A DNA stretch of 64,000 nt from an uncultured Actinomycetes bacterium. Lineage in GTDB: Bacteria > Actinomycetota > Thermoleophilia > Gaiellales > JAICJC01. Under the pieces are notes generated by a model that worked only from the letters and a program-made list of their open reading frames with translations, ran no database searches and was not told the DNA's origin. Of the stretch, positions 1-64,000 are shown in pieces (positions within the stretch are counted from its first letter, which is position 1; every line of letters begins with the position of its first letter). Where the stretch lies: positions 65,372-129,371 of the forward strand of contig CAVPWG010000002.1 in the NCBI GenBank assembly GCA_963709425.1. Direction: 5' to 3'. The translations under genes were made by a program, and so were the position numbers.

Positions 1-306
1 AACATGGCGAGCGATCGGCTGAGAGAGCGGATGCGCGAGCCGCTCCCAACCGATGTCGTGAGCGGGCCGCCGGTCGCGGACGCCGCCGACCGGGTCGCCG
101 ACCGCGACGTCCTCGGCCGCGCGCTCCGGCAGCTCCCGGCCGACCAGCAGCTCGCGGTCCACCTGCGCCTCGTCGAGGGGTATTCGTTCGCCGAGGTCGG
201 CCGGGTGATGGGCCGAAGCGGCGGCGCCTGTCAGATGCTCGTGCTGCGCGCCGGCCGCCAGCTTCGCGAGGCGCTCGAGCGGGAGGGTGTCCATGCCTCG
301 GGTTGA
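1..306 (+). CDS. ECF (sigma-70 family) sigma factor, C-terminal fragment; the 5' end lies outside the window
   Basis: ORF 4..306 reads ...LRQLPADQQLAVHLRLVEGYSFAEVGRVMGRSGGACQMLVLRAGRQLREAL, a region-4 helix-turn-helix. The stop at 304-306 overlaps the next gene. Confidence 0.75.
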   Translation, partial: NMASDRLRERMREPLPTDVVSGPPVADAADRVADRDVLGRALRQLPADQQLAVHLRLVEGYSFAEVGRVMGRSGGACQMLVLRAGRQLREALEREGVHASG

Positions 307-1603
307 CGACCGAGACGCAGCCCGCCGGCTGGCCGCGGTGCTCGACGGGGCGGAACCGGGCGACGCCGATCTGGCCACCGTGGCCCGCGTGCTCCGTGAC
401 GCCGCGGCCGCCGCCCGGCTCGACCTGGCAGACGACGAGGTCGAGGAGGCGCTCGAGCGCGCGCGGCCGCGAGCGCCGCAGGCACGGGCGCCGAGGTCGC
501 GGCTGCGCGTCGCCGGCCTGTTGCTCGCCGTCGCCGTCGTGCTCGCCGCCGTGATCGTGCTCGCGCTCCCCTTCACCTCGGCACCGGTGACCGTCGACGT
601 CCAGGCGCGCGCGCTCGCGGCGCTGGGCCACCGCGACACGGTGTTGAGCGTCGCCGAGGTCGTGCGCCCCGGGCCCGGCCGGTCGTTTCCGACGTCCCTG
701 CGCACCGGATGGATCGACATCGCCGGCCGGCGGCAGCGGTGGACGCAGTCTGTCGGCGGGACGGTCGTCGCCGAGACGCTTGTCGACCACGGGCGCGTGA
801 CGCGGTATGACCCTGCGTCCGGCACCGCTGTCGTCGCCACGTCATGCGCCGCGCTTGCGAGCGGCTGCGCGGAGGGCATCGACCCGGTCGCCTTCTACCG
901 CCGGGCGCTCGCCGCCTCCGGGCCGCTGCGCGGCTCGGCCCGCGACGTGGACGGGCACAGGGTGTTCCGCGTCGTCCTCCCGGTGCAGGCGCTGGCCGAC
1001 AGGGTGCGGATCGTCCAGGTGGCGACGATCGACGCAGCGACGTACCTGCCGCGCCGGATCGAGTGGCGCCAGGTGCTGGCGGGCGGCCGCGAGCGGGCCT
1101 TCGCCGAGATCGTCGTCAGAGAGATCGCCCAGGTGGACGTGAGCACCGAGTCCCCGAGCGTCCTCGACCTCGAGCTGCCCCCGGGGACGGCGGTCACCCA
1201 GGTCGCCGCCCCCGGCGTCCCGGTGCGCCTCCTCGGCGAGCGACGGCTGACCGTGGCCGAGGCTCGGGCGCTCGACCCCTCGCCGTGGTGGCTCGGGCGC
1301 ACCTACCGCGGCCGCCGGCTGACCGACATCACGCTCGCCCGCTACACGGGCGGATCGGCCGTTCGGATCCGCTACGGACCGGCGACGATCTGGACGTACG
1401 GCCGCGTGATCCCGCCTCCCCTCATCGGGGCGCAGGCGCCTTTGAAGACGATCCCCCTCGGCGGATCGACGGGCCGGTTCTACGAGACACGGCGCGGCAT
1501 CCTGGTCGGCGAGCGATCGATCCCGTCGGGAACGGTCGCGGTCGAGTCACCCGGGAACGCTTCGGCCTATTCGGCGCTCGGCGTGGTCAGGCCGATGCGC
1601 TAG
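293..1603 (+). CDS. Single-pass membrane protein after the ECF sigma; putative anti-sigma factor with a large extracytoplasmic domain
   Basis: ATG 293 follows GGGAGGG (281-287). One TM segment (LRVAGLLLAVAVVLAAVIVLALPF) follows an about 75-aa cytoplasmic N-terminus. The gene overlaps the sigma stop. The function is inferred from position only. Confidence 0.55.
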   Translation: MPRVDDRDAARRLAAVLDGAEPGDADLATVARVLRDAAAAARLDLADDEVEEALERARPRAPQARAPRSRLRVAGLLLAVAVVLAAVIVLALPFTSAPVTVDVQARALAALGHRDTVLSVAEVVRPGPGRSFPTSLRTGWIDIAGRRQRWTQSVGGTVVAETLVDHGRVTRYDPASGTAVVATSCAALASGCAEGIDPVAFYRRALAASGPLRGSARDVDGHRVFRVVLPVQALADRVRIVQVATIDAATYLPRRIEWRQVLAGGRERAFAEIVVREIAQVDVSTESPSVLDLELPPGTAVTQVAAPGVPVRLLGERRLTVAEARALDPSPWWLGRTYRGRRLTDITLARYTGGSAVRIRYGPATIWTYGRVIPPPLIGAQAPLKTIPLGGSTGRFYETRRGILVGERSIPSGTVAVESPGNASAYSALGVVRPMR

Positions 1604-2436
1604 CCCGACCGCTTGAGCCGGCCGTGCCGCTTTGCGTAGCGCTCGCCCTGCGCGAACACGGCCAGGCCGGCGGGGATCGCGATGACGCCGATCAGCAGGA
1701 GCGGCCAGATCTCGCCCCAGAGCGCTGCGACCCCGGCGCCGTCCAGGATGGCCTTGCGCGTTCCCTCGAGCGTGTAGGTCGCCGGCGAGATCACCGAGAG
1801 CCACTGCATCCACTGCGGCAGCACCGACACGGGGTAGTAGACGCCCGAGACCACGAGCAGGAGCCCCTGGGCGATGAACCCGAGCTGCGTGCCCTTCTCG
1901 GGCGAGATCAGCGGGAGCACCGCCGTCATCATGCCGATGCCGACGAACGAGAACGACGACGCTGCGATCACCACCATTGCCGCGCCGAAGTCGGCGTTCG
2001 TGAAGGTGACGTCGAGGAACGCCGCCACGACGCCGAAGAGCAGGATCGTCCGCAGGATGCCGTAGACGACCGCGAAGGCCCCCATTCCGAGCAGGTGGGC
2101 CGGGCGTGAGAGCGGCGCCATGAACGTGTACTCGATCGTGCCCTCCCAGCGCTCCCAGGCGACCGTCTCGGTGACGATCTCGAAGAGCAGTCCCAGATAC
2201 GACCATACGACGGCGCCGATCAGCAGCACGATCGTCTCGCGGTTCACGTCGAGCCTGTACCCGGCCGCCTCGGCGCCCTTGGCGATGAAGACGATCGTGA
2301 GCGTGTTCGCGACCGTGTAGAGGAACCACGCCACCTCCCACCACACGAACCGGCGGATGAGGTACGTGTTGCGCTCGACGATGCCGGCAAACCCGATCAG
2401 CTCGCGGCGCAGGGCGACGGTGTCGAGCCGGATCAC
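1600..2436 (-). CDS. ABC-2 type transporter permease
   Basis: The C-terminal 278 aa of ORF 1600..3099 is polytopic (FVWWEVAWFLYTVANTLTIVFIA...). GTG 2436 overlaps the ATPase stop (GTGA at 2433-2436). The upstream part of the tracked ORF is Arg/Pro-rich shadow sequence. Confidence 0.8.
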   Translation of the reverse strand: MIRLDTVALRRELIGFAGIVERNTYLIRRFVWWEVAWFLYTVANTLTIVFIAKGAEAAGYRLDVNRETIVLLIGAVVWSYLGLLFEIVTETVAWERWEGTIEYTFMAPLSRPAHLLGMGAFAVVYGILRTILLFGVVAAFLDVTFTNADFGAAMVVIAASSFSFVGIGMMTAVLPLISPEKGTQLGFIAQGLLLVVSGVYYPVSVLPQWMQWLSVISPATYTLEGTRKAILDGAGVAALWGEIWPLLLIGVIAIPAGLAVFAQGERYAKRHGRLKRSG

Positions 2437-3242
2437 TCCTCGTCTCCCTCGTCTTCGAACTGGCGGCCCGTGGCGGCCATGAACGCGCCCTCGAGGGTGT
2501 CGGCGCCGTAGGCGGCCTTGAGCGCCTCGGCCGTGTCGAGGCAGATGAGCGTGCCCTCGTGCAGGATGCCGATCCGGTCGGCCAGCGCCTCGGCCTCGGC
2601 CATGTCGTGGGTGCAGAGCAGGATCGTCGCGTCGTGCTGCTTGCGGATCGAGCGGACGAACTCCTGCACCTCGAGCTTCGAGCGCGGGTCGAGGCCGGTC
2701 GTCGGCTCGTCGAGCAGCAGCAGGACGGGCGCCGTGAGGAGCGCGCGGGCGAGCGCGATCTTCTGCTGCATCCCGCGCGACAGGTCCTCCATCGGCTCGC
2801 CGCGGCGCTCGGGCGGGAAGCCGACCCGCTCGAGGATGCGCGGGATCGCCTCGCGCGACTGACGCGGGGTCATCCCATAGAAACGGGCGGAGTAGCTCAG
2901 GTTCTCGGCCGGAGACATGCGCTTGAAGAACGACGCCTCGACCGACACGCGGTTCACCAGCCGCTGCACGGCACGCGGGCGGCGGAAGACGTCGTTTCCG
3001 AACACGGTCGCCGACCCGCCGTCGTGGAGGAGCAGCGTCGAGAGGAGCCGCACGAGCGTCGACTTCCCCGAGCCGTTCTGCCCCAGGATCGCCACGCACT
3101 CGCCCCGCGTGAGCGAGAACGTCACGCCGTGGAGCGCGGCCACACGGCGGCGGCGCCGGCGGTGGCGCAGGCCGCCGTTGCCGTCACGGCGGATGAACTC
3201 CTTGCGCAGGTCACGGACTTCGACAGCAAGCTGGGCGGACAC
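2433..3242 (-). CDS. ABC transporter ATP-binding protein (ABC-2/DrrA-like exporter)
   Basis: Walker A GQNGSGKST, signature LSRGMQQK and Walker B LLLLDEPTTGLD are present. The start is set at GTG 3242 (VSAQLAVEVRDLRKEF) and is uncertain. Confidence 0.85.
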   Translation of the reverse strand: MSAQLAVEVRDLRKEFIRRDGNGGLRHRRRRRRVAALHGVTFSLTRGECVAILGQNGSGKSTLVRLLSTLLLHDGGSATVFGNDVFRRPRAVQRLVNRVSVEASFFKRMSPAENLSYSARFYGMTPRQSREAIPRILERVGFPPERRGEPMEDLSRGMQQKIALARALLTAPVLLLLDEPTTGLDPRSKLEVQEFVRSIRKQHDATILLCTHDMAEAEALADRIGILHEGTLICLDTAEALKAAYGADTLEGAFMAATGRQFEDEGDEE

Positions 3243-3427
3243 GATGACTCCATGCCGAGGTGGGCCCCGGGCGGCGCACGCGACGGCGGGCGGGCCGGGA
3301 GGAACGTCGATTGGGGCGCGGGCGGCGGGCTTCGGCGCCAAACGTTCTCGGCACCGGCGCAACGGGACACTCTATCAAGGCGGCATGCCGGCCTCAAGTC
3401 GAGCGCCGCCGCCTACGATGCGACGCG

Positions 3428-4459
3428 ATGTTGGCACTCGTCAAGCGGCGCGCCGAGCCGGGCCTGTGGCTGGAGGACGTGCCCGAGCCGGAGCACGGCC
3501 TGAACGACGTCCTGATCCGCGTCCGCCGCACGGGCATCTGCGGCACCGATCTGCACATCCGAAACTGGGACGCCTGGGCCCAGAAAACCATCCCGGTCCC
3601 GATGACGATCGGCCACGAGTTCGTCGGCGAGATCGTCGCAATCGGGTCGAACGTGAGCGACTTCCACCCCGGCGACGTCGTCTCGGGCGAGGGCCACGTC
3701 GTGTGCGGCCGGTGCCGAAACTGCATGGCCGGGCGCCGCCACCTGTGCGCGCACACGAGCGGGGTCGGCGTCAACCGGCCGGGGGCGTTCGCCGAGCTGA
3801 TCGCGCTTCCGATGACGAACATCTGGCACCACGCCGACGGCATCGACGCCGACGTCGCGGCGATCTTCGACCCGTTCGGGAACGCCGTCCACACGGCCCT
3901 CCAGTTCCCGGTGCTCGGCGAGGACGTGCTCATCACCGGCGCCGGGCCGATCGGCTGCATGGCGGCGGCGGTCGTCCGTCATGCCGGCGCGCGCCACGTT
4001 GTCGTCACCGACCTCAACCCGTATCGGCTCGACCTGGCCCGGCGGATGGGCGCGACGCTGGCCGTCGACCCACGCCGGCGCGACCTGGTCGACGTCCAGC
4101 GCGAGCTGGGGATGACCGAGGGGTTCGACATCGGCCTCGAGATGTCGGGGAGCCCGGATGCGCTGCACGCGATGGTCGCCGGGATGGCGCACGGCGGCCG
4201 GATCGCGGTGCTCGGCCTGCCGTCCGAGGAGTTCGCGCTCGACTGGAGCACCGTCATCACCAACATGCTGACCCTGCGGGGCGTGTACGGGCGGGAGATG
4301 TACGAGACCTGGTACCAGATGACCGTGCTGCTCCAGTCGGGGCTCGACATCACCCCGGTCATCACCCATCGGTTCGCGTTCCGTGACCACGACGAGGCGT
4401 TCGCGACGGCCGGGTCGGGACAGTCAGGAAAGATCGTCATGAGCTGGGAGGACGCATGA
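3428..4459 (+). CDS. tdh: L-threonine 3-dehydrogenase (Zn-dependent MDR family)
   Basis: [22 protein letters not shown]..., [18 protein letters not shown] and the CGRCRNC structural-Zn motif are present. The stop overlaps the kbl start (ATGA). Confidence 0.9.
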
Positions 4460-5625
4460 GCACGCTGGGCGAGGAGCTCGAGGGGACCCTGGCAGGGCTG
4501 CGCGAGGCGGGTCTGTACAAGGAGGAGTGGGAGATCGAGTCGCCGCAGAGCGCCCACGTGCGCGTCGGCGGCCGCGACGTGCTCAACCTGTGCGCGAACA
4601 ACTACCTGGGCCTCGCCAGCCATCCGGCCGTGATCGAGGCCGCGCACGCCGCCCTCGACCGGTGGGGGTTCGGGATGGCCTCTGTGCGGTTCATCTGCGG
4701 CACGCAGAGCATCCACACCGAGCTCGAGCGGCGCATCTCGGAGTTCCTGGGCACCGAGGACACGATCCTCTACTCGTCGTGCTTCGACGCCAACGCCGGT
4801 CTCTTCGAGTCGCTGCTCACGGCCGAGGACGCCGTCATCTCCGACGAGCTGAACCACGCCTCGGTGATCGACGGCATCCGCCTGTGCAAGGCGCGCCGCC
4901 TGCGATACCGAAACGGCGACATGGCCGACCTCGAGCGGTGCCTGACCGAGGCCGCGGATGCCCGCCACAGGCTGATCGCCACCGACGGCGTCTTCTCGAT
5001 GGACGGCTACCTCGCCGACCTCGCCGGCATCTGCGACCTGGCCGGCCGGCACGACGCGCTCGTCATGGTCGACGACTCCCATGCGGTCGGGTTCGTCGGC
5101 CCGCGCGGGCGCGGGACGCCCGAGCACTTCGGCGTGGTCGACCGCGTCGACGTCCTGACCGGGACGCTCGGGAAGGCGATGGGCGGAGCCTCCGGTGGGT
5201 ACGCGTCGGGCCGGCGCGAGATCGTCGAGATCCTGCGCCAGCGCTCGCGCCCCTACCTCTTCTCGAACAGCCTGGCGCCGCCGATCGTCGGCGCCGCGCT
5301 GGCCACGCTCGACCTGCTCGAGTCGTCGGATGACCTGCGCACCCGCCTGGCCGAGAACACCGCCTGGTTCCGCGATCGGATGGTCGGCGCCGGCTTCGAG
5401 GTGCTCCCCGGCGAGCACCCGATCGTGCCGGTGATGTTCGGCGACGCGGTCGCCGCCGGGGGCTTCGCGCGCGGCCTGCTCGACCACGGCGTCTACGCGG
5501 TCAGCTTCACGTATCCGGTGGTGCCGCAGGGCAAGGCCCGCATTCGCACGCAGATGTCGGCGGCGCACGGCCGCGACGACCTCGAGGCCGCCGCAGCCGC
5601 GTTCGAGGCCGTTCGCGCGACGTAG
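4456..5625 (+). CDS. kbl: 2-amino-3-ketobutyrate CoA ligase (glycine C-acetyltransferase)
   Basis: The sequence matches the PLP class-II aminotransferase pattern (NNYLGL..., [18 protein letters not shown]). It is translationally coupled to tdh, the classic tdh-kbl pair. Confidence 0.9.
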
Positions 5626-5665
5626 CGGCGGCGGTCGTGCCGACTGCGATCGCCCAGCGGGTGTT

Positions 5666-6682
5666 TCAGCCGTCGCCCGGCGGGGCCCGGCGGGCCGTGC
5701 GGTAGTAGGCGTCCACCCAGGCCGGGCGGTCGATGTCGAGGCCGGCGGCATCGGCGAACGTCGCGGCGACGGCACACGCGGCCGGCAGCGTCGTCGCGAC
5801 GGCCAGGCGCGGGTCGGCCTCGCCGCCGCCCGGGCAGCGAACGACCCGGGCGCCCGTCTCGGCGCAGGCGCGCTCGGCCTCGGGCTCGGAGGGATCGCCC
5901 ACGGGCAGGCTGAGCGCCAGGTGCGACGTGCCGAGGGCGTACATCGCCGAGGTTGCGCCCTCGCGCGCGTCGACCCCCTCAGCGGGCACGCCGGCCACCT
6001 CCTTGAGAAGCAGCGCCGCCTCGAGCGCGGCCGCCCACCCGGGGCCGGCGGAGAAGGCGATCGCGGCGGCCGGAGCCGGCGCCGGGTCGAGGGCCTCGGC
6101 CCACGCCTCGGCCGTCGCGACGGCGCGCGCCAGGGCGCCGGGGAGATCGCCGATCGCGCGGGCCAGCGTCGGGTCGTTCGAGATCCGGGCCCAGATCGCG
6201 AGGGCCGACGCCAGCCCTCCGGCCAGGGCCTGGGTGTGCGTGACCGCGCGCTGGTTCGTGACACGCTGGAGCCCGCGGGCGCCGGCGCCGCGCTCGATTG
6301 TCGAGCCGGCGGTCGCCGTCACGGCGGCGTACGGCTGCGGGACGGTCCCGGCCTCGACGGCGTCCACGAGGTCGCGGAACTCACCCGAGGACGAGATCGC
6401 GAGCAGGCGGTCGCCGGGCCGGAACCGAAACCAGCCGCCGGCCAGGAGCCCGCTCGGCACGGCGACGACCTCCGGCCCGCCGTCCCGGCCGGCACAGGCC
6501 GCCAGCCAGAGCGCGAGCGCAACGTAGTAGGCGGCGCCGTTCCCGCTCGCGACGATCCGGCGGACGTCCGCGCCGGAGAGGAGCGCCGCCGTCTCGTCGA
6601 ACCCCTCGGCCGCATCGAGCGTGGACGCCACGGAGTCAGGAAGCTCGCGCACGTCGGCCCAGAGCCCCGTCTCGCGCCACAT
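5666..6682 (-). CDS. SIS-domain sugar-phosphate isomerase/deglycase-like protein
   Basis: SGNGAAYYVALALWLA and a second SIS-like half are present. ATG 6682 overlaps the ROK stop (ATGA). Confidence 0.7.
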   Translation of the reverse strand: MWRETGLWADVRELPDSVASTLDAAEGFDETAALLSGADVRRIVASGNGAAYYVALALWLAACAGRDGGPEVVAVPSGLLAGGWFRFRPGDRLLAISSSGEFRDLVDAVEAGTVPQPYAAVTATAGSTIERGAGARGLQRVTNQRAVTHTQALAGGLASALAIWARISNDPTLARAIGDLPGALARAVATAEAWAEALDPAPAPAAAIAFSAGPGWAAALEAALLLKEVAGVPAEGVDAREGATSAMYALGTSHLALSLPVGDPSEPEAERACAETGARVVRCPGGGEADPRLAVATTLPAACAVAATFADAAGLDIDRPAWVDAYYRTARRAPPGDG

Positions 6683-7452
6683 CAGGCGGGGGCCTCCACC
6701 GCCGCGAGCGCCGCGCCGATCAACCCGCCCGAGTCGCCCAGCGCCGTCGCGACGACCGCGAGCCGGCGGGTCGACTCGCACCACACCTCGGGCCGGAGCG
6801 CGGCGGCGATGCCGTCGACGAAGCCCGGCGACGATCCCATCCCGCCGCCCACGACGACCGCCTCCGGATCGAGCGCGTTCACGAGCACCGCCAGGACGCG
6901 CCCGACGGCGGCAGCCGCCTCGACACGGGCGGCGGGATCGTGCGCACGGTCACCGAGGATCGCCCCGCCGGCCACCCGCTCCACCGGTGGCGCCCCGAGG
7001 ATGATCGCGTTCCCGCGCGCGCCGCGGTGCGGCCGCCCGTCCAGGACCAGGCAGGCGCTCGTCCCGGTGCCGACGCCCGCGTAGAGGAAGGACCCGAGCC
7101 CGGCACCCGCGCCGAACCGCGCCTCGGCGAGCGCCGCCGCGCGGACGTCGGACTCCACGGTCACCGAGGCCGCGCCGAACGCCGAGGCGACGTCCAGGCC
7201 CCGCCAGTCGACGGTCTCGGCGCTCGTCACCCGGCCGTCGAGGTCGACCACCTCGCAGATCCCCGCCCCGACCGGCACGTCGCCGACGGCCAGCCGAGCC
7301 GCCAACGCGGCGCAGTCGGCGAGCACGGCCTCACCGCCGCGCTCGGGCCGCGTCGGCACCCGCTCCGAGCGGAGCACCTCGCCGCTCCCGGTATCCACAA
7401 GCCCGGCGGCGATCTTCGTGCCGCCCACGTCGATCCCGACCGCGAGCGTCAC
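6682..7452 (-). CDS. ROK-family sugar kinase (no N-terminal HTH)
   Basis: VTLAVGIDVGGTKIAAGLVD is an ATP-binding start, and GVGTGTSACLVLDG is present. GTG 7452 overlaps the upstream stop (GTGA). Confidence 0.75.
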   Translation of the reverse strand: MTLAVGIDVGGTKIAAGLVDTGSGEVLRSERVPTRPERGGEAVLADCAALAARLAVGDVPVGAGICEVVDLDGRVTSAETVDWRGLDVASAFGAASVTVESDVRAAALAEARFGAGAGLGSFLYAGVGTGTSACLVLDGRPHRGARGNAIILGAPPVERVAGGAILGDRAHDPAARVEAAAAVGRVLAVLVNALDPEAVVVGGGMGSSPGFVDGIAAALRPEVWCESTRRLAVVATALGDSGGLIGAALAAVEAPA

Positions 7453-8288
7453 GGCAGGTAGGCAGGAGCGATCCCTGCGATCGCCTCGGCGAGGCGCGAG
7501 CCGTGATTTCGGTATTCGTGCCGGTCGCCGATCGGCACGAAACACGCATCGCCGGCCCCGAGCTCGAACACGCACGCCTCATCGCCGTGCCACGCCCGCA
7601 CCCACAGGTCTCCCGAGAGCACGTAGAGGAGCTCCTCCCCACCGTGGGCGTGTGGCGCAGCCGCCTCGCCGGGGTTCAGCTCGTGCGTCACCACGGTGAG
7701 GTGCTCGGTGCTGGCGACGACCCCGGTGAGGACGCCGAGATCGCGCCGCCAGACGACATCGGCGGAGCGGAGAACCCGCATCGTCCCCGGAGTCCGATCG
7801 CCCGGTGTGCTCCCGAGCACGTCGTCGTCGGCGTACAGCGACTCGTCCAGGTATGGCCGCGTGCGCGCGTAGGCGCCCGACGTGCCCGTCGACGGGGGCG
7901 GGGCGAAGAATTCGAGCACCTCGAGCGCCTCGCCGCCGTGCGCGAAGGCGTGGTGCCACGTGCCGGGGCCGAAGAGGAGCCGCTCGCCGCGCCCGACCCG
8001 GTGCACCTCGCCGGTCTCCGGATTCGCCGCCACCATCGTCCCCGAGAGCACCTGCAGCACCTCGTCGGCCCCGAACACGGTGCGGTACTCGCGCGAGTGC
8101 CGGAACGAGCCGCCCCGGGGCAGGCAGAACACGAGCGCATGGATCCGCTCGGTGGACGCGTAGATGCGGTCGGCGACCTCGCCCGACTCCGCATCGCCCC
8201 AGATGTGGCGGGTGGCAGCCGCGCCGCGGATCGCCGTCGGCCGGTCGAAGGTCGGGCGCGGCGACGGCGAATAACCCCCGGCGCTCAC
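7449..8288 (-). CDS. Bicupin-domain protein
   Basis: There are two cupin-like halves (GTWHHAFAHGGEALEVLEFF and PHAHGGEELLYVLSGDLWV). The start is uncertain: GTG 8288 or the tracked 8357. Confidence 0.6.
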   Translation of the reverse strand: MSAGGYSPSPRPTFDRPTAIRGAAATRHIWGDAESGEVADRIYASTERIHALVFCLPRGGSFRHSREYRTVFGADEVLQVLSGTMVAANPETGEVHRVGRGERLLFGPGTWHHAFAHGGEALEVLEFFAPPPSTGTSGAYARTRPYLDESLYADDDVLGSTPGDRTPGTMRVLRSADVVWRRDLGVLTGVVASTEHLTVVTHELNPGEAAAPHAHGGEELLYVLSGDLWVRAWHGDEACVFELGAGDACFVPIGDRHEYRNHGSRLAEAIAGIAPAYLP

Positions 8289-8374
8289 GGCGCGCGATAG
8301 TACCAGAGGCCCCTGTACGCCCGCCCCGCGCTTGGTAGAGTCAGCCGGCGAGCCCAACCGACGGGGGGAGCAGC

Positions 8375-9778
8375 ATGAACCGGCACCTGGCGAGAAGGCA
8401 CCTGGCGATCGCGGCGGCGGTCGTGACCATGATCGCGGCAGCGGGATGCGGCGGCACCCCGGGCGCGTCGCCCGACTCCGGCGGAGCGACGGCGTCCGGT
8501 GCGGTGAAGACCACGGGCTTCGACAAGCTCGGCCCGGTCCACCTCCTGATCTGGTCGTACGACAACCAGGACCCCGGCCTCGAGCCCGTCCTGAAGCAGC
8601 TGTCGGCGAACTTCGAGAAGCAGTACCCGAACGTGAAGATCGACATGGTCTTCAAGGACTTCAACAGCCTCGTGAACGTCGTGCCGCGCGCGCTCCAGTC
8701 GGGATCAGGGCCGGATATCACCGAGGGGAACCAGGGCTACCAGACCGACGCCCAGCTCGTGAAGGCCAAGCTGATCGTCCCGCTCGACCCGTACATCAAG
8801 GCGTACGGCTGGAGCAAGTGGTACTCGCCGTCGACCTGGTCGATGTTCCGGTGGACGGACGACGGCAGGACGTTCGGGAAGGGCCCAACCTGGGGCGTGG
8901 CACAGACCGGCCAGAACATCAACGTCTATGTGAACACCCAGAAGCTGAAGCAGCTCGGCTTCGATCCGTCGAGCATGCCCCAGACCTTCGACGACTTCAA
9001 CTCGATGCTGGCCCAGATCCGGGCGAAGCTGCCCAAGAACGAGCCGGTCATCGAGTTCGGCAACAACGAGGGCTACGGCACGATCCACATGTTCGGCGGC
9101 ATCCAGGCCGCATACTTCAGCGCGCAGGACGAGCGCAACTGGATCCAGCACGTGCCCGGCTCGACCTGGGACACGGCTGACAACATCAAGGCCCTCGAGG
9201 CGTACCAGTCGTGGGCCAAGAACGGCTACTTCAACAGCGACTACAACGCCCTGAAATACGACCAGTCGGCGGCCGAGTTCGCCAAGGGCAAGGGCGTCTT
9301 CTGGATGGGCGGCGACTGGGACGCCTCGATTGTCAAGGCCGGCCTGGGATCGAACGTCGCGGTGATGAACATCCCGCCGGGGCCAAGCGACACGTGGGCC
9401 GGAGTGGGAGGGCTCTCGGGCCCGTGGCACATCTCGTCGAAGACGAAGTACCCCGACCTGGCGGCGGCCTGGCTCAACTACATCATCGCCTCACCCGAGG
9501 CGCAGAAGCTGATGTACGAGCAGCAGCAGATCCCGTCGCCGTCCGACGCGGCGCCGCCGCCGGCGGGCGATCCGTACCTGGCCCAGGTGACGGACGCGTT
9601 CCGGCAGGTGGCCGACGACGACGGCCTGATGCTCTACACGGACTGGGCGTCGCCGACGATGTACGACACGCTGGCGTCGAACTTCCAGGACCTGCTCGCC
9701 GGGCGCATCTCGGCCCAGGACATGGCGAAGAACGTCCAGGACGATTGGACGAAGTTCGACGAGACGCTGAAGCAGTAG
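8375..9778 (+). CDS. ABC sugar transporter, extracellular solute-binding lipoprotein
   Basis: A signal peptide with a lipobox (MIAAAGCGG) precedes family-1 SBP-like sequence. Two permease genes follow. Confidence 0.85.
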   Translation: MNRHLARRHLAIAAAVVTMIAAAGCGGTPGASPDSGGATASGAVKTTGFDKLGPVHLLIWSYDNQDPGLEPVLKQLSANFEKQYPNVKIDMVFKDFNSLVNVVPRALQSGSGPDITEGNQGYQTDAQLVKAKLIVPLDPYIKAYGWSKWYSPSTWSMFRWTDDGRTFGKGPTWGVAQTGQNINVYVNTQKLKQLGFDPSSMPQTFDDFNSMLAQIRAKLPKNEPVIEFGNNEGYGTIHMFGGIQAAYFSAQDERNWIQHVPGSTWDTADNIKALEAYQSWAKNGYFNSDYNALKYDQSAAEFAKGKGVFWMGGDWDASIVKAGLGSNVAVMNIPPGPSDTWAGVGGLSGPWHISSKTKYPDLAAAWLNYIIASPEAQKLMYEQQQIPSPSDAAPPPAGDPYLAQVTDAFRQVADDDGLMLYTDWASPTMYDTLASNFQDLLAGRISAQDMAKNVQDDWTKFDETLKQ

Positions 9779-9779
9779 C

Positions 9780-10721
9780 GTGACCGATACGGCGGCTCAG
9801 GTCGGCTCCGAGACGGCCGCGAGCGACCGTGCCCGCTCGCGGAAGCGGGCGCCGGGCGAGCCGCGCAACGTCGCCTGGCTCTACATCCTGCCGGGCCTGC
9901 TCTTCTACGGGCTCTTCACGCTCGCGCCGCTCGCCCACACGGTGGAGCTCTCGTTCTTCGACTGGGACGGGCTCACCGTCGGCCACTACATCGGCCTGGC
10001 CAACTACCGGGAGGCATTCTCCGACCCGCTGGTGCGGGACTCGTTCAAGCACTCGGCAGAGCTGATCGTCTTCTACGCACTCCTGCCGGTGGCGCTCGGC
10101 CTCCTCCTCACCGCCATCCTGACCCGCCACCCGGTGCGCGGCTTCACGTTCTACCGCACCGCCCTCTTCCTGCCGCAGATGATCGCGGGCGTGGTCGTGG
10201 CGCAGGCGTGGGTGTGGATCTACGCCGACAACGGGCCGCTCAACGAATTCCTGCGCGACATCGGCCTGGGCGCGCTGACGCGGCCGTGGCTGGGCGACTT
10301 CACCTGGGCCCTGCCCGCGGTGGGCGGGATCGGGACGTGGGTGACCTACGGCCTCTGCATGGTGCTCTTCATCGCCGGCGCCCAGAGCATCCCGTCGAGC
10401 CTCTACGACGCAGCCCGCGTCGACGGCGCCGGCGCCGTGCGCGAGTTCTTCGCCGTCACGCTGCCGGCGCTCCGAAACCAGGTCGTCGTCGCGTTCGTCC
10501 TGACCACGATCAACGCCCTGCGCAGCTTCGACATCATCTACAACACGACCAGCGGTGGCCCCGGCACGACGACGTACGTGCCGTCGTTCTACATGTACCG
10601 GAACGCGTTCGTGTTCAACCGGGTCGGCTACGCGGCCGCGATCGCCGTCATCCTCACCGCCGCGATCTTCACGCTCGCGGGGATCGTGCTCTACGTCAGC
10701 TCGCGGGGGGAGGAGGCGTGA
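9780..10721 (+). CDS. ABC sugar transporter permease (MalF/UgpA-like)
   Basis: The protein is polytopic, with the EAA-type loop DAARVDGAGAVREFFAVTLPALR. Confidence 0.85.
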   Translation: MTDTAAQVGSETAASDRARSRKRAPGEPRNVAWLYILPGLLFYGLFTLAPLAHTVELSFFDWDGLTVGHYIGLANYREAFSDPLVRDSFKHSAELIVFYALLPVALGLLLTAILTRHPVRGFTFYRTALFLPQMIAGVVVAQAWVWIYADNGPLNEFLRDIGLGALTRPWLGDFTWALPAVGGIGTWVTYGLCMVLFIAGAQSIPSSLYDAARVDGAGAVREFFAVTLPALRNQVVVAFVLTTINALRSFDIIYNTTSGGPGTTTYVPSFYMYRNAFVFNRVGYAAAIAVILTAAIFTLAGIVLYVSSRGEEA

Positions 10722-11548
10722 GCGCCACCCGGGTCGAGCGGGTCGTCACCTACACGGTGCTGGCGCTCTTTGCCGTCGGGGCCATCTACCCGGTGCTCTC
10801 GATCCTGTTCCTTGGGCTCCACACCAAGAACGACCTGGTGACGGGCTTCGCGTGGCCGACCGACCCCAGCCTCTCGAGCTTCCGGGCGGCCTGGACGGAG
10901 GGCGACTTCGGAACGGGCCTCAAGTCGAGCTTCATCGTGGCGGCCACGGTCACCGCGGTCTCCGCCGTGCTCTCCGTCGGCACCGGCTACGCCTTCGGCA
11001 CGATGCGCTTCCGCGGCGACCGCTGGCTCTTCGGGCTCTTCCTGCTCGGGATCATCTTCCCGTACGAGGCGACCGTGATCCCGCTCTACTACGACTTCCA
11101 GGACTTCGGCATCCTGAACACGTACTGGTCGCTGATCCTGCCGCAGATCGGCCAGTCGGTCGCGTTCGGCACGTTCTGGATGCGGGCCTTCTTCCGCTCC
11201 ACGCCGCCCGCGCTGGTGGAGGCCGCGCGGATGGACGGCGCATCGAGCTTCGGCGTGCTCGTCCGCGTTCTGCTCCCCCAGGCCCGCCCGGCGGTGCTCA
11301 CGCTGTGTGCGCTCGTCTTCACCTACACCTGGAACGAGTTTCTGCTCGCCCTGGTGCTCGTGAGCGGCGCACCGTCGAAGCAGACGGCGCCGCTCGGCCT
11401 CAGTTTCTTCGCGGGTGCCGTCCGGGCGGGCGACCCGACCAAGGTGGCGGCGGCGTCGGTGCTGGTGGCCGCGCCGATCGTGATCGTGTACATCTTCCTC
11501 CAGCGGCATTTCATCCGCGGGATGCTCGCAGGAGCGGTAAAGGGGTAA
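10718..11548 (+). CDS. ABC sugar transporter permease (MalG/UgpE-like)
   Basis: GTG 10718 overlaps the previous stop (GTGA). The loop EAARMDGASSFGVLVRVLLPQARP is present. The longer tracked ORF 10208.. is out of context upstream. Confidence 0.85.
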   Translation: MSATRVERVVTYTVLALFAVGAIYPVLSILFLGLHTKNDLVTGFAWPTDPSLSSFRAAWTEGDFGTGLKSSFIVAATVTAVSAVLSVGTGYAFGTMRFRGDRWLFGLFLLGIIFPYEATVIPLYYDFQDFGILNTYWSLILPQIGQSVAFGTFWMRAFFRSTPPALVEAARMDGASSFGVLVRVLLPQARPAVLTLCALVFTYTWNEFLLALVLVSGAPSKQTAPLGLSFFAGAVRAGDPTKVAAASVLVAAPIVIVYIFLQRHFIRGMLAGAVKG

Positions 11549-11559
11549 ACGGGTAGGCA

Positions 11560-12864
11560 GTGGCCCGGATCAAGCTGGCATACATCGGCGGAGGCTCGAC
11601 CCGCGGTGCGGGGACGATGGCCTCGTTCATCCACAACAACGGCGCCGAGTTCGACGGGTCGGAGGTCGTGCTGGTCGACCTCGACCCCGACCGGCTCGAG
11701 CTGATCCGGACGCTCGCCGAGAAGATGGCCCGCGCCCGCGGCGTCGACCTCACGATCACGGCCACCACCGACCGCAAGGCTGCCCTCCGCGACTGCGACG
11801 CCGTCCTCTCGTCGTTTCGCCCCGGCGGCTTCGGTGCCCGGGCCAAGGACGAGCGGATCCCGCTCGACCACGGCGTGATCGGCCAGGAGACGCAGGGGCC
11901 GGGTGGATTCTTCATGGCGCTCCGGGCGATCGCCGTCCTCAAGGACATCTGCGCGGAGATGGAGGAGGTCTGCCCGGACGCGTGGCTCTTCAACTACACG
12001 AACCCCGTGAACCTCGTGGCCGAGGCCGTGACGCACCACTCGCCGATCAAGTGCGTCTCGCTCTGCGAGGGGCCGATCTACTTCGTCGACCAGATGGCGG
12101 GATACGCCGAGCTCGACCCGGCCAGGCTCTCGGCGACGATGGTCGGGCTGAACCACGGCTGCTGGAGCGTCGAGCACACGTACGACGGCGAGGACGCGAT
12201 CCCGCACATCGAGGCGGCCTGGGAGCGGCGCCGCGACGACCCGCAGCTCTCGACGATGGGACGGCGCATCCTGCACCTCGGAGCGTCGATGGGCTCGATC
12301 CCCGCCGAGTACTTCATGTACTACTACTTCCGCGACGAGATCGTGAGCGAGCTCGCCGCCAAGCCCACGACCCGGGCCGAGGACATCATGGGCTGGGCGC
12401 CCGACTACTGGCGCCACTACGAGGAGCAGGCGCGGACCGACGACCCCCACCTCGACCCCGGCCACTCGCGCGGCGGCATCCACGAGCTCGAGCTCGCAAT
12501 CGACGTGATGGACGCGATCTTCAACGACAAGGACGAGGTGCACCCGGTCAACGTCCCGAACGCCGGCGGCGCGCTGGCCGGCTTTCCGGAGGACCTCGTC
12601 GTCGAGATCCAGGGGCGCTGCAACCGGGCGGGCATCGAGCCGCTCCCCGCGAAGCCGCTGCCTGCACACGTCCGCGGGCTGGTCGAGATGCTCGGGGAGT
12701 ACCAGGCGGTGGCGGCCGAGGCCGCGTGGTCGGGCGGGCGGCGCGACGCCGTGCGGGCGCTCGCCGCAAACCCGCTCGTGATGCGACTGGACCTGGCCGA
12801 GCAGCTCTACGACGAGCTCCTGGCAGCCCACCGGGACCTGCTTCCGGACCGTCTCGCGGCCTAG
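11560..12864 (+). CDS. Glycoside hydrolase family 4 (NAD/Mn-dependent glycosidase)
   Basis: KLAYIGGGSTRG is a Rossmann-type start. NYTNPVNLV and SLCEGP motifs are typical of GH4. Confidence 0.8.
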   Translation: MARIKLAYIGGGSTRGAGTMASFIHNNGAEFDGSEVVLVDLDPDRLELIRTLAEKMARARGVDLTITATTDRKAALRDCDAVLSSFRPGGFGARAKDERIPLDHGVIGQETQGPGGFFMALRAIAVLKDICAEMEEVCPDAWLFNYTNPVNLVAEAVTHHSPIKCVSLCEGPIYFVDQMAGYAELDPARLSATMVGLNHGCWSVEHTYDGEDAIPHIEAAWERRRDDPQLSTMGRRILHLGASMGSIPAEYFMYYYFRDEIVSELAAKPTTRAEDIMGWAPDYWRHYEEQARTDDPHLDPGHSRGGIHELELAIDVMDAIFNDKDEVHPVNVPNAGGALAGFPEDLVVEIQGRCNRAGIEPLPAKPLPAHVRGLVEMLGEYQAVAAEAAWSGGRRDAVRALAANPLVMRLDLAEQLYDELLAAHRDLLPDRLAA

Positions 12865-12868
12865 GCGC

Positions 12869-13843
12869 ATGTCGCAGCTGCTCCTTGGAGCCGACGGCGG
12901 CAACACCAAGACGATTGCGCTCGTCGCCGATCGCGGCGGCACGATCCTCGGCGCGGGCCGGGCCGGCAACTCCGATCTCTACAACGCGGTCTCGGTCGGC
13001 GCGGCGATCGACGCCATCGGCGCGGCCGTCGCCGCGGCGCTCGCCGCGGCCGGCGCCTCGGCGGCCGATGTCGAGGCGGCCTGCTTCAGCCTCGCCGGAG
13101 CCGACTGGCCCGAGGACTTCGAGCTCCTGAGGCGCGAGCTCCCGGCGCAGATCGGCCTTCCGGGCGAGCCGCTGGTCGTGAACGACGCCGTCGGCGCGAT
13201 CCGCGCCGGCACGCCCGACGGAATCGGGACGGCCGTCGTCTGCGGCACCTACGGCGTCTCGAGCGGCCGAAACGCCGCGGGCGAGGTGTTCCACCTGGGG
13301 TTCTGGCCTGACTCGTGCGGCGCCCGGCCGCTCGGCCGAGAGGCGCTGGCCGCCGTGTGGCGCTCGGATCTGGGCACGGGACCCGAGACATCGCTCACCC
13401 GGCGGGCGCTCGAGACGTACTCGGTCGCCGACCCGATGGCGCTTCTGTACGAGCTGACCCGCCGCGGCGGGCCCGGCTCCGAGGCGGTCGACCGGCTGGC
13501 GCCGGCCGTCCTCGACGAGGCAGACGCCGGCGACGACGTCGCGGCAGCCATCGTCGCCGGCCAGGGGCGCATCCTGGGCGACCAGACCCGGGTGTGCGCC
13601 GAGCGCGTTGGCCTCACGGGCGCCGAGTTCCCGGTCGTCCTGGCGGGCGGCGTCTTCCGCCACCCCTCCCGCCTTCTGGCGGAGACGCTCATGGAGCGCC
13701 TCCCCGGCGGGCGGTCGGTGCGGGCGGCTCACGAGCCGGTGGGCGGCGCGCTGCTCTTCGCGTTCGACCGCGCCGGCGTGACGCCCGACGAGGAGCGGAT
13801 GCGCGAGACCGCTCCCCCCGCAGTCACGTACGCGACCACCTAG
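12869..13843 (+). CDS. BadF/BadG/BcrA/BcrD-type ATPase (N-acetylglucosamine-kinase-like)
   Basis: LLLGADGGNTKTIALVADRGG is the N-terminal phosphate-1 motif, and VLAGGVF lies near the C-terminus. Confidence 0.7.
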   Translation: MSQLLLGADGGNTKTIALVADRGGTILGAGRAGNSDLYNAVSVGAAIDAIGAAVAAALAAAGASAADVEAACFSLAGADWPEDFELLRRELPAQIGLPGEPLVVNDAVGAIRAGTPDGIGTAVVCGTYGVSSGRNAAGEVFHLGFWPDSCGARPLGREALAAVWRSDLGTGPETSLTRRALETYSVADPMALLYELTRRGGPGSEAVDRLAPAVLDEADAGDDVAAAIVAGQGRILGDQTRVCAERVGLTGAEFPVVLAGGVFRHPSRLLAETLMERLPGGRSVRAAHEPVGGALLFAFDRAGVTPDEERMRETAPPAVTYATT

Positions 13844-14020
13844 CCGCACCACCGGACGGCGCAGACGCCACAAAACGCCGCATTCGGCCACGAGGCAGCA
13901 ACAATTCACGCCGGGGGGCGCGTTGGGGTCAGACCCCAGAACCGGCCGCGTTGCGCATTCGTTGCCGGCGTGCGACCGATCGCGGGTATTCGTGACGCCT
14001 GGCCGGCCGTGCCGGGCCGG

Positions 14021-15238
14021 TCAACCGCCGACGGCGGCGCCTGTCTCCGGATCGAAGAAGTGCAGCTGCCCGGTGTCGACGGCGAGCGTCAGCGGCTCGC
14101 CCTCGCGGGCCGACGAGCGCGGGCTGACGCGGGCCACCCAGATGCAGCGGCGCTCGGCCGCGGCGGCCTCGAGGCCCTCCAGCACGTCCAGGCCGGTCTC
14201 GGCCGCAAGCTCCTTGATGTCCTCGGTCAGGACCGGCGCGGCGTCGAGTGCGAAGTGCACGAGCAGATCCGAGCCGAGCGCCTCGCACAGCTCGGGCACG
14301 ACATCGAGGCTGCGGCCCGGTGGTGCCTCGCGGGCGATGCTGACGTCCTCCATCGCCTCGGGCCGCACGCCGAGGATGACCGTGCGGCCGGCGTAGGCCC
14401 GGAGCGCCGGCCGGGCGGCGGCCGCCTCCGGGTCGACCGTGAGCCGGCAGCCGGCGAATTCGAGCGTGATCCCGGCCTCGCCGGCCTCGACGCGGGCCTC
14501 GACCATGTTCATCGCCGGCGAGCCGATGAAGCCGGCGACGAACAGGTTCGCGGGACGGTTGTAGAGCGCGTCGGGCGCGTCCCACTGCTGGAGGACGCCC
14601 CGCTTCATGACCGCGACCATGTCACCCATCGTCATCGCCTCGGTCTGGTCGTGGGTGACGTAGATCGTCGTCACGCCGAGGTCGCGCTGCGTCCGGCGAA
14701 GCTCGGAGCGCATCTGCACGCGCAGCTTGGCGTCGAGGTTCGAGAGCGGCTCGTCCATCAGGAACGCCTGCGGCTCGCGCACGATGGCGCGGCCCATCGC
14801 GACCCGCTGGCGCTGGCCGCCGGAGAGCTGTCCGGGCTTCTTGGCCAGGAGCTCCGAGAGCCCCAGCGTGCGGGCCACGTCGTCGACCCGCCGGCGCACG
14901 TCGGACTTGGGCATCCGCCGCAGCTTCAGGCTGAACGCCATGTTGTCGTAGACCGACATCTGCGGGTAGAGGGCGTAGTCCTGGAAGACCATCGCCAGAT
15001 CGCGATCCTTCGGCGAGACGTCGTTCACGACCCGGTCGCCGATCTGCACGGTGCCGGTGGTGATCGCCTCGAGGCCCGCCACGCATCGCAGAAGCGTCGT
15101 CTTGCCGCAGCCGGACGGCCCGACGAGAACGGCGAGCCGGCCGTCGGGGATCACGAGGTCGACCCCCGCGACGCCCTCCGTGCCGTCCGGGTACACCTTG
15201 CGGACGCGCTCCAGCACGATCTCCGCCACGGCGGCCAC
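14021..15238 (-). CDS. ABC sugar-import ATPase (MsiK/UgpC/MalK-like)
   Basis: GPSGCGKTT, LSGGQRQRVA and FLMDEPLSNLD are present, plus a C-terminal regulatory domain. The start is GTG 15238 or 15229. Confidence 0.85.
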   Translation of the reverse strand: MAAVAEIVLERVRKVYPDGTEGVAGVDLVIPDGRLAVLVGPSGCGKTTLLRCVAGLEAITTGTVQIGDRVVNDVSPKDRDLAMVFQDYALYPQMSVYDNMAFSLKLRRMPKSDVRRRVDDVARTLGLSELLAKKPGQLSGGQRQRVAMGRAIVREPQAFLMDEPLSNLDAKLRVQMRSELRRTQRDLGVTTIYVTHDQTEAMTMGDMVAVMKRGVLQQWDAPDALYNRPANLFVAGFIGSPAMNMVEARVEAGEAGITLEFAGCRLTVDPEAAAARPALRAYAGRTVILGVRPEAMEDVSIAREAPPGRSLDVVPELCEALGSDLLVHFALDAAPVLTEDIKELAAETGLDVLEGLEAAAAERRCIWVARVSPRSSAREGEPLTLAVDTGQLHFFDPETGAAVGG

Positions 15239-15254
15239 ACTATCGCACGCCGGT

Positions 15255-16364
15255 TCAGACGGCGCTGCGAGGGTCGTGCACCCGCCGGTCGCCGCCGCCC
15301 TCGGGCGGAAGCGAGGAGTAGTCGGGCGCCGGGAAGCCGCTCTCGAGGTCGATCGCCCGCCCCTCCTTCGCCGAGCGGCCCGCCGCGAGCATGACCTCGA
15401 GCGCATGCAGCGAGTGCTCCGGCCGCATCACCGGCGCGACGCCGCGCTCGATGCACTCCACGAGGTGGTCGAGGCCGGCCGTCCACGACCACCCCGGCGC
15501 AGCCTCGGGGTGCACCTCCCACGTGCCGGCGGCGTTTCGCCAGAGCTCGAAGCCCTCCGGCGCCCAGTCGTCCCCGAGCATCTGCACGACACCGTCGGTG
15601 CCGTAGAGCTCGATAGCGGGCGAGCGGTAGCGCTGCATGGTGAAGCCGGTCGCCACCGATGCGAACCGGCTCTCGCCGAAGTCGAGCAGCAGGTGGGCGT
15701 TGTCGTCGCTCTGCACACGGATCGGGGCACCCTCGACGACGCGCTCGGGGATCGCCGTCCCCACCATCGCCACCACCCGGCGCACGGGGCCGATGAGGCC
15801 GCACAGGCTCGTGACGTTGTAGATGCCGAGATCGAAGAGCGCGCCGCCGCCCGGCTCGTAGTACCACCGCCCCCACCACGGCCCCGCCCAGCCGTACCGC
15901 GCCCGCGCCAGCACGACGCGGCCGACGTCGCCCGCCCCGACCCGGCGGTGGATCGCCCGGTAGGTGGGAGACAGGAGCACGGCCGGCGCGCAGACGACCA
16001 CCTGCCCGGATGCGCGGCCGGCCGCCGCGACGAGGGCACGGGCCTCGTCCATCGTCGTCGCCATCGGCTTCTCGACCAGCACGTGCCGGCCCGCCGCCAG
16101 TGCCGCGAGCGCCAGCCGGCCGTGCTCGAGCATGCTCGTCAGCACCAGCACCGCGTCGACCCGGTCGTGCTCGATGACGGCCTCGGCGCTCGCGACGGCC
16201 ACCGCCGCCCCTGTCGCGCGGTCGGCGGCGGCGCGCTTTTCGGGATCGGGGTCGTATGCGGCCGTGACCTCGACGCGCCCGGCGGCGGCGAGCCGCTCGA
16301 TCGCCGTGCGGTACGGCGTCCAGTAGACGCTCCCCAGACCGAGAATTCCGAGACGGACGGTCAC
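15255..16364 (-). CDS. Gfo/Idh/MocA-family oxidoreductase
   Basis: VRLGILGLGSVYW is a Rossmann-type start, followed by EKPMATT. GTG 16364 was chosen because the tracked start 16427 would overlap the divergent sthA start. Confidence 0.8.
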   Translation of the reverse strand: MTVRLGILGLGSVYWTPYRTAIERLAAAGRVEVTAAYDPDPEKRAAADRATGAAVAVASAEAVIEHDRVDAVLVLTSMLEHGRLALAALAAGRHVLVEKPMATTMDEARALVAAAGRASGQVVVCAPAVLLSPTYRAIHRRVGAGDVGRVVLARARYGWAGPWWGRWYYEPGGGALFDLGIYNVTSLCGLIGPVRRVVAMVGTAIPERVVEGAPIRVQSDDNAHLLLDFGESRFASVATGFTMQRYRSPAIELYGTDGVVQMLGDDWAPEGFELWRNAAGTWEVHPEAAPGWSWTAGLDHLVECIERGVAPVMRPEHSLHALEVMLAAGRSAKEGRAIDLESGFPAPDYSSLPPEGGGDRRVHDPRSAV

Positions 16365-16425
16365 CAGGCAACGATGATGATAAGAGACCCTCGGCGGTGG
16401 CGGGGATGGGTAGTCTCCGCTGAGC

Positions 16426-17841
16426 ATGGCCTACGACTTCGATCTGCTCGTGATCGGCTCGGGCCCGGCAGGTCAGAAGGCCGCGATCCAGGCGGCCAAG
16501 CTGCACCGCCGTGTCGCGATCGTCGAGCAGCAGCGCATGGTCGGGGGCGTGTGCATCAACTCGGGCACGATCCCCTCGAAGACGCTGCGCGAGGCGGTCA
16601 TGTACCTGACCGGGATGACGCAGCGGTCGATGTACGGCGACAGCTATCGCGTCAAGGACGACGTCACCATCTCGGATCTCTTCTGGCGCACACAGGCCGT
16701 CATCGAGCGCGAGGCCGACGTCGTCCGCGACCAACTCTCGCGAAACCACGTGCGCATCCTCACCGGCACGGGTCACTTCTCGGACGACCACACGGTCACG
16801 GTCTCGGGAGAGGACGGCGCCAGCCGCCAGGTGACGGCGGAGAAGATCGTGATCGCAGTCGGCACCCGGCCGGCGCGGCCGACGAGCGTCGAGTTCAACG
16901 AGCGCACCGTGCTCGACTCGGACGGGATCCTGCACCTCGAGAAGATCCCTGACGCGCTCCTGGTCGTCGGCGCCGGTGTGATCGGCATCGAGTACGCCTC
17001 GATGTTCGCGGCGCTCGGATCGCGGGTCACGGTCGTCGAGGTGCGGCCGCGGCTGCTCGACTTCTGCGACGCCGAGATCATCGAGGCGCTCCAGTACCAC
17101 CTGCGCGACCTGAACGTCGTCTTCCGGCTCTCAGAGGAGGTCGTCGGGGTCGACGAGCACGACGGCGGGACGATCACGCACCTGAAGAGCGGCAAACGGA
17201 TACTCGCCGACACGGTCCTCTACTCCGCCGGACGGCAGGGCGCGACCGACGCCCTCGACCTCGGAAACGTCGGGATCGAGGCGGACGCGCGCGGCCGGAT
17301 CAGCATCGACGAGCACTACCGCACGTCGGTCGAGCACATCTACGCGGTCGGCGACGTGATCGGCTTCCCGAGCCTGGCGGCGACCTCGATGGAGCAGGGC
17401 CGGCTCGCATCCGCGCACGCCTGCGGGCTCGACGTGAAGCCGATCTCCGCATCGCTGCCGATCGGCATCTACACGATCCCTGAGATCAGCTTCGTCGGCA
17501 GCACCGAGGAGCAGCTCACCCTGGAGCAGACGCCGTACGAGGTGGGGATCTCACGCTACCGCGAGCTGGCCCGCGGGGCGATCCTCGGCGACGCCTACGG
17601 CATGCTGAAGCTGCTCGTCTCGGCGGACGACCGCCGGCTCCTCGGCGTGCACGCCTTCGGGACGACCGCGACGGAGCTCGTGCACATCGGCCAGACGGTG
17701 ATGGGGTTCGGCGGCACGGTCGACTATCTCGTCGAGGCCGTCTTCAACTACCCGACGCTGGCCGAGGGCTACAAGGTCGCAGCGCTCGACGCGACGAACA
17801 AGCTGCGAGCGATCTCGTCGCTCTCCTCCTCGCCAACCTGA
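16426..17841 (+). CDS. sthA: Soluble pyridine nucleotide transhydrogenase
   Basis: [26 protein letters not shown]..., [19 protein letters not shown] and the C-terminal dimerisation domain resemble the SthA/UdhA pattern. Confidence 0.85.
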
Positions 17842-17897
17842 CGCAAAGAGAGCCAGGCCACAATCCGGGCGGGCCGCCGCGACGTACCCCCATCACC

Positions 17898-17920
17898 GGC
17901 GTCCCTCCTGCAAGGACGCC
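17898..17920 (+). terminator. Stem-loop downstream of sthA (GGCGTCC-N9-GGACGCC), no U tract
   Basis: A perfect 7-bp inverted repeat was read directly, 57 nt after the sthA stop. Confidence 0.3.
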
Positions 17921-18462
17921 TGCCCCGGGGCGGGGCGCGACCCCCTCGGACGTCCCGCTCCGGCGGCTGGCCACAGGCTCAATCGCGGTGCTCCCTGCGG
18001 CCGATCACAGCGCAGGTACCCCCGTGAACATGTCCGACCGAACAACCCTTGCCGAAGCCGGCCCCGGTCGCTGCCGCGTCGGTCGTGGACGTCGAACCGA
18101 CCGCGGCGAGTCAGGAGCTCCGGACGATCTCGAGCGGGGGTCAGTCGATCGCCGCCAGCGCGCCGCGGGCGTTGTCATCGACGACATCCGGCCGCGGTCG
18201 GCGAGCACCTCCGCACGATCAGGCACCCGGCACGAGTGCGGCGTGTGCTCGCTAATGTCGTAGTGCGCGTAGAGCGGCTGCATCGGTCTCGTGGCTTGAC
18301 CTAGACGTCGGTGGGCTTCCCGATGGGCTGGCTTGAGGTGACGACGTCGAGCTCGTGCCAGTCCCTGAGCTCACGGGCGACGGGATGCAGCACCTCGACT
18401 TGGGTTCGCTCGGACGTCTGCAAGCAACAATTGTGCAGCGCGCCCCGGTCGCGTGCAGGCCG

Positions 18463-18488
18463 AACGTTCTGGAAAGTTCTGGAACGTT
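18463..18488. promoter_or_regulatory. Inverted repeat AACGTTC-N12-GAACGTT containing two direct GTTCTGGAA copies 10 nt apart
   Basis: Read directly in the 790-bp gene-poor gap. It lies upstream (minus sense) of two small tandem ORFs. Confidence 0.35.
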
Positions 18489-18630
18489 TACGGGGACTGT
18501 TCGGATTCCGTGATCGCGCCCGGCGGGCCGTCCCGAGCGGCTAGGGTCGGTGGCCGAGGAGAGAGGCGGGTGGCGCACGGTTCGAAGACCGGCGTCCCTC
18601 GGAGTCGTCCAGGGAGGGAGGTCGAACGGC

Positions 18631-19470
18631 ATGGTGGGCATCCGAAGACGATTGGGGCGCTCGTGCGCGGTCGCGATCCTGACGGCCGCAGCCCTCGCGG
18701 TGCTGAGCCCGACAGTGGCGCTCGCGCGCCCGCACGGGCAGTTCCGGGTGAGCTGCCCCTACAGCCACTCGAAGTCCGACGATCCGATCGTCTACCCGGA
18801 CCAGCCGGGCGCGTCGCACCTGCACGACTTCTTCGGCAACAACTCGGTCGATGCGTTCTCGAATGAGTCGTCGCTCCGCGCCGGCACGACCACGTGTAGC
18901 ACCCCGGATGACCTGAGCGGCTACTGGGAGCCCGAGATGTACGTCAACGGCAAGCCCCGGCCGGCGCCGAAGATGACGATCTACTACGTGGGCTACGGCA
19001 ACACCGAGCCGATGCCCGCCGGCCTCCAGATGGTCGCAGGCGACTCGCACGCGACGCACCTGCAGTCGACTGCGGTCCTCCAGTGGACGTGCGGCGACGG
19101 CACGCCTAAGCAGACGAAGCCATACAACTGCAAGCCCTGGCTTAAGGTCGACCCGGGCGGGGTGACAGCGCTCGTCAAGTTCCCGACCTGCTGGGACGGC
19201 AACGGGCTCACGCGCGACCACGTCGCCTACACCGTGCGGGGCGGAAACTGCCCGGCGGGGTTCGGCCACTCGATCCCGCTGGTCAGGATGTTCCTGAAGA
19301 CGGGCATCGTGAACCCGCGGGATGCCAACAATCACGTCAGGATCGGCTTCTCGAGCGGAAAGCACTACACACTGCATGGCGACTTCTTCAGCGCCTGGGA
19401 TCAGGCCCGGATGAACTCGCTGACGCAGAACTGCATCAACGCCGGCAAGAACTGCGGCCGCATCACGTAG
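18631..19470 (+). CDS. Secreted DUF1996-family protein
   Basis: ATG 18631 follows GGGAGGGAGG. A signal peptide (AILTAAALAVLSPTVALA) precedes the SHLHDFFGN motif that I associate with DUF1996. Confidence 0.7.
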   Translation: MVGIRRRLGRSCAVAILTAAALAVLSPTVALARPHGQFRVSCPYSHSKSDDPIVYPDQPGASHLHDFFGNNSVDAFSNESSLRAGTTTCSTPDDLSGYWEPEMYVNGKPRPAPKMTIYYVGYGNTEPMPAGLQMVAGDSHATHLQSTAVLQWTCGDGTPKQTKPYNCKPWLKVDPGGVTALVKFPTCWDGNGLTRDHVAYTVRGGNCPAGFGHSIPLVRMFLKTGIVNPRDANNHVRIGFSSGKHYTLHGDFFSAWDQARMNSLTQNCINAGKNCGRIT

Positions 19471-19675
19471 GCGTCACCGGCCCGGATACAGGTGGCAGGC
19501 GACCTGCACGTCGCCGACCGGACGCAGGGCCGGGTCGATCGGATCGTGGAACTCGACGGCCGCGCCGTCGTCCGAAGGATCGACCGACCGGACGCCTGTC
19601 CAGAATGGTTCGACCTCTTTGACGAGCACCGGGCGGGAGATGTTGGCGGCGGAGTTCTCCGTCTCGCCGCCGCAG

Positions 19676-20269
19676 TCACACCTGGCCGCGACCCGTGGAT
19701 CGGGCAGTGGTCGGAAGATCCAACCCCTCGCGGCAGAGCTGGGCGGCGACGATCTCGCGGGCCTTGTAGATCCGCCACTTGACGTTCGCCAGGCTCGTCT
19801 CCAGGGCGTCGGCGATCTCCGCGTACGGGAGGCCGACGACGTCGCGCAGCAGCAGCGCCATCTTCAGATCCACGCTCAGCGCCCCGATCGCCCGCCAGAC
19901 GATCTCCATCTCCTCGATGGGGAGCGACTGCGGCGGTGCGGTGAGCTCCAGATACGCGTCGGCATCGAGCTCCAGCGAGCGGCCGCCCCGCCGCTCGCGT
20001 GCCCTCAGCTCATCGACCACCCGGTGCTTCGCGACCTGAAACAGCCACGTCGTGAACAGACAGCGACTGTCGAAGGTCGGCAGCGCCCGGTGGACGCGGA
20101 TGAAGACCTCCTGGCAGACATCCTCGGCCAACGCCCGGTCGCCCGCCAGCACCCGCACGACGTAGTTGTGAAGCGGCGCCTGGTACTGCCGCATGATGGC
20201 CGCAAACGCGTCGTCATCACCGCGCTGTGCGAGACGCAGCATGTCAGGGTCAGGTTGTGGGAGAGCCAC
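19676..20269 (-). CDS. ECF sigma factor
   Basis: Region 2 (EDVCQEVFIRVHRALPTFD, FTTWLFQVAKHRVVDELR) and region 4 (LLLRDVVGLPYAEIADALETSLANVKWRIYKAREI) are present. The start is GTG 20269 or ATG 20242. Confidence 0.85.
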   Translation of the reverse strand: MALPQPDPDMLRLAQRGDDDAFAAIMRQYQAPLHNYVVRVLAGDRALAEDVCQEVFIRVHRALPTFDSRCLFTTWLFQVAKHRVVDELRARERRGGRSLELDADAYLELTAPPQSLPIEEMEIVWRAIGALSVDLKMALLLRDVVGLPYAEIADALETSLANVKWRIYKAREIVAAQLCREGLDLPTTARSTGRGQV

Positions 20270-20363
20270 GATAGGTCACAGTCAAGAGTTCGTCACGAAC
20301 GTAACCCGGCACTCTGGCGATGCGCCGTTGGACCCGTCTTGGGCGCGGTTGTCGCGGTTGGGT

Positions 20364-21053
20364 CTATCCGACGATCCGCGCCGCCCGCCCGCGGCCGATG
20401 GTCGTGAGCTTGTCTCCCTGGACGATCAGCGCGGTGTCCTCGTCGAGCGCGTATCCCACATGTCCTTCTCCGAGATCGGCGATCGCTGCCCGGAGGCGCG
20501 GCGTCGTCTCCCACCCGTCGGCGTGGACCTCGACGGTGAACGGCACGAGCCCGAGCCCCGCGACGACCGCGACCTCCTCGAGATCCTCGCCTGCATGCTC
20601 GGGGCAGATCGGGCGCCCGTGGTGGCGCCACCCGCCGACGACGGCGTGCGTGGCGGCAATTGCCGCGCCGGCGGAGAACCCGGCGTAGGGCGCGCCGCGC
20701 TCGACGAGCCACCGGATCAGATCGTCGCGGACGGGAACCAGGGACGCCGCGTATTCGGGGGTGAGACCACCGCCCACCAGGAGCCCGTCCGCCTCGGCGA
20801 GGTCGTCGACGTTCATCTGGTCGCCGAGCCGGACGGGGACGACGACAGGCTCGACGCCGCCGGCCGACCCGAGCGCGCGGACGAAGCGGGCGCCGTACTC
20901 GTCGATGCCGTCGCCCTCGTCGAGAAGGACGATGGCGACCCGGGCCACACCGGAACGGCGAGCTGCAACGGCACTCGCCTCGCGCAGGAATGCGTCGTAG
21001 ATCGCAGGCTGGGCATGTTCGTCCCAGCCCCCGCCGATCAGCGTGATGTGCAC
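20364..21053 (-). CDS. Peptidase S51 / cyanophycinase-like type-1 glutamine-amidotransferase-fold protein
   Basis: VHITLIGGGW..., LLVGGGLT and AGFSAGAAIA (nucleophile-elbow-like) are present. The start is set at GTG 21053. Confidence 0.6.
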   Translation of the reverse strand: MHITLIGGGWDEHAQPAIYDAFLREASAVAARRSGVARVAIVLLDEGDGIDEYGARFVRALGSAGGVEPVVVPVRLGDQMNVDDLAEADGLLVGGGLTPEYAASLVPVRDDLIRWLVERGAPYAGFSAGAAIAATHAVVGGWRHHGRPICPEHAGEDLEEVAVVAGLGLVPFTVEVHADGWETTPRLRAAIADLGEGHVGYALDEDTALIVQGDKLTTIGRGRAARIVG

Positions 21054-21066
21054 CTCATCCGATCTG

Positions 21067-21342
21067 TCAGGCGCGTCGAAACGCACGGCGGAGCAGAGAC
21101 GGTCGTTGCGGCTGTGTCTTCCGCCACTCGTCCAGCAGCGGTAAGCGCCCGGCTCGGCGTGCGGCGTCGACGCACTCCGTGTGTGCATGCCGCCGCCGGC
21201 GTGGATCGCCCTCCGGCGCGATGAGCATGTGGCTGGTCATGGCGTGCAGGTGGTAGCCGCACAGCGGGCAACGGTATGTCGACGGCTTCCGATTGTGCGC
21301 TGGGCGAATCGCCCACCATCGTGCCGTGTCCAGTTTCCCCAC
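21067..21342 (-). CDS. Small conserved zinc-ribbon-like protein
   Basis: YRCPLCGYHL...HAHTECV forms a Cys2/His-Cys cluster. The frame looks coding. Confidence 0.55.
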   Translation of the reverse strand: MGKLDTARWWAIRPAHNRKPSTYRCPLCGYHLHAMTSHMLIAPEGDPRRRRHAHTECVDAARRAGRLPLLDEWRKTQPQRPSLLRRAFRRA

Positions 21343-21404
21343 GGTGGAATCATGCCGCTGTTCGCTGGTCGTTGGACCCGCTCATCCTCGGTGCATGATG
21401 CGGC

Positions 21405-22241
21405 CTACGCGCGCGAGACGACGATGCGGTACTCGTTTTGAAGGCTGTATCCCCCGTCTGGAGTTCGGTACTGCTCCATGCCGCGTGCGATGGCGTCCCC
21501 GAGCTCGTGCTCGCGATCCGGCCCGGCGAGGAGCGCGAGCCCGGCGACGGCGAGCATCGCGCGCCGGAGGGTCTGTTCGTCGGGGAACTCGGCGCTCCAG
21601 CTCGTCACGAAGTCGTCGGCGATGGTGAGGCCGGACGCAGCGACGAGTCCCTCGAGCACCCCCGGCGCCGACAGGTCAGGATCGGCCGGCGCATCGGCAG
21701 GACGCGGCGGGAAGAACGTGCGGGCAATGCTCTTCATCGCCTCGAAATCGCAGCACTCGTGCCGCCCCCAGACCTGGATCACGACGGACGCGCCGGGCTT
21801 CGCGACCCGGCGCGCCTCCGCCAGCGCGGCGACGATGTCGTTCGCGAAGAAGAACGAGTTGAACCCGGCGACAAGGTCGAACGAGTCGGCCTCATACGGC
21901 AGCGCCTCCATCTCGCCGTCCCGCAGGTCGGCGTCCGGCAGACGTTCGTGCGCGAACTCGATCAATGCCGCGGAAGCGTCCATGCCGAACGGCTCGCCGC
22001 CGCGGTCGACCACGAGACGCAGAAACGAGCCAACGCCACAGCCGACGTCGAGCACGCGGTCGCCCGGGCTGATCGGGGCGTGCGCCAGCGCCGCCTCGTA
22101 GGTGGGCGTCTGCTGATCCTCGCTGAGCGCCCAGTCGGCGGGCCGGGCGCCCCACAGCCGCCCCCACCGCTCGGCGCTGCCCACCGTTCCGGGTGATGCA
22201 TGTGTGACCACGTCGACTCCTTCCACTAGACTATGGTTCAT
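21405..22241 (-). CDS. Class I SAM-dependent methyltransferase
   Basis: Motif I (VLDVGCGVGSF) and later motifs (DLVAGFNSFFF) are present. The start codon lies inside the operator palindrome, so the start is uncertain. Confidence 0.8.
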   Translation of the reverse strand: MNHSLVEGVDVVTHASPGTVGSAERWGRLWGARPADWALSEDQQTPTYEAALAHAPISPGDRVLDVGCGVGSFLRLVVDRGGEPFGMDASAALIEFAHERLPDADLRDGEMEALPYEADSFDLVAGFNSFFFANDIVAALAEARRVAKPGASVVIQVWGRHECCDFEAMKSIARTFFPPRPADAPADPDLSAPGVLEGLVAASGLTIADDFVTSWSAEFPDEQTLRRAMLAVAGLALLAGPDREHELGDAIARGMEQYRTPDGGYSLQNEYRIVVSRA

Positions 22242-22264
22242 AGTTATAAACTATGGAACATAGT
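22230..22264. promoter_or_regulatory. Twin palindromic operator ACTATGGTTCATAGT-TATAA-ACTATGGAACATAGT between divergent genes
   Basis: Two 15-nt ACTATG-N3-CATAGT palindromes were read directly in the only AT-rich patch of this intergenic region. Each contains the ATG of one divergent gene. Confidence 0.6.
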
Positions 22265-22864
22265 TCTCGCAACAACGACGGGCTCACGCTCTTCTCGTAT
22301 GAGATTCTCGGCCTCGTCGGACGAGGCGGTGCCGCCGCCCACGACCTGCTTCGCATGGCGCGCCGCGGCCGCATCCTGGCGTGGGCGGGGGAGAGCCAGT
22401 ACTACGTCGAGCCCAAACGGCTGGCCGCGCTCGGATATCTGTCAGCCCGCAAGGAGCCGGGCCGGACACGAGAGCGAACTGTGTACTCGCTCACCGACAA
22501 GGGGCTTCGAGCCCTCCAGGAGCACGCCCGCACGCCGGCCACCATCGTCCCCTTCAAGAGCGACGCGCTGCTTCGCCTGCTCATCTGCGATCTCGTCGGA
22601 GAGCCAGTCACCCGGGCGAGCATCGAGGCGCTCCGAAACGAGATCGCGGACCTCCGGCGACGCATCGACGACACCGACGCCTCCGCGCGAGAGCTGCCGC
22701 ACCGATCGACGTACCTCATGATGACGAACGACTTCCTCCGAGGGCTGATCGACCTGCACGCCGAGCTCATCGAGCGCGTCGAGCGCGAGCTGGCGGCTGA
22801 CGAGCTCGACACTGAGAACGCTTCGGCGCCGGTCCGCGGCGTCGGAGATCATACGAGCGGCTGA
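22253..22864 (+). CDS. PadR-family transcriptional regulator
   Basis: A winged-helix pattern (FSYEILGLV...YYVEPKRLAALGYLSAR...RTVYSLTDKGLRAL) is followed by a long C-terminal helical domain. Confidence 0.8.
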   Translation: MEHSSRNNDGLTLFSYEILGLVGRGGAAAHDLLRMARRGRILAWAGESQYYVEPKRLAALGYLSARKEPGRTRERTVYSLTDKGLRALQEHARTPATIVPFKSDALLRLLICDLVGEPVTRASIEALRNEIADLRRRIDDTDASARELPHRSTYLMMTNDFLRGLIDLHAELIERVERELAADELDTENASAPVRGVGDHTSG

Positions 22865-22887
22865 CGGCCGCGGGCCGGCTTTGGCGA

Positions 22888-22930
22888 TGGGCCGTGCTGG
22901 GATCGAACCAGCGACCTTGGGATTAAAGTC
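22888..22930 (-). repeat. Partial copy of the tRNA-Lys 3' half (att-like direct repeat, distal copy)
   Basis: Positions 22888-22927 are identical over 40 nt to 31439-31478 (discriminator, acceptor 3' strand, T arm, variable loop, 3' anticodon stem). The upstream sequence lacks a D arm, so this is not a functional tRNA. Confidence 0.8.
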
Positions 22931-23124
22931 GCCGCCACGCCGTGACGGCCCGTACCGGCTGGTGCCGGGAAGTCCAGGATTAGCAGGGCTTTCCGGCACT
23001 CGCCCTGTGCGCGCCGTGACGGCTCGTGTCGCCCTGTTTCGGCTCGTGCGTTTGCAATCCGTTAGCGGCGCAGCCTCAGATCGGATGATCGGAGCGCACT
23101 TGCGCACCCACCGCCGCGAAGACG

Positions 23125-23328
23125 TCAGGCGTCGCCCGTGCCGAGCTCGCGTTCGAGCTCCTCGACACCGGCGCCGAGCCTTACCATCTCCTGCTTCACG
23201 TTCGCTATTGACTCCGCTTTCGCCGTGTCTGCCTGGTCTGCCGGGTGGAGGTCGGCGACCATCATTTGGGGCCGGTCGAAGGTCGCGCGCATCTCGGCGA
23301 GCCGGGCGCGTTCGGGCTCGGAGGGCAC
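23125..23328 (-). CDS. Small hypothetical protein (67 aa, helical, acidic)
   Basis: The tracked ORF has mostly G/C third positions. There is no recognisable motif. Confidence 0.35.
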   Translation of the reverse strand: MPSEPERARLAEMRATFDRPQMMVADLHPADQADTAKAESIANVKQEMVRLGAGVEELERELGTGDA

Positions 23329-23761
23329 CCGGGGGAATCTAGCCGCGCTGGCACCGGCGGCGGCTTAGCTGGCGATCGCCGCCGGGTTCGCTGCACAGCC
23401 GGCGGCCAGTCTCGGAGCAGGCGATTGGAGAGGCGGCACTAACGGCGTTTGGCGTAGCGCGCTACTCCGGTCGTGTCGAAGGCCACGCACGCGTCGCCGC
23501 CGACCCCACAAGCAAGCCGGGGGTCGACGCCCCGCGGGGCGTAGGAGTTCACTTGAAGGTGACCTCGTACCCCCTGCGAACCCCACGGGTACGGCAGCGT
23601 GGGCGGATTTCGGCGGTGGATCGGGTCCATCATCTGGAGCGCGAAAAGACAGCTCAGTGTGGAACGGCAGCTCCCTCCCGGCTGACGGAGCCAGCGCGGT
23701 GTGTGCTACATCTCGGTTCGCAGGTCGTGCGGCTTTCGGAGCTCTTCGGTGGGAGGATGCG

Positions 23762-26101
23762 ATGGAGGCAACAGGGCGTCGGGCGTTTTTGATCTCGAAG
23801 GGGTGGATCCAGGCTGCGATCCTCGTCGTGGTGACGGGGTTCTTCGTGCTCGGGCTGCTGGCGTACCGCACCTACATGGAGCAGCCGCCGGTACCCGGGA
23901 AGGTTGTTGATCCTGCGGGCAGGGTGGTGTTCACGGGGTCTGACGTTCACGCCGGACAGGAGGTGTTCCTGCAGAACGGGTTGATGGAGTACGGTTCGGT
24001 GTTCGGTCACGGCGCCTACCTTGGGCCTGACTACACGGCCGACTATCTCCGTCGCTCGGCGAGTCTCGTGAGGCGCTCGTACGGCGGCGCGGGGTCGGAT
24101 TCCGCCTCCCGCCGCACCGTCGCGGACTTCCGCACCAACCGGTACGAGTCACAGTCCGGCACGCTGACGTTCACGAACGCCCAGGCGGACGCGTTCAGGC
24201 GCCTCGTTTCATACTACGGCGGCTTCTTTTCCGATTCCACCAGCGAGCATGGGCTTGTGCCGAAGGCGATTACCGACCGGCGGGAGGTGCGTCAGCTGAC
24301 CGCGTTCTTCGCCTGGACGGCGTGGGCGGCATCGGCCGGGCGGCCCGGTCACAACTACTCGTTCACGAACAACTGGCCGCCAGAGCCGCGGGTTGGAAAC
24401 AGGCCTACCGCCAACGTGATCGTGTGGTCGGTGCTGTCGTTGATCGCGCTGCTCGGTGGCATCGGCGTCTTGTTTGCGGTCTTTGGCCGGTGGGGGCAGC
24501 GACTCGGCTGGCACGGCCGCGAGCAGGCGACGCTGGTGTTCCGCTCGCCAGGCGACGTGGCGCTCACCCCGGCGCAGCGCGCCACCGCCTGGTTCTTCTT
24601 CGTCATGGCCGCGCTGTTCCTGATTCAGACGCTGGCCGGGGCGGCGAGCCAGCATTACCGCGCCGAAATCGACAACTTCTTCGGCTACGACCTCGCACGG
24701 GTGTTCCCGTACAACCTGATGCGGACCTGGCACGTGCAGCTCGCCATCTTCTGGGTCGCGACCTCGTTCGTGGCGGCCGGCATCTTCCTGGCCCCGATGA
24801 TCGCACGACGCGAGCCCAAGCACCAGGGCAAGCTCGCGTTCGCGCTGCTCGGCGCGCTGGCCGTGGTCGTCTTCGGCATGCTGATCGGCTCTTACCTGGG
24901 CGTGCACGGCGTGCTGACCGACGCCGCCTCGAACTGGTTTGGGCTGCAGGGCTTCGAGTACCTCGACCTCGCACGGCTGTGGCAAGTGCTGCTCTCGGTC
25001 GGCCTGTTCGGCTGGGTCTTCATGCTCTGGCGGGTCCTGCGTCGGCGGCTGGCGTCGGAGCACCCTGGGAACATGCCGTGGCTGTTCTTCCTCGCCGCCT
25101 GCGCGATCCCCGCCTTTTACGCCGTGGGCCTGCTCGCCCGTAGCGAAGACACGTTCACCACCACCGAGTTCTGGCGCTTCTGGGTCGTGCACCTGTGGGT
25201 CGAGGACTTCCTCGAGCTGTTCACGACCGTGATGGTGGCGTACATGTTCGTGCTGCTTGGGGTGGTCCGCGAGCGGGTCGCCCTGACGGTGGTGTTCCTC
25301 GACATCATCCTGTACTCGGTGGGCGGGGTGATCGGCACCATGCACCACCTCTACTTCTCCGGCGAGCCGGCAGAGCACATGGCGCTGGGCGCGTTCTTCT
25401 CCGCCGCCGAGGTCATCCCGCTCACGTTCCTGACCGTCGAGGCGTGGTCGTTTCTCCAGCTCGGCGCCGCCCAACAGGCGCGGTCGCCAACGCCGTTCCC
25501 GCACCGCTGGGCGGTGATGTTCCTCGTGTCGGTCGGGTTCTGGAACTTCCTCGGCGCCGGCATCTTCGGCTTCTTGATCAACCTGCCGATCGTGTCCTAC
25601 TACGAGATCGGCACCGCGCTCACAGCCAACCACGGACACGCGGCCATGATGGGCGTCTACGGGATGCTCGCGCTCGGCCTGGCGCTGTTCTGCCTGCGCT
25701 ACCTGATCCCGGCCGAGCGCTGGCCCGAGCGCTGGGCGCGCATCTCGTTCTGGTCGACGAACATCGGGCTGGCCTGGATGTGCTTCGCCACCCTCCTACC
25801 ACTCGGCATCATCCAGCTGTACAAGTCGGTCAACTCCGGATATTTCGAAGCGCGCGAGGCCAAGTTCCTCACCAACGACACAAACGCGCTCCTCGAGTGG
25901 CTACGCCTCCCGGGTGACCTCCTGTTCATCATCGGCGGTGCCGTCCCCACCCTCTACATCGCCTGGATCGGCATCCGACACACCGTCAACCGGGTCACCC
26001 TCGACGAACCCGAGGGCGGCATCCTCTTCACCGACATCATGCTCCCACCAAGCGCCACTGGGGCGGGCGGCGATGAGGCGACCGCCGCCCGGCTTATATG
26101 A
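23762..26101 (+). CDS. norZ: Quinol-dependent nitric oxide reductase (qNOR, single-subunit NorB/NorZ type)
   Basis: ATG 23762 follows GGGAGG. An N-terminal TM plus periplasmic extension (GHGAYLGPDYTADYL) precedes a heme-copper-oxidase core with VVHLWVEDFLELF, GTMHHLYFSG and NHGHAAMMGVYG. Confidence 0.85.
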   Translation: MEATGRRAFLISKGWIQAAILVVVTGFFVLGLLAYRTYMEQPPVPGKVVDPAGRVVFTGSDVHAGQEVFLQNGLMEYGSVFGHGAYLGPDYTADYLRRSASLVRRSYGGAGSDSASRRTVADFRTNRYESQSGTLTFTNAQADAFRRLVSYYGGFFSDSTSEHGLVPKAITDRREVRQLTAFFAWTAWAASAGRPGHNYSFTNNWPPEPRVGNRPTANVIVWSVLSLIALLGGIGVLFAVFGRWGQRLGWHGREQATLVFRSPGDVALTPAQRATAWFFFVMAALFLIQTLAGAASQHYRAEIDNFFGYDLARVFPYNLMRTWHVQLAIFWVATSFVAAGIFLAPMIARREPKHQGKLAFALLGALAVVVFGMLIGSYLGVHGVLTDAASNWFGLQGFEYLDLARLWQVLLSVGLFGWVFMLWRVLRRRLASEHPGNMPWLFFLAACAIPAFYAVGLLARSEDTFTTTEFWRFWVVHLWVEDFLELFTTVMVAYMFVLLGVVRERVALTVVFLDIILYSVGGVIGTMHHLYFSGEPAEHMALGAFFSAAEVIPLTFLTVEAWSFLQLGAAQQARSPTPFPHRWAVMFLVSVGFWNFLGAGIFGFLINLPIVSYYEIGTALTANHGHAAMMGVYGMLALGLALFCLRYLIPAERWPERWARISFWSTNIGLAWMCFATLLPLGIIQLYKSVNSGYFEAREAKFLTNDTNALLEWLRLPGDLLFIIGGAVPTLYIAWIGIRHTVNRVTLDEPEGGILFTDIMLPPSATGAGGDEATAARLI

Positions 26102-26730
26102 GCGCCGAGGTCATACTGGCGGCCGGCTACGCCGCGGCCCTGATCGCCGGCGCCTTCTCGCTCGAATGGCTGTCAGCACACACCCACCGCCGCTCGCTTC
26201 GGTACCGCACCGCCGGGTTCACCTACCACGAGACGCTTGACCACTGGAGCTGCCCCGAGGGCCAACATCTATGGCCGCACGAGTTCGACTACGACCGCCG
26301 ACTAGTGCGCTACCGGGCCAAAGCACACATCTGCAACGCCTGCGCCCGCAAACCCGACTGCACCGACTCCAACCACGGCCGCGAGGTCGTCCGCCCGCTC
26401 GACCCGTGGCCCCACTCCGAGGCTGGCCGGTTCCACCGCGTGATCTGCCTGCTCCTCGTCGCCCTCGCGGCGCTCATCCTCCTCATCGAAACCGCACGCC
26501 ACCACCACACGGCTGAGCTCGGGCTGCTCACGACGCTGCTGCTCGCCGCCGCCGCCGCCGCGCGCTGGCTGGAACGCGACCTCGCCGCCCATCCCACCAC
26601 CTTCCCGCACCCATCTGCATCTCATGGCCTACGCCTGGCAACCACCGCAACCGACCGTCGACACGCCAACAGCCAGCCGCCATCGCAGACCGGCCCAGAT
26701 ACCTCACCGCAAAGACCACCCAGCGCCTGA
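26098..26730 (+). CDS. Membrane protein with a Cys/His-rich cytoplasmic module, translationally coupled to qNOR
   Basis: ATGA overlap with the norZ stop. It has an N-terminal TM, then FTYHETLDHWSCPEGQHLW...YRAKAHICNACARKPDCTDSNHGREVVR, then two TM segments. Confidence 0.6.
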   Translation: MSAEVILAAGYAAALIAGAFSLEWLSAHTHRRSLRYRTAGFTYHETLDHWSCPEGQHLWPHEFDYDRRLVRYRAKAHICNACARKPDCTDSNHGREVVRPLDPWPHSEAGRFHRVICLLLVALAALILLIETARHHHTAELGLLTTLLLAAAAAARWLERDLAAHPTTFPHPSASHGLRLATTATDRRHANSQPPSQTGPDTSPQRPPSA

Positions 26731-27019
26731 CACTGCCACCGGTCGTGCGGCCGAACTCGTCGCGGCCACCGCCCACGAAGGGCGGAGTGGGGTGTGGAGT
26801 TGGAGGCGCGAATCGGCGAGGCATCGTCGCGCTCGTCGCGACGACGTGCGTGTCCGGCGTGGGTCGGCTCAGCGGCGGCACTGGCCTTAACACCGACGCC
26901 ACGGCTCGTGCAGCCCGATCCGTGCACTTTCGGGCCAACCGCCGGTACGTGACGTAGAGATTGACTCCAGAGGGACGAGTGGCCAAAGAGGCGGCCTATC
27001 GATTGGGTATCGTCCTCCC

Positions 27020-27340
27020 ATGCCGGAACTCCCAGACGAGGGCGCCGCGCCCGACGAACTGCTGGCACCGGCCGCGTACGATCGTCCGCCCGACGCGGCG
27101 CCGCCCGAGTCGGGCCGGCACGAGCGCCCGCAGGGTATGTTGCCGGGCCGTGAGCGACGCCGCAGCGTGATCGAGCGCGGCTTCGTGCGCGTCATCGCCA
27201 CGGGTGGGATCATCGGGATTGGCACCCTCCTGGGCGCCGTCCTCGTCAGCCAGGCCGTTGAGGGGTGGATCGTCGGGCTCGCCGTCGGTATGACGTCGGT
27301 CGTTCTGGCCGCCCTGCTCTGGTCGTCGCGACAGCTCTAA
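27020..27340 (+). CDS. Small membrane protein (106 aa, two C-terminal TM segments)
   Basis: Third positions are G/C-rich throughout. The hydrophobic tail reads VIATGGIIGIGTLLGAVLV...IVGLAVGMTSVVLAALLW. Confidence 0.5.
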   Translation: MPELPDEGAAPDELLAPAAYDRPPDAAPPESGRHERPQGMLPGRERRRSVIERGFVRVIATGGIIGIGTLLGAVLVSQAVEGWIVGLAVGMTSVVLAALLWSSRQL

Positions 27341-28783
27341 GCCGCGCGCTCGGGCCATGCGAAGGAGGCGAGAGGGACGCGGCGGCCGCGGGCCGGAAGG
27401 TCGTCGGGCGCCTCGCCGGCCCACAGGATGAGGGTGCGGGCGGCGATGTCGCGGCCGCGGCGGAGCATGATCGCGTCGATTCCAGCGGCGAGCTGCTGCC
27501 GTCGATCCTGTGTGGAGAGGTCGGGCCAGAGGGCGGGCAGCCCGGCGGCGATCCGGAGACCGGCCGAGGCCGACACGGCCATGGCGGTGTCCAGCGCCTG
27601 CTGCGCGGCCTTTTGCTTTTGCCGGCGGCTGGTCAGGCCGGCGGCATAGGCGTCGCGGCCGACCTCGCGGACGCTCACCGCCTCGATCCACGCCGCTAAC
27701 TCGGCCTCGGTTTCGGCGAGCGCGTGCCGCGCATGCTCGGTCGCGGCGCGGTCGGCAGCCGGGCGAGTGAGGGCTCCATCCGGTCCGAGCTCCGCCAAGA
27801 ACGCCGCGACGACGTGCGGCTCAACAACGTGTGCGAGGACGCTCGTCGGCGTGGGGCAGTGCCCCGCGGCATGCTCGCCCCGGCACCGGTACTGGCGCAG
27901 GTTCCCCCCGCGGCTGGAGATCGTGTCGGGCTTCATGACGTATCTGCAGCCGGCGCATCGGAGAAGGCCGGCCAAGAGCGCGCCGCTGGGCGAGCGGAGC
28001 GGCGAGACGGTTCGCCGGGTCAGCTGCGCCGCACGCCATTCTGCCTTCGAGACCAGCGCGGGATGGGCGCCGTCCTTGTGGTGCTGCCCGGAACGTGCCT
28101 GGCCGGTGTACACGGGATTCTCGATCACGTTCCGCACGGCACCTGTCGTCCACGCCGTGCCGCCGTATGGCCCGACGATCCCGGCGGCTTCGAGGATGCC
28201 GGCGAGCTCTTTCCACGACGCGCCTGCCGCTCGCCGCCGGAACACGTCGGCGATCGTAGGCGCGGCGCACGTCGACTGGCTCCAGCCGGCCGTCGGCCCC
28301 CCGGCGATAGCCCGTCGGTAGCCGGCTGGCGATGTGGACGCCCCGGTTGACGGCCGACTCCTGTGCCCTCGCCCAGGTGTCGCGGATCCGGTCAACCTCG
28401 AGCTGCGCTAGCGCCAGGATCATGTGAAGAGCGAACTTGCCCGTCGGCGTGCCGGTGTCGAACTTCTCCTCGACGCTGACCAACCGGCCGCCAGCGTCGT
28501 CGACGCGCCTGATGGCCGCGGCAGCCGCGGCCATGCTGGGTGCGATGCGATCGAGCTTCGCCACGACGATGCCGTCGGTCTTGCTCGCCTCGATCCGCGC
28601 TAGGGCCCGCTCGAGTCCTGGCCGTGGTGCCTTGTTGCCGGCCTCGTCCAGGTCGTCGTGCCACGCCGCTATGTGGTGGCCGTGGAGGGCGCAGAACGCC
28701 TCGATCTCGTCTCTCTGCGCCCCGGCGGAGACGAAGTTCTTGCTGCTCCTATGGCTGACTCTGATGTAGCCGTCGACGTTCAT
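27337..28783 (-). pseudogene. Large serine recombinase, reading frame broken once (pseudogene or assembly indel)
   Basis: The N-terminal resolvase domain (MNVDGYIRVSHRSS..., frame of ORF 27821..28876) runs to ...PTGYRRGADGRLEPVD. The recombinase, Zn-ribbon and coiled-coil part (TIADVFRRRAAGASWKELAGIL..., LLRCAGCRY...YRCRGEHAAGHC) continues in the frame of ORF 27337..28395. The junction is near 28255-28276. Confidence 0.75.
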
Positions 28784-28800
28784 AGGAGTGCCGTCCGCGT

Positions 28801-28959
28801 CTACAGGCGCTCGTCCTCGCGAAGCACGCTGGCCACGTCTGCCATCACATGGAGCAGGGGTGCACAGAGGGGGCACTCCTCGGGCGTCGCGCCGGAGTGG
28901 CCGTTGCGCTCGGTGGGCAACAGGGGGGCGGTAATGGGGGGCTCCATGCGATCTCTCAT
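28801..28959 (-). CDS. Untracked mini-ORF (52 aa, CxxC) 17 nt upstream of the serine recombinase
   Basis: Hand translation gives MRDRMEPPITAPLLPTERNGHSGATPEECPLCAPLLHVMADVASVLREDERL. Third positions are mostly G/C, and AAGGA lies just upstream. It is below the 60-aa track cutoff. Confidence 0.4.
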   Translation of the reverse strand: MRDRMEPPITAPLLPTERNGHSGATPEECPLCAPLLHVMADVASVLREDERL

Positions 28960-28999
28960 TCCTTGGGCTCTTGGGTTCGTCGGTCGTTGGTGCCGCGCA

Positions 29000-29023
29000 C
29001 CCCTGGCCGGCTTCGGCCAGGGG
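29000..29023 (-). terminator. Perfect 9-bp stem-loop (CCCCTGGCC-N6-GGCCAGGGG) 15 nt after the stop of the 29039..29233 gene
   Basis: Read directly. There is no U tract. Confidence 0.4.
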
Positions 29024-29038
29024 CTCGCGGATGCTGCT

Positions 29039-29233
29039 CTAGCGTGAGGTGGTCAGCCCGAGGAGATTCTCCACATGGAGCATCTCGCCGCGGAAGCTGT
29101 TGTAGTCCTGCTCGCTGGCCGCCTTGAAGGCGGGGTCAGCACCGTCGCGCACGATGCGGAAACGATCGGTGGCGCTCTTCAGTGCCTGCGCAACGTTCAT
29201 CTCAGCAGTGCGGGTGGGGATGGAAGTCGTCAT
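29039..29233 (-). CDS. Small hypothetical protein (64 aa)
   Basis: A GAGAGGAA ribosome-binding site lies upstream. The third-position bias looks coding, and a stem-loop follows the stop. Confidence 0.5.
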   Translation of the reverse strand: MTTSIPTRTAEMNVAQALKSATDRFRIVRDGADPAFKAASEQDYNSFRGEMLHVENLLGLTTSR

Positions 29234-29541
29234 GCTGTTCCTCTCAGTTCAGGCTCTCTTCGGCCTGGTATGTCCACCGTATCACGACTATGGCCTATAT
29301 GCAATACGATAGATACCGTCAAAGGGCATAATCCGCACCGATCGGGCGCCCTAGGTCTCGAACTCGATAGACAGTTCGATGTGCCAGCCCATTATTCTGG
29401 CGATCGTAGAACCACCGTTGGCGGTGCAGGTAGCGACGGCGCGACCCTTGGCAGGTTCCACCAGCGTTGACCCGAAGCGCGGCGAGATCCTGCTCGTCGC
29501 AGGCGATCGACCACCCGCCAACGACTAGACCGCGACTGGCC

Positions 29542-29993
29542 CTACCGGGCCACTGACTCAGCTGCCTTCTTGAGGTGGCCGAGCCATGCCATCAGCGACC
29601 CGTCGAGCAGGGTTTGCATCCCGGCCGCGTCGGCTTCGACCGGCTCTCCTGCGAATGACTCGTTGGTCTCCACGTGGGCGCCGCCGGGTGTCTCACGGAA
29701 GATCCATTCGTGGACGCCGGTGATCCCGCCGGCGGTACCTCCCAGAGCACGCGGGATCGTTCGGACAGGTTGTAGATCGTGGAAGTTACGGGGAATCCGT
29801 AGCTCGACCAGTCGAACGAGGCTCCTTCCTCGAACGCGCCATCGAGGTGCGCCTCGGTGACGTCGGTCTGCCAGATCGGCCACGTGTTGACCTCAACGTG
29901 GAGTCGCCACACGACGTCCAGCGGCGCCGCTATCTCGGTCTCGTGGTGAGAAACCACGGGTGCGTCACGATCGATGGCCGTGGGCGTTGTCAT
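29542..29993 (-). pseudogene. SRPBCC-superfamily protein (polyketide cyclase/AHSA1-like), one frameshift
   Basis: The N-terminal part (APLDVVWRLHVEVNTWPIWQTDV...TSTIYNLSERSRVLW) is in the frame of ORF 29592..29993. The C-terminal part (GGTAGGITGVHEWIFRETPGGAHVETNESFAG...) is in the frame of ORF 29542..29883. The junction is at the CCC/GGG run 29741-29743. Confidence 0.7.
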
Positions 29994-31179
29994 GGCTCTC
30001 CTCCCGCGCGCTGGTCCGGGCTACGCGCCAGAGCCTAGCCCGTCCGATCAGTTCTCCGGCACGGATTCAGCCGCATGACACACCCGCCGATGCATCGAGC
30101 CTCGGCGTCGACCATCCGGGGCGCGGATTTCGAGTACCCCCCGCTTCTCCTCTTCGCCGGCGGGCGCGGTCTTACCGGGACGCCCGAGACGTTGCGGCGC
30201 TGAGGGCGGGCCGAGGCGGGGGAGGCCGCCGTGGCGGACGGCCTCCGCACCCCTTCGACTCCTGCCTCGCGGGAGGAACCCTTGGCAGTCTGCCCCGAGT
30301 CGTGAGCGACGATATCCGCCCGCAACGACAACGCGATGGCCGCTATCCATCTTTTCACGAGCGCTCGCCGGTCAGGCGGGACATGCGCGAGCGGTTCGCT
30401 AACCTGAAGGGGTGCCCGCGCCGGGCCCTACCGCGCCCGCCGGGCTAGCCGCGTCTCGTCCTACACCCACGGCTCGGCTCCCCAAGTCGACGCCTCCCCC
30501 TAGGACGGGGCGCGGTGAAACAGTGGGGGCCGCCCGGTCGGTACCTAACCAGCAAGACGCGTTCTACGCGGGCCGGTGGCAACTCGTGCAGTTCCCGTCC
30601 CGGTCGAACCTGCCGCCGCACCAATCGCATCGTTCGACCCGGCTGGCCTTCGGCCGTGGGAGGAGCGTGGGCAGCACCACCGCTGTCAGCGTCACCGGCA
30701 CCCTGCGAATGCTACCTAACGGCGTCCGCACTCAGGCGTGGATGTAATCCTCGCGTTCTTGACCGCTCGCCGGACGTCGGCCTACGCGCCCTCGGCTGAC
30801 TGTCTATCCGCGGATGGCTCGAGCTCGTCGGCGTTCCATCACCGCGTCGATCGCCCAATGCTCGCGCTTCCGCCACTCGCCGCCTAGTTCTCGGCAGAGC
30901 CACCGCCCCGACTCGGAGCAGGCGACGGTCTCGAGGCCGGCAGAGCACCGGCCTGGGAGCGGCTGGTGGAGACGACCGCAGAGGGAGCACCGACTGCGTG
31001 GGTCGAGAGCCGTCACGGCAGGGCGGAGAGCTCGGCGTTCACGGCCCGACGTGCCTCCTTGAGGTGCGGCAGCATTTCGTTGCACCGGTCGAGACGCGTC
31101 GAGGTCGTCTGGCACCTGAATCTCGATGGTTCGCACGGTTCGGTCATCCTCGGTGTGTGCCGTATGTGCGCCACCCCGT

Positions 31180-31213
31180 AAAAAACCCCTGCAAGCGTTC
31201 TCCTCGAGCGGGG
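31180..31213 (-). terminator. Intrinsic-terminator-like hairpin followed by T6 (minus sense)
   Basis: The minus strand reads CCCCGC-N15-GC(A)GGGG-TTTTTT. This is one of very few T tracts in the window. Confidence 0.45.
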
Positions 31214-31278
31214 CCGCTTGGTTGAGCACAAAACGGCGTAGCCGTGCGCCTTGACACCCCTTGTCGCTTCGGTTCCAG

Positions 31279-31303
31279 TGCTGAAGGTGGGAGTCGAACC
31301 CGC
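31279..31303 (-). other. tRNA-like 3' fragment (T arm GCGGGTTCGACTCCCAC plus CTTCAGC-A), no matching 5' acceptor
   Basis: A canonical GGTTCGACTCC T loop was read on the minus strand. I could not fold a complete cloverleaf or a tRNA-Sec. Confidence 0.35.
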
Positions 31304-31438
31304 ACGGCCCGCGCGCGACCAATGAGTCGGCAGCGGTCGCTGCATCGTTCGCCGGGCACCTCGTACACGTCCCGTACACATTAGGCCACGAACAATCGAT
31401 TCGATGAGCAGGTTCCGCTCAACCAAGCCGTTCTAGAG

Positions 31439-31482
31439 TGGGCCGTGCTGGGATCGAACCAGCGACCTTGGGATTAAAAGTC
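31439..31482 (-). repeat. Proximal copy of the att-like direct repeat (3' half of tRNA-Lys)
   Basis: It matches 22888-22930: 40 nt are identical, then a one-A length difference, then GTC. Confidence 0.8.
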
Positions 31483-31511
31483 CCCTGCTCTACCAGCTGA
31501 GCTAACGGCCC
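31439..31511 (-). tRNA. tRNA-Lys (anticodon TTT)
   Basis: Hand-folded as GGGCCGT TA GCTC AGCTGGTA GAGC A GGGGA CTTTTAA TCCCA AGGTC GCTGG TTCGATC CCAGC ACGGCCC A. CCA is not encoded. Confidence 0.9.
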
Positions 31512-31546
31512 CAGGGAGCCAAGTGTAGGTGGTAGCTTGGGCGCCC

Positions 31547-32150
31547 ATGCTGCGCATCGGCCATCGCGGCGCAGCCGCTCTCGCGCCCGAGAACACCCTC
31601 GCCGCAATGCGCGCTGCGATCGGTGCTGGCGTGGACATGGTCGAGTTCGACGTGGCGCCCGGACTCGTCGTGGGCCACGACGGCGGCCCACCCCGGTCCC
31701 GGTCTCGCGTCATTCCTCGCCGAACTCGCAGAGATCGCCCCGCCCGAGCTCGGCTTCCTGGTCGATCTGAAGGGGTGCGGCTACGAGCGCGACACGCTCG
31801 CGGCGTGCGCGGTCGCCGGCCTCGCGGACCGGTGCGTGTTCTCGACCGGCGAGCTGCGCTCACTCATCGCGCTGAACGACGACGCCCGGACGAGTGCCAC
31901 GATCACGCCGGGCCGGTTCTGGGTGCCCTGGGGCAAGGTCACACCCGCCGACGTCCATGCCCGGTCCGGCGCCCGCGACGCAACGCTGCGACATGACATC
32001 GTCACCGCCGAGACCGTCACCGCCGTGCACGAGCGTGGCGGCCGGGTGCTCGCCTGGACCGTGAACACGCGCGACGGCATCGAGCGCATGCGCGCGCTCG
32101 GCTGCGACGGCGTCATCACCGACGACCCGCGACTGTTCCACGAGGAGTGA
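31547..32150 (+). pseudogene. Glycerophosphodiester phosphodiesterase (GDPD family), one frameshift
   Basis: MLRIGHRGAAALAPENTLAAMRAAIGAGVDMVEFDV...VVGHD is in one frame. PGLASFLAELAEI...LVDLKG...LAWTVNTRDGIERMRALGCDGVITDDP is in the +1 frame. The junction is at the CCCC run 31691-31694. Confidence 0.7.
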
Positions 32151-32152
32151 CC

Positions 32153-33160
32153 ATGCAGGCCAATCGCCCCAACGAGCCGTCCTATGGCGGCATCGCGACC
32201 TTCTCGAAGCTGCCGCTCGTGCTCGACCCGGCGGAGCTGGCCGGCGTGGACGTCGCGATCCTCGGTGCCCCGTTCGACGAGACCGTCTCCAACCGGCCCG
32301 GGAGCCGCTACGGGCCGCGCGCGATCCGGGCCGCCGACGACTCGCAGGGAGTGCCGCCGTCGCGACCGCACATGTGGCTCGGCATCGACCCGTTCGCGGA
32401 GCTTCGCGTGGTCGACTACGGCGACGCCGAGACCGTGCCGGGGAACGCCGCCGAGAGCCACGCGCAGGTGCGCCGCCGGGTCGGAGAGATCTGTGCGGCC
32501 GGGGCCGTCCCGATCATCCTCGGCGGCGACCACTCCGTCGCCCACCCGAACCTGGCGGCGGTCGCCGAGCACCGCGGGAAGGGCGCCGTCGGCGTGATCC
32601 ACTTCGACGCACACGCCGACACCGCCGCCTCCCTGTCGGGCGTCGTCCGCTCACACGGCACGCCGATGCGGCTCGTGGTCGACGAGGGCTGGGTGCGCGG
32701 CGACCGGTTCATCCAGGTCGGTCTGCGCGGATGGTGGCCGGAGGCGGAGGAGTTCCGGTGGATGCGGAACGTCGGGTTCCACTGGTACACGATGTACGAG
32801 ATCGACGAGCGCGGCTTCGACGTGTGCCTCTCGGAGCTGATCCGGGCGGCGCAGGACTGGGGCCAGCACGTGTACCTCTCGATCGACGTCGACGCGCTTG
32901 ACCCGGCCTACGCGCCGGGAACGGGAACGCCCGAGGTCGGCGGGCTCACGATGCGCGAGCTGCTCCGCGCTGCGCGCCGGATCACGGCCGAGCTCCCCAT
33001 CGCGGGAATCGAGGTCGTGGAGGTCGCGCCGGCCTACGACCCGTCCGGGATCACCGCCGTGAACGCCCACCGGCTGGTGATCGAGGCACTCTCCGGACTG
33101 GCCCTCGGCCGGAGCGGCCGCGACCCCCAACCGGAGCACGATGGGCGACCACATGTGTAA
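32153..33160 (+). CDS. Agmatinase/arginase-family ureohydrolase
   Basis: Mn-ligand motifs GGDHSVA, IHFDAHADT and SIDVDALDP are present. GAGGAG lies 5 nt before ATG 32153. Confidence 0.85.
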   Translation: MQANRPNEPSYGGIATFSKLPLVLDPAELAGVDVAILGAPFDETVSNRPGSRYGPRAIRAADDSQGVPPSRPHMWLGIDPFAELRVVDYGDAETVPGNAAESHAQVRRRVGEICAAGAVPIILGGDHSVAHPNLAAVAEHRGKGAVGVIHFDAHADTAASLSGVVRSHGTPMRLVVDEGWVRGDRFIQVGLRGWWPEAEEFRWMRNVGFHWYTMYEIDERGFDVCLSELIRAAQDWGQHVYLSIDVDALDPAYAPGTGTPEVGGLTMRELLRAARRITAELPIAGIEVVEVAPAYDPSGITAVNAHRLVIEALSGLALGRSGRDPQPEHDGRPHV

Positions 33161-33212
33161 TGCTGCCCACCGGATGGGAACTGTTCACCGCCGTCGAACG
33201 TATTAACTGCAG

Positions 33213-33392
33213 ATGACCTCTGGCAAGCCCGCAACGATCCTTCCGCTCACCAAGGACGCCGCTTGGCGGCGGTACCTCGAACTGACCCGCGACGTGGACG
33301 CTGCCGACTACGCCGAGACGGAAGCCGAGGCCTGGGAGGAGCTCCAGGCCGCTCTGGAGCGCATTCCGGCCCGTCCGGACGACGCGGCCTGA
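33213..33392 (+). CDS. Untracked small ORF (59 aa, acidic, helical)
   Basis: Hand translation gives MTSGKPATILPLTKDAAWRRYLELTRDVDAADYAETEAEAWEELQAALERIPARPDDAA. Third positions are strongly G/C. Confidence 0.45.
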   Translation: MTSGKPATILPLTKDAAWRRYLELTRDVDAADYAETEAEAWEELQAALERIPARPDDAA

Positions 33393-33410
33393 CCGGTATC
33401 CTGCCCGCGC

Positions 33411-33483
33411 GCCCCCATCGGCTAGCGGCCTAGGCCCCCGCCCTTTCAAGGCGGTAACACGGGTTCGAATCCCGTTGGGGGTA
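33411..33483 (+). tRNA. tRNA-Glu (anticodon TTC)
   Basis: Hand-folded as GCCCCCA TC GGC TAGCGGCCTAG GCC C CCGCC CTTTCAA GGCGG TAAC ACGGG TTCGAAT CCCGT TGGGGGT A. Confidence 0.9.
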
Positions 33484-33653
33484 TCCGGATCGGCGTCGAT
33501 GCGACACCCGCATGGTTGGGCGGGTCACACGTGTCGCTGGGGCCACCAATGGGCGTGTGGCCCCCCTCGGTGGGCCGGCCCGATCCATCGATGGGACGGC
33601 CTCCGCACATCGCGACGCCTTCGTGGCGGCGTCCACCGGCCCACGGCCGTACT

Positions 33654-34064
33654 TCACGACGTCACCTCCTCACGTGTCTCGAGTTCGGCGAGCAGCGCGT
33701 CCACGCGGCTCGCGATCTGGTCGCGGATTCGGCGGACGTCCTCGATTGGGCGCCCGGCCGGGTCATCGAGTTCCCAGTCGATGTAGCGCTTGCCGGGGAC
33801 ATAGGGGCACTCATCGCCGCAGCCCATGGTCACGACGAGATCGGCCCATTGCATGTCGGCCTGGTCGAGCTTGTGCGGCTGGTTGGCGGCCAGGTCGATG
33901 CCGAGCTCGTGCATGACCTCGACCACCTCCGCGTGGACGTGCTGGGCGGGGCGACTGCCGGCCGAGCGCGCCTCATGCGTTCCGCCCGCAGCGTGCCGGA
34001 AGAGCGCTTGGGCGATCTGGGAGCGGCCGGCGTTTTGGATGCAGACGAACAGGACGTGGCTCAT
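33654..34064 (-). CDS. arsC: Arsenate reductase, LMW-PTP / thioredoxin-coupled type
   Basis: A CX5R P-loop (VCIQNAGRS) and downstream GCGDECP cysteines are present. The ATG overlaps the upstream stop (ATGA). Confidence 0.85.
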   Translation of the reverse strand: MSHVLFVCIQNAGRSQIAQALFRHAAGGTHEARSAGSRPAQHVHAEVVEVMHELGIDLAANQPHKLDQADMQWADLVVTMGCGDECPYVPGKRYIDWELDDPAGRPIEDVRRIRDQIASRVDALLAELETREEVTS

Positions 34065-34774
34065 GCCGCCTCCCGGGCCTGGGTGGTCTCGGCGACCGGC
34101 GACGGCGCGGCGACCGGTTCGGTTCGAAGGAACTGGTAGGCAACCGCGGCCAGCGTGGCACCGACCAGCGGCGCAGCGATATAGACCCAGATCGCGGTGT
34201 AGTCGTTGGCGGCGATGGCGGGGCCGAGGGAGCGGGCCGGGTTCATCGAGGCGCCGGTGACCGGCCCGCCGAACATAGCGTCCAGGCCGACCGTGCCGCC
34301 GATCGCGATCGCGGCCGCCTCGCCGACCGCGCGGGTGTCGGTGGCGACAGCCATGATCACGAACATCAGGAAGAAGGTCAGCACTCCCTCCCACAGAGAC
34401 GCCTGACCGTCCGAGCCCGCGGGGACCGTCGCGCCGACGTGGGCGATGTCGCCCAGTGAGCCGCGCAGGATGAGCGCCGCCGCGAGAGCGCCGGCCAGCT
34501 GTGCCAGCCAGTAGGCGATCACGCGTGGCCACGGGAAGTGGCGCGAGATGGCGAAGGCGAACGTGACCGCCGGGTTGAAGTGCGCACCGGAGATGTGGCC
34601 GACCGCGTAGATCATGACCATGATCACCAAGCCGAAGCTGATCGCCACGCCGACGTGACCGAGCGCGCCCGTCTTCGCATCGACCATGATGGCGCCGCAG
34701 CCGGCGAAGACGAGCGCGAACGTGCCGATCAGTTCGGCTACCAACGAACGCACCAGTTGGCGGTCGCCTAGCAA
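34061..34774 (-). CDS. MIP-family aquaglyceroporin (putative arsenite channel)
   Basis: Two NPA boxes (HFNPAVT, SMNPARS) and six TM segments are present. It sits between arsR and arsC. Confidence 0.85.
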   Translation of the reverse strand: MLGDRQLVRSLVAELIGTFALVFAGCGAIMVDAKTGALGHVGVAISFGLVIMVMIYAVGHISGAHFNPAVTFAFAISRHFPWPRVIAYWLAQLAGALAAALILRGSLGDIAHVGATVPAGSDGQASLWEGVLTFFLMFVIMAVATDTRAVGEAAAIAIGGTVGLDAMFGGPVTGASMNPARSLGPAIAANDYTAIWVYIAAPLVGATLAAVAYQFLRTEPVAAPSPVAETTQAREAA

Positions 34775-34835
34775 CAGCCCGCCTTCGCCGTCGGCTCGAC
34801 GATCGGCAGTCCCTTGGCGTCAGGCGTCTGGGTCT

Positions 34836-35192
34836 TCACCTGTCATCACGTGCAGACACTCCTTCCAGATCAACCATGGCCGTGAGCTTCTCCACCGCCT
34901 CATGCTTCAACGAGAAGTAGGCCCACTTGCCGCGCTGCTCCCGCTCGAGCAGGCCGACGTCCATCAGCTTCTTCAGGTGATGAGAGACCGTGGGCTGGGA
35001 CAGGCCGAGCGGTTCGATCAGGTTGCAGACGCACACCGGCTCGCCAGTTGTGGCGAGCACGTTCACGATCCGCACCCGCGCCGGATCCGCCAACGCCTTG
35101 AACACCTCTGCGGTCGCTCTCGCCTCCTCGTCCGACAGCGTCGATGCCGCAAGTGGCCCACAGCATGCGACCGCCTCAGCCACTGCGCTCAC
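34836..35192 (-). CDS. arsR: ArsR/SmtB-family metalloregulator
   Basis: FKALADPARVRIVNVLA...PVCVCNLIEPLGLSQPTVSHHLKKL carries a CVC metal site plus an HTH. GTG 35192 lies 5 nt after AGGAGG. Confidence 0.85.
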   Translation of the reverse strand: MSAVAEAVACCGPLAASTLSDEEARATAEVFKALADPARVRIVNVLATTGEPVCVCNLIEPLGLSQPTVSHHLKKLMDVGLLEREQRGKWAYFSLKHEAVEKLTAMVDLEGVSARDDR

Positions 35193-35423
35193 CCCAACCT
35201 CCTGAGCAACAAACGCCCCTCCCTGCTCGTATCGACCGCCGTCAATATATCGAGGAACGTCGATGCGTGCAAAAAGGCGCCGGCTCGTAGTGGGCATGTC
35301 CATGGGAACTCACGGCAAGCCGGTCATCGCCTGGTGAACCACCGCCCCGCAGTGGTGGCAGCGTCGAGTTCGAGTCGCCGGGGTGGGCGGAGCCTCGATT
35401 CGGGGCTCCGCCCACCGTCCCGC

Positions 35424-36248
35424 CTAGGCGGGCTGGATCGGTCGCCGTCGCCTGCTGGCGGCGGCGAACCCGGCCGCGGCGATCATGATGCCGGCGGCTC
35501 CGGCCAGGGCCGCCTCCTCTGCGGCAGACAGCGATGAGCTGCCGCCACCGGACGCGGCCGCCCTCCCGGCCACAGCCGTCTGCACACCCGCGCCGCCCAT
35601 CGTGGTCGCGGGCGACTCGGACGGCGCAGGCGCCTGAGACGCAGTCGCGCCGCCCGTGATCGTCGCCGGTGAGGCCGGCGTGGCGGTGACCGTGTCGGTG
35701 GGCTCGAGACCGGCCCCACCGATGGTCGTTGCCGGCGCCAGAGCCGGATCGAGAGGCCCGGCCGTGTCGGCACCGCCGATCGTGGCGGCCGGAGCCTGCA
35801 CCGCGGCAGGCGCCGATGCCACCGTCGCAGCGCCACCGGCTGAAACGGCGGTCGGGTGCGCCTGAGCGACACCCGCCGTCGACGCAGCCGATACGGCCAC
35901 CACCGTGAGGACAAGCGCCTTCTCGCGCAGACCATGCGCCTCGACGTCAGCCTCGGCGTCCATCACCGAGGTCATCTCGTCACGGTCAAACGCGATCGTC
36001 ACCTCCTCTGCCTCACCTTCACCCAGCAGCCGCTCCAGATCGGCCGCGCTCCACTCAACCGCGATCGAGTGAGCCTCTACATCGGCCCCCTGACCGCGTC
36101 TCACGTCGAGCACAAGCTCGGCCGGGCCGAGCCCGGAGCGGGCCGCCTCTTCGATGTCCGCCCGGCGAAGTGTCGCCGTCACGCCTCGCGAAGAGACGTC
36201 AAACGGCGCACCCTCCGCCAGTCGGACCGTGCGGGCTGTCCCCTCCAT
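35424..36248 (-). CDS. Hypothetical repeat protein: N-terminal domain, internal hydrophobic segment, 4x P-A-T-(T)-[IM]-[GT]-G-A repeats, C-terminal TM anchor
   Basis: ATG 36248 follows AAGGGGG. The repeats are APAATIGGAD, APATTIGGAG, SPATITGGAT and SPATTMGGAG. The tail reads AGIMIAAAGFAAASRRRRP. Confidence 0.55.
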   Translation of the reverse strand: MEGTARTVRLAEGAPFDVSSRGVTATLRRADIEEAARSGLGPAELVLDVRRGQGADVEAHSIAVEWSAADLERLLGEGEAEEVTIAFDRDEMTSVMDAEADVEAHGLREKALVLTVVAVSAASTAGVAQAHPTAVSAGGAATVASAPAAVQAPAATIGGADTAGPLDPALAPATTIGGAGLEPTDTVTATPASPATITGGATASQAPAPSESPATTMGGAGVQTAVAGRAAASGGGSSSLSAAEEAALAGAAGIMIAAAGFAAASRRRRPIQPA

Positions 36249-36363
36249 GCATCCCCCTTTCGGAGATCTGCGCCCTTCCGGAACGGGCGCACCAACCACA
36301 AGACGCACCAATCCGGTGCGATCTTCTCGCGCCCCGGTGACGACGGGTGCGATGGACTTGACA

Positions 36364-36395
36364 ATGCATCGCGGAGATATATCATACCGATGCAT
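36364..36395. promoter_or_regulatory. Inverted repeat ATGCATCG-N16-CGATGCAT overlapping a TTGACA/TATATC-like promoter and the PadR start codon
   Basis: Perfect 8-bp arms were read directly. The ATG 36394 lies inside the right arm. Confidence 0.55.
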
Positions 36396-36918
36396 GGAGC
36401 CGACCGCCGCAACCTGGGCCGTCCTCGGCCTGGTCGCACTCGAGCCGAGGAGCGGCTACGACATCAAGCGCATCGTCGATCGCACGATCCGGCATTTCTG
36501 GGCCGCGAGCTATGGCCAGATCTACCCGGAGCTGAAGCGGCTCGAAGAGGCTGGCTGGATCAGCGGCAACAACGTCCCGCGAGGCGGACGGGCGCGCCGG
36601 ATCTACCGGATCACGCCCTCCGGCTCCCAGGCGTTGCGCGACTGGATGCACGGGCGCGAGACGCGCGTGGAGCTGCGCGACGAATCCCTTCTGCGGCTGT
36701 TCTTTGCCGACACATTGCCGCACGATCACGCGCTGGGACTGCTGGCGGCCCGCCGGGACGGCTACCGACAGATGCTCGAGCACCTGCGCGGCCTCGACGA
36801 CGGCACCGGTCCCGATCCCCCGTTCGTCGACCTCGTCTACCGGTGGGCGCTCGACTACTGCGAATGGGGGATCGAATGGTGCGACCGGCAGCGGCGCCGC
36901 CTGGAGCGGGCGGCATGA
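36394..36918 (+). CDS. PadR-family transcriptional regulator
   Basis: WAVLGLVALEPRSGYDIKRIV...GQIYPELKRLEEAGWI...RRIYRITPSGSQAL is present. Confidence 0.8.
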   Translation: MEPTAATWAVLGLVALEPRSGYDIKRIVDRTIRHFWAASYGQIYPELKRLEEAGWISGNNVPRGGRARRIYRITPSGSQALRDWMHGRETRVELRDESLLRLFFADTLPHDHALGLLAARRDGYRQMLEHLRGLDDGTGPDPPFVDLVYRWALDYCEWGIEWCDRQRRRLERAA

Positions 36919-37601
36919 CGACGCTCCCGGAGCCGTCGTGGCGCCTGCTGCTCGGGCGCGGGCTGCCGACGGTCGCCCTGGAGGGGTTCCTGCCGGTCGC
37001 GCTGTTCTACGGGGTGTGGCGGTCGACGGGCGCGCTCGTCGTGGCGGTTGTGGCCTCGACCGCCGCCGCCGGGCTGGCAGCGCTGTGGCAGGCCAGGCGC
37101 GGCGCCGACGGTGCCCTGGCCGCAGCGACATGCATCTTCATCGTCATCCAGGCTGTGGTCGGGCTCGCGGCCGACAGCGCGCTCGTCTACCTGGCCCAGC
37201 CCGTTCTCGTGAGCGCCTGCTGGGGCGTCGCCTACCTGGTGTCGGTCGCGATCGGGCGGCCGTTGATCGGCGCGTTCGCACGCGGCTGGTATCCGTTCCC
37301 CCGAGAGTTTCGGGAGGGCGAGGCGTTCCGCAGCGAGTTCGGAATGCAGTCGCTCGTATGGGGCGTCTACTGCCTGGCGGCGTCGGCCGTGCGTCTCACC
37401 ATCCTTCTCACGGCCGGGATCGGCGCGATGGTTGCCGTCACGTTCGTCGCGGGCACCGTCCTGCCGGCGGGTCTGGCCGTGTGGGGCGTCTGGCACGCCC
37501 GGCGCGCCTTCAGCGAGCACTCACCCGAAGCGGCGCGCGGCGCGACAAGTGGCGGCGTTCGTCATGATCGATCGTGGCGCGTCCGGAGCCAGTACGAGTA
37601 G
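36915..37601 (+). CDS. Polytopic membrane protein co-transcribed with PadR
   Basis: ATGA overlap with the PadR stop. It has five to six hydrophobic segments. Confidence 0.65.
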   Translation: MTTLPEPSWRLLLGRGLPTVALEGFLPVALFYGVWRSTGALVVAVVASTAAAGLAALWQARRGADGALAAATCIFIVIQAVVGLAADSALVYLAQPVLVSACWGVAYLVSVAIGRPLIGAFARGWYPFPREFREGEAFRSEFGMQSLVWGVYCLAASAVRLTILLTAGIGAMVAVTFVAGTVLPAGLAVWGVWHARRAFSEHSPEAARGATSGGVRHDRSWRVRSQYE

Positions 37602-38305
37602 GACATGGAGGCGCCGTGGTCGAGTTGCAGCCCGGCTGGCAGGCGATCGCCGACGATGGTCATGGCGGTCGTCTTGAGCTGCGGCTGGAGTGCGTCGAGC
37701 GGGCCGACGGCCTCGAGGCCGAGTGTCCACCAGTCGGCACGGTCGAGGGTGACTTCGGTGAGCTCCACCGAGCACCCCGGCGAGGCGGCCTGCGCCAAGG
37801 CGCGTTCGACGAGGCGGTCGTCTGCCACCGCGAACGACCGTCTCCGGCGAACCTTCCCGACTCGCTTCCAGGCGGCACTGCGACGTGACGGACGCTGGTC
37901 GCTGCCAAACGGGAAGCTCCACTTCTCCCACACCTCGAGCCGGCCGCTCGCTCCGCCTGGCAGCACGAGGTGGCCAGGACTGTGCCGAAACTCCTTCGCG
38001 TCCAAATAGACGCCGCCGCGGATCTTGACGCTCAGGTCGGCGAGCGTGGGATCGGTCAGGTAGAAGTCCTCGCGCTCCTCGATCCCTTCGCTGAACGGGC
38101 CCAACCGCTCGACCATGGCGGCCGGCAGCCGGCCGGGCAGGATCCAGCGCACCTCGAGCGTCACCGACCTGCGAACCACGCTCCCCATCACATCCATCAC
38201 CGCTCCATCCGGTATGCCATCCGCCGACCGTACACGGATCCGCCCTGAAAATCTCCCGTGGGTGACGAAGTGGTAGAACTGGCGTCGGAGGTCGCCTGAG
38301 AGCAT
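37562..38305 (-). CDS. Hypothetical protein, possibly a CYTH-like (triphosphate tunnel) fold
   Basis: The frame looks coding. TLEVRWILPG...REDFYL...LSVKIRGG...EVWEKWSF resembles the alternating-strand CYTH pattern, but the assignment is weak. The start may be internal (ATG 38197). Confidence 0.4.
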   Translation of the reverse strand: MLSGDLRRQFYHFVTHGRFSGRIRVRSADGIPDGAVMDVMGSVVRRSVTLEVRWILPGRLPAAMVERLGPFSEGIEEREDFYLTDPTLADLSVKIRGGVYLDAKEFRHSPGHLVLPGGASGRLEVWEKWSFPFGSDQRPSRRSAAWKRVGKVRRRRSFAVADDRLVERALAQAASPGCSVELTEVTLDRADWWTLGLEAVGPLDALQPQLKTTAMTIVGDRLPAGLQLDHGASMSYSYWLRTRHDRS

Positions 38306-38352
38306 CGCAGGTCCTTTGGGCCACGCGGCGGCCGAGGAACAGGGAGGGAGCC

Positions 38353-39240
38353 ATGTCAGCGGTCACCGAGTACGAGGACCAGCAGATTGCGCGCGCGAAC
38401 GAGTCAGGCAGGCCGTCTGTCGTGTTCATGCACGGCCTTTGGCTCTTGCCCAGCAGTTGGGATCGCTGGGCTCAGAGGTTCGAAGAGGCTGGATACACCG
38501 GCGTCAGCCCGGGATGGCCGGACGATCCCGAGACCGTGCAGGAGGCCAAGGCGCATCCGGAGGTGTTCGCCGGCAAGTCGGTCGGTCAGATCGCCGATCA
38601 CTTCTGCGACGTGATCCAGAAGCTGACGACGAAGCCTGTGGTGATCGGGCATTCGTTCGGCGGCTTGTTGGCGCAGATCAGCGCCGGCCGTGGTCTCTCT
38701 GCCGCCACGGTTGCGATCTCGCCGGCACCGTTTCGGGGTGTGCTGCCGCTGCCGATCTCCGCGCTGCGATCAGGCAGTCCGGTGCTGAGCAACCCGCGGA
38801 ACCGGCATCGGGCCGTCCCGCTGACGGCTGAGCAGTTCCGGTATGCCTTCGGGAACGCGGTCAGCGAGCGGGAGTCCCAGCAGATGTACGAGGAGTTTTC
38901 GGTGCCAGGACCGGGTACTCCGCTGTTCCAAGCCGCGGCGGCAAACCTGAATCCGTGGACCGAGGCGAAGGTCGATACCAAGAACCCCGATCGCGGTCCT
39001 CTGCTGATCATCGTCGGGAAGAAGGATCACACGGTTCCGCCGGCGATCGCCAAGGCGTCGTTCAAGAAGCAGGAGAAGAACGTTGGCGTTACGGAGTACA
39101 CCGAGATGGAGGGCCGCGGACACTCGCTGACCATCGACACCGGCTGGCAGGATGTCGCCGATGCCGTTCTGGAGTTCGTTCGCCGCTTCGTCCCGGCCAG
39201 CCCAACCCGGGCGCGCGACAAGGCCGCGACCGACGGGTAG
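38353..39240 (+). CDS. Alpha/beta-fold hydrolase
   Basis: HGLWLLPSSW and the nucleophile elbow VIGHSFGG are present. Confidence 0.8.
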   Translation: MSAVTEYEDQQIARANESGRPSVVFMHGLWLLPSSWDRWAQRFEEAGYTGVSPGWPDDPETVQEAKAHPEVFAGKSVGQIADHFCDVIQKLTTKPVVIGHSFGGLLAQISAGRGLSAATVAISPAPFRGVLPLPISALRSGSPVLSNPRNRHRAVPLTAEQFRYAFGNAVSERESQQMYEEFSVPGPGTPLFQAAAANLNPWTEAKVDTKNPDRGPLLIIVGKKDHTVPPAIAKASFKKQEKNVGVTEYTEMEGRGHSLTIDTGWQDVADAVLEFVRRFVPASPTRARDKAATDG

Positions 39241-39331
39241 GCAGCGAACCCCTTGATACCACGGCGTGAAGTGGGGTGACGCCCGCTCGGCCGGGGATCG
39301 GCGCGTCGTGGGTGCTTGGCGGCCGGGCCGG

Positions 39332-39526
39332 TCAGCCCTGACGGATGCGCGCTTCGCGCTTGTCGATGACCCACCCCAGCAGGATGAGCACCGCGGAGAG
39401 CACCAGGAAGGCGCCGAGGAATCCCCAGGCGTAGACCGCCCGCCAGAACACGATCATCCCGATGAACACCAGGATGCCGATGCCCAGAACTGCGCCGGCG
39501 AGCGACAGGTAGAAGCGCAGACCCAC
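39332..39526 (-). CDS. Small two-TM membrane protein (64 aa) with a basic C-terminus
   Basis: MGLRFYLSLAGAVLGIGILVFIGMIVFWRAVYAWGFLGAFLVLSAVLILLGWVIDKREARIRQG. The GTG start lies one nucleotide after the stop of another short one-TM frame (39528..39680). Confidence 0.55.
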   Translation of the reverse strand: MGLRFYLSLAGAVLGIGILVFIGMIVFWRAVYAWGFLGAFLVLSAVLILLGWVIDKREARIRQG

Positions 39527-39745
39527 TCTAGGGATCCGTCCGCCGAGCCGGAGCCCGACTGGTAGGGGCGGAGGTCACGTTGGCGATCCTACATGGTCGA
39601 GCCCCGGAGGACAACGCGAGCAGGCCGCCGACTACGCCCAGGAGCAGGCCGACGCCGAAGCGGCGAAGGCGCTCCTCGTACACCGCGCTCGCTGACTGCG
39701 GCACCGCGCGGTTTGGCGGGCCCTCCGCCCGGGCAGTGAAGCGCC

Positions 39746-40024
39746 GTGAACGCGCGCAGCGGCAGCAGCGATACACGCGCCGACCGGTCCCCCTATGACG
39801 CGGACGGCAGGATCGCGGTGCCGGACGCCCCCGGGTGGAGCTACGTCCTGATCGAGCCGGCCGGGGACGAGGCCCTCGCGGTCACGCTCGAGGGGCCCGG
39901 GCGTACGCAGATACGGTTCACGGTGCCGGCCTTCCTGAGCCGGGGCGCCGAGCTCGGTGAGGTGGCGCGCATCGTCATCCGCGCGCGGGTGCGGATGGAT
40001 CGCTCGGCCGGCCTCGGGGCCTAG
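39746..40024 (+). CDS. Hypothetical protein (92 aa)
   Basis: Third positions are very G/C-rich across the ORF. There is no motif. Confidence 0.45.
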   Translation: MNARSGSSDTRADRSPYDADGRIAVPDAPGWSYVLIEPAGDEALAVTLEGPGRTQIRFTVPAFLSRGAELGEVARIVIRARVRMDRSAGLGA

Positions 40025-40027
40025 CCG

Positions 40028-40783
40028 CTACTTGATGCCGGCGGAGAGGAACCTGACGGGCGGCGGGTGCGCCGGCGACTCATCCGTCAGCGCGATCGAG
40101 AGCGGGCCCTTCTCCTGGCCGTGGCTGGTCAGTATCGGGTTCGCCGGATCGTCGACGCTCAGGACGACACAGGCGTGCTTTCCCGGGTCGGGGCCGAGGA
40201 CGACGTAATCGCCGGGCCTGAGATCCCGCTGCTCGATCTCACGGCAGTGGCCGAGCATCGTGCCGGTGTTGACTGGACCGTGGTCGCCAAACGTCGTCCC
40301 GGTCGGATCGGGGGCGTCCGCCCCGGCAGCGATGCACGCCGCGAACTCCGAGCAGTCGAGCGTGATCGGAAGCTCATGGTTTCGCCACTTCTCGACGGCG
40401 GTTGCCGTCTCGCCGGCCTTGCGGATGTCGTGAAGCGGATAGTGGATCTGGTCGCTGTTGGCGATCGCCCACCGCTGCTCGGCCACCATCTTGTCGCGGA
40501 TCTTCTGCCTTCGTGCGAATGACGTCAGCTGTGAGCGGCCGAAGGCGTCGATGTGGCGGAACAGGAGCACGTAGGTGCGCTTGCCGATCGAGCCGGTCTG
40601 CGTGATGTTGGCCTGCTTCTGGAAGGCAATGACGCCGTCCACCATGTTCTGCTCGAACCGGCCGCGCTTGGCGTGCGGGACGAGGCCCATGCTCTTGAGC
40701 GCGCGCCGATAGGCGAAGACGTCAAGGCCGCTGTCGCCTACACCGACGATGCGGGGCAGCGGGATGAGCGGGTCGTCGGACAT
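40028..40783 (-). CDS. Peptidoglycan-binding domain plus NlpC/P60- or CHAP-like cysteine peptidase, no signal peptide
   Basis: GAAGGAGGA precedes ATG 40783. A PG_binding-like segment (GLDVFAYRRALKSMGL...VDGVIAFQKQANITQTG) is followed by DCSEFAAC (Cys) and a downstream His (GKHACVVL). Confidence 0.6.
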   Translation of the reverse strand: MSDDPLIPLPRIVGVGDSGLDVFAYRRALKSMGLVPHAKRGRFEQNMVDGVIAFQKQANITQTGSIGKRTYVLLFRHIDAFGRSQLTSFARRQKIRDKMVAEQRWAIANSDQIHYPLHDIRKAGETATAVEKWRNHELPITLDCSEFAACIAAGADAPDPTGTTFGDHGPVNTGTMLGHCREIEQRDLRPGDYVVLGPDPGKHACVVLSVDDPANPILTSHGQEKGPLSIALTDESPAHPPPVRFLSAGIK

Positions 40784-40903
40784 GGGATCAATCCTCCTTC
40801 GCGACGTGTTCAGCCTAGACGTCACGGCGACCCGATGGCTTCCCGCCTCAGCCCGTGAGCCGCTCCGTTACGATCGCCCGCCGTAGGCAACCAGAGGAGA
40901 GGA

Positions 40904-41531
40904 ATGACGCTTCGCGTGGTAGGAGCCGGACTGGGTCGAACCGGCACGCATTCGCTCAAGCTCGCCCTCGAGCAGCTGCTCGGCGGGCCCTGCTACCACA
41001 TGAGCGAGCTCATCGGCCGCGAGGACGACACCGCCGTGTGGGCGGCTGCGACTCGGGGCGACGACGTCGACTGGGCGTCGTTCCTGTCGGGGTTCTCCGC
41101 GACGGTGGACTGGCCGGCATGCGCGTTCTGGGAGGAAATCGAGTCGGCGGTGCCAGACGCCATCGTGTTGCTCTCGGTGCGCGAGTCGCCGGAGGCGTGG
41201 TGGACGAGCGTGGAGCGCACGATCCTCCAGGCCCTCCAGAAGACCGTGCCGTCCGACGACGAGGCGTGGACGAATCGCCGGCGGATGGTCATCTCGATGA
41301 TCGAGACCACGTTCACACCGGACTGGGCCGATCGCGATGCAGCCATCGCAGCGTACGAACGCCACAACGACCGCGTTCGCACGACGGTCGCTCCCGAGCG
41401 GCTGGTCGAGTGGCGGCCGGGCGACGGCTGGGAGCCGATCTGCGCGGCGCTGGGTCGTCGACGTCCCCGCCGAGCCGTTTCCGCACACGAACACCACCGC
41501 CGAGTTCCGCCAGAGCAGCGGCCTGGACTAG
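40904..41531 (+). pseudogene. Sulfotransferase-family protein, one frameshift near the 3' end
   Basis: GAGLGRTGTHSL is a PAPS-loop-like start. The frame of ORF 40904.. is good to ...WEPICAALG, then continues as VDVPAEPFPHTNTTAEFRQSSGLD in the frame of ORF 41337..41531. The junction is at 41452-41456. Confidence 0.65.
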
Positions 41532-41579
41532 ATGGTCGCCACCCGTATCGGGGTACGATTCTGTCGACGAGAGGAGGTG

Positions 41580-43535
41580 ATGGAGAGGATGCGAAAGCCA
41601 CTTACCCGGCTGACCGAGCCGATGGTCCGTGAGGACGGCGCACTGCGCCCCGCGACCTGGGACGAGGCCCTCGATCGGGCCGCCGACGGGTTCCGCGCGG
41701 CGGCTGCCGCCGGAGGCGCGAACGCGTTCGGGCTGTTCAGCTGCTCGAAGGCGTCGAACGAGATGAACTTCATGATGCAGAAGTTCGCCCGCGTCGTCAT
41801 GGGCTCGAACAACGTCGACAGCTGCAACCGGACTTGACACGCTCCCAGCGTCGTCGGTCTGGCGACAGTGTTCGGGGCCGGGGGCGGAACAAGCTCCTAC
41901 CAGGAGGTCGAGGAGACCGATGTGATCTTCCTGTGGGGGTCGAACGCCCGTGAAACCCATCCGATCTTCTTCCATCACGTCCTGAAGGCCGTGCATGCCG
42001 GCGCGCGCCTCTTCACCGTCGACCCGCGCCGCACCGGCTCGGCCCAGTGGGCGGACGCCTGGCTCGGCATCGACGTCGGCACCGACGTCGCCCTCTCCAA
42101 CACGATGGCGCGCGAGATCCTGCATGCCGGCCTCCACAACCGCGAGTTCATCGAGCGTGCGACGACCGGATTCGACGAGTACGCCGCCTCGGTCGAGCCG
42201 TGGACGCTCGAGCGGGGCGAGCTCGAGACCGGCGTGCCCGCCGAGGTGATCCGCGACGCCGCCCACGCCTACGCGCGCGCCGACCGGGCGATCATCTGCT
42301 GGACGCTCGGCATCACGGAGCACCACAACGCAGTCGACAACGTCTTCGCGCTCATCAACCTCGCGCTCCTCACCGGCCACGTCGGTCGCTACGGCTCGGG
42401 GGTGAACCCGCTGCGCGGACAGAACAACGTCCAGGGCGGCGGCGACATGGGCGCGATCCCGAACAAGCTCCCAGGCTTCCAGGACATCGAGCGCGACGAT
42501 GAGGCCCGGGCCAAGTTCGAGAAGGCCTGGGGCACGACGATCCCGCCCCGCTACGGCTGGCACCTGACGCAGATGTTCGAGGCGATGGACCGGGGCGAGC
42601 TGCGCACGCTCTACGTCGTCGGCGAGAACCCGGCCCAGTCGGAGGCCGACGCCAAGCACACGAAGAAGCTGCTCGAGGGGCTCGATCACCTGGTCGTGCA
42701 GGACATCTTCCTCACCAGGACCGCCGAGCTCGCCGACGTCGTCCTGCCTGCCTCGGCGAGCTGGTGCGAGGCCGAGGGCACCGTGACGAACAGCGAGCGC
42801 CGCGTCCAGCGGGTACGAAGGGCACTCGACCCGCCGGGCCAGGCCCGGGACGACATCGAGATCGTGTGCGACATCGCCAGCCGCATGGGGCACGACCTCG
42901 GCCCGCCCGACGCCGAGTCGGTCTGGACCGAGTTGCGCTCGCTCTCGCCGATGCACGCGGGCATGACCTATCCGCGGCTCGAGGCGCTCGGCGGGATCCA
43001 GTGGCCCTGCTGGGACGAGGAGCACTCCGGCGAGCTCTTCCTCCACGGCCGCCTGTGGGAGAGCCCGATCTCCGGCGATCCGGCGCCGTTCAACGTCGTC
43101 GAGCATGTGCCTCCCGTGGACAAGCTCTCGGACGAGTTCCCGATCCGGCTCACGACCGGTCGGCGGCTCGACTCATACAACACCGGCGTTCAGAGCGGTG
43201 GCTACCGCTCCCCGCTTCGGCGGCGCGAGTCGCTCGACCTGTCGCCCGAGGACTGCGAGCGGCTGGGTGTGGACGACGGCGAGCTGGTCAAGGTGACGTC
43301 GCGGCGGGGGTCGGTCTACGCCCCCGTCCGGATCGACCAGACCCTCCGCCCGGGCCTGGCGTTCATGACGCTCCACTTCCCCGACGAGGTCGAGACGAAC
43401 GTGCTCACGATCGACGCGACCGACCCCAAGTCGGGCACGGCCGAGTTCAAGGCGAGCGCGATTCGGGTCGACCGCCTCACCGACGCCGAGCGCGGCCTCG
43501 AGGCCGTGTCGCAGCTCGCGGTGCCGGCGAAGTAG
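41580..43535 (+). CDS. Formate dehydrogenase alpha, molybdopterin (Mo-bisPGD) part only; in-frame TGA 41835-41837 read as selenocysteine
   Basis: GAGGAGG precedes ATG 41580. ORF 41532..41837 ends ...SNNVDSCNRT-TGA and continues in the same frame as HAPSVVGLATVFGAGG (ORF 41868..43535). The motifs match the FdhF/FdsA family, including the C-terminal TGRRLDSYNTG...GTAEFKASAIRV. Confidence 0.8.
41850..41866 (+). promoter_or_regulatory. SECIS-like hairpin GUCGUC-GGUCU-GGCGAC, 12 nt after the UGA
   Basis: Folded by hand: a 6-bp stem including one G-U pair. GGUCUG sits at the same codon offset (+7/+8) as in the E. coli fdhF SECIS as I recall it. Confidence 0.55.
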
Positions 43536-45389
43536 ATGGATCTGAGGCTGGCAGATGCGCCGCCGACCGCGGCCGAGCGGGAGGCTGTCGACGGCGTGCT
43601 GGGAGCGCCCGTCTCGTCGTGGGAGGGAGCCGCTCGGGGCACCGACGGCCACGCCGCCCGCGGCGGTCACGCCGCGCGCGCGCAGCGGCATCTGCTGCTC
43701 CCGGTGCTCCACGAGGTCCAGAGCCGGGTCGGGTGGATCAGCCCGGCGGCGCTCGGATACGTGTGCCTGCGGCTCACGATCCCGCCGGCCGAGGCCTACG
43801 GCGTCGCGAGCTTCTACGCGCTCTTCGCACTCGAGCCACGCGCCCCGCTCGTGACCCACGTGTGCACCGACATCGCCTGCATGTGCCGCGGCGGGAACGA
43901 GCTCGTCGCCGAGCTGGAACGGACCGTCGGCCCGGCGGGCGAGCATCCCGGGAACGGCACGTCGATCTGGCTCGAGAGCCCATGCCTGGGGATGTGCGAG
44001 CGGGCGCCCGCCGCACTCGTTACGTCGGCCGGCGAGAACGCGCACGAGCACGAGATCGCCCCGGCCGCCGCGGCCGACATCGCCGCCGCGCTCGCGGGCG
44101 CCGCCGCGCCGGCGCCGCCGCCGCTGGTGGCGCAGGCGGACGAACCGTCGCTTCGGCTCCTGCGCAGGATCGGGCGGGTCGACCCGGCGAGCCTCGACAG
44201 CTACCGGGCCGCGGGCGGCTACGCGGCCCTGCGCGCGGCGATCGACATGGGCCCGGCGGGGGTCATCCGCGAGGTGACCGACTCGCGGCTCCTCGGCCGC
44301 GGCGGCGCCGCGTTCCCGACGGGCCGCAAGTGGGACGCGGTGGCGCGGAACCCGGTCCGGCCGCATTACCTCGTATGCAACGCCGACGAGTCGGAGCCGG
44401 GCACATTCAAGGACCGGATCGTGATCGAGAGCGACCCCTTCGCCCTCGTCGAGGCGATGACCATCGCCGGGCTCGCGACCGGCTGCGAGCAGGGGTACGT
44501 CTACCTCCGCGGCGAGTACCCGCTGGCGTGGCAGCGCCTGTCGGCGGCGATCGACGAGGCCCGCGCCCGCGGCCTTCTCGGCGACGACGTCATGGGATCC
44601 GGCGTCCGGTTCGACATCGAGCTGCGTAAGGGCGCGGGCGCCTACATCTGCGGCGAGGAGACCGCGCTCTTCAACTCGATCGAGGGCTACCGCGGCGAGC
44701 CGCGCTCGAAGCCGCCGTTCCCGGTCGACTCCGGCCTCTTCTCCAAACCGACCGTCGTCAACAACGTCGAGAGCCTGATCAACGTCCTCGACATCGTGCT
44801 CGGGGGCGGCGCGGCGTTCGCCGCGATCGGAACCGAGCAGTCGACCGGCACCCGTCTCTTCTGCCTCTCCGGCTGCGTCGAGCGGCCCGGCCTCTACGAG
44901 GCGCCGTTCGGGGTCAGGCTGGGGGACCTGCTCGAGATGGCCGGAGGCGTCGCCGGCGGGCGGCCGCTGCGGACGGTGCTCCTCGGCGGGGCGGCCGGCG
45001 GTTTCGTCGGGCCCGACCAGCTCGACCTCGAGCTCTCGTTCGAGGCCACCCGCGCTGCCGGCGCAACGCTCGGCTCGGGGGTCGTCATGGCCTTCGACGA
45101 CACCGTCGACCTCGTCCCGGTGCTGCTTCGGATCGCTGCCTTCTTCCGCGACGAGTCGTGCGGCCAGTGCGTGCCGTGCCGGGTCGGGACCGTGCGCCAG
45201 CAGGAGGCGCTGCTGCGCCTCGCATCCGAGCGGCCGCGGGGGACTGTCGCCGACGAGCTGGCACTCCTCGACGAGATCGCCCGGGCGATGCGCGACGCCT
45301 CGATCTGCGGCCTCGGCCAGACCGCGGCCAACGCCGTCGACTCGGCGATCCGCGTGCTGCGCGTCTTCGAGCCGGAGGCTGCGGGATGA
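43536..45389 (+). CDS. Fused NuoE-like (2Fe-2S) / NuoF-like (FMN, NAD, 4Fe-4S) diaphorase subunit
   Basis: The N-terminal part has FYALF...CTDIACMC...CLGMC. The C-terminal part has GRGGAAFPTGRKW, CNADESEPGTFKDR, YICGEETAL and ESCGQCVPCRVG. Confidence 0.85.
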   Translation: MDLRLADAPPTAAEREAVDGVLGAPVSSWEGAARGTDGHAARGGHAARAQRHLLLPVLHEVQSRVGWISPAALGYVCLRLTIPPAEAYGVASFYALFALEPRAPLVTHVCTDIACMCRGGNELVAELERTVGPAGEHPGNGTSIWLESPCLGMCERAPAALVTSAGENAHEHEIAPAAAADIAAALAGAAAPAPPPLVAQADEPSLRLLRRIGRVDPASLDSYRAAGGYAALRAAIDMGPAGVIREVTDSRLLGRGGAAFPTGRKWDAVARNPVRPHYLVCNADESEPGTFKDRIVIESDPFALVEAMTIAGLATGCEQGYVYLRGEYPLAWQRLSAAIDEARARGLLGDDVMGSGVRFDIELRKGAGAYICGEETALFNSIEGYRGEPRSKPPFPVDSGLFSKPTVVNNVESLINVLDIVLGGGAAFAAIGTEQSTGTRLFCLSGCVERPGLYEAPFGVRLGDLLEMAGGVAGGRPLRTVLLGGAAGGFVGPDQLDLELSFEATRAAGATLGSGVVMAFDDTVDLVPVLLRIAAFFRDESCGQCVPCRVGTVRQQEALLRLASERPRGTVADELALLDEIARAMRDASICGLGQTAANAVDSAIRVLRVFEPEAAG

Positions 45390-46336
45390 GCGCCGTCCCC
45401 GTCACGATCCGCCGCACCGTCGAGGTCCAGATCGACGGCGAGGCGGTCCGCGTCGCCGAGGGCGCCACGATCCTCGACGCCTGCCGGGCCCGCGGCCTCG
45501 ACATCCCGACCCTGTGCTTCGGCGAGACGCTGACGCCGGTGAACGCATGCCGCGTGTGCGTCGTCGAGGTGGAGGGGTCGCGCGTGCTCGTGCCGTCGTG
45601 CGCGCGGCAGGCCGAGGACGGGATGGTCGTCCGTACCCGTAGCGAGCGGGTCGACCACAGCCGCAAGATGGTGCTCGAGTTCCTCGGGTCAAGCGTGGAT
45701 CTCTCGACGACCGACCACGTCGAGCGCTGGAACGGCGAGTACGGCGCCGCGCCCGAGCGCTACGGCCCGCCCGCGCCGCCGGCCCCCGCCGGCGCCCGCG
45801 ACCGCGCCCGGGCCGGCCACCATCACGCCGGAGACGGCCAGACCGCGGCGACCGTGGCCCAGCCGGTGAAGGTCGACAACGAGAACTACGTCCGCGACTA
45901 CTCGAAGTGCATTCTCTGCTACAAGTGCGTCGAGGGCTGCGGCACCGACTGGCAGAACACGTTCGCAATCGCCGTCGCCGGCCGCGGGTTCGACGCCCGG
46001 ATCGCAACGGAGTTCGCCGCGCCGCTGCCGGACTCCGCGTGCGTCTACTGCGGGAACTGCATCGCCGTCTGCCCGACCGGGGCGCTCATGTTCAAGAGCG
46101 AGCACGACATGCGCCAATCGGGTGAGTGGGACGAGACGGCGCAGACCGTGACCGAGACGATCTGCTCGTACTGCGGCGTCGGCTGCAGCCTCGAGTTGCA
46201 CGTGCAGGACAATGACATCGTGAAGGTCACCTCTCCGCTCGACGACGGCGTGACGCACGGCAACCTGTGCATCAAGGGCCGGTTCGGGTTCCAGTACGTG
46301 CAGAACCGCCCGCCCGAGGCGCCCGATGGCGCATGA
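45386..46336 (+). CDS. Formate dehydrogenase alpha, N-terminal Fe-S part (2Fe-2S, two 4Fe-4S ferredoxin motifs, Mo-bisPGD 4Fe-4S cap)
   Basis: ATGA overlap with the previous gene. LCFGETLTPVNACRVCVVEV, CILCYKCVEGC, CVYCGNCIAVCP and CSYCGVGCSL...GNLCIKGRFG are present. The protein ends where the Mo-domain protein begins in unsplit homologues. Confidence 0.8.
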   Translation: MSAVPVTIRRTVEVQIDGEAVRVAEGATILDACRARGLDIPTLCFGETLTPVNACRVCVVEVEGSRVLVPSCARQAEDGMVVRTRSERVDHSRKMVLEFLGSSVDLSTTDHVERWNGEYGAAPERYGPPAPPAPAGARDRARAGHHHAGDGQTAATVAQPVKVDNENYVRDYSKCILCYKCVEGCGTDWQNTFAIAVAGRGFDARIATEFAAPLPDSACVYCGNCIAVCPTGALMFKSEHDMRQSGEWDETAQTVTETICSYCGVGCSLELHVQDNDIVKVTSPLDDGVTHGNLCIKGRFGFQYVQNRPPEAPDGA

Positions 46337-47195
46337 CCCGGACGAGGACGTCGGCAGGATGCTCGACGCACCCGCGCGACCTACGAGCACCAGTCGCGTC
46401 CGCGTCCTGAACGTCCGGGACGGCGCCCGCAGCCGACGGTCTGACCGGCTCGCGACTGAGGAGCCGATGGAGATCCGCGTCGACGAGCCGGGCGGCGCCC
46501 AGCGCACCGTCGCGGTGACGATGCGGACGCCGGGGCACGACTTCGAGCTCGCCGCCGGCTTTCTCTTCACGGAGGGGATCATCGGCCCGGCGGACCTCCG
46601 CGGCGTTCGCTACTGCGACGTCCCCCGTGAGGAGCAGCACTACAACGTCGTCACCGTGGCGGTGGGTCGGCCGCTGCCGGATCTCGCAGCTCGCAGCTTT
46701 TACACCACGTCGAGCTGCGGCGTCTGCGGAAAGGCGTCGCTCGAGGCGCTCGACGTCCAATGCGCGCCGGTGGCACCCGGGCCGGTCGTCGAGCCGGAGC
46801 TCCTCACCTCGCTCCCGGACGAGCTGCGCCGCGTGCAGCGGGTCTTCGACCGCACCGGCGGCCTGCACGCCGCGGCGCTGTTCGACGCCGACGGGGCGCT
46901 GCGGAGCTCGCGTGAGGACGTCGGCCGCCACAACGCCGTGGACAAGGTCGTCGGGGCCGAGCTGATGGCCGGATCCCTGCCGCTGTCGGACCGCGTCCTT
47001 CTCGTCTCGGGGCGGGCCAGCTTCGAGATCGTCCAGAAGGCCGCGGTGGCCGGCATCCCGATCGTCTGCGCCGTCTCGGCCCCGTCCAGCCTGGCGGTCG
47101 ACGCCGCGCGCCGGTTCGGGGTCACGCTGGTGGGCTTCCTCCGCGAGCAGCGGTTCAACGTCTACACCCACTCCGAGCGCATCGCCGGCTCGTAA
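46326..47195 (+). CDS. fdhD: Formate dehydrogenase accessory sulfurtransferase FdhD
   Basis: MRTPGHDFELAAGFLFTEGI, SSCGVCGKAS, GGLHAAALF and VGRHNAVDKVVG are present. Confidence 0.85.
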   Translation: MAHDPDEDVGRMLDAPARPTSTSRVRVLNVRDGARSRRSDRLATEEPMEIRVDEPGGAQRTVAVTMRTPGHDFELAAGFLFTEGIIGPADLRGVRYCDVPREEQHYNVVTVAVGRPLPDLAARSFYTTSSCGVCGKASLEALDVQCAPVAPGPVVEPELLTSLPDELRRVQRVFDRTGGLHAAALFDADGALRSSREDVGRHNAVDKVVGAELMAGSLPLSDRVLLVSGRASFEIVQKAAVAGIPIVCAVSAPSSLAVDAARRFGVTLVGFLREQRFNVYTHSERIAGS

Positions 47196-47246
47196 CCACC
47201 GTTAAGTGCGGGTGCGCCGACGCGCTCGAGATTCGCGGGCCCTCGC

Positions 47247-47951
47247 TCACGTCGGCATCACCGCGGGATCGCGCAGCCGGTACCCGACGCCGGTCAGCGT
47301 CTCGATGGCGTCGCGCGGGATGCCGCCGGCCTCGAGCTTGTCGCGCAGGCGCCCCATGTGGGTGCGGAGGAGCTGCATCTCCTGGGCGTAGCCGGGGCCC
47401 CAGACCTTGCGGAGGAGCATCTCGTGGGTGAGGGGCCGTCCGGCTGCCAGCGCCAGCTCCTTCAGCAGGTCGAACTCCGTCGGCGTCAGGTGAATCTCGG
47501 CTCCGGCGACCGTGACGACGCGGCGGGGCAGGTCGATCGAGAGCCGGCCCACCTCGACGACCTGGTCCCCGGGGGCTGCGCCGTCGGAGCGGCGCAGGAG
47601 GGCCCGCACCCGGGCCAGGAGCTCGCCCACCCCGAACGGCTTGGTCAGATAGTCGTCGGCGCCCGCGTCGAGCGCCCGGATCTTGTCGGGCTCGTCCTGC
47701 ACCGCCGAGATCAGGAGGATCGGCGCGGTCAGCCAGTCGCGCAGCTCGGCGCACACGTCGGCTCCGTCTCCGTCGGGCAGCATGAGGTCCAGAATCACGA
47801 GGTCGGGGGGCGAGAGCGCCGCTGCCGTGAGCGTCTCGGCTGCCCCACCGGCGGTCGCGACCCGGTAGCCGGCCTTCGTCAGTGTCACCTCGAGGGCCCG
47901 CCGGATCGGGCGCTCGTCGTCGACGACGAGGATCAGCGGCTCGCCGCTCAC
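47247..47951 (-). CDS. kdpE: OmpR-family response regulator (KdpE-like)
   Basis: A receiver domain (ILVVDDERPIRR...LDLMLPDGDG) is joined to a winged-helix output domain (LTPTEFDLLKELA...VGYRL). It is coupled to the kinase gene (GTGA). Confidence 0.75.
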   Translation of the reverse strand: MSGEPLILVVDDERPIRRALEVTLTKAGYRVATAGGAAETLTAAALSPPDLVILDLMLPDGDGADVCAELRDWLTAPILLISAVQDEPDKIRALDAGADDYLTKPFGVGELLARVRALLRRSDGAAPGDQVVEVGRLSIDLPRRVVTVAGAEIHLTPTEFDLLKELALAAGRPLTHEMLLRKVWGPGYAQEMQLLRTHMGRLRDKLEAGGIPRDAIETLTGVGYRLRDPAVMPT

Positions 47952-49390
47952 TCCTCCACCTCATCCCGAGCCGCCGGGAGCTCGAGGACGAACGTGCTCC
48001 CCGCGCCGTCCGTCGCGGGCGAGAGCCGAAGGACCCCGCCGTTGGCGGCTGCAAGCCCGCGGGCGATGGCGAGGCCGAGGCCTGATCCGGGCATGTCGCG
48101 CGTCCGGCCGCCGCGGGCGAACGGCTCGAAGATCCGCTCTGCGTCCTCGGACGCGACGCCCGGCCCATGGTCCCGTACCGCGATCTCGACGACGTCCCCT
48201 CGCGGCCCGACGCGCACATCGACCGTCTGGTCGGCGCGCGAGAACTTGAGCGCGTTCTCGACGACGTTCACCACGACACGCTGAAGCTGCGGCCCGTCGC
48301 CGCGCACCAGCGGCACGTCGGCGGCGACCGCGACCCGGATGCGTGTCTGCGGCTCGCCGCGGAAGAGCTCGGCGACGGCCGCCTCCACGAGCTCGCGCGG
48401 GTCGAGCCAGTCGGGGGCGGGCGGAAGCGCGCCGGCGTTCAGGCGGGACAGGTCGAGCAGGTTCTCGATCATGCGGCTCATCCTGCCGCTCTCGGCTCCG
48501 ATCGTGTCGAGGAGCTCCTGTTCGTCGTCGTCGAGAGCCGCGAAGCGCAGGCCGCCGGAAGCAGCGGCGATCGCCTGGAGCGGGGAGCGCAGGTCGTGCG
48601 AGACGGCCCGCAGGAGCGCCGTCTTCAGCTCGTCGGAGCGCAGGAGCGCCTCCGCGTTCACCTGCTCGCGCATCCGCCGCTCGCGCTCCTCGCCAAGCGC
48701 GATCAGGCCGGCGAGCTGGCGCGCGACCCGGGCCGAGGCGGGCAAGGACAGCAGCTCCGGGCCACCGCCCGAGAGCCGGAGCTCGCCGATCAGGCGCCCG
48801 TTCAGCTCGAGCGGCAGGGCGTTGGCACCGCCCGTGGCCGCCGGGCCACGGACGATGATGCCGCTCTCGGCGCCGAGCGTCTGCGCGGCCTCGTCGCCGA
48901 GGCCGGCCAGCGCGTCGTCGAGGTTGGCCGCCGTGGCGATCGCGGTCGCAAGGCGCTCCCCGAGCCGAGCTTCCTCGGCCCGGCGGGCGGCCTCCTCGCG
49001 GCCGCGGCGCTCCCTGGCGGCGAGGTCGCTCGTCACGACTGCGGTCACGGCGAATGCGGCCAGCGCGAGCCAGTCGCTCGACGAATTGATGACGAGCGTG
49101 TGCCTGGGCGGCAGGAAGAAGAAGTTGAATGCCAGCGCCGAGGCGAGGCTGGTCGCGAGCCCCCACCACAGGCCGTAGATCGACGAAACCGCCAGCACGG
49201 CGAGGAGGTAGAACACGCCCGCCGAGCGGACGGGCACACTCGGGGTCACGGCGGCGACGAAGGCGGTCGAGGCCGCCACGAGGGCGGCCGAGACGACGAG
49301 CGCGGAAACCCGCGACGACCGCGCGGCCCGGGGGCGCACGGCGGCCAGGATGTCGGTCTTGAGCCGCCCGTCGGTGCGGGTTGCGGCCAT
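47948..49390 (-). CDS. Sensor histidine kinase, KdpD C-terminal type (DUF4118 membrane domain, GAF-like, HisKA, HATPase); lacks the KdpD N-terminal/Usp domains
   Basis: FNFFFLPPRHTL, the H-box AVSHDLRSPL, the N-box NVVENALKFS and the G-boxes DHGPGV and GSGLGLAI are present. The start is ATG 49390. Confidence 0.75.
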   Translation of the reverse strand: MAATRTDGRLKTDILAAVRPRAARSSRVSALVVSAALVAASTAFVAAVTPSVPVRSAGVFYLLAVLAVSSIYGLWWGLATSLASALAFNFFFLPPRHTLVINSSSDWLALAAFAVTAVVTSDLAARERRGREEAARRAEEARLGERLATAIATAANLDDALAGLGDEAAQTLGAESGIIVRGPAATGGANALPLELNGRLIGELRLSGGGPELLSLPASARVARQLAGLIALGEERERRMREQVNAEALLRSDELKTALLRAVSHDLRSPLQAIAAASGGLRFAALDDDEQELLDTIGAESGRMSRMIENLLDLSRLNAGALPPAPDWLDPRELVEAAVAELFRGEPQTRIRVAVAADVPLVRGDGPQLQRVVVNVVENALKFSRADQTVDVRVGPRGDVVEIAVRDHGPGVASEDAERIFEPFARGGRTRDMPGSGLGLAIARGLAAANGGVLRLSPATDGAGSTFVLELPAARDEVEE

Positions 49391-49415
49391 ACCGGGATTC
49401 TCGCAGGTGGCGGCG

Positions 49416-50144
49416 TCAGCCGGAGCGGCGCAGGAGACGCCGCCACGGCGTCTCTTCGACGCGCTCGACGACCAGCGAGCGCCGCACCGACGCAATGTCG
49501 AGAGGCGCTCCGGTCGACACGTCGCTCCTGGCGCTCGCGATCCGCTCGACGAGCTCGGCCAGCTCCCGGGTGGGGACCGCGAACACGCATTCCGCGATGA
49601 CCGAGCCGTTCACGACGCGCGACGACGACACCCTGACCGTCGTCTCGAGCGGCTCGGCGAAGAACCGAGCCCGCAGGAACAGGCGATCGCCGCGGCGCAG
49701 AAGGCGTGTGGTCCGGAACGTGACTCCCAGGCGTGACAGGTCGATGATCGTGCCGTCGACGGTATCGCCGTCGACGACGTCCTGGCAGTAGATCGCGGTC
49801 AGCCGGCCAGGGCGCTGAAGGGTCTGACGACCGGCGAGGACGATCGTCTCGGCCCCCTCCTCGGAGACGTCGACCGCTCGCAGCCGAACGCGTGCGTCGT
49901 TCGCAGTCTCGAGCACCGCGCGCTCGCAGAGCATGGTGACGCGATACCTGCGCCCGCCGACGACGACCCGACCGGCGAGCTCCATGCCGCCGACGATCCG
50001 CATCCGGTCGGCGGTCCCAGTGAGCTCTGCCCCAAACGTGCGGGTGATCGCGACCGTGAGCGTGCCGCCGATATCACGCTCGAAATCGGCGCTCCCGGTA
50101 CGCGACAGCAGTTCGACTGCCCTCTCAAGCGACGGCTGACTCAT
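49416..50144 (-). CDS. PilZ-domain protein
   Basis: The C-terminal half carries RQTLQR ... GTIIDLSRLG (RxxxR and DxSxxG). Confidence 0.55.
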   Translation of the reverse strand: MSQPSLERAVELLSRTGSADFERDIGGTLTVAITRTFGAELTGTADRMRIVGGMELAGRVVVGGRRYRVTMLCERAVLETANDARVRLRAVDVSEEGAETIVLAGRQTLQRPGRLTAIYCQDVVDGDTVDGTIIDLSRLGVTFRTTRLLRRGDRLFLRARFFAEPLETTVRVSSSRVVNGSVIAECVFAVPTRELAELVERIASARSDVSTGAPLDIASVRRSLVVERVEETPWRRLLRRSG

Positions 50145-50258
50145 TCCCCCACCCCCACAATCGATTCCGGCCAAAACCGTCAGAAAGTGGACACCCAGGC
50201 GGGGGAACGTCCCGACGTGAACCGTCGGCTCGTACGGAAGCCCGGTACGCTATCGGCC

Positions 50259-50651
50259 ATGCCGGAGATCGAGCGTCGCCAGCAGCCGTCAGGGCGGCGC
50301 GCCTTCGACGAGATCGGCGATGCGACACGGCGGACGCGCCTCGCCAACGAGCGCACCTACCTGGCGTGGTGGCGAACGGGCCTGACGGCACTCGCGGTGA
50401 GCCTTGCCGCCGGGCGGGTGGTGCCGACCATCTCGCACGGGACGCCGTGGCCGTACGAGCTGGCGGGCGCAGGGTTCGCCGTGCTCGGCGTCCTCTGCAT
50501 CGTGACCGGCTACCAGCGCGAGCGCGAGATCGACCGCGCTCTGAGGGAGGGCCGCTTCGCGGCGCTCGACACGCGGATCAACCTCATCCTGACCGCGGCC
50601 GGCGTGGTGCTCGGCGTCATCACATTAGCGTTGATCGTCGTGAATCCGTGA
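50259..50651 (+). CDS. DUF202 (YidH-like) membrane protein
   Basis: RTRLANERTYLAWWRTGLTALAVSLA is followed by two further TM segments. Confidence 0.7.
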   Translation: MPEIERRQQPSGRRAFDEIGDATRRTRLANERTYLAWWRTGLTALAVSLAAGRVVPTISHGTPWPYELAGAGFAVLGVLCIVTGYQREREIDRALREGRFAALDTRINLILTAAGVVLGVITLALIVVNP

Positions 50652-51561
50652 CCGGCACGCCGGCCTCGCTGAGAACGTCGCGCAGCATGAGCGCGTTGGT
50701 GGGCGCCTGCGCGATCGGCGCGCCGCCGTCGCCGGCGCTGCGGCCGTTGTTGTTGAACATCACGAATGCCCGCTCCGAGAGCGTCGAGAGCTGCCGCAGC
50801 GGCTCTGACCACTCGCTCAGCTCCTCGGTCGAGTAGAGGTAGTCGAAGCGCTCGGCCGCGCTCCCGCCGCGGTGGTTCCACGTCGCGGCGTTTCGTCCGT
50901 GCAGGCGCAGGTAGGCGGTCGGAGTGGTTGCGCCGACCACGGTCGGCACCAGGTTCTTGGCCTCGGTTCGCGGCGCATCGACCATGACGTACGTCGCTCC
51001 GCGGCGCTCGAGGAACGCCAGCGTCTCGGCCTTGGCGTCGTCCTCCAGCCAGCTGCGGTGGCGGAACTCGACGAGCATCTCGTCGCCGCCGAGCTGCTCC
51101 TGGGCCCACTCGATGTACTCGAGCGACGCCGGCTTCATCACCACGTAGGGCGGGAACTGCATGAGGATCCCGCCGAGCTTCCCGGTCCCGCGGAGAGGCT
51201 CGAGCGCGGCCCGGAAGCGGTCGAACACCTCGGCCCGGAGCTCGCGGGAGGGGTGATCGACCCGGCCCCGGTGGTCCACCTCGACCTCCCCGCGCAGATC
51301 GGGCGGAAGCTGATCGGCCTTCACGGGATGGCGAGTCATCATGCCGAACGCCTTGACGTGGAAGACGAATCCGTCGGGCGTCCTGCGGGCCCAGGCGGCG
51401 GCGGCCTCGGCCGTGGGGATCGCGTAGTAGCTCGAGTTCACCTCGACCGTGTCGAAGAGCTCGGCGTAGTGGCGCAGGCGGCCCTCGGCGCTCCGCACGG
51501 TGCGGGGGTACCACGTCTTGACGAGCGACTCGTCCGCCCACGAGCAGGTGCCGATGCGCAC
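50620..51561 (-). CDS. DUF72-family protein
   Basis: VRIGTCSWADESLVKTWYP...YAELFDTVEVNSSYYAIP is present. GTG 51561 lies just after the rhodanese stop. Confidence 0.75.
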   Translation of the reverse strand: MRIGTCSWADESLVKTWYPRTVRSAEGRLRHYAELFDTVEVNSSYYAIPTAEAAAAWARRTPDGFVFHVKAFGMMTRHPVKADQLPPDLRGEVEVDHRGRVDHPSRELRAEVFDRFRAALEPLRGTGKLGGILMQFPPYVVMKPASLEYIEWAQEQLGGDEMLVEFRHRSWLEDDAKAETLAFLERRGATYVMVDAPRTEAKNLVPTVVGATTPTAYLRLHGRNAATWNHRGGSAAERFDYLYSTEELSEWSEPLRQLSTLSERAFVMFNNNGRSAGDGGAPIAQAPTNALMLRDVLSEAGVPVTDSRRSTLM

Positions 51562-51569
51562 TGTCGCCG

Positions 51570-51899
51570 TCAGAGCACGTACCCCCCGTCGGGCTCGAGC
51601 GGATGCGAGGCGGACGCCCAGGCGAAAAGGCCCCCGCGCAGGTTCGCGACGTCGTAGCCGGCGCCGTGGAGCGCGTCGGCGGCGTAGCCGGAGCGAGAGC
51701 CGGTGCGGCACACGATCACCATGCGCCGGTCGCGCGGGAGCTCGGCAACGCGACCGCCGAGCTCGCCCAGCGGGATCAGGACGGCGCCGGAGATGTGACC
51801 CGCGTCCCATTCGACCTGCTCGCGGACGTCGACGACGAGCGCTCCTGCCGAGATCTCCTCCGCGGCGTCCGCGGCGGCGATCTCGGGGGCGGGCTCCAT
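51570..51899 (-). CDS. Rhodanese-domain sulfurtransferase
   Basis: LVVDVREQVEWDAGHISGAVLIP and the active-site loop VCRTGSRS are present. Confidence 0.8.
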   Translation of the reverse strand: MEPAPEIAAADAAEEISAGALVVDVREQVEWDAGHISGAVLIPLGELGGRVAELPRDRRMVIVCRTGSRSGYAADALHGAGYDVANLRGGLFAWASASHPLEPDGGYVL

Positions 51900-51909
51900 G
51901 TGCCGAACT

Positions 51910-52962
51910 CTACGCGGGCCCGGGCTGGGTGGCGCCGACGTACGTGTCCTGGAACCAGCTCGTGGAGAGCTTGGCGATCCGGACGAAGTCGCCGGTGTGC
52001 GGCGCGTGAACGACATAGCCGTGACCGATGTAGATGGCCACGTGGCCGAGCTTGTGGAAGAAGACCAGGTCGCCCGGCTGGAGCTGCGCCTGATTCTTGA
52101 TCCACACCGGTCCCATGTGGAACTGCGAGGCGGCGAAGTGCGGGATCGTGTAGCCGTGCCTCGCCCAGAGCCAGCTGACGAGGCCCGAGCAGTCGAAGCC
52201 GTCGGGTGACGCTCCGCCCCACACGTACGGGACGCCGATCTGCTTCAACGCCTCGAGTGCGATCTGGTCACGAAGCTCCTGGCCAGGATCGGCGGCGTCG
52301 GCGGTCAGCGCGTCCTCGAGCCACTTGTGCGCATTGAGCGCGAGCTGGCCCTGGCCGATCTGGTCGGCGGCCTCGATGACCCTGACCTGCTGGCCGAGCT
52401 CGTGCTCGAGCCGCTGCCTGCGCCGCAGCTCGTGGCGGATCTGGCGGCGCTTCTCTGCGAGCCTGCGCTCGGCGATCCGCGACTTCTGGCGGTCGATGAC
52501 GAGCAGCTCGCGCTCGTGCGCGATCGCTGCGCGGGCGGCGGCGATCGCCTCGACGGTGTCGCTGACCGCGGTGTCCACCTGGCGGCTCAGATCCATGCCG
52601 TTCGTGATCTGCGAGAGCGAGGAGGAGTCCAGGACGATCTCGATCGTGCGCGGGTCGCCGCCCTTGTACTGCTCGATCAGGAGCTGGGCGAGGTTTCGCT
52701 GCTGGCGCTCGAGCTCGGCCTGCTCGGCCTGGAGCCGTGCCGTTGCGGCGCGGATCTCGCGCTGCAGCACGTGCAGGTGCCAGCGGACCTGGTCGTACCG
52801 CTCGGTGAGGAGCTCGATGCGCGAGTCGAGCGCTCGCATCTGGGCGCGCACGCGGGCGTACTGCGCCCGCTTCTTCTGAAGGAGCGTGTCAGCAGACGCC
52901 GTGCCCGCGAGGACGGAGGCGCACAGGACGAGCCCGGCCGCGAGGACGAGCGTCCGCGACAT
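51910..52962 (-). CDS. Secreted NlpC/P60 (C40) peptidoglycan endopeptidase with a long coiled-coil N-terminal domain (RipA-like architecture)
   Basis: A signal peptide (LVLAAGLVLCASVLAGTASA) precedes heptad-rich sequence, then GVPYVWGGASPDGFDCSGLVSW...GHVAIYIG...HAP. Confidence 0.85.
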   Translation of the reverse strand: MSRTLVLAAGLVLCASVLAGTASADTLLQKKRAQYARVRAQMRALDSRIELLTERYDQVRWHLHVLQREIRAATARLQAEQAELERQQRNLAQLLIEQYKGGDPRTIEIVLDSSSLSQITNGMDLSRQVDTAVSDTVEAIAAARAAIAHERELLVIDRQKSRIAERRLAEKRRQIRHELRRRQRLEHELGQQVRVIEAADQIGQGQLALNAHKWLEDALTADAADPGQELRDQIALEALKQIGVPYVWGGASPDGFDCSGLVSWLWARHGYTIPHFAASQFHMGPVWIKNQAQLQPGDLVFFHKLGHVAIYIGHGYVVHAPHTGDFVRIAKLSTSWFQDTYVGATQPGPA

Positions 52963-53060
52963 TCGCAAACGTAACCCATACATCACTACCAGCGTCGGCA
53001 AAGATCCGGAAAACTTGAGAGGACTCAAGGGTTGGGGGCATCCCGCCGACAACGTTTTCT

Positions 53061-53399
53061 ATGCAGATCACCGTCTCCTGTCACACCTGCGCGGGTGAGA
53101 AGCGCCCGTTGAGCCCGTGCCCGTGGTGCGCGTCCCAGCCCGCCGCCGACGTCGAGGTCGCCGAGTGGCGCTCGGCGCTTCATGCCGAGTCGCTCGCCCG
53201 GATCACCGCCGAGCCGCGCCGCGGGCCGGCTCCGGTCGTGAGCCTGCCGACGCCGATTCAGGTGGTCGTGACGGTCGGCGGCGTCGCGCTGCGCCAGGCC
53301 GATCCCATCTTCTCGGACGCCGTCGTCCCGGCCGCCGACCCGCTCTCGTTCGACTGGAACGAGGACACGGGTCTGCGCCGCCTGCGCCGCACGGCCTGA
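53061..53399 (+). CDS. Hypothetical protein with an N-terminal zinc-ribbon (CHTC...CPWC)
   Basis: The tracked ORF has a coding-like third-position bias. Confidence 0.45.
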   Translation: MQITVSCHTCAGEKRPLSPCPWCASQPAADVEVAEWRSALHAESLARITAEPRRGPAPVVSLPTPIQVVVTVGGVALRQADPIFSDAVVPAADPLSFDWNEDTGLRRLRRTA

Positions 53400-53404
53400 G
53401 CCGT

Positions 53405-53953
53405 CTAGCGCAGATCGAGCAGCGCGGCGGGCAGGTCCAGCCGCTCGACCGCGACGCCGTGCCGCGCCGCCTCGGCGAGCAGCTCCGCGTACACCTCGGC
53501 CTCGCCCGGGTCTGACGGCGCCCAGTCGTTCAGGTACCGCACGCGGCTCACGCCGGCCTGGTAGGCCTCCTTGAGGCAGCCGAAGCACGGGCGCAGCGTC
53601 GTGTAGAGGTGCGCCCCCTGGACGGAGTAGCCGAGCTTGGCGGCCTGGAGGATGGCGTTCTGCTCCGCGTGGACGCAGATGCAGACGTCGTACCCGCGGC
53701 CGGGCAGATAGTCCGCCGGGTTGGCGCACCGGTGGCAGCCGCCCTCGTCGCAGTTCGGAAATCCGGTGGGCGTGCCGTTGTAGCCGGTGGCGATGATCCG
53801 CTGGTCGGACACCAGCACCGCGCCGACGTGGCGGCCCAGGCATGCGGCCCGCTCGCGGGTCGCCACGGCGAGCAGCATGAAGTACTGCTCGGGCGTGGGG
53901 CGCACGGCCGCCCGGCGGGCGTCGGCGCGATCCGCGGTCCGGGTCGGCTCCAT
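53405..53953 (-). CDS. dCMP/cytidine deaminase-family protein (ComEB-like)
   Basis: VHAEQNAI and the PCFGCLKE zinc motifs are present, with an extra CHRC insertion. Confidence 0.8.
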   Translation of the reverse strand: MEPTRTADRADARRAAVRPTPEQYFMLLAVATRERAACLGRHVGAVLVSDQRIIATGYNGTPTGFPNCDEGGCHRCANPADYLPGRGYDVCICVHAEQNAILQAAKLGYSVQGAHLYTTLRPCFGCLKEAYQAGVSRVRYLNDWAPSDPGEAEVYAELLAEAARHGVAVERLDLPAALLDLR

Positions 53954-54153
53954 GCCTGCAGCGTACCGGCGCGAGGAAGTGTGCCGCGGGCACGTGTGGG
54001 CTCCTGACGTGCGAGGGTCAGGCACATGCCCGCGGCAATTCCAGTGTCTGCCAATCTGAGCCGAGGTCAACCCCGGATAATTGATGGAGAACGGGTTGAC
54101 CTCCACGGGCCCAGCCGGGAGCATGGACATGACAGGTTCCGGGGAGGTCGGAG

Positions 54154-54615
54154 ATGGGGCACGGCGCGCAGAGCAGACCACGTTGGCCACGGCTCGTCAC
54201 AGCCGGCGTCGCCGCGCTGGCGGTGCTCGCCGTGCCGTCGGCCGCCCAGGCGGGCGGATCGATCCTCAGCGTCAGCCCGCACCACCTCAAGTTCGGGCGA
54301 CAGCCGGTCGGAAGCTTCACCACGCGCACGGTGACGATCCGCAACCGGTCGTCCCGCACGCTGTTCGTGACGATCACTGACCAGTCGCCCGACGACTTCT
54401 CGCCCGGCCAGCCGGGGTCGACCTGCTTTCTCTCGTTCACCGTGAACGTGCTCAGCCCAGGCGACCGGTGCACGATGATCATCGGGTTCGAGCCGGCGCC
54501 GCCGTTCAGCGGCCTCGAGCGAGCCGACATGACGGTCACGGCTGCGAACTCCGCGGGGAAGATCCTGCGCACCCGGCACGTCCGGATCACCGGCGTCGGC
54601 GTTTCCGCATCCTGA
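54154..54615 (+). CDS. Secreted Ig-like/beta-sandwich protein
   Basis: A signal peptide (AALAVLAVPSAAQA) is followed by the pattern LKFGRQPVGSFTTRTVTIRNRSSRTLFV. Confidence 0.6.
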   Translation: MGHGAQSRPRWPRLVTAGVAALAVLAVPSAAQAGGSILSVSPHHLKFGRQPVGSFTTRTVTIRNRSSRTLFVTITDQSPDDFSPGQPGSTCFLSFTVNVLSPGDRCTMIIGFEPAPPFSGLERADMTVTAANSAGKILRTRHVRITGVGVSAS

Positions 54616-54744
54616 CTCGCGCCGGCACCGGCGCATGCCACGCCGCAGGAATGGGTAATGTTGGCGTTGGAGTGGGAATTTCTAGGAGATCTGCCCGGGT
54701 CGGCCACATGGGTAGGGGGCGCCGGCCCGGAGAAGGAGGGGTGG

Positions 54745-54999
54745 ATGACCGACCAGGCGCAGATTCGACGTGACCCGCTTGTAGAGCACGCCGTTCCGCT
54801 CGTCGCCAAGGCGATGTTCCTCGCCGACGACGCGAACGACCTGTGGGAGTACTTCCGCGACAGGGTGGACGCCGAGCGGCACCGGATCGTGGAGGACGCG
54901 ATCCGAGAGGCGCTCGAGCCGCTGGAGGAACGCTTCGCGATGGACGCGGTTGCGCGCGTGGCGGCGACGATGGCGGCGGAGCGGGCGCGCGACGAGTAG
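54745..54999 (+). CDS. Hypothetical protein (84 aa, helical, acidic)
   Basis: GAAGGAGGGG precedes ATG 54745. Confidence 0.5.
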   Translation: MTDQAQIRRDPLVEHAVPLVAKAMFLADDANDLWEYFRDRVDAERHRIVEDAIREALEPLEERFAMDAVARVAATMAAERARDE

Positions 55000-55026
55000 C
55001 CCCGACTCGGCGGCGTGGACGGACGA

Positions 55027-55099
55027 GTGGGCGGTGACGGGATCGAACCGCCGACCCCCTGCGTGTAAGGCAGGTGCTCTCCCAGCTGAGCTAACCGCC
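55027..55099 (-). tRNA. tRNA-Val (anticodon TAC)
   Basis: Hand-folded as GGGCGGT TA GCTC AGCTGGGA GAGC A CCTGC CTTACAC GCAGG GGGTC GGCGG TTCGATC CCGTC ACCGCCC A. Confidence 0.9.
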
Positions 55100-55177
55100 C
55101 GGCCCGGACCAGTCTACCGGCGCCCACTCCGGCGCTGATGCGCGGATGGACGCCGGCGGACGAAAGAGGTCGCGCCC

Positions 55178-55339
55178 CTAGAGGGAGGCGATGACGTTGT
55201 TCAGCAGGCTCGAGATCGCGGTCGAGAGCAGGCCGAGCGTCACGACGACGGCGATGGTGATGACGCCGAGGACGACGGCGTACTCGGCCATCGTCTGGCC
55301 GGACTCGTCGGTGGTGCGAAGGAACGAAAGAGCGGACAC
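55178..55339 (-). CDS. flp: Flp/Fap-family type IVb prepilin
   Basis: It is 53 aa long, with DESGQTMAEYAVVLGVITIAVVV (a G/xxxxEY processing motif plus a hydrophobic stretch). GTG 55339 has GGAG upstream. Confidence 0.7.
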   Translation of the reverse strand: MSALSFLRTTDESGQTMAEYAVVLGVITIAVVVTLGLLSTAISSLLNNVIASL

Positions 55340-55446
55340 GTAGGGCTCCGATCGTGGGGGGTCGCTGCGGCCCAGATGGCCGCGTGTGTCCCAATGATCC
55401 GAGCGTTCGGCCCCCCGTCCTATCACCCGAAAGGGTGGACGCCTGG

Positions 55447-57252
55447 TTAACCGAGCCGCTGATCGAGATTGACCGCGGCCGAGATCAGCGCCAGGTGCGT
55501 GAAGGCCTGCGGGAAGTTCCCGAGCAGCTCGCCCGACGGCCCGATCTCCTCCGAGTAGAGGCCCAGGTGGTTCGCGTAGGTGAGCATCTTCTCGAACGCC
55601 AGCCGCGCCTCGTCGAGCCGGCCGGCGCGGGCCATAGCCTCGACGTACCAGAACGAGCAGATCGAGAACGTCCCCTCATCGCCCTGGAGCCCGTCCGGCG
55701 AGGCGGAGGCGTTGTAGCGGTAGACGAGGCTGTCGGAGACGAGCTCCTTGCCGATCGCGTCGAGTGTCGAGAGCCACCGCGGGTCCTTCGGCGCGATGAA
55801 GCGCGTCAGCGGCATGAGGAGCAGCGAGGCGTCGAGGACGTCGGACTCGTAGTGCTGCACGAACGCCCCGCGCTTCTCGTTCCAGCCCCGGGTCATGATC
55901 TGCTCGGTGACCTCGTCGCGGGCCGAGAGCCAGGCGACGAGGTCTGCCGGGAGGCCGCGCTGGCGCGCCATGCGGATCGCGCGCTCGATCGCCACCCACG
56001 ACATGAGCCGCGAGTAGGTGAACTGCTGGCGCCCGCCACGCGTCTCCCAGATGCCCTCGTCGGGCCGGTCCCAGTTCTTGCAGAGCCACTCGAGCACCTT
56101 CACGAGGTCCATCCAGGCGTCGTAGGAGATCGGCTCGCCGTACTTGTTGTAGAGGTACACCGAGTCGATCAGCTCGCCGTAGATGTCGAGCTGGAGCTGG
56201 TCGGCGGCGCCGTTTCCGATCCGCACCGGAGCAGATCCGGCGTAGCCCTCGAAGTGGTCGAGCACCTCCTCCTCGAGGTCGGCCCGGCCGTCGACGCCGT
56301 ACATGATCTGGAGCGGCCCGTCGCCGCGGCCGGCAGACTCGCGGAAGCGGTCCGTGAGCCACCGCATGAAGGCCTCGGCCTCCTCCGTGAACCCGAGCCG
56401 CAGCAAGGCGTAGAGCGAGAACGCCGCGTCGCGGATCCAGGTGTAGCGGTAGTCCCAGTTGCGCTCGCCGCCCAGCTGCTCGGGAAGGCTCGTGGTCGCG
56501 GCCGCGACGATCGCGCCGGAGGGGCGGTACGTGAGCAGCTTGAGGGTGAGCGCCGACCGGTTCACCATCTCGCGCCAGCGGCCGCGGTACACGGAATGGT
56601 GGAGCCAGCCGCGCCAGTAGCGGACGGTGTCCTCGAACGCCTCGGCCGCCTCCTCGTCGGTGAGGAGCGGCGGCAGCGGCCCCTCCCCGGCCTGCTCGAG
56701 GCTGAAGATCGCGCTCTCGCCGGCGGTGAGCCGAAACTCGGCAGCCACGCCATCGTCGAGCGGCTCGAGGTCGGTTGCTGTCACGAGCGCCAGGCGCAGG
56801 TCGTCGGAGCTGAACGTGGCGCCGTGCTCGCCGATCAGCGTCGTGTGGGTCGCGCGGCCGTAGTCGAACCGAGGCCGGCAGACGAGCATGAACTTCATCT
56901 CGCCGCGCACCCCGAGCACCCGCCGAAGCAGCTGGCGGCGATGCTCCGGATCGCGGTGGATCGGCATGAAGTCCTGCACCTCGCCCACGCCGTGCGGCGT
57001 CAGGAAGCGTGTGATGAGGACGTTCGTGTCCGGGAAGTAGAGCTGCTTCGTCGCGTAGTCGGAGTGCGCCGGAGCGATCCGGAAGTACCCGCCCTTCTCG
57101 GCGTCGAGAATCGCGGCGAAGACGCTGGGCGCGTCGAATCGCTCGGGGCAGTACCAGTCGATCGTGCCGTCCGTCCCGACCAGCGCCACCGTGTGCAGGT
57201 CGCCGATGACGCCATGCTCGGCGATCGGCAGATAGCGGCGGTCGGCGGTCAC
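55447..57252 (-). CDS. Glycoside hydrolase family 15 (glucoamylase/trehalase-like)
   Basis: [40 protein letters not shown] and the (alpha/alpha)6 barrel pattern are present. Confidence 0.85.
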
Positions 57253-57356
57253 GGCGGGGACGATACCGCGCGGGCTCCGAGGCGCGAGGCCGAGGCTATA
57301 CTTGCGCCCGGCGCCTTTCCCGAGGCGCCGTTTCGCCTGGCCGCACGGCCGGACAC

Positions 57357-57430
57357 GGGGGCGTAGTTCAGCTGGTTAGAACGCCGGCCTGTCACGCCGG
57401 AGGTCGCGGGTTCGAGTCCCGTCGCTCCCG
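57357..57430 (+). tRNA. tRNA-Asp (anticodon GTC)
   Basis: Hand-folded as GGGGGCG TA GTTC AGCTGGTTA GAAC G CCGGC CTGTCAC GCCGG AGGTC GCGGG TTCGAGT CCCGT CGCTCCC G. Confidence 0.9.
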
Positions 57431-57460
57431 CTAAATCCCTGCAAATCTGCATGTTTTGTT

Positions 57461-58804
57461 TCAGTGGAAGCCGAACACCGGCGGGATGACGACCACGACC
57501 GTCGCCGCCCACAGCGCGAACACGGGCAGGTAGGTCGTCTGCCAACGCTCGAGCCGGTGGAGCGTCGTGCGCCGCCTGATGAATCGCACCGCTAGCCAGG
57601 CCGCGCCGGCCAGGTTCACGAGCAGCACGAGGTTGAGACCGAGAGCTGCCGCTCGGTTCGGGGTGAACCCCAGGTCGCCGATCCGGGCGATCATCGCGCC
57701 GAGCACCATCAGGTCGAGCACGAGGGCGCTGACGACGGCGACGAGCTGAACCCGGTCCATCCAGCTCGGCGACGCCGACGGGTCGCGCGCGGACATCCCG
57801 TACAGGACGAGCCCGAGGACGACCAGCAGCAGGGCGTCGAGGACGCTGACGAGCTCGCGGTCGAACGCACCGCCCAGACCGGTCGCCGCATAGACGAGGG
57901 CAGCGATCGTCAGCATCACTGCGAAGAGCGGTGTGAAGATCATCGAGAGCACCGGCGCCATGTTCTCGACGACCCGCTGCTTCGACTCGACGAGCCAGGC
58001 CGCGACGACGACGGCGCCCGCCGCTCCCGAGGGCACCACCCACTGGGCGATCCGGTCGCCGTCCACCCCGACCGGCTGGAAGATCCCGGCGATCAGGGCC
58101 ATGAGCACGCCGCCGCCGAGCGCGATCAGCACGTAGTAGATGAACCACTCACCCGTGAAACGGACGAAGTCCATGCGCCGCTCGTGCGAGCGGACCGTGC
58201 CGCCCATGTACGTGTAGGCGACCGCGAACCAGAGCGCGACGGGCAGACAGAGGGCGACGAGGACCTCGGTGTCCGAGTCCGCATCCCACGGGTAGAGGTT
58301 CACCACGAGCGCGGCGACTGCGAACGGCGCCGCCGTGAGCACCCAGCGCCGCGCATCGAGCTGCCGCCCGCGGGCGAAGTACGCCGCGAGGAACGGCAGC
58401 ACGAAGAGCGTCGCGTTCCGCGCCAGCCAGGACATCCCGCCGCCGGAGGACGCGTCCGCCGCGAGACGTGCGATCTGGATCGCGACGGCCGCGCCCAGGG
58501 CGAAGACGAGCGCCTCGACCCAGCCGGTGGACACCAGCGCCGGCCCGTCGTCGCCGCTCCGGAGCAGCTGCTTCCACAGGCGACCGCTGTGCTCGCGGGC
58601 GTACTCCCGCGAGAGCGCGTCGACGTCCCCGAGCCGCTTCACGGCGATCAGGAACCCCTCGTCGTCGGTGAGGCCCGCCGCCTTCAGCTCGGCGATCTGG
58701 TAGCGAAGATGATCCTCCAACTCGTCGAGGTCGTGGCCGTTCACACCCGGCGCGTTCGCGACGTACGCCCGCCACTCCGCGATCTGTACCTCGACGGCCT
58801 CCAT
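57461..58804 (-). CDS. Polytopic membrane protein with a cytoplasmic N-terminal helical domain, partner of PadR
   Basis: The N-terminus (EWRAYVANAP...LDELEDHLRYQI) is like the permease-prefix/DUF1700 type found after PadR genes. About 10 TM segments follow. Confidence 0.65.
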   Translation of the reverse strand: MEAVEVQIAEWRAYVANAPGVNGHDLDELEDHLRYQIAELKAAGLTDDEGFLIAVKRLGDVDALSREYAREHSGRLWKQLLRSGDDGPALVSTGWVEALVFALGAAVAIQIARLAADASSGGGMSWLARNATLFVLPFLAAYFARGRQLDARRWVLTAAPFAVAALVVNLYPWDADSDTEVLVALCLPVALWFAVAYTYMGGTVRSHERRMDFVRFTGEWFIYYVLIALGGGVLMALIAGIFQPVGVDGDRIAQWVVPSGAAGAVVVAAWLVESKQRVVENMAPVLSMIFTPLFAVMLTIAALVYAATGLGGAFDRELVSVLDALLLVVLGLVLYGMSARDPSASPSWMDRVQLVAVVSALVLDLMVLGAMIARIGDLGFTPNRAAALGLNLVLLVNLAGAAWLAVRFIRRRTTLHRLERWQTTYLPVFALWAATVVVVIPPVFGFH

Positions 58805-58807
58805 CGC

Positions 58808-59167
58808 TCACGCCTCGCGGAGGGCGAACGGCGCTCCACCCGGGCCCGGCCAGACGCCGCCGAGCGTGCGCGTGACGGCGACCCATTGCCGCTGCTGGTC
58901 GGCGAGCGCGCCTCGCCCCTCGTCGGTGATGGCGTAGTACTTGCGGCGACGGCCTTCCGGCGGCGTCCGCCATTCCGTCGTCACGTGGCCGAGCCGCTCG
59001 AGGCGGTGGAGCAGCGGGTACAGCATCCCGTCGGTCCACTCGAGCTCGCCGCCGGAGAGCGCGCGCACCCGCTTCAGGATCGCGTACCCGTAGCTCTCGC
59101 CCTCGACCAGGATCGCGAGAACGAGCGGAGTCGCCGAAGCCGCAACCAGGTCCTTGTCGATGCGCAT
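58808..59167 (-). CDS. PadR-family transcriptional regulator
   Basis: PLVLAILVEGESYGYAILKRV...DGMLYPLLHRLERLGHV...RRKYYAITDEGRGAL is present. Confidence 0.85.
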   Translation of the reverse strand: MRIDKDLVAASATPLVLAILVEGESYGYAILKRVRALSGGELEWTDGMLYPLLHRLERLGHVTTEWRTPPEGRRRKYYAITDEGRGALADQQRQWVAVTRTLGGVWPGPGGAPFALREA

Positions 59168-59330
59168 GCCCGTCCCTTAGCTCGAAGTACCATGCATTGA
59201 AGCACAAGGTAACTAGGAGCCGCAAGGCGTTCGAGGGGAGCGCCGGAAAGCAGGTCCCTACCGCCCCGCTTCCCGAGCCTGACGCGCCAGCGTAGGCGCC
59301 CGAGTCGGCCCCCGGTGGTAGCGTCGGGAC

Positions 59331-59933
59331 GTGATCCGCGCCCACCTCGCGGCAGAGCTCCTCGTCGAAGGCGAGCGCTGGCCCGTGTTCGTCTGGACGA
59401 TCGACCACCCGGCCGGGCTCGTGCTCGTCGACACCGGGATGATCGACTCGAGAGCCGAGATCGACGATATGAGCCCGACGCCGCACCCCGAGAACATCCC
59501 CCGCGACGTCACCAGCGTCATCAACACCCACCTGCATTTCGACCACTGCGGCGGTAACCGCCTCTTTCCGGGCGTACCGATCCACGTCCAGGCGCGCGAG
59601 CTCGCCGACGCTCGTTCGGTCGACGACTACACGATCCGTGAATGGGTCGACTTCGACGGCGCAACGTATGTCGAGCACGAGGGCGAGGTGGAACTGCTAC
59701 CGGGAATCCGCCTGCTGCCGGCGCCCGGGCACACGGACGGACACCAAGTGGTCGTCGTCGAGACCGGCGAGGGCCCGGTCGTCCTCGGAGGCGACGTGGG
59801 CACCTCGTTCCGCGAGCTCGAAAGCGGCACGACCGAGGGACAGCGTCGCGTGCTCGCCCTCGGCGCGCCTACGTGGCTCTCCCACGCGGGGGAGCCGAAG
59901 ATCCCGGAACATCGCCCGGATTCGTCATCATGA
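59331..59933 (+). CDS. MBL-fold metallo-hydrolase
   Basis: The THLHFDHCGGN motif and a downstream GHTDGH are present. Confidence 0.8.
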   Translation: MIRAHLAAELLVEGERWPVFVWTIDHPAGLVLVDTGMIDSRAEIDDMSPTPHPENIPRDVTSVINTHLHFDHCGGNRLFPGVPIHVQARELADARSVDDYTIREWVDFDGATYVEHEGEVELLPGIRLLPAPGHTDGHQVVVVETGEGPVVLGGDVGTSFRELESGTTEGQRRVLALGAPTWLSHAGEPKIPEHRPDSSS

Positions 59934-60003
59934 CCCGTGTAACGAGCCAGACCGCAGCGGGCTCGAGTCCCGCCGCTCCCGTTCCCTTCGGGCTCCGCTC
60001 GAT

Positions 60004-60423
60004 CTAATACTCCTCGGACTGCGGCAGGTCGTCGGTGATGTCGAACCACGGCGCCTTCGAGCCTACGAAGATGTGCTCGGTCGGCCTTATGCCCGGCGTG
60101 TCGACCAGCGATCCCATCGCGACGTGCGCGTACGCGCCGTCCCGGACGACCGAGAAGAGCAGCGATCCGCACTTCGCGCACCGCGCGTCGTGGAGGTTCT
60201 CCTCTCCGACGATGAGCAACCCGTCGCCACCCTCGATCAGCTCGAGCTTCTCCCGCTCGATGCCGGCGAACGCCTTGAACGCGGAGCCGGTCGCAGCGCG
60301 GCAGCGTGAGCAGTGGCAGTTCGCGGCATACAGGAACGCGTCGGCGACCCGGTAGCGCACCGCGCCACACTCACAGCTCCCGGCGAGCAGGCGATCGTCG
60401 TCCACCTGCGTAGCATGCCGCAT
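60004..60423 (-). CDS. GFA-family (CENP-V/glutathione-dependent formaldehyde-activating-like) zinc protein
   Basis: CECGAVRY, CHCSRCR and CAKCGS cysteine clusters are present. Confidence 0.75.
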   Translation of the reverse strand: MRHATQVDDDRLLAGSCECGAVRYRVADAFLYAANCHCSRCRAATGSAFKAFAGIEREKLELIEGGDGLLIVGEENLHDARCAKCGSLLFSVVRDGAYAHVAMGSLVDTPGIRPTEHIFVGSKAPWFDITDDLPQSEEY

Positions 60424-60456
60424 CGTGACGTTCCACGCCCGCCGAGAGGAGCAGCC

Positions 60457-60777
60457 ATGATCGCCCGCATCTGGAGAGGGGCAGTGCGAAGGAGCGACGG
60501 CGACGCGTACAGCCGCTATCTGACCGAGACCGGCGTTGCGGGGTACTCCGCGACGGAGGGCAACGCCGGGGTCTGGATGCTGCGGCGCGACGTCGGCGAC
60601 AACACCGAGTTTCTGATGTTCACGCTCTGGGACTCGCTGGACGCCGTCAAGCGCTTCGCCGGCGAGGGCTACGAGACGGCGGTGTTCTACCCTGAGGACG
60701 ACCGCTTCCTGGTCGATCGCGACCCGGGAGCGAGCCACTGGACAGTGGATGCGCAGGTGCTACCGAGCGATCAGTAG
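60457..60777 (+). CDS. Small ferredoxin-like-fold protein (ABM/Dabb-like)
   Basis: GAGAGGAG precedes ATG 60457. MIARIWRGAV...EFLMFTLWDSLDAVKRFAG is present. The assignment is weak. Confidence 0.45.
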   Translation: MIARIWRGAVRRSDGDAYSRYLTETGVAGYSATEGNAGVWMLRRDVGDNTEFLMFTLWDSLDAVKRFAGEGYETAVFYPEDDRFLVDRDPGASHWTVDAQVLPSDQ

Positions 60778-60933
60778 CATCAGGCGCCGTGGCGGTTATC
60801 GACGTGGCCACGAGCTGGTACGCACGCGGACGCACGTACTGCGCCCCGCCCGCGACTCCGTGCTGAGGACGGAAGAACCGGACGTCCTGCGGTGTCTTGT
60901 GAGCATCCTGATCATCCCGAGGAGGAGATCCCG

Positions 60934-61290
60934 ATGTTCCGCATCAAGCACCTCATCCCGACCGTCGCCGTGGTGATCGCTGCCGGAGCGCTCGCGCCGG
61001 TGGCCCAGGCCCACGCTGAAGGCCTCTACCCACACGTCACTTCGAAGACCACGGTCGTCGGCTTCTTCGACCCGGCGCCCAAGGTCGACAACCAGCTCGG
61101 CGCGCGGGTCCACGACACGCCGCTCGCCAACCCCGTCGCACCGACGGTCGTCGTGACCGGTCGGACGACCCCGATCTCCGGCGGCGTCGACTGGTCGCTC
61201 CCCGTGATGGGCGCGATCGCACTTGGGCTCATCTTCATGGTCGCCGGCGATCAGCTCTTCTTCCGCCGGCGCGGGCAGCTCGCCACGTAG
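60934..61290 (+). CDS. Secreted protein with a C-terminal TM anchor
   Basis: GAGGAGGAG precedes ATG 60934. It has a signal peptide (VAVVIAAGALAPVAQA) and the tail VMGAIALGLIFMVAG..FFRRRG. Confidence 0.55.
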   Translation: MFRIKHLIPTVAVVIAAGALAPVAQAHAEGLYPHVTSKTTVVGFFDPAPKVDNQLGARVHDTPLANPVAPTVVVTGRTTPISGGVDWSLPVMGAIALGLIFMVAGDQLFFRRRGQLAT

Positions 61291-61296
61291 TCACCG

Positions 61297-62373
61297 GTGG
61301 GCCGTGTAGCGTTGGGGGTGGTGCCCGTCGCCACCCCCAACGCCCTGCCCACGAGCCTCGTCGGATCGTATGCGCAGCCCGACTGGCTGATCGACCGCGA
61401 GCGGCTGCTCGAGCGCTTCCCGCCTCGCGTGCGCGCCAAGGAGCTGTGGCGGATCGACGCCAGGTTCCTGGAGGAAGCCCAGGACGACGCCACCCTGATC
61501 GCCATCCGCGACCAGGAGCGGGCCGGGCTCGACGTACTCACCGACGGCGAGCAGCGCCGCGAGAGCTACTCCAACCGGTTCGCCACCGCGCTCTCGGGCG
61601 TCGACATCGAAAACCCCGGGACGGCACTCGACCGCAGCGGTCACCCCAACCCCGTGCCGCGCGTCGTCGGGCCGATCGAGCGGCAGCGCTCGGTGCAGGT
61701 GCGCGACGTCCAGTTCCTGCGCTCCAACACCTCGAGGCCGATCAAGATGACCGTCCCGGGCCCGTTCACGATGTCGCAGCAGGCCCAGAACGACTTCTAC
61801 GAATCGGATGCCGAGCTCGCGCTTGCGTACGCCGGCGCCGTCCACGACGAGATCGCCGAGCTTTTTGCGGCGGGCGCCGACATCGTCCAGATCGACGAGC
61901 CGTACATGCAGGCCCGGCCGGAGAAGGCGCGCGAGTTCGGGCTCGCGGCGCTGGCCCGCGCGCTCGACGGCATCCAGGGCACGACCGCCGTCCACATCTG
62001 CTTCGGCTACGCCGCCATCATCCACGAGCGGCCGGAGGCATACTCGTTCCTGCCCGAGCTCGCCACGTGCACGTGCGATCACATCTCGATCGAGACGGCG
62101 CAGTCGAATCTCGACACGGCGATCCTCGAGACGCTGCCCGGCAAGGGCATCATCCTTGGCGTCATCGACCTGGACAGCCACGAGGTCGAGACGCCCGAGA
62201 CCGTCGCCGCCCGCATCCGCAAGGCGCTGCCGTACAAGCGGCCCGACGAGCTGACGGCAGCGCCCGACTGCGGGATGAAGTACCTGCCGCGCGACGTCGC
62301 CTTCGCCAAGCTCGAGGCGATGGTCGCGGGCGCCGAAACCGTTCGTTCCGAGCGCGAGGTGGAGGACCTATGA
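61297..62373 (+). CDS. Cobalamin-independent methionine synthase-like protein (MetE C-terminal-domain family)
   Basis: LPTSLVGSYAQPDWL, DGEQRR, IQIDEP, HICFGY and APDCGMKYL are present. The start is uncertain. Confidence 0.75.
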   Translation: MGRVALGVVPVATPNALPTSLVGSYAQPDWLIDRERLLERFPPRVRAKELWRIDARFLEEAQDDATLIAIRDQERAGLDVLTDGEQRRESYSNRFATALSGVDIENPGTALDRSGHPNPVPRVVGPIERQRSVQVRDVQFLRSNTSRPIKMTVPGPFTMSQQAQNDFYESDAELALAYAGAVHDEIAELFAAGADIVQIDEPYMQARPEKAREFGLAALARALDGIQGTTAVHICFGYAAIIHERPEAYSFLPELATCTCDHISIETAQSNLDTAILETLPGKGIILGVIDLDSHEVETPETVAARIRKALPYKRPDELTAAPDCGMKYLPRDVAFAKLEAMVAGAETVRSEREVEDL

Positions 62374-62535
62374 GCCTGCGAGACGGCTGACGGTGTCCGG
62401 GCCTCCGACCGAGCCGCGCCCCCGAAACTCATGGGAGGATGCGCCGGCAACCGTAACTGCCCGCGGGCGATGAGTTTGCGCAAGGGTGCCGGTCTACACG
62501 ACGAAACCGTACGCAAGGCTGGAGGCGACGACGAC

Positions 62536-63183
62536 ATGGCACGCATCACGCTCGATATCTCAATGTCCCTCGACGGCTTCGTCGCCGGGCCGGAGCCCTC
62601 GATGGAGCACCCGCTGGGGAAGCGGGGCGAGGAGCTGCACGAATGGGTGTTCGGGCTCGCGTCCTGGCGCCAGGCACACGGCATGGAGGGCGGCGAGACT
62701 GGGCCCGACGCCGATCTCGTGGCCGAGCACGTCGCCTCGTACGGCGCGGTCGTCATGGGTCGGCGCATGTACAGCGGCGGTGCCGGCCCGTGGGAGGGCG
62801 ATCCCAACGCCGGCGGTTGGTGGGGCGATGATCCGCCGTTTCACGTGCCCGTCTTCGTGCTGACCCACCATGCGCGCGAACGCCGCGAGATGCAGGGCGG
62901 GACGACCTTCCACTTCGTCACCGGCGGGATCGATGCGGCGCTCAACGGAGCCCAGGAGGCGGCCGGAGCCAAGGCTGTCCACGTCGCCGGAGGAGCCGAC
63001 GTCGCGCAGCAGACCCTCGCCGCAGGCAGGTTCGACGAGCTCACGGTGCATGTCGCGCCGGTGCTGCTCGGAGCGGGCAGGCGGCTCTTCGAGAACGTCG
63101 ACGGCAGCGGCGTGCAGCTCCAGCCGATGCCCGTTCCGGCGTCACCGGCCGTCACGCACCTGCGCTACCGGGTCGTCAGGTAA
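62536..63183 (+). CDS. Dihydrofolate-reductase-like (RibD C-terminal domain) protein
   Basis: MARITLDISMSLDGFVAG..., AVVMGRRMY and DELTVHVAPVLLGAGRRLF are present. Confidence 0.75.
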   Translation: MARITLDISMSLDGFVAGPEPSMEHPLGKRGEELHEWVFGLASWRQAHGMEGGETGPDADLVAEHVASYGAVVMGRRMYSGGAGPWEGDPNAGGWWGDDPPFHVPVFVLTHHARERREMQGGTTFHFVTGGIDAALNGAQEAAGAKAVHVAGGADVAQQTLAAGRFDELTVHVAPVLLGAGRRLFENVDGSGVQLQPMPVPASPAVTHLRYRVVR

Positions 63184-63226
63184 CGGCCCCCTCGATCCGA
63201 TCGCCGGCCCGGACGCGGCCCGACGC

Positions 63227-64000
63227 TCAGGCGACGGCGGGCTGCTGCCGGTGCGCCAGCATCAGCGGGATCGGCGCGATCGCGATGATCGTCGCCCCGA
63301 GGGCGATCGCCAGGACACCGAACTCGGAGTACGCCGCCCCGCCGGCGAGCGCCAGCCCGGCGCCCGTGAAGCCCGAGAGGAGGTCGGTGAAGCCGATCAG
63401 CCGGCCGCGCTCGGACGGGGCCGCGACGTCAGCCAGGTGGGCGGACGCGGCAACGTAGGACACGTTCCAGCCCAGGCCGACCCCGAAGAGGCAGAACGAC
63501 GTCCAGAGCACGCTCGAGTGCCAGCCCAGGCCGAGCGCCGACACCGCCATCACCAGAAGGCCGCCCACGAGCGCGGGCATGCGGCCGACGCGGTCGATCA
63601 TGTCCCCGACGACCAGCACCAGCGAGTACATCCCGATGATGTGGAAGCTGATCACGGTGAAGATGTCCTCCTCGGCATGGCCGTGGCCGACGACCACATA
63701 GCCGGCCAGGTTCATCACCGACACCATGACGGCGAAGCTCGTGACGGCCGCGATCACCGCGGCGATCGTGCCCGGGCGGGCGAGCACGTCCGACAGCGGC
63801 GGGGCCGGACCTGAATCGTGGTCCGGGTTCGTGCGAGCTGTCGCCGCCGCGAACTCCTTGGGGTCGGGCCGCACCTGCAGCACGATGAAGAATCCGACGG
63901 CCATCATCGCGCCGGCCGCCAGATACGGGATCACGAGGTCGCCCGAATCGAGGTGCCGACCGGAGAGCAGCGGGCGGAAGACGAGCGGTCCCAGCGCCGC
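63227..64000 (-). CDS. MFS transporter, C-terminal half; the 5' end runs past the window end
   Basis: It has six hydrophobic segments. The frame stays open upstream of the tracked start to position 64000. Confidence 0.7.
   Translation of the reverse strand, partial: AALGPLVFRPLLSGRHLDSGDLVIPYLAAGAMMAVGFFIVLQVRPDPKEFAAATARTNPDHDSGPAPPLSDVLARPGTIAAVIAAVTSFAVMVSVMNLAGYVVVGHGHAEEDIFTVISFHIIGMYSLVLVVGDMIDRVGRMPALVGGLLVMAVSALGLGWHSSVLWTSFCLFGVGLGWNVSYVAASAHLADVAAPSERGRLIGFTDLLSGFTGAGLALAGGAAYSEFGVLAIALGATIIAIAPIPLMLAHRQQPAVA

Follow-up and report, generated by a model that had tools for sequence, protein, structure and literature searches.

The segment from ~22931 to 31437 of the window, i.e., of the whole 64,000-nucleotide stretch of DNA analysed here, is, with moderate confidence, best explained as a mosaic relic island that lacks an integrase and derives from site-specific integration at a tRNA-Lys(TTT) gene acting as a hotspot. 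One or more elements whose attP contained a tRNA-like block of ~44 nt would have recombined with the tRNA-Lys gene, probably in the anticodon loop since the block runs from this loop to the 3' end, with a heterobivalent tyrosine integrase as the catalyst. The outcome would have been an intact tRNA gene at the proximal end, with the original 3' part displaced to the PadR side. The integrase would later have been lost, together with any genes for transfer or replication, leaving an operon of norZ and a 210-aa ORF, an SRPBCC gene, ~2.2 kb of gene-free arm DNA and a separately acquired 2.33-kb serine-recombinase module. The segment can probably no longer move by itself.

The intact tRNA-Lys(TTT) gene, the attL-like end, is located on the minus strand at 31438..31511 (ARAGORN; Rfam tRNA match, 70 bits), and its displaced 3' fragment, the attR-like end, at 22888..22930, also on the minus strand. 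The preliminary description had reported a 40-nt direct repeat followed by a one-A length difference and GTC, and alignment of the copies bears this out: positions 22888-22927 and 31439-31478 are identical in the repeat comparison (40/40 nt), after which the fragment continues with AAA-GTC and the tRNA with AAAAGTC. A homopolymer error may account for the one-A difference. L091, which covers this locus in an independent assembly, shows four A's in the fragment, and in the sister strain L082 the fragment matches tRNA-Lys over 45 nt; a length of 44 nt is, therefore, most likely for the true identity block. Its second copy is formed by the 3' 44 nt of the intact gene (31439-31482), i.e., tRNA positions 30-73, from the anticodon stem/loop to the discriminator. 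Within the window, a 28-nt core of the repeat has exactly two occurrences, compared with none in 100 shuffles. ARAGORN and Rfam agree with the earlier assignment of the proximal copy to the 3' part of an intact tRNA-Lys(TTT) and of the distal copy to something other than a tRNA, as neither program called a tRNA at 22888. The fragment starts 23 nt past the stop of the PadR ORF (end at 22864), has the orientation of tRNA-Lys, lies on its 3' side and extends to the discriminator; the copies are spaced 8551 nt apart, enclosing a segment of 8.55 kb. Just inside the identity block of the fragment, part of the anticodon stem is kept (GGCGA vs GGGGA for the norZ type and CCGGA for the L082 type), a partial symmetry that counts for site-specific integration.

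The proposed footprint, an intact tDNA with a displaced 3' fragment on the 3' side of the tRNA, is indeed the standard signature of the tDNA islands, i.e., tyrosine-integrase islands, compiled with Islander (Hudson, Lau and Williams, 2015; PMC4383910); among 3919 islands in that database, a 3' fragment marks 3760 and an anticodon-centred site is found in 2083. The segment shares with these islands the intact tRNA and the cognate, co-oriented fragment that mark its two ends, an identity block that begins in the anticodon stem/loop (the 'A' sublocation), a length within 2-200 kb, a cargo gene (norZ) and a mildly deviant composition, and its fragment lies outside any tRNA or protein domain (no Pfam domain in any frame of 22865-23700). 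A repeat running from anticodon stem to discriminator is the usual pattern of a tyrosine integrase. The segment differs in that it holds no recognisable tyrosine integrase (PF00589; Pfam and PHROGs), xis, replication or transfer genes, and in that no empty or excised form was seen; because no tyrosine integrase is on board, it would fail the integrase filter of Islander.

The inner edge of the fragment is a true recombination junction, since the identity with two sister contigs stops at this point and unrelated DNA follows. These contigs, L081 and L082, come from two independent samples and are 99% and 97% identical, respectively, to the window up to 22927. The two types of DNA join the fragment 1 nt apart, at 44 nt vs 45 nt. 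The locus behaves like a hotspot that varies among strains: sister strains share the fragment and differ in the DNA behind it. The replacement DNA of L081 and L082, of which 10 kb is visible, resembles ordinary or core metabolic genes with a genome-typical GC content and does not look like a mobile element. The norZ-type arrangement recurs in two more assemblies from other samples, completely in L091 and partially in L083. The breakpoint of L083 at window position 28380 was considered as a recombination point within the recombinase gene and discarded because this contig is chimeric, its GC content falling from 0.73 to 0.40 where low-GC Bacteroidota-like DNA is joined on. Such a chimera, the error-prone long-read metagenome assemblies that served as source and the coexistence of both junction types in the same project might suggest that the 44-nt repeat caused the mis-joining of two haplotypes or loci. 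This is, however, hardly credible, as the path from PadR via the fragment to norZ was recovered in three independent assemblies, continuing through to tRNA-Lys and GDPD in two of them (the window and L091), and long reads greatly exceed the repeat in length.

An empty site, in which tRNA-Lys would abut PadR, had been put forward as a check on the island and was found in none of the relatives examined by way of PadR or agmatinase; what relatives do reveal is the replacement polymorphism at the fragment edge. PadR relatives with 72-77% identity (L084-L087) have no tRNA-Lys beside PadR, agmatinase relatives (L002-L006) have no empty site, and in the closest genome (L001) GDPD occurs without an adjacent tRNA-Lys. 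A scan of genome contigs with agmatinase yielded distant relatives only, the closest of them a Gaiellales MAG (89% amino acid identity) whose contig stops 950 nt upstream, without tRNA-Lys, and the search for agmatinase homologs returned no near-identical long contig. Look-ups of the exact PadR and methyltransferase proteins of the window gave no record. Synteny around tRNA-Lys and around PadR is poorly kept, even in the closest relatives. About 100 nt beside tRNA-Lys align with the downstream flank of tRNA-Lys in the distant relative L002, and this flank is situated on the island side of the tRNA, not on the PadR side. This position is the opposite of what a simple single integration predicts and counts against it, except if a related element is present in L002.

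The adjacency of the L002-like flank to the intact tRNA would also fit a history without any site-specific integration, in which the fragment is a partial duplication of tRNA-Lys or the leftover of a rearrangement, and the DNA behind it was brought in by ordinary recombination, homologous or illegitimate, at a locus that is plastic. The poor synteny, the resemblance of the L081/L082 replacement DNA to core metabolism at genome-typical GC and the lack of an integrase or mobility genes besides the nested serine-recombinase module point in the same direction. Nevertheless, we consider this history rather unlikely: chance would have to place the two ends of the fragment exactly at the discriminator and in the anticodon stem, give it the orientation of the tRNA, put it on the 3' side and also join two different DNAs to it 1 nt apart, at 44 vs 45 nt. 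Such features are hallmarks of attR.

If, as we prefer, the segment is a tRNA-Lys island, a tyrosine integrase would have made the repeat and would subsequently have been lost. The arm proximal to the tRNA is the usual position of an integrase gene. Pfam gave no PF00589 match in the ORFs, in the six frames of 28880-31437 or in the six frames of 22865-23700, a six-frame PHROGs search of 29950-31437 was equally negative, and neither arm contains an integrase remnant in any frame. No tyrosine integrase was detected among the genes of the window tested by Pfam, including 20 further ORFs, or covered by precomputed calls, and no excisionase, replication or transfer genes are recognisable in the segment. 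IMG/VR contains no exact match to the 40-nt att sequence. The island could still be mobile if another part of the genome encoded a tyrosine integrase that acted in trans; it would then be a mobilisable island whose strain differences reflect ongoing exchange at tRNA-Lys. Consistent with this are the perfect conservation of the att copies over at least 40 nt, the possible arm-type motifs that are intact at both ends, and a recent turnover, implied by strains with 99% identity that have different DNA next to one and the same fragment. Mobility in trans is, however, distinctly improbable given the negative searches for an integrase among the tested genes of the 64-kb window, for an excisionase in the segment and for the att sequence in IMG/VR. 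The sequence of a tRNA is conserved by selection anyway.

The actinomycete integrative and conjugative elements (AICEs; e.g., pSAM2 and SLP1) resemble the segment in their Actinomycetota hosts, small size (~9 kb), integration into the 3' part of a tRNA and identity of 40-plus nt. The core genes of AICEs are int, xis, Rep, FtsK/SpoIIIE-like Tra, Spd, Pra/Kor and Nudix, whereas Pfam scans detected none of these in the segment; integrase, replication initiator and FtsK/SpoIIIE-type transfer protein were absent from its sizeable ORFs and from the six frames of both arms. By comparison with these elements, it could be at most a gutted remnant of an AICE. As a probable scar of site-specific integration at a tRNA gene it is of an ordinary kind, the original integrase having presumably been lost.

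Neither arm of the segment has a recognisable gene. The distal arm (22931..23656) has no match in a six-frame Pfam search and includes a 67-aa ORF on the minus strand (23125-23328) that is 98.5% identical in L091. The 1.44-kb tRNA-proximal arm (29994..31437) contains no coding sequence or RNA family detectable with Pfam, PHROGs or Rfam, has a weak GC3 periodicity and matches no plasmid or phage. Rfam, a tandem-repeat finder and a promoter/terminator scan gave nothing informative for the non-coding arms. A 49-nt repeat has one copy in the distal (23376-23424) and one in the tRNA-proximal arm (30877-30925). Motifs of the type GCCGTSACGGC cluster near both ends of the segment, with CGCCGTGACGGC in two direct copies in the distal arm (22938-22949 and 23012-23023) and GCCGTCACGGC in the tRNA-proximal arm (31009-31019); the arm motif occurs five times in the window vs 0.31 expected. 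These clusters, together with the ~100 nt conserved in L002, fit weakly with candidate arm-type binding sites.

The only recombinase gene on board had been listed among the features that set the enclosed DNA apart, but it does not appear to support integration at the tRNA: it encodes a large serine recombinase and belongs to a module (27003..29332, minus strand; 2.33 kb) that is found elsewhere without a tRNA. The gene runs from 28783 to 27337 on the minus strand, with one frameshift near 28280, and across the two frames the protein has the catalytic Resolvase (PF00239, 8.9e-25), Recombinase (PF07508, 2e-14) and zinc-ribbon (Zn_ribbon_recom, PF13408, 3.9e-9) domains of large serine recombinases, with sub-threshold NCBIfam similarity to XisF and CcrA/B and no close relative in IMG/VR. 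The recombinase is probably intact in the population, judging from L091, where one frame continues throughout the frameshift site of the window, and from JGI homologs, which are intact (481 aa) and 90-91% identical. The module further comprises a 106-aa membrane ORF on the plus strand (27020-27340), a 48-aa CPLC ORF (28801-28947) and a 64-aa ORF (29039-29233), both on the minus strand, and an AT-richer leader (29244-29332).

At ~90% nucleotide identity and with the same ends, the module occurs in other gene contexts on six contigs (L088, L089, L092, L093, L175 and L176), and in at least three of these contexts neither tRNA-Lys nor the fragment is present within 10 kb. Its distribution is independent of the 44-nt tRNA-Lys repeat, to which it is unrelated. 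Its ends, one terminating in GACGATACCCAA and the other starting with ATTATGYCC, do not differ between at least three unrelated contexts on the right-hand side and two on the left-hand side; joined, they form a GATACC-N18-GGTATC dyad, which could be the attP of the module. Elements with large serine recombinases (phiC31 or Bxb1-type prophages, SCCmec CcrAB, XisF elements) share the three-domain recombinase and the sharp ends in several genomic contexts; the module differs in being much smaller and in having three tiny ORFs as its only cargo. Tentatively, it may represent a minimal, autonomous integrative element that uses diverse chromosomal sites in soil actinobacteria of the Gaiellales-like type. 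Here, it would have landed inside the integrase-less tRNA-Lys island and perhaps helped to reshuffle it.

With all three domains present in a probably intact protein, this recombinase might itself be thought to have integrated the whole 8.5-kb unit into tRNA-Lys, which would make it the first serine integrase known at a tDNA. We regard this as very improbable. The gene is not beside an att site, being 2.1 kb away from one end of the segment and 4.1 kb away from the other, and the homologous modules have no tRNA-Lys within 10 kb. At the attL and attR sites that serine integrases leave, identity is limited to a few bases, not 44. Nor are they known to target tRNA genes (PMC4383910).

The cargo of the proposed relic island includes norZ (23657..26101, plus strand), which encodes a quinol-type nitric-oxide reductase of 814 aa: a NorB cytochrome-c-like N-terminal domain (PF22085, 2.4e-52; residues 80-242) is fused to a COX1/haem-copper-oxidase subunit I domain (PF00115, 8.1e-55; residues 309-754), the architecture of a qNOR. 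The start of the next ORF, a 210-aa Cys-rich membrane protein (26098..26730, plus strand), overlaps the norZ stop (ATGA), and the two are, therefore, translationally coupled. Homologs of norZ with 65-85% identity were found at 80 metagenome loci, none of which has tRNA-Lys beside norZ. The pair resides there in unrelated, tRNA-free contexts, with the 210-aa ORF directly downstream of norZ in ~75 of the 80, and its product is a conserved partner of NorZ. The 210-aa protein has only sub-threshold matches, to a Cys-rich region of IS1182 transposases, and was rejected as a transposase or mobility gene in view of its partnership with norZ at those ~75 loci. A SRPBCC/polyketide-cyclase-like gene (29542..29993, minus strand; 150 aa; weak Pfam match to PF10604) is frameshifted at a G-run in the window.

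The compositional arguments for the island fared less well than the geometrical ones. The enclosed DNA does deviate from its surroundings, with a GC content of 0.679 vs 0.706, the lowest among 8.5-kb stretches (mean 0.701; lowest 4%), and a tetranucleotide correlation of 0.981, the lowest in the window, but the shift is small. The A/T-ending codons attributed to norZ are not in excess: its GC3 of 0.88 is within the range of neighbouring genes (0.80-0.94) and normal for the genome. The broken ORFs, also cited as evidence for an island, are best explained by indels of long-read assembly, because a frameshift also affects the core GDPD gene of the flank, the SRPBCC gene is intact (150 aa) and the recombinase in frame in L091, and the JGI recombinase homologs are intact. 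Of the initial interpretation as an integrated island, the geometry and the real junction at the fragment thus stand, whereas the recombinase, broken-ORF and norZ codon arguments fall away; no empty site was found in the relatives examined.

A tRNA-fragment footprint can apparently outlast its integrase, a recombinase inside such a segment need not be its maker, and broken ORFs in long-read metagenome assemblies should not be read as evidence of decay. The one item that may be worth further work is the nested serine-recombinase mini-module. The practical point is modest: norZ of an uncultured soil lineage of Gaiellales-like Actinomycetota sits in a strain-variable, tRNA-anchored segment, and close strains from the same sample series do not have norZ at this locus. 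Differences between such strains in the detoxification of NO or the production of N2O are, therefore, possible.

The intact tRNA-Lys(TTT) gene at 31438-31511 on the minus strand, one of four tRNA genes found by ARAGORN in this window of ~70% GC, matches the Rfam tRNA family with 70 bits. A fragment of its 3' part occurs at 22888-22930 on the same strand. The preliminary description had reported a perfect 40-nt direct repeat, and direct reading of both sites and a repeat finder confirmed that 22888-22927 and 31439-31478 are identical; Rfam detected no tRNA at the distal copy (the fragment), which had indeed been described as not being a tRNA. Past these 40 nt the fragment reads AAA-GTC vs. AAAAGTC in the tRNA gene, a difference of one A that is probably a homopolymer error. 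Since the fragment has four A's in L091, where this locus was assembled independently, and that of the sister strain L082 matches the tRNA gene over 45 nt, the true identity block is most likely ~44 nt. In tRNA numbering, it extends from position 30 (5' strand of the anticodon stem) via the anticodon loop, T arm, and acceptor strand to the discriminator. Its 28-nt core has two exact copies in the window and none in 100 shuffles.

Four close metagenome contigs, reached via homologs of the PadR gene that flanks the fragment, show that the DNA behind the fragment varies between strains. L091 is collinear with window 36188-17074 and contains the tRNA gene, the fragment, and all intervening DNA; that the arrangement is an artefact of assembly is extremely improbable. 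The near-identical contigs come from a single ENA sample series (ERZ250395xx). L083 (ERZ25039536 contig_63951) reproduces PadR, the fragment, and norZ as far as its own break midway through the recombinase gene; in its stretch 16149-20471, actinobacterial DNA with a GC of 0.73 gives way to DNA of ~0.40 with Bacteroidota-like glycosidase ORFs, and this contig is a chimeric assembly. The contigs of the sister strains, L081 and L082, derive from two other samples and show 99 and 97% identity, respectively, with the window until 22927; the sister-strain contigs are ERZ25039584 contig_29424 and ERZ25039585 contig_21987. Beyond this position they carry unrelated high-GC DNA with AMP-binding, Peripla_BP_6, adenylate/guanylate cyclase (with AAA_16), TetR, and MFS genes, of which 5.1 kb is common to both before they become mutually different. 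Because this DNA differs from the norZ-type DNA behind a common fragment, two DNAs have been joined to it 1 nt apart, i.e., after 44 and 45 nt. The symmetry of the anticodon stem is partly kept just inside the fragment in both types (GGCGA and CCGGA vs. GGGGA). The edge of the repeat is a recombination junction, and the sequences at both junctions are such as would be expected of attR sites if two elements had used related attP cores.

An empty site was not found among the relatives examined. Those recognized by PadR (72-77% identity) keep the methyltransferase-PadR pair and have neither tRNA-Lys nor fragment nearby, and L002, a relative in which tRNA-Lys lies directly upstream of the agmatinase gene, lacks PadR there. 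The closest GTDB genome, L001, is a Gaiellales MAG (agmatinase 89% identical at the amino acid level) that shares 85% nucleotide identity with the window over GDPD, agmatinase, and tRNA-Glu. Comparison of its positions 1-350 with window 31438-31546 shows that tRNA-Lys is missing there and that a protein-coding gene stops 10 nt short of GDPD, so the tRNA-Lys gene does not keep its place even among close relatives. A non-site-specific rearrangement would have to be weighed both with this instability and with the two junctions only 1 nt apart, and we regard it as unlikely.

The DNA just inside the two ends of the segment contains several repeated motifs. The window contains five copies of the near-palindrome GCCGTSACGGC vs. 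0.31 expected. Two are at 3180 and 6315, and three are near the segment ends: 22939-22949 and 23013-23023, which are 11 and 85 nt away from the fragment, and 31009-31019, ~420 nt from the tRNA gene. At least two copies are present at homologous positions in L091, and the motif is absent from the L081/L082 type. A 49-nt direct repeat with 80% identity (23376-23424 and 30877-30925) lies ~450-560 nt inside each end. Furthermore, ~100 nt beside the tRNA gene on the island side (31340-31437) aligns with L002 9710-9810 at the same position, including two GTACAC boxes ~11 nt apart, whereas the adjacent L002 agmatinase gene is only 72% identical. The motif, the 49-nt repeat, and the L002-like flank would fit candidate arm-type binding sites in a family of related elements; the opposite view, that the L002-like flank is native, also fits. 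The tRNA-Lys gene of L002 is itself bordered by ~1.8 kb of DNA with lower GC and a weak coding signal.

As defined in the Islander database, an island is delimited by the regenerated tDNA and its displaced fragment and must itself encode a tyrosine integrase, PF00589 (PMC4383910). PF00589 was matched neither by the segment ORFs (Pfam) nor in six frames of either arm, i.e., the gene-free DNA inside each end, nor in another 20 long window ORFs or the precomputed calls covering 12-36 kb. A PHROGs search of the proximal arm likewise yielded no integrase. The integrase gene usually lies in the stretch adjoining the tRNA gene, which here comprises 1.44 kb of gene-free DNA (29994-31437) without coding signal or Pfam, PHROGs, or Rfam match; no detectable similarity, including to plasmid and phage sequences, was found for it. 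Mobilization in trans would allow such an island to move still, which seems rather improbable to us.

The preliminary description had taken the recombinase gene as support for integration into the tRNA gene. However, the reconstructed protein (481 aa) is a large serine recombinase and thus of the wrong class, and it belongs to a separate module. Intact homologs exist, and the module around them, 2.1-2.33 kb in size, aligns to window 27003-29332 with ~90% nucleotide identity and the same ends (copies: L088 9722-11780, L092 9732-11656, L175 977-3302, and L176 1-2085). It is flanked by LPG_synthase/ANTAR on the left and SBP/LexA on the right in L088, L089, L092, and L093, and by LPG_synthase and a 109-aa ORF with Fic, respectively, in L175. 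The short contig L176 begins within the module, leaving the left flank uncovered, and has the right flank of L175; in one JGI contig (no DNA) both flanks are unlike those of either type. At least three unrelated gene neighborhoods harbor the module. Its right end is sharp, with ...GACGATACCCAA common to all contexts and followed by three unrelated sequences, and its left end begins with ATTATGYCC; joined, the ends read ...GACGATACCCAA + ATTATGCCC... and would form a GATACC-N18-GGTATC dyad. Besides the recombinase, the module encodes a 48-aa CPLC ORF, a membrane ORF of 106 aa in convergent orientation, and, in some copies, a 64-aa ORF. The AT-richer patch noted earlier (29240-29400) is the module leader, ahead of the 64-aa and 48-aa CPLC ORFs upstream of the recombinase gene. 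The sequence comparison suggests that the module may be a candidate minimal integrative (serine-integrase) element. No tRNA-Lys or fragment lies within 10 kb of its other copies. As the module recurs elsewhere without them, we conclude that the serine recombinase is not the maker of the 44-nt repeat; that it drove the integration, despite lying within the segment, is highly unlikely.

The norZ operon forms a further unit. Following 22931-23656, where no gene is recognizable, norZ (23657-26101) encodes a qNOR with a NorB cytochrome-c-like and a COX1 domain, and the start of a gene for a 210-aa Cys-rich membrane protein (26098-26730) overlaps its stop. This ORF directly follows norZ in ~75 of 80 metagenome loci (NorZ 65-85% identity). 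In these 80 loci nucleotide homology with the window is limited to the two genes, and tRNA-Lys, PadR, the serine recombinase, and SRPBCC are all missing nearby, which makes the operon a third independent module in the mosaic. The 210-aa protein has no family assignment beyond sub-threshold IS1182-transposase matches and is probably an uncharacterized qNOR accessory protein; its identification as a transposase was rejected, the similarity to IS1182 reflecting a common Cys-rich region. The distal arm also contains a 67-aa ORF (23125-23328, minus strand) that matches no family and shows 98.5% conservation in L091.

The enclosed DNA does differ in composition from its surroundings, as was originally proposed, but the shift is slight: its GC (0.679 vs. 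0.706) is in the lowest 4% of 8.5-kb stretches, and its tetranucleotide correlation is the lowest in the window. An enrichment of norZ in A/T-ending codons was not borne out (GC3 0.88, neighbors 0.80-0.94). The "broken ORFs" are best explained as assembly indels and are no sign of decay. Differences between the window and the near-identical contigs are mostly single-base indels (six in 9 kb vs. L081). GDPD (31547-32150), a core gene in the right flank, is itself split over two frames. The SRPBCC gene (29542-29993), frameshifted at a G-run (~29740), is intact in L091 as a 150-aa version. The recombinase gene has one frameshift near 28280, a site that L091 crosses in a single frame before its own breaks further downstream, and is intact in JGI short-read homologs (481 aa, 90-91% identity over the full length). 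Long-read indel errors thus affect the core flank and island genes alike, rendering pseudogene calls in the window unreliable.

The repeat resembles att sites and its junction varies between strains, which points to a past integration of the tyrosine-integrase type at tRNA-Lys. To this extent the originally proposed integrated island stands, although the arguments from the recombinase, broken ORFs, and norZ codons fall away and no tyrosine integrase was found. We are inclined, with some reserve, to regard the segment as an integrase-less mosaic relic island at tRNA-Lys. Such a tRNA-integrated island belongs to a well-known kind; the most novel lead is the serine-recombinase mini-module nested within it.

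What the first reader, a model, noticed from the sequence alone, without database searches (positions are those of the whole stretch)
26098..26730. Membrane protein with a transposase-like Cys motif, translationally coupled to qNOR
The ATG overlaps the norZ stop (ATGA). The product has an N-terminal TM helix, two later TM helices, and a cytoplasmic segment FTYHETLDHWSCPEGQHLWPHEFDYDRRLVRYRAKAHICNACARKPDCTDSNHGREVVR. The pattern F-x-Y-x3-D-x-[WY]-x-C-P-x-G ... Y-R-A-x4-C-x2-C-x5-C-T-x4-G-R-x-[VI]-x-R is, from memory, the cysteine module found between the N-terminal and DDE domains of IS1182/IS5-type transposases. Here it sits in a small membrane protein with no DDE domain. I know of no described NOR accessory factor of this kind. 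It could be a redox or metal-sensing partner, or a domesticated transposase fragment.
Basis: partly seen in the sequence, partly recalled or inferred. Interest (0 to 1): 0.6.

Follow-up and report, generated by a model that had tools for sequence, protein, structure and literature searches.

The report
Transposase-derived membrane partner of qNOR
A small, conserved three-helix membrane protein, whose cytoplasmic four-cysteine domain was borrowed from an IS1182-type transposase, is always encoded directly behind, and overlapping, the gene for a quinol nitric oxide reductase, an enzyme the field regards as working alone.

Summary
Window 26098-26730 (+) is an intact 210-aa ORF whose ATG overlaps the qNOR stop (ATGA). 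It has three TM helices and a cytoplasmic C-x26-C-x2-C-x5-C module.

The module is homologous to an insertion inside the DDE domain of IS1182 transposases (NCBIfam E 2e-9; hhalign 98.4%, E 8.8e-15).

The ORF is not an IS remnant:
- It belongs to a large family (134 clusters at 50% identity with E<=1e-30).
- It is under purifying selection (dN/dS 0.15 in the module).
- It has no transposase N-terminal domain or DDE core.

Every copy whose upstream DNA could be read, about 100 loci, lies directly downstream of qNOR. These come from Thermoleophilia, other Actinomycetota and Terriglobia-type metagenome contigs. The 4-nt overlap is kept in 75 of 79 loci.

In two samples of 401 genomes each, no genome has X without qNOR. 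The X-less qNORs compared form one clade.

Here the pair sits on an 8.5-kb island at tRNA-Lys. Neither gene was found in 60 relatives.

Best reading: a dedicated qNOR partner, either an accessory subunit or a maturation factor, built from an exapted transposase metal-binding module. Its biochemical role is untested. I found no description in the literature searched.

The parts
23762..26101 (+). qNOR (norZ) gene. The likely start is the ATG at 23762, because homologues align from about residue 36 of the longer GTG-started ORF at 23657.
   Evidence: PF22085 and PF00115; E 1e-148 to 1e-157 to solved qNORs; alignment starts.
26098..26101 (+). ATGA stop/start overlap between qNOR and X (translational coupling).
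   Evidence: A 4-nt ATGA or GTGA overlap is kept in 75 of 79 related loci.
26098..26730 (+). Gene X: a 210-aa, three-TM protein with a cytoplasmic Cys4 module.
26104..26172 (+). TM helix 1 (about aa 3-25); N-terminus predicted outside the cell.
   Evidence: AF2 helix with pLDDT 95-98; positive-inside count in 45 of 45 family members.
26182..26412 (+). Cytoplasmic Cys4 module (aa 29-105), homologous to the IS1182 transposase insertion module.
   Evidence: NF033551 E 2e-9; hhalign 98.4%, E 8.8e-15; dN/dS 0.15; domain model pLDDT about 90.
26251..26361 (+). The four invariant cysteine codons: C52 at 26251-26253, C79 at 26332-26334, C82 at 26341-26343 and C88 at 26359-26361. Spacing is C-x26-C-x2-C-x5-C.
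   Evidence: Invariant in A2, and still invariant when transposase modules are added in A4.
26419..26586 (+). TM helices 2 and 3 (about aa 108-134 and 138-163), joined by a short His-rich outer loop.
   Evidence: AF2 pLDDT 91-98; hydropathy.
26587..26727 (+). Variable, probably disordered cytoplasmic tail.
   Evidence: Poorly conserved and mostly gaps in homologues; pLDDT below 50 for residues 173-192.
22888..22927 (.). Distal copy of the 40-nt perfect direct repeat (one island border).
   Evidence: family D2.
31438..31511 (-). tRNA-Lys(TTT). Its 3' part (31439-31478) is the other copy of the 40-nt repeat, so the island spans about 22928-31438.
27337..28876 (-). Large serine recombinase split over two overlapping frames; island cargo downstream of X.
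   Evidence: PF00239 in one ORF, and PF07508 plus PF13408 in the other.

Best explanation
X is a dedicated partner of one clade of quinol-dependent nitric oxide reductases. It is made together with qNOR from one mRNA by translational coupling. It inserts into the membrane with three helices, N-terminus outside. It presents an 80-residue four-cysteine, presumably metal-binding, domain on the cytoplasmic face, where I infer it associates with qNOR as a small accessory subunit. The soluble domain was exapted from the insertion module inside the DDE domain of an IS1182-family transposase. The transposase N-terminal domain and catalytic core are gone, and TM helices flank the module instead.

Shown: the gene is real and under selection; the module is homologous to the transposase module; the architecture and four Cys are conserved; adjacency and coupling to qNOR are strict across two phyla; X never occurs without qNOR in the genomes sampled; the two genes moved here together on an island.

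Inferred: physical association with qNOR, metal binding, and the cytoplasmic site of action.
For: Real gene: dN/dS is 0.26 overall and 0.15 in the module. Juxtamembrane and module residues are invariant. The family has 1292, 401 and 134 representative clusters at E<=1e-3, 1e-10 and 1e-30.

Architecture: the layout and C52, C79, C82, C88 are kept down to 26% identity.

Linkage:
- 80 of 80 genome loci have qNOR ending just upstream.
- The overlap is kept in 75 of 79 loci.
- Only qNOR and X are conserved across loci, while flanks vary.
- 6 of 6 Terriglobia-type metagenome loci show the same arrangement.
- Phylum sample of 401 genomes: X in 11, qNOR in 14, X without qNOR in 0, and all 12 copies adjacent.
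- Class sample of 401: X in 14, qNOR in 22, X without qNOR in 0, all adjacent.
- The pair is duplicated in tandem as a unit in G316.
- The pair arrived together on a tRNA-Lys island, and neither gene was found in 60 relatives.

Topology: K+R average 8.8 on the module side against 1.3 on the other side, in 45 of 45 members.

Homology to the transposase.
Against: There is no direct evidence of a physical complex. AlphaFold-multimer was not available, and the qNOR-X fusion proteins in the database are singletons that a 1-nt indel at the 4-nt overlap would create. Solved qNORs from Geobacillus, Neisseria and Achromobacter function without such a partner (PMC12067857). A clade of related qNORs (61-65% identity) lacks X with no remnant, so X is not generally required for qNOR function. 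The metal is unknown, and the fold has no solved counterpart. No expression data were found.
Confidence: 0.6

Rival explanations
1. X is a maturation factor, not a stable subunit. Its cytoplasmic Cys/His-rich domain would hand iron to, or exclude zinc from, the cytoplasm-facing K-analog channel through which FeB is thought to reach the qNOR active site. It would act transiently, as a functional analogue of NorQ/NorD.
For: The linkage evidence is the same as for the best explanation. The module faces the cytoplasm. The close subfamily has many invariant His beside the four Cys (H30, H106, H113, H136, H165). PMC12067857 proposes that FeB enters qNOR through the cytosolic K-analog, and reports Zn in place of FeB in heterologously made Geobacillus qNOR.
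Against: Only the four Cys, not the His, are invariant across the wide family. A 4-nt translational coupling is at least as consistent with roughly one-to-one production of two subunits. Other qNORs acquire FeB without any factor (PMC12067857). X has no ATPase or other energy-coupling domain.
Confidence: 0.22
2. X is an NO- or redox-sensing element. The C-x26-C-x2-C-x5-C site would hold an Fe-S cluster or a reactive Zn-thiolate that responds to NO and modulates qNOR activity or stability.
For: The Cys spacing equals, as I recall it, the spacing of the [4Fe-4S] ligands in actinobacterial WhiB-like NO sensors (Cys9, 37, 40 and 46 in WhiB1; from memory, not tested). The module sits next to an NO-consuming enzyme.
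Against: The Pfam scan of X at E<=1 listed no WhiB family. The predicted fold is beta-rich, whereas WhiB-like proteins are, as I recall, helical. The same spacing is present in the parental transposases, so it was not selected for NO chemistry. X has no output domain.
Confidence: 0.1
3. X is co-transcribed with qNOR but functionally unrelated: a hitch-hiking small membrane protein kept by operon inertia.
For: Most loci come from related soil Actinomycetota, so part of the synteny is shared ancestry. X was lost once without loss of qNOR.
Against: The flanks around the pair turn over while the pair and its 4-nt overlap persist. The linkage holds between phyla at about 50% X identity. X never occurs apart from qNOR in about 800 sampled genomes. 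The pair duplicates and transfers as a unit.
Confidence: 0.06
4. The ORF is a decaying remnant of an IS1182 transposase gene.
For: Sources annotate some members as 'DDE family transposase'. There are partial hits to PF13751 and NF033551.
Against: Only 77 residues are transposase-like. NF033551 scores 36.9 bits against a cut-off of 270, with no PF05598 or PF01609 match. dN/dS is 0.15. TM helices are conserved and the length is uniform at about 170-210 aa across hundreds of clusters. The repeat scan of 18000-36000 listed no inverted repeat pair flanking the ORF.
Confidence: 0.01

Closest known systems
IS1182-family transposases (NCBIfam NF033551; Pfam PF05598 + PF01609/PF13751)
   Same: X aa 29-105 are homologous to the roughly 77-residue Cys4 module of these transposases. 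The invariant residues are identical: F, C, Y, C-x2-C-x5-C.
   Different: X lacks the N-terminal DUF772 domain and both halves of the DDE core. It is flanked by three TM helices, is a single-copy gene fixed next to qNOR, and the repeat scan listed no inverted repeat pair flanking it.
NorH, the small third membrane subunit of Thermus thermophilus cNOR (as described in PMC12067857)
   Same: It is a small membrane protein encoded directly after the NOR structural gene(s), in a NOR cluster that lacks NorQD chaperones. [quoted passage not shown]
   Different: NorH belongs to cNOR, not qNOR. I know of no transposase-like Cys domain in it. I had no NorH sequence to compare, so relatedness is untested.
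NorQ/NorD FeB-insertion chaperones and NorE/NorF of proteobacterial cNOR
   Same: They are accessory genes in the same cluster as the reductase, and NorQD acts from the cytoplasmic side (PMC12067857, PMC9976466).
   Different: X has no AAA+, VWA or COX3-like domain. It is membrane-integral, small, and tied to qNOR.
Small accessory subunits of other haem-copper and related oxidases (CcoQ, CydX, ba3 subunit IIa, CtaF); from general knowledge
   Same: They are short TM proteins co-encoded with, and bound to, the catalytic subunit.
   Different: None, to my knowledge, has a four-cysteine cytoplasmic domain or a mobile-element origin. X is not homologous to them by Pfam.
WhiB-like [4Fe-4S] proteins
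   Same: The spacing of the four Cys is, as I recall, the same (from memory).
   Different: There is no sequence match. The predicted fold is different and beta-rich. X is membrane-anchored.

Membership tests
IS1182 family transposase (NF033551) | Full-length match above the curated cut-off (270 bits) | tested here: not met
   36.9 bits, covering only profile positions 346-421 of 488. True members in L094, L095 and L102 score 318-424 bits.
IS1182 family transposase (NF033551) | N-terminal transposase domain PF05598 and DDE core PF01609 | tested here: not met
   Neither family appears in the Pfam scan of X at E<=1. Both are present in L094, L095 and L102.
IS1182 family transposase (NF033551) | Cys4 insertion module (F..C-x26-C-x2-C-x5-C) | tested here: met
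   hhalign 98.4%, E 8.8e-15, X 29-105 aligned to Tnp 352-428. The same six residues are invariant.
IS1182 family transposase (NF033551) | Mobile element context: terminal inverted repeats and multiple copies | tested here: not met
   One copy in the genome. The repeat scan of 18000-36000 listed no inverted repeat pair flanking the ORF. The position after qNOR is fixed in about 100 loci.
Pfam PF13751 DDE_Tnp_1_6 | Score above the gathering threshold over the domain | tested here: not met
   22.2 bits against a cut-off of 25.1, covering only profile positions 1-52 of 125.
qNOR / NorZ (the upstream gene) | NorC-like N-terminal domain fused to a NorB haem-copper-oxidase core | tested here: met
   PF22085 E 2.4e-52 and PF00115 E 8.1e-55. 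Matches solved qNORs at E 1e-148 to 1e-157 over nearly the full length.
NorQ / NorD / NorE accessory proteins | AAA+ MoxR ATPase, VWA/MIDAS domain, or COX3-like membrane protein | tested here: not met
   No such Pfam family is listed for X at E<=1.
NorH / NorF small NOR subunits | Sequence similarity to NorH or NorF | not tested
   No reference sequence or profile for these was in hand. The resemblance is positional and functional only (PMC12067857).
WhiB-like Fe-S proteins | Sequence match to a WhiB family, and a helical fold around the cluster | tested here: not met
   The Pfam scan at E<=1 lists no WhiB family. The model is beta-rich with two short helices. Only the Cys spacing matches, and that rests on memory.
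Stoichiometric subunit of a qNOR complex | Physical association with qNOR | not testable with these tools
   No multimer prediction or experimental data were available. The support is genomic: adjacency, coupling and co-transfer.
tRNA-integrated genomic island (the context) | Direct repeat of the tRNA 3' end bracketing the foreign segment | tested here: met
   A perfect 40-nt repeat at 22888-22927 and 31439-31478, the latter inside tRNA-Lys. Neither cargo gene was found in 60 relatives.

The most novel reading that the evidence does not exclude
X is the first dedicated protein partner of a qNOR. Its transposase-derived Cys4 domain would bind iron or an Fe-S cluster at the cytoplasmic mouth of the K-analog channel, and control which metal reaches the FeB site or gate the channel in response to NO. 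If so, a mobile-element insertion domain has been recruited into a respiratory or detoxifying enzyme complex, and 'single-subunit' qNOR is not single-subunit in a large group of soil bacteria.
Probability: 0.2. Interest if true: 0.85.

Novelty: new variant of a known kind. Interest (0 to 1): 0.68.

Why it matters
qNOR is treated as a one-gene, one-subunit, chaperone-free enzyme. [quoted passage not shown] In abundant soil lineages (Thermoleophilia, other Actinomycetota, Terriglobia-type Acidobacteriota) it instead comes with a strictly coupled partner gene that databases label 'hypothetical' or, wrongly, 'DDE transposase'.

This matters in three ways:
1. It gives a concrete candidate for how FeB insertion, metal selectivity or stability is handled in these qNORs. 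That bears on N2O emission from soil and on heterologous production of active qNOR.
2. It is a clean bacterial example of a transposase sub-domain exapted into a membrane protein.
3. Pipelines that count PF13751 as a mobile-element marker will mis-score these loci.

Tried and rejected
These include Cutibacterium acnes GAE68204.1 and Bryobacteraceae HLH03016.1. G346 turned out not to be the C. acnes type (45% identity).
- **Fusion proteins** with PF00115 or PF01145 are singletons of odd lengths. I read them as indel artefacts at the 4-nt overlap, or at the junction with the next gene, not as Rosetta-stone evidence.
- **Long open frames** (975-1171 aa) reported around X in G534, G635 and G766 are not fusions. 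qNOR lies in another frame.
- **Fold searches.** The full-length model gave no match with E<=0.001 in Foldseek PDB. The module-only model gave a best Foldseek E of 0.43 and a best VIA-wide Z of 3.9. No fold assignment follows, and this does not show the fold is new.
The single protein P0165 was used instead.
- **Expression.** No RNA holder was listed, and read laying was not used.
- **Promoter/terminator scan** was uninformative.
- **Literature searches** found no description of the pairing.
- **ZAS anti-sigma motif** (H-x3-C-x2-C) was considered. X has H-x-C-x2-C and a different architecture, so I rejected it.
- **qNOR residues that differ with X.** Eleven columns differ between X-linked and X-less enzymes, but they rest on a single evolutionary event, so they are leads only.
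Full report
**1. Observation.** Window 26098-26730 (+) is an intact 210-aa ORF. Its ATG overlaps the TGA of the upstream ORF as ATGA.

The upstream ORF is a genuine quinol-dependent NO reductase. It matches PF22085 and PF00115. It also matches the solved Achromobacter, Geobacillus and Neisseria qNORs at E 1e-148 to 1e-157 over nearly its full length. Homologues align from about residue 36 of the longest ORF, so the real start is probably the ATG at 23762.

The only correction is that the spacing is Y-x4-D, not Y-x3-D. The cysteines are C52, C79, C82 and C88, giving C-x26-C-x2-C-x5-C.

**2. Is the transposase similarity real?** Yes.
- NCBIfam NF033551 (IS1182 family transposase) matches X residues 29-105 at E 2e-9, profile positions 346-421 of 488.
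- Pfam PF13751 matches at E 1.9e-4, below its cut-off and covering only the first 52 of 125 positions.
- A profile of the X family finds the module inside 260-620-aa open frames in other Actinomycetota.
- Three of those frames are bona fide IS1182 transposases: NF033551 at 318-424 bits, with PF05598, PF01609 and PF13751.
- hhalign of the X family against one of them gives 98.4% probability and E 8.8e-15, aligning X 29-105 to transposase 352-428.
- Adding transposase modules to the family alignment leaves the same six residues invariant: F41, C52, Y72, C79, C82, C88.

In that transposase the IS5-like core models stop near residue 348 and resume near 442.

**3. Is X a remnant or a gene?** It is a gene.
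- It has none of the transposase's N-terminal or catalytic parts.
- It occurs once in its genome.
- The repeat scan of 18000-36000 listed no inverted repeat pair flanking the ORF.
- A word-seeded search found 2081 relatives of similar length.
- An exhaustive profile search of 1.84 billion representatives found 1292, 401 and 134 clusters at E<=1e-3, 1e-10 and 1e-30. Most are 170-210 aa and matched end to end.
- Across 77 close homologues, dN/dS is 0.26 overall, 0.15 in the soluble module and 0.47 in TM2-TM3.
- The stretches bordering the helices, and the module itself, are almost invariant.
- Members down to 26% identity keep the order TM1, module, TM2, TM3 and all four Cys.

**4. Structure and topology.** AlphaFold2 gives three long helices with pLDDT above 90. 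When the module is folded alone with a deeper alignment, it forms a confident small beta-rich domain. Two short helices in it carry C79, C82 and C88, and pLDDT is about 87-93 over X residues 39-98.

Neither Foldseek (best E 0.43) nor an exhaustive VIA search (best Z 3.9) finds a convincing solved relative. No fold is assigned.

In all 45 diverse members, Lys plus Arg are concentrated on the module side of the helices (mean 8.8 against 1.3). The N-terminus is therefore outside, and the module and tail are cytoplasmic. That suits a thiolate metal site and a cytoplasmic ancestor.

**5. Linkage to qNOR.**
- All 80 loci fetched from species-representative genomes have a qNOR gene (78-84% identical) ending immediately upstream of X. 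Almost all are Thermoleophilia MAGs and one is labelled Acidimicrobiales.
- In 75 of 79 of these loci the qNOR stop and the X start overlap by 4 nt, as ATGA or GTGA.
- Only these two genes are conserved across the loci. No flanking gene is shared by more than about 20 loci.
- A distant subfamily typified by a Terriglobia MAG protein (about 50% identical to X) shows the same arrangement in 6 of 6 metagenome contigs that include upstream sequence.

Two genome samples give these counts:

| Sample | Genomes | With X | With qNOR | X without qNOR | X adjacency |
|---|---|---|---|---|---|
| Window's phylum | 401 | 11 | 14 | 0 | all 12 copies adjacent |
| Window's class | 401 | 14 | 22 | 0 | all adjacent |

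One genome in the phylum sample, G316, carries two qNOR-X pairs in tandem. In the class sample qNOR and X are in different frames, so the long open frames reported there are not fusions. The sets overlap in part (for example G534 is L057) and many genomes are related, so these are not 100 independent events.

**6. qNORs without X.** Eight genomes of two families have an intact qNOR that is 61-65% identical and has no X. A sensitive hmmsearch finds no remnant nearby.

On a quick maximum-likelihood qNOR tree, the seven full-length X-less enzymes form one clade (SH-aLRT 100) on a long stem. That clade is nested among X-linked enzymes. One loss would explain this, but the root is not established.

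X is therefore specific to a qNOR lineage and dispensable in at least one offshoot. Eleven qNOR columns distinguish the two groups, among them R36L, E538A, Q566R and R582Y, with no indels. With one event behind them, they are leads for an interface, not evidence.

**7. Context in this window.** A perfect 40-nt direct repeat (22888-22927 and 31439-31478) duplicates the 3' part of tRNA-Lys at 31438-31511. The roughly 8.5 kb between the copies holds qNOR, X, a serine recombinase split over two frames and little else.

None of 60 genomes of the same genus, family and order has a match to X or to this qNOR. The class is Thermoleophilia, because G534, placed in the same class, is identical to a Solirubrobacterales MAG. 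The nearest qNORs are from Solirubrobacterales-type MAGs at 83-85% identity. The pair was therefore acquired together, as one unit, by horizontal transfer within the class.

**8. What it most likely does.** Three lines of genomic evidence point to a protein that works with qNOR in the membrane:
- obligate co-occurrence;
- conserved translational coupling, which fits roughly equimolar synthesis;
- co-duplication and co-transfer.

I favour a small accessory subunit whose cytoplasmic Cys4 domain binds a metal (confidence 0.6 for physical partnership).

The main alternative (0.22) is a maturation factor. PMC12067857 argues that qNOR receives FeB through a cytoplasm-facing K-analog channel and can be mis-metallated with zinc. 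A membrane-tethered cytoplasmic metal-binding domain is well placed to influence that.

An NO- or redox-sensing Fe-S role (0.1) rests only on a Cys spacing that also occurs in the parental transposases. Hitch-hiking (0.06) and IS remnant (0.01) are disfavoured by the data above.

None of the biochemical steps has been tested.

**9. [quoted passage not shown]

Known NOR accessory proteins (NorQ, NorD, NorE, NorF, NorH) belong to cNOR. X shares no domain with NorQ, NorD or NorE, and could not be compared with NorH or NorF.

Sources call family members 'hypothetical protein', 'DDE family transposase' or 'Transposase DDE domain-containing protein'. Searches of about 8.4 million papers and preprints found no description of the pairing.

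X is therefore an undescribed family. It fills a known kind of role, a small partner of a haem-copper-superfamily enzyme, but it has an unusual origin and an unexpected host enzyme.

**10. Limits.**
- No multimer modelling, coordinates or RNA data were available.
- Distribution outside Actinomycetota rests on a few metagenome contigs and on MAG protein names.
- The Cutibacterium acnes member could not be placed in its genome.

Noticed in passing
window 22888-22927 and 31439-31478; tRNA-Lys 31438-31511 (-): A perfect 40-nt direct repeat of the tRNA-Lys 3' part brackets an 8.5-kb island carrying qNOR, X and a frame-split large serine recombinase. No intact tyrosine integrase was seen among the ORFs of 28800-31600.
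   Followed up: partly
window 23376-23424 and 30877-30925: A 49-nt imperfect direct repeat (80% identity) lies about 450-550 nt inside each island border. Its meaning is unknown.
   Followed up: no
G316:C17:17629-23993 (partly in L088): Two qNOR-X pairs lie in tandem on one contig. The second qNOR match contains one TAG. The module duplicates as a unit.
   Followed up: partly
L113, L136-L141 (G149, G468, G609, G537, G543, G513, G808): A clade of qNORs in two Thermoleophilia families lacks X entirely and sits on a long stem branch (0.62) in the qNOR tree. This could reflect adaptation of qNOR after loss of X.
   Followed up: partly
L013:6468-7427 (+) and L013:3005-3517 (-): An SPFH/Band 7 gene follows X in 13 of the 80 loci, and some database 'fusions' join X to it. 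A LuxR-type response regulator lies upstream of qNOR in 19 loci. These may be lineage-specific additions to the module.
   Followed up: partly
L094:1108-2787 (-), L095:1171-2721 (-), L102:559-1962 (+): Intact IS1182-family transposases in other Actinomycetota carry the same Cys4 module. The module has no detectable solved structural relative, so its role in transposition is also open.
   Followed up: partly
Protein P0301 (GAE68204.1, Cutibacterium acnes JCM 18909): A 185-aa family member is annotated in a cultured skin bacterium.
   Followed up: no
window 26077-26097 and the equivalent position in L002-L081: Most Thermoleophilia loci have GAGG 8-11 nt before the X start, inside the last qNOR codons (a conserved ...A-R-L-T* tail). 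The window has CGG there instead, so its Shine-Dalgarno-like signal is weaker.
   Followed up: no

What the first reader, a model, noticed from the sequence alone, without database searches (positions are those of the whole stretch)
41835..41866. In-frame TGA at the Mo-ligand position of formate dehydrogenase, with a SECIS-like hairpin
The Mo-domain gene reads ...NNVDSCNRT-TGA-HAPSVVGLATVFGAGG in one continuous frame; the track splits it into 41532..41837 and 41868..43535. The TGA aligns with the Cys/Sec that ligates Mo in the FdhF/FdhA family (C-x-R-x-[U/C]-H-x-P-S). Twelve nt downstream, GUCGUC-GGUCU-GGCGAC can form a 6-bp stem. Its GGUCUG lies at the same codon offset as in the E. coli fdhF SECIS (UGA CAC GGC CCA UCG GUU GCA GGU CUG..., from memory). 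This implies the organism has selA, selB, selC and selD. None is in the window.
Basis: partly seen in the sequence, partly recalled or inferred. Interest (0 to 1): 0.7.

Follow-up and report, generated by a model that had tools for sequence, protein, structure and literature searches.

The report
Selenocysteine codon in formate dehydrogenase
The in-frame TGA is a genuine selenocysteine codon with its own small RNA hairpin signal inside a soil actinobacterial formate dehydrogenase gene, which is a textbook kind of recoding that gene callers wrongly split into two genes.

Summary
TGA 41835-41837 lies in frame in the Mo/W catalytic gene of a formate dehydrogenase (41589..43535), at the position of Sec140 in E. 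coli FdhH.

- All 167 related loci fetched, from at least eight phyla, keep TGA there. The protein sequence is conserved on both sides of it, and no start codon is conserved after it.
- Short-read soil assemblies show no variant at the TGA.
It has C:G to G:C compensatory changes at several places in the tree. Its synonymous sites are frozen: GGT is used 85 of 85 times.
- GGUCUG sits at the same nucleotides as in the E. coli fdhF SECIS, checked directly.
- selD, selA, selB and tRNA-Sec lie beside the orthologous operon in eight loci. One of these is a Gaiellaceae-like contig whose FDH is 85% identical to the window's.
- No sel gene is in the window. I could not test whether the window's own genome has them.

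The enzyme also differs from the canonical form. Its alpha subunit is split and the gene order is permuted (Mo part, NuoE/F fusion, Fe-S part, FdhD).

This is a new member of a known kind, of modest interest.

The parts
41589..43535 (+). Coding sequence of the Mo/W-bis-PGD catalytic subunit of formate dehydrogenase, read through the UGA. It is 648 aa with Sec at residue 83. An alternative start at ATG 41580 would put Sec at residue 86. The stop is TAG 43533-43535. The protein lacks the N-terminal Fe4S4 domain.
   Evidence: Pfam Molybdopterin and Molydop_binding domains. TIGR01591 Fdh-alpha profile positions 52-672, 643 bits. The best PDB relatives are FdhF-type FDHs. The start is inferred from the GAGAGGAGG motif at 41569-41577 and from gene calls in L001-L004.
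41835..41837 (+). UGA selenocysteine codon, the Mo/W ligand position in the motif C-N-R-T-U-H-A-P-S.
   Evidence: In frame. TGA in 168 of 168 related loci. Aligns with TGA codon 140 of E. coli fdhF and with TGC/TGT in haloarchaeal Cys-type fdhF. No variant in four soil metagenome runs.
41850..41866 (+). SECIS apical hairpin. The stem is 41850-41855 paired with 41861-41866 (G:C, U:A, C:G, G:C, U:G, C:G). The loop GGUCU is 41856-41860. Counting from the U of UGA, G23 and U24 are in the loop.
   Evidence: 100% of cells paired. C:G to G:C in 9 sequences, U:G to C:G in 15, U:A to U:G in 12, none broken. The same stem is chosen by RNAalifold. 1008 of 1008 cells paired in 168 loci; loop GGUCU in 166 and GGGCU in 2. 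Third-position entropy is 0 at codons +6, +7 and +8.
41841..41878 (+). Possible extended stem below the apical hairpin in this sequence only (38 nt, -15.8 kcal/mol).
   Evidence: Fold. Covariation does not support it: pairs at synonymous sites are unpaired in 34-35 of 83 sequences, and the pairs that hold lie at positions fixed by the amino acids.
43536..45389 (+). NuoE-NuoF fusion (617 aa), the predicted FMN/NAD(H)-binding diaphorase module. Its ATG follows the FDH stop directly, and its own stop is TGA 45387-45389.
   Evidence: Pfam 2Fe-2S_thioredx, Complex1_51K, SLBB and NADH_4Fe-4S. NCBIfam nuoF_fam and nuoE_fam. Junctions.
45386..46336 (+). Fe-S subunit (316 aa) with 2Fe-2S, two 4Fe-4S and the Molybdop_Fe4S4 domain. 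This is the N-terminal part of a canonical FDH alpha subunit, encoded as a separate gene after nuoEF. It has an ATGA overlap with nuoEF and its stop is TGA 46334-46336.
   Evidence: Pfam Fer2_4, Fer4 and Molybdop_Fe4S4. Its C-terminus matches TIGR01591 positions 1-50. Translation. The order Mo, NuoEF, Fe-S is kept in about 78 of 84 loci.
46326..47195 (+). FdhD, the accessory sulfurtransferase for the FDH cofactor (289 aa).
   Evidence: Pfam FdhD-NarQ. NCBIfam NF001943, 314 bits against a cutoff of 269.

Best explanation
UGA 41835-41837 is decoded as selenocysteine, the residue that ligates Mo or W in the catalytic subunit of a soluble, NuoE/F-linked formate dehydrogenase.

Proposed mechanism, inferred from the established bacterial pathway. 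When the ribosome reaches the UGA, the 12-nt spacer lies in the mRNA channel. The 17-nt hairpin GUCGUC-GGUCU-GGCGAC stands just outside the channel. Its loop, with G23 and U24, is bound by the C-terminal domain of SelB carrying Sec-tRNA(Sec). SelB delivers Sec to the A site in place of release factor 2. The product is a single 648-aa selenoprotein, not an 82-aa fragment plus a 555-aa protein.

Shown here: the UGA is conserved, the reading frame is continuous and under selection on both sides of it, the RNA hairpin is under selection, and sel genes are physically linked to the same operon in relatives.

Inferred, not shown: SelB binding, Se incorporation, and the presence of selABCD in this particular genome.
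For: (1) TGA is kept in all 84 loci from long ENA contigs and GTDB species representatives, and in all 80 JGI metagenome loci. These have 69-97% protein identity and are labelled Gaiellales, Solirubrobacterales, Chloroflexota, Gemmatimonadota, Acidobacteriota, Dormibacterota, Planctomycetota, Myxococcota and others.
(2) All 120 best database homologues are 537-558 aa, so they are cut at the same place by gene callers.
(3) The amino acids upstream of the TGA are conserved while third positions vary, for example entropy 1.65 bits at codon -2. This is one frame under purifying selection across the stop.
(4) The supposed downstream start codon is not conserved as a start.
(5) The hairpin is 100% paired. 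It shows C:G to G:C double changes with no single-change intermediate, at three or more separate places on an NJ tree. RNAalifold finds the same stem.
(6) Synonymous sites are frozen. Gly +7 is GGT in 85 of 85 sequences, whereas the other Gly codons end in T in 5-23 of 85.
(7) GGUCUG occupies the same nucleotides (22-27) as in the E. coli fdhF SECIS.
(8) Cys-type homologues have TGC/TGT, GGC CTC or GCG CTC at those codons, and no hairpin (-1.7 and -3.6 kcal/mol, with different pairing).
(9) TGA is an ordinary stop for two genes of the same operon, so the code is not reassigned.
(10) tRNA-Sec and/or selA, selB and selD lie within 10 kb of the orthologous operon in L023, L044, L045, L059, L075, L076, L084 and L097. 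The nearest relatives of L097's SelA are named Gaiellaceae SelA by NCBI.
(11) The hairpin meets the published bSECIS model (PMC13188914, read) on loop size, stem length, G in the first two loop positions, and an 18-nt spacing.
(12) No variant at the TGA or in the hairpin in four soil metagenome runs.
Against: No sel gene or tRNA-Sec is in the 64-kb window. I could not show them on the same contig as the FDH in the window's closest relatives. No SelA hit shares a contig with the 0.98-, 1.43- or 3.58-Mb FDH contigs. Thirteen Gaiellales-like FDH loci have no sel gene within 10 kb.

On the single sequence the fold is not better than shuffles, and the MFE prefers a competing hairpin that uses the 5' arm. 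The isolated 17-nt hairpin has -6.8 kcal/mol, just short of the -7.5 used by the consensus model. The lower stem that brings it to -15.8 is not supported by covariation.

There is no Rfam match. The bulged U17 that I recall as important in E. coli (not checked here) is paired in this element. There is no direct evidence of selenium in the protein.
Confidence: 0.93

Rival explanations
1. The TGA is an inactivating nonsense mutation and the FDH gene is a pseudogene remnant. The upstream sulfotransferase frameshift would suggest a decaying region.
For: The window does carry a frameshift 380 nt upstream, in the sulfotransferase gene. The FDH gene also lacks the usual N-terminal Fe-S domains.
Against: TGA is at the same codon in 168 of 168 loci across phyla, with purifying selection on both sides. 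The frameshift is a 1-nt insertion that short-read contigs of three runs lack, so it is an assembly error. The missing Fe-S domains are encoded intact two genes downstream, and this arrangement is conserved.
Confidence: 0.01
2. The TGA is a sequencing or assembly error, and the true codon is TGC or TGT (Cys).
For: The window has at least one indel error. Related long-read assemblies show broken genes (L089).
Against: Contigs from four independent short-read soil metagenome runs show no variant at 41835-41837, at depths up to about 1100. The 167 independent assemblies from different projects all read TGA.
Confidence: 0.005
3. It is a real gene boundary. An 82-aa N-terminal polypeptide and a 555-aa C-terminal polypeptide are made separately and assemble. 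This enzyme is already split elsewhere.
For: The alpha subunit of this family is indeed split after the Fe4S4 domain. ORF finders and gene callers report two ORFs.
Against: The downstream 'start' (GTG 41868) is Val codon +11. In relatives it is GTA, GTC, GTT, GCG, GCA or ATT, so there is no conserved initiator. The 30 nt between the two ORFs encode the invariant HAPSVVGLA in frame. The metal-ligating residue would be absent from both pieces. The conserved hairpin would then have no explanation.
Confidence: 0.01
4. The UGA is read through without the Sec pathway, by near-cognate tRNA that inserts Cys or Trp, or it is read as Cys when selenium is scarce. The hairpin would only slow termination.
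For: Sec machinery was not shown in this genome. From my own knowledge, not tested here, a stable hairpin after a stop codon can promote read-through in other systems.
Against: The loop sequence GGUCU is conserved in 166 of 168 loci, and its distance from the UGA matches the SelB-binding loop of E. coli fdhF. A purely thermodynamic roadblock would not need an invariant loop. sel islands lie next to the operon in eight relatives. No Cys-codon variant occurs among 168 loci, which argues that Cys is not equivalent here.
Confidence: 0.03

Closest known systems
E. coli formate dehydrogenase H (fdhF, Sec140) and its SECIS
   Same: The UGA is at the homologous position and the motif is C-x-R-x-U-H-x-P-S. 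GGU CUG falls at codons +7 and +8, so G23 and U24 are in the apical loop at the same distance from the UGA. The catalytic fold is the same (PDB 1aa6, E 3.6e-138).
   Different: The apical loop is 5 nt (GGUCU) closed by C:G, rather than GGUC closed by A:U. U17 is paired rather than bulged. The protein has no Fe4S4 domain of its own. Its partners are a NuoE/F diaphorase and a NuoG-like Fe-S protein, not hydrogenase 3. A covariance model of this family's element does not pick up the E. coli element at E <= 10.
NAD+-dependent FdsGBA(D)-type formate dehydrogenases (Rhodobacter capsulatus, PDB 6tg9/6tga; Cupriavidus)
   Same: They have NuoE-like, NuoF-like and NuoG-like Fe-S modules, a bis-PGD catalytic domain and an FdhD-type sulfurtransferase. 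The plasmid-borne fdhF genes of Cupriavidus and haloarchaea show the same set of modules.
   Different: The haloarchaeal homologues checked use Cys (TGC/TGT) and have no hairpin. In the Cupriavidus and Haloferax homologues the alpha subunit is one polypeptide, with gene order NuoF then alpha; Halomicrococcus has a separate 2Fe-2S protein between NuoF and fdhF. Here the Mo part comes first, NuoE and NuoF are fused, and the Fe-S part of alpha is a separate last gene.
Mycobacterial Sec machinery with FDH as the single selenoprotein (PMC13449736)
   Same: Both are Actinomycetota in which a formate dehydrogenase is the selenoprotein and selC sits beside selA-selB. That paper also proposes horizontal transfer. 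L023 and L097 show comparable sel clusters.
   Different: That paper illustrates fdoG-type FDH genes next to the sel genes and SECIS stem-loops with bulges. Here the enzyme is a cytoplasmic FdhF/Fds-type with a split alpha subunit and a bulge-free 17-nt core.
Consensus bacterial SECIS model (bSECISearch model as summarised in PMC13188914)
   Same: The loop is 5 nt (3-9 allowed), the upper stem is 6 bp (4-16 allowed), GG occupies the first two loop positions, and 18 nt lie between the UGA and the loop (16-37 allowed).
   Different: The conserved core alone gives -6.8 kcal/mol, slightly weaker than the model's -7.5 threshold. Only with a non-conserved lower stem does this sequence reach -15.8.

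Membership tests
Selenocysteine-containing FdhA/FdhF (TIGR01591 Fdh-alpha; motif UHxP) | In-frame UGA at the position of the Mo/W-ligating Sec or Cys | tested here: met
   It aligns with TGA codon 140 of E. coli fdhF and with Cys codons in Haloferax and Halomicrococcus fdhF. TGA in 168 of 168 relatives.
Selenocysteine-containing FdhA/FdhF (TIGR01591 Fdh-alpha; motif UHxP) | U-H-x-P motif (Table 1 of PMC13188914), with the neighbouring catalytic His | tested here: met
   The sequence reads T-U-H-A-P-S. The motif was read. HAPS is invariant in the 85 aligned loci. The second catalytic residue (Arg in ...NPLRGQNNVQG) is conserved in the alignment to PDB 7qv7. Its identity with E. coli Arg333 is from memory.
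Selenocysteine-containing FdhA/FdhF (TIGR01591 Fdh-alpha; motif UHxP) | Score at or above the curated equivalog cutoff (666.25 bits) | tested here: inconclusive
   The Mo protein scores 643.4 bits over profile positions 52-672. The missing positions 1-50 match the C-terminus of the separate Fe-S protein (49.2 bits). The simple sum exceeds the cutoff, but no single polypeptide does.
Selenocysteine-containing FdhA/FdhF (TIGR01591 Fdh-alpha; motif UHxP) | N-terminal Fe4S4 domain on the same polypeptide as the Mo domain | tested here: not met
   Molybdop_Fe4S4 is found only in the gene at 45386-46336. This split is conserved in relatives.
Selenocysteine-containing FdhA/FdhF (TIGR01591 Fdh-alpha; motif UHxP) | Selenium actually present in the protein | not testable with these tools
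   Needs 75Se labelling or mass spectrometry.
Bacterial SECIS element | Stem-loop immediately downstream of the UGA, with a 3-9 nt apical loop, a 4-16 bp upper stem and G in the first two loop positions | tested here: met
   6-bp stem with loop GGUCU. Criteria from PMC13188914.
Bacterial SECIS element | 16-37 nt between the UGA and the apical loop | tested here: met
   18 nt: a 12-nt spacer plus the 6-nt 5' arm. The offset is the same as in E. coli fdhF.
Bacterial SECIS element | MFE <= -7.5 kcal/mol | tested here: inconclusive
   -6.8 for the conserved 17-nt core. -15.8 for 41841-41878 in this sequence, but the added pairs are not conserved.
Bacterial SECIS element | Structure maintained by selection (covariation, synonymous constraint) | tested here: met
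   100% paired, with 9 double changes and 27 single compatible changes; 0 of 500 shuffles reach the observed covariation score. 1008 of 1008 cells paired in 168 loci. Third-position entropy is 0 at codons +6 to +8.
Bacterial SECIS element | Binding by SelB and dependence of read-through on the hairpin | not testable with these tools
   Needs a binding assay or reporter fusions.
Sec-decoding trait (selA, selB, selC, selD in the same genome) | All four genes present in the organism that carries the UGA | not testable with these tools
   They are absent from the 64-kb window. They are present beside the orthologous operon in eight related loci, including Gaiellaceae-like L097. SelA is named in Gaiellaceae MAGs. 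No same-contig link was found for the window's nearest relatives.
NAD-linked Fds-type formate dehydrogenase complex | NuoE-like, NuoF-like and NuoG-like Fe-S modules and FdhD encoded with the catalytic subunit | tested here: met
   Pfam and NCBIfam hits for 43536-45389, 45386-46336 and 46326-47195. NAD(H) as the actual partner is inferred from the NuoF module and was not tested.

The most novel reading that the evidence does not exclude
The window belongs to a clade of soluble, NuoE/F-linked formate dehydrogenases that I did not find described in three full-text paper searches. Every one of the 168 members fetched uses Sec and none uses Cys. The clade is defined by a split and permuted alpha subunit, with gene order Mo part, NuoE/F fusion, Fe-S part. 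It is also defined by an almost invariant 17-nt SECIS that has no bulged U. The clade is found in soil Actinomycetota, Chloroflexota, Acidobacteriota, Gemmatimonadota and other phyla. This spread suggests horizontal transfer of the operon, sometimes together with a sel island, and a SelB recognition rule (loop GGUCU at +22) shared across phyla.
Probability: 0.45. Interest if true: 0.45.

Novelty: new member of a known kind. Interest (0 to 1): 0.3.

Why it matters
In practice this is an annotation correction. The two ORFs 41532..41837 and 41868..43535 are one selenoprotein gene, and the same mis-split affects all 120 best database homologues.

Biologically, it indicates that this Gaiellales-like soil bacterium needs selenium for formate oxidation or CO2 reduction. 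The same Sec-dependent operon turned up in soil metagenomes and in MAGs assigned to many phyla.

The 168-sequence comparison gives an unusually clean natural mutagenesis of a minimal bacterial SECIS: 6 pairs always kept, and the loop GGUCU almost invariant. This could guide SelB-SECIS specificity studies and Sec-aware gene callers.

None of this changes current understanding of Sec decoding.

Tried and rejected
- **Single-sequence folding of 41835-41900 and 41835-41875.** Not significant, and the MFE picks a competing hairpin. It is uninformative at 70% GC.
- **Rfam, at gathering and E-value thresholds.** Nothing at the site.
- **A longer SECIS with a lower stem (41841-41878).** It is stable in this sequence but rejected as a conserved feature, because pairs at synonymous sites are broken in about 40% of sequences.
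- **An extended block of about 130 nt of nucleotide conservation after the TGA.** This was seen among five close relatives. With 13 Gaiellales-like sequences only codons 0 to +14 are unusually conserved, so I rejected it.
- **A covariance model of the element.** The only strong hit in the window is the site itself, so there is no second SECIS of this kind in the 64 kb. The model does not detect the E. coli fdhF element. Coding homology dominates it, so it adds little.
- **Linking sel genes to the window's own lineage.** I checked 10-kb flanks of seven FDH contigs of close relatives and found no sel genes. I also matched contig lengths between SelA hits and FDH hits. There was no match to the contigs of the closest relatives; the two lengths that did coincide (10,084 and 17,499 bp) were not informative, the first being a different contig with an FdnGHI-like FDH and the second not looked up.
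- **Sequencing runs.** Only soil metagenomes hold the stretch, so read-level tests cannot assign sel genes to this genome.
- **Papers.** The Gaiella occulta genome paper mentions a formate dehydrogenase but nothing on selenium. Three full-text searches found no description of this split, permuted operon.
Full report
**What is in the sequence**

The window has 70% GC. From ATG 41532 (more likely start: ATG 41589, or 41580) to TAG 43533-43535 there is one reading frame with a single internal stop, TGA 41835-41837. It sits in the context ...NNVDSCNRT-TGA-HAPSVVGLATVFGAGGGT. A mechanical ORF list splits this frame into 41532..41837 and 41868..43535.

The read-through protein has the Molybdopterin and Molydop_binding domains. 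It matches the formate dehydrogenase alpha equivalog TIGR01591 over profile positions 52-672. Its best solved relatives are FdhF-type enzymes: T. kivui HDCR FdhF, a methanogen Fdh, E. coli FdhH and R. capsulatus FdsA.

Twelve nucleotides after the TGA lie GUCGUC (41850-41855), GGUCU (41856-41860) and GGCGAC (41861-41866).

**Is it more than chance?**

On this sequence alone, no. Folds of 41835-41900 and 41835-41875 are no better than dinucleotide shuffles (z -1.27 and -0.27). The minimum-energy structure uses a competing hairpin. Rfam gives nothing. The decision had to come from comparison with relatives.

**The TGA is conserved and the frame is continuous**

- All 120 best homologues in the protein database (82-100% identity) are 537-558 aa and cover only 81-83% of the read-through query. 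Gene callers cut them all at the same place.
- I fetched DNA for seven of them, 80 species-representative genomes and 80 JGI metagenome contigs.
- All 168 sequences, the window included, have TGA at this codon.
- The record titles name Gaiellales and Thermoleophilia for the closest genomes (79-93% identity). At 69-76% identity they name Solirubrobacterales, Chloroflexota, Gemmatimonadota, Acidobacteriota, Dormibacterota, Isosphaeraceae, Myxococcales and others.
- Upstream of the TGA the amino acids are conserved while third codon positions vary freely. That is purifying selection on one frame that runs across the stop.
- The GTG that ORF finders take as the start of the downstream ORF is Val codon +11. 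In other members it is GTA, GTC, GTT, GCG, GCA or ATT, so there is no conserved initiator and no real gene boundary.
- Logan contigs of four soil metagenome runs show no alternative base at 41835-41837 or in the hairpin. They do show ordinary synonymous variants at 41834 and 41843.
- TGA is the normal stop of two other genes of the operon (45387-45389 and 46334-46336), so the code is not reassigned.

**The hairpin is under selection**

- Pair 3 switches from C:G to G:C in nine sequences (GTC...GCG becomes GTG...GCC), and no single-change intermediate occurs.
- Pair 5 goes from U:G to C:G in 15 sequences. Pair 2 goes from U:A to U:G in 12.
- Sliding the 3' partner by one to three columns destroys the pairing.
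- RNAalifold, run without any hint, returns the same stem.
- On a neighbour-joining tree of the proteins, the G:C state appears at three or more separate places.
- With the JGI loci added, 1008 of 1008 cells are paired. Further compatible variants appear (U:G to U:A, G:C to G:U). The loop is GGUCU in 166 sequences and GGGCU in 2.
- Synonymous sites inside the element are frozen. Third-position entropy is 0 at codons +6, +7 and +8. Gly +7 is GGT in 85 of 85, whereas the five other invariant Gly codons nearby end in T in only 5-23 of 85.
- Two Cys-type homologues taken from plasmids as a control (Haloferax volcanii pHV3 and Halomicrococcus) have TGC and TGT at the position. At codons +7 and +8 they have GCG CTC or GGC CTC, and they have no equivalent hairpin.
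- A longer lower stem makes the window's own element more stable (-15.8 kcal/mol over 41841-41878). Covariation does not support it.
- An apparent 130-nt block of nucleotide conservation among five close relatives disappears with 13 sequences.

**Comparison with the E. coli element, done directly**

The K-12 fdhF gene has TGA at codon 140 followed by CAC GGC CCA TCG GTT GCA GGT CTG. GGU CUG therefore occupies nucleotides 22-27, counted from the U of UGA, in both genes, and G23 and U24 are in the apical loop in both. From my own knowledge, not tested here, G23, U24 and a bulged U17 are the bases SelB needs in E. coli. In this family U17 is paired (with A or G), and the loop is five nucleotides closed by C:G.

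The element meets the published consensus model for bacterial SECIS on loop size, stem length, G at the start of the loop and spacing (18 nt). The core alone is -6.8 kcal/mol, against the model's -7.5.

**Sec machinery**

The window holds four ordinary tRNAs and no tRNA-Sec. tblastn with E. coli SelA, SelB and SelD finds nothing in it.

Among the relatives, tRNA-Sec lies within 10 kb of the operon in L023, L044, L059, L075, L076 and L084. selA, selB and selD are beside it in most of them, and selD alone is found in L045. In L023 (Solirubrobacterales), selD, tRNA-Sec, selA and selB sit directly upstream of the FDH gene.

The most relevant case is the JGI contig L097. Its FDH is 85% identical to the window's, and its operon is the same through fdhD. 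It then carries selD (9894-10943, minus strand), selA (10962-12260), selB (to 13987) and tRNA-Sec (14163-14254). Several of the relatives of its SelA at 75-80% identity are named 'L-seryl-tRNA(Sec) selenium transferase [Gaiellaceae bacterium]' by NCBI.

So the trait exists in the order to which the window's closest relatives are assigned, and it is physically linked to this operon. I could not show that the window's own genome, or the long contigs of its nearest relatives, carry these genes. No SelA hit shares a contig with them, and the only sequencing runs that hold the stretch are soil metagenomes.

**What the enzyme is**

The operon is:
- the Mo/W catalytic gene (41589-43535);
- a NuoE-NuoF fusion (43536-45389);
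- an Fe-S protein with 2Fe-2S, two 4Fe-4S and the Molybdop_Fe4S4 domain (45386-46336);
- FdhD (46326-47195).

The Fe-S protein ends where a canonical FdhF Fe4S4 domain ends and matches TIGR01591 positions 1-50. The catalytic protein starts at position 52. The usual alpha subunit is thus cut after its first cluster domain, and the two parts are encoded in permuted order.

This order is kept in about 78 of 84 loci. The Cys-type homologues examined have NuoF followed by an unsplit alpha subunit, or NuoF, a 2Fe-2S protein, then alpha. By analogy with Fds-type enzymes, the complex should couple formate/CO2 to NAD(P)+/NAD(P)H. That is an inference from the domains.

**Known or new**

FdhA is the most widespread bacterial selenoprotein and is often the only one in a genome (PMC13188914). 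Sec-dependent FDH with selABCD is documented in Actinomycetota for mycobacteria (PMC13449736). The finding is therefore a new member of a known kind, and its main practical value is as an annotation correction.

Three things are less ordinary. The split, permuted operon is conserved. No Cys variant occurs among the 168 members fetched. The minimal, bulge-free SECIS is nearly invariant across phyla. Three full-text searches turned up no description of these features, but that search was not exhaustive.

**Verdict**

I put the confidence that this UGA encodes selenocysteine through a SelB-bound SECIS at 0.93. Interest is 0.3.

Noticed in passing
window 40904-41531, insertion at about 41457: The Sulfotransfer_4 gene just upstream of the FDH gene is frameshifted in the window. 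Contigs of three short-read soil runs lack one base at 41457. Removing that base restores an intact 208-aa protein that is 79% identical to the one in L002. It is most likely a long-read assembly indel, not a pseudogene.
   Followed up: yes
window 41589-43535 and 45386-46336: The FDH alpha subunit is split after the Fe4S4 domain. The two parts are encoded in permuted order (Mo part, NuoE/F fusion, Fe-S part). TIGR01591 positions 1-50 and 52-672 fall in different genes. The order is conserved in about 78 of 84 loci across phyla, whereas Cys-type homologues have NuoF followed by an unsplit alpha subunit.
   Followed up: partly
window 41803-41895: In four soil metagenome runs the contig word-depth rises to 500-1100 over the TGA/SECIS segment, against roughly 5-50 on either side. 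This stretch is so conserved across taxa that contigs of many different community members pile up on it.
   Followed up: partly
L023 5748-9872; L097 9894-14254: Compact 'Sec islands' sit directly beside the FDH operon. In L023 (Solirubrobacterales) the genes selD, tRNA-Sec, selA and selB lie upstream on the opposite strand. In L097 (Gaiellaceae-like) selD is divergent from selA, selB and tRNA-Sec, just after fdhD.
   Followed up: yes
L001 11674-14478: In the closest long contig (FDH 97% identical), the NuoE/F gene and the Fe-S gene are called as one 934-aa fusion. This could be a real fusion or an indel in a long-read assembly.
   Followed up: no
JGI sample 3300047160, 10,084-bp contig carrying SelA P0159 (no DNA available): A SelA 76% identical to that of L097 lies next to selD, a selB-like gene, fdhD and a different, FdnGHI-like FDH (an 846-aa Mo subunit, a 4Fe-4S subunit and an NrfD-like membrane subunit). 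Gaiellaceae-like bacteria may therefore have a second Sec-linked FDH.
   Followed up: no
two of the JGI loci L094-L173 (loop variant seen): Two sequences have the loop GGGCU instead of GGUCU, so the loop U24 recalled as essential in E. coli is G. Both keep the TGA and all six stem pairs. I did not record which loci they are.
   Followed up: no
L089 12221-14465: In this long-read ENA contig the nuoEF and Fe-S genes are broken into several short ORFs. This looks like indel noise of the same kind as in the window's sulfotransferase gene. Split genes in this data set should be read with care.
   Followed up: no
L004 13126-13198; L033 10916-11005: ARAGORN calls tRNA-Glu(ctc) and tRNA-Gly(gcc) inside the nuoF and FDH coding regions of these GC-rich loci. 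They are probably false positives.
   Followed up: no
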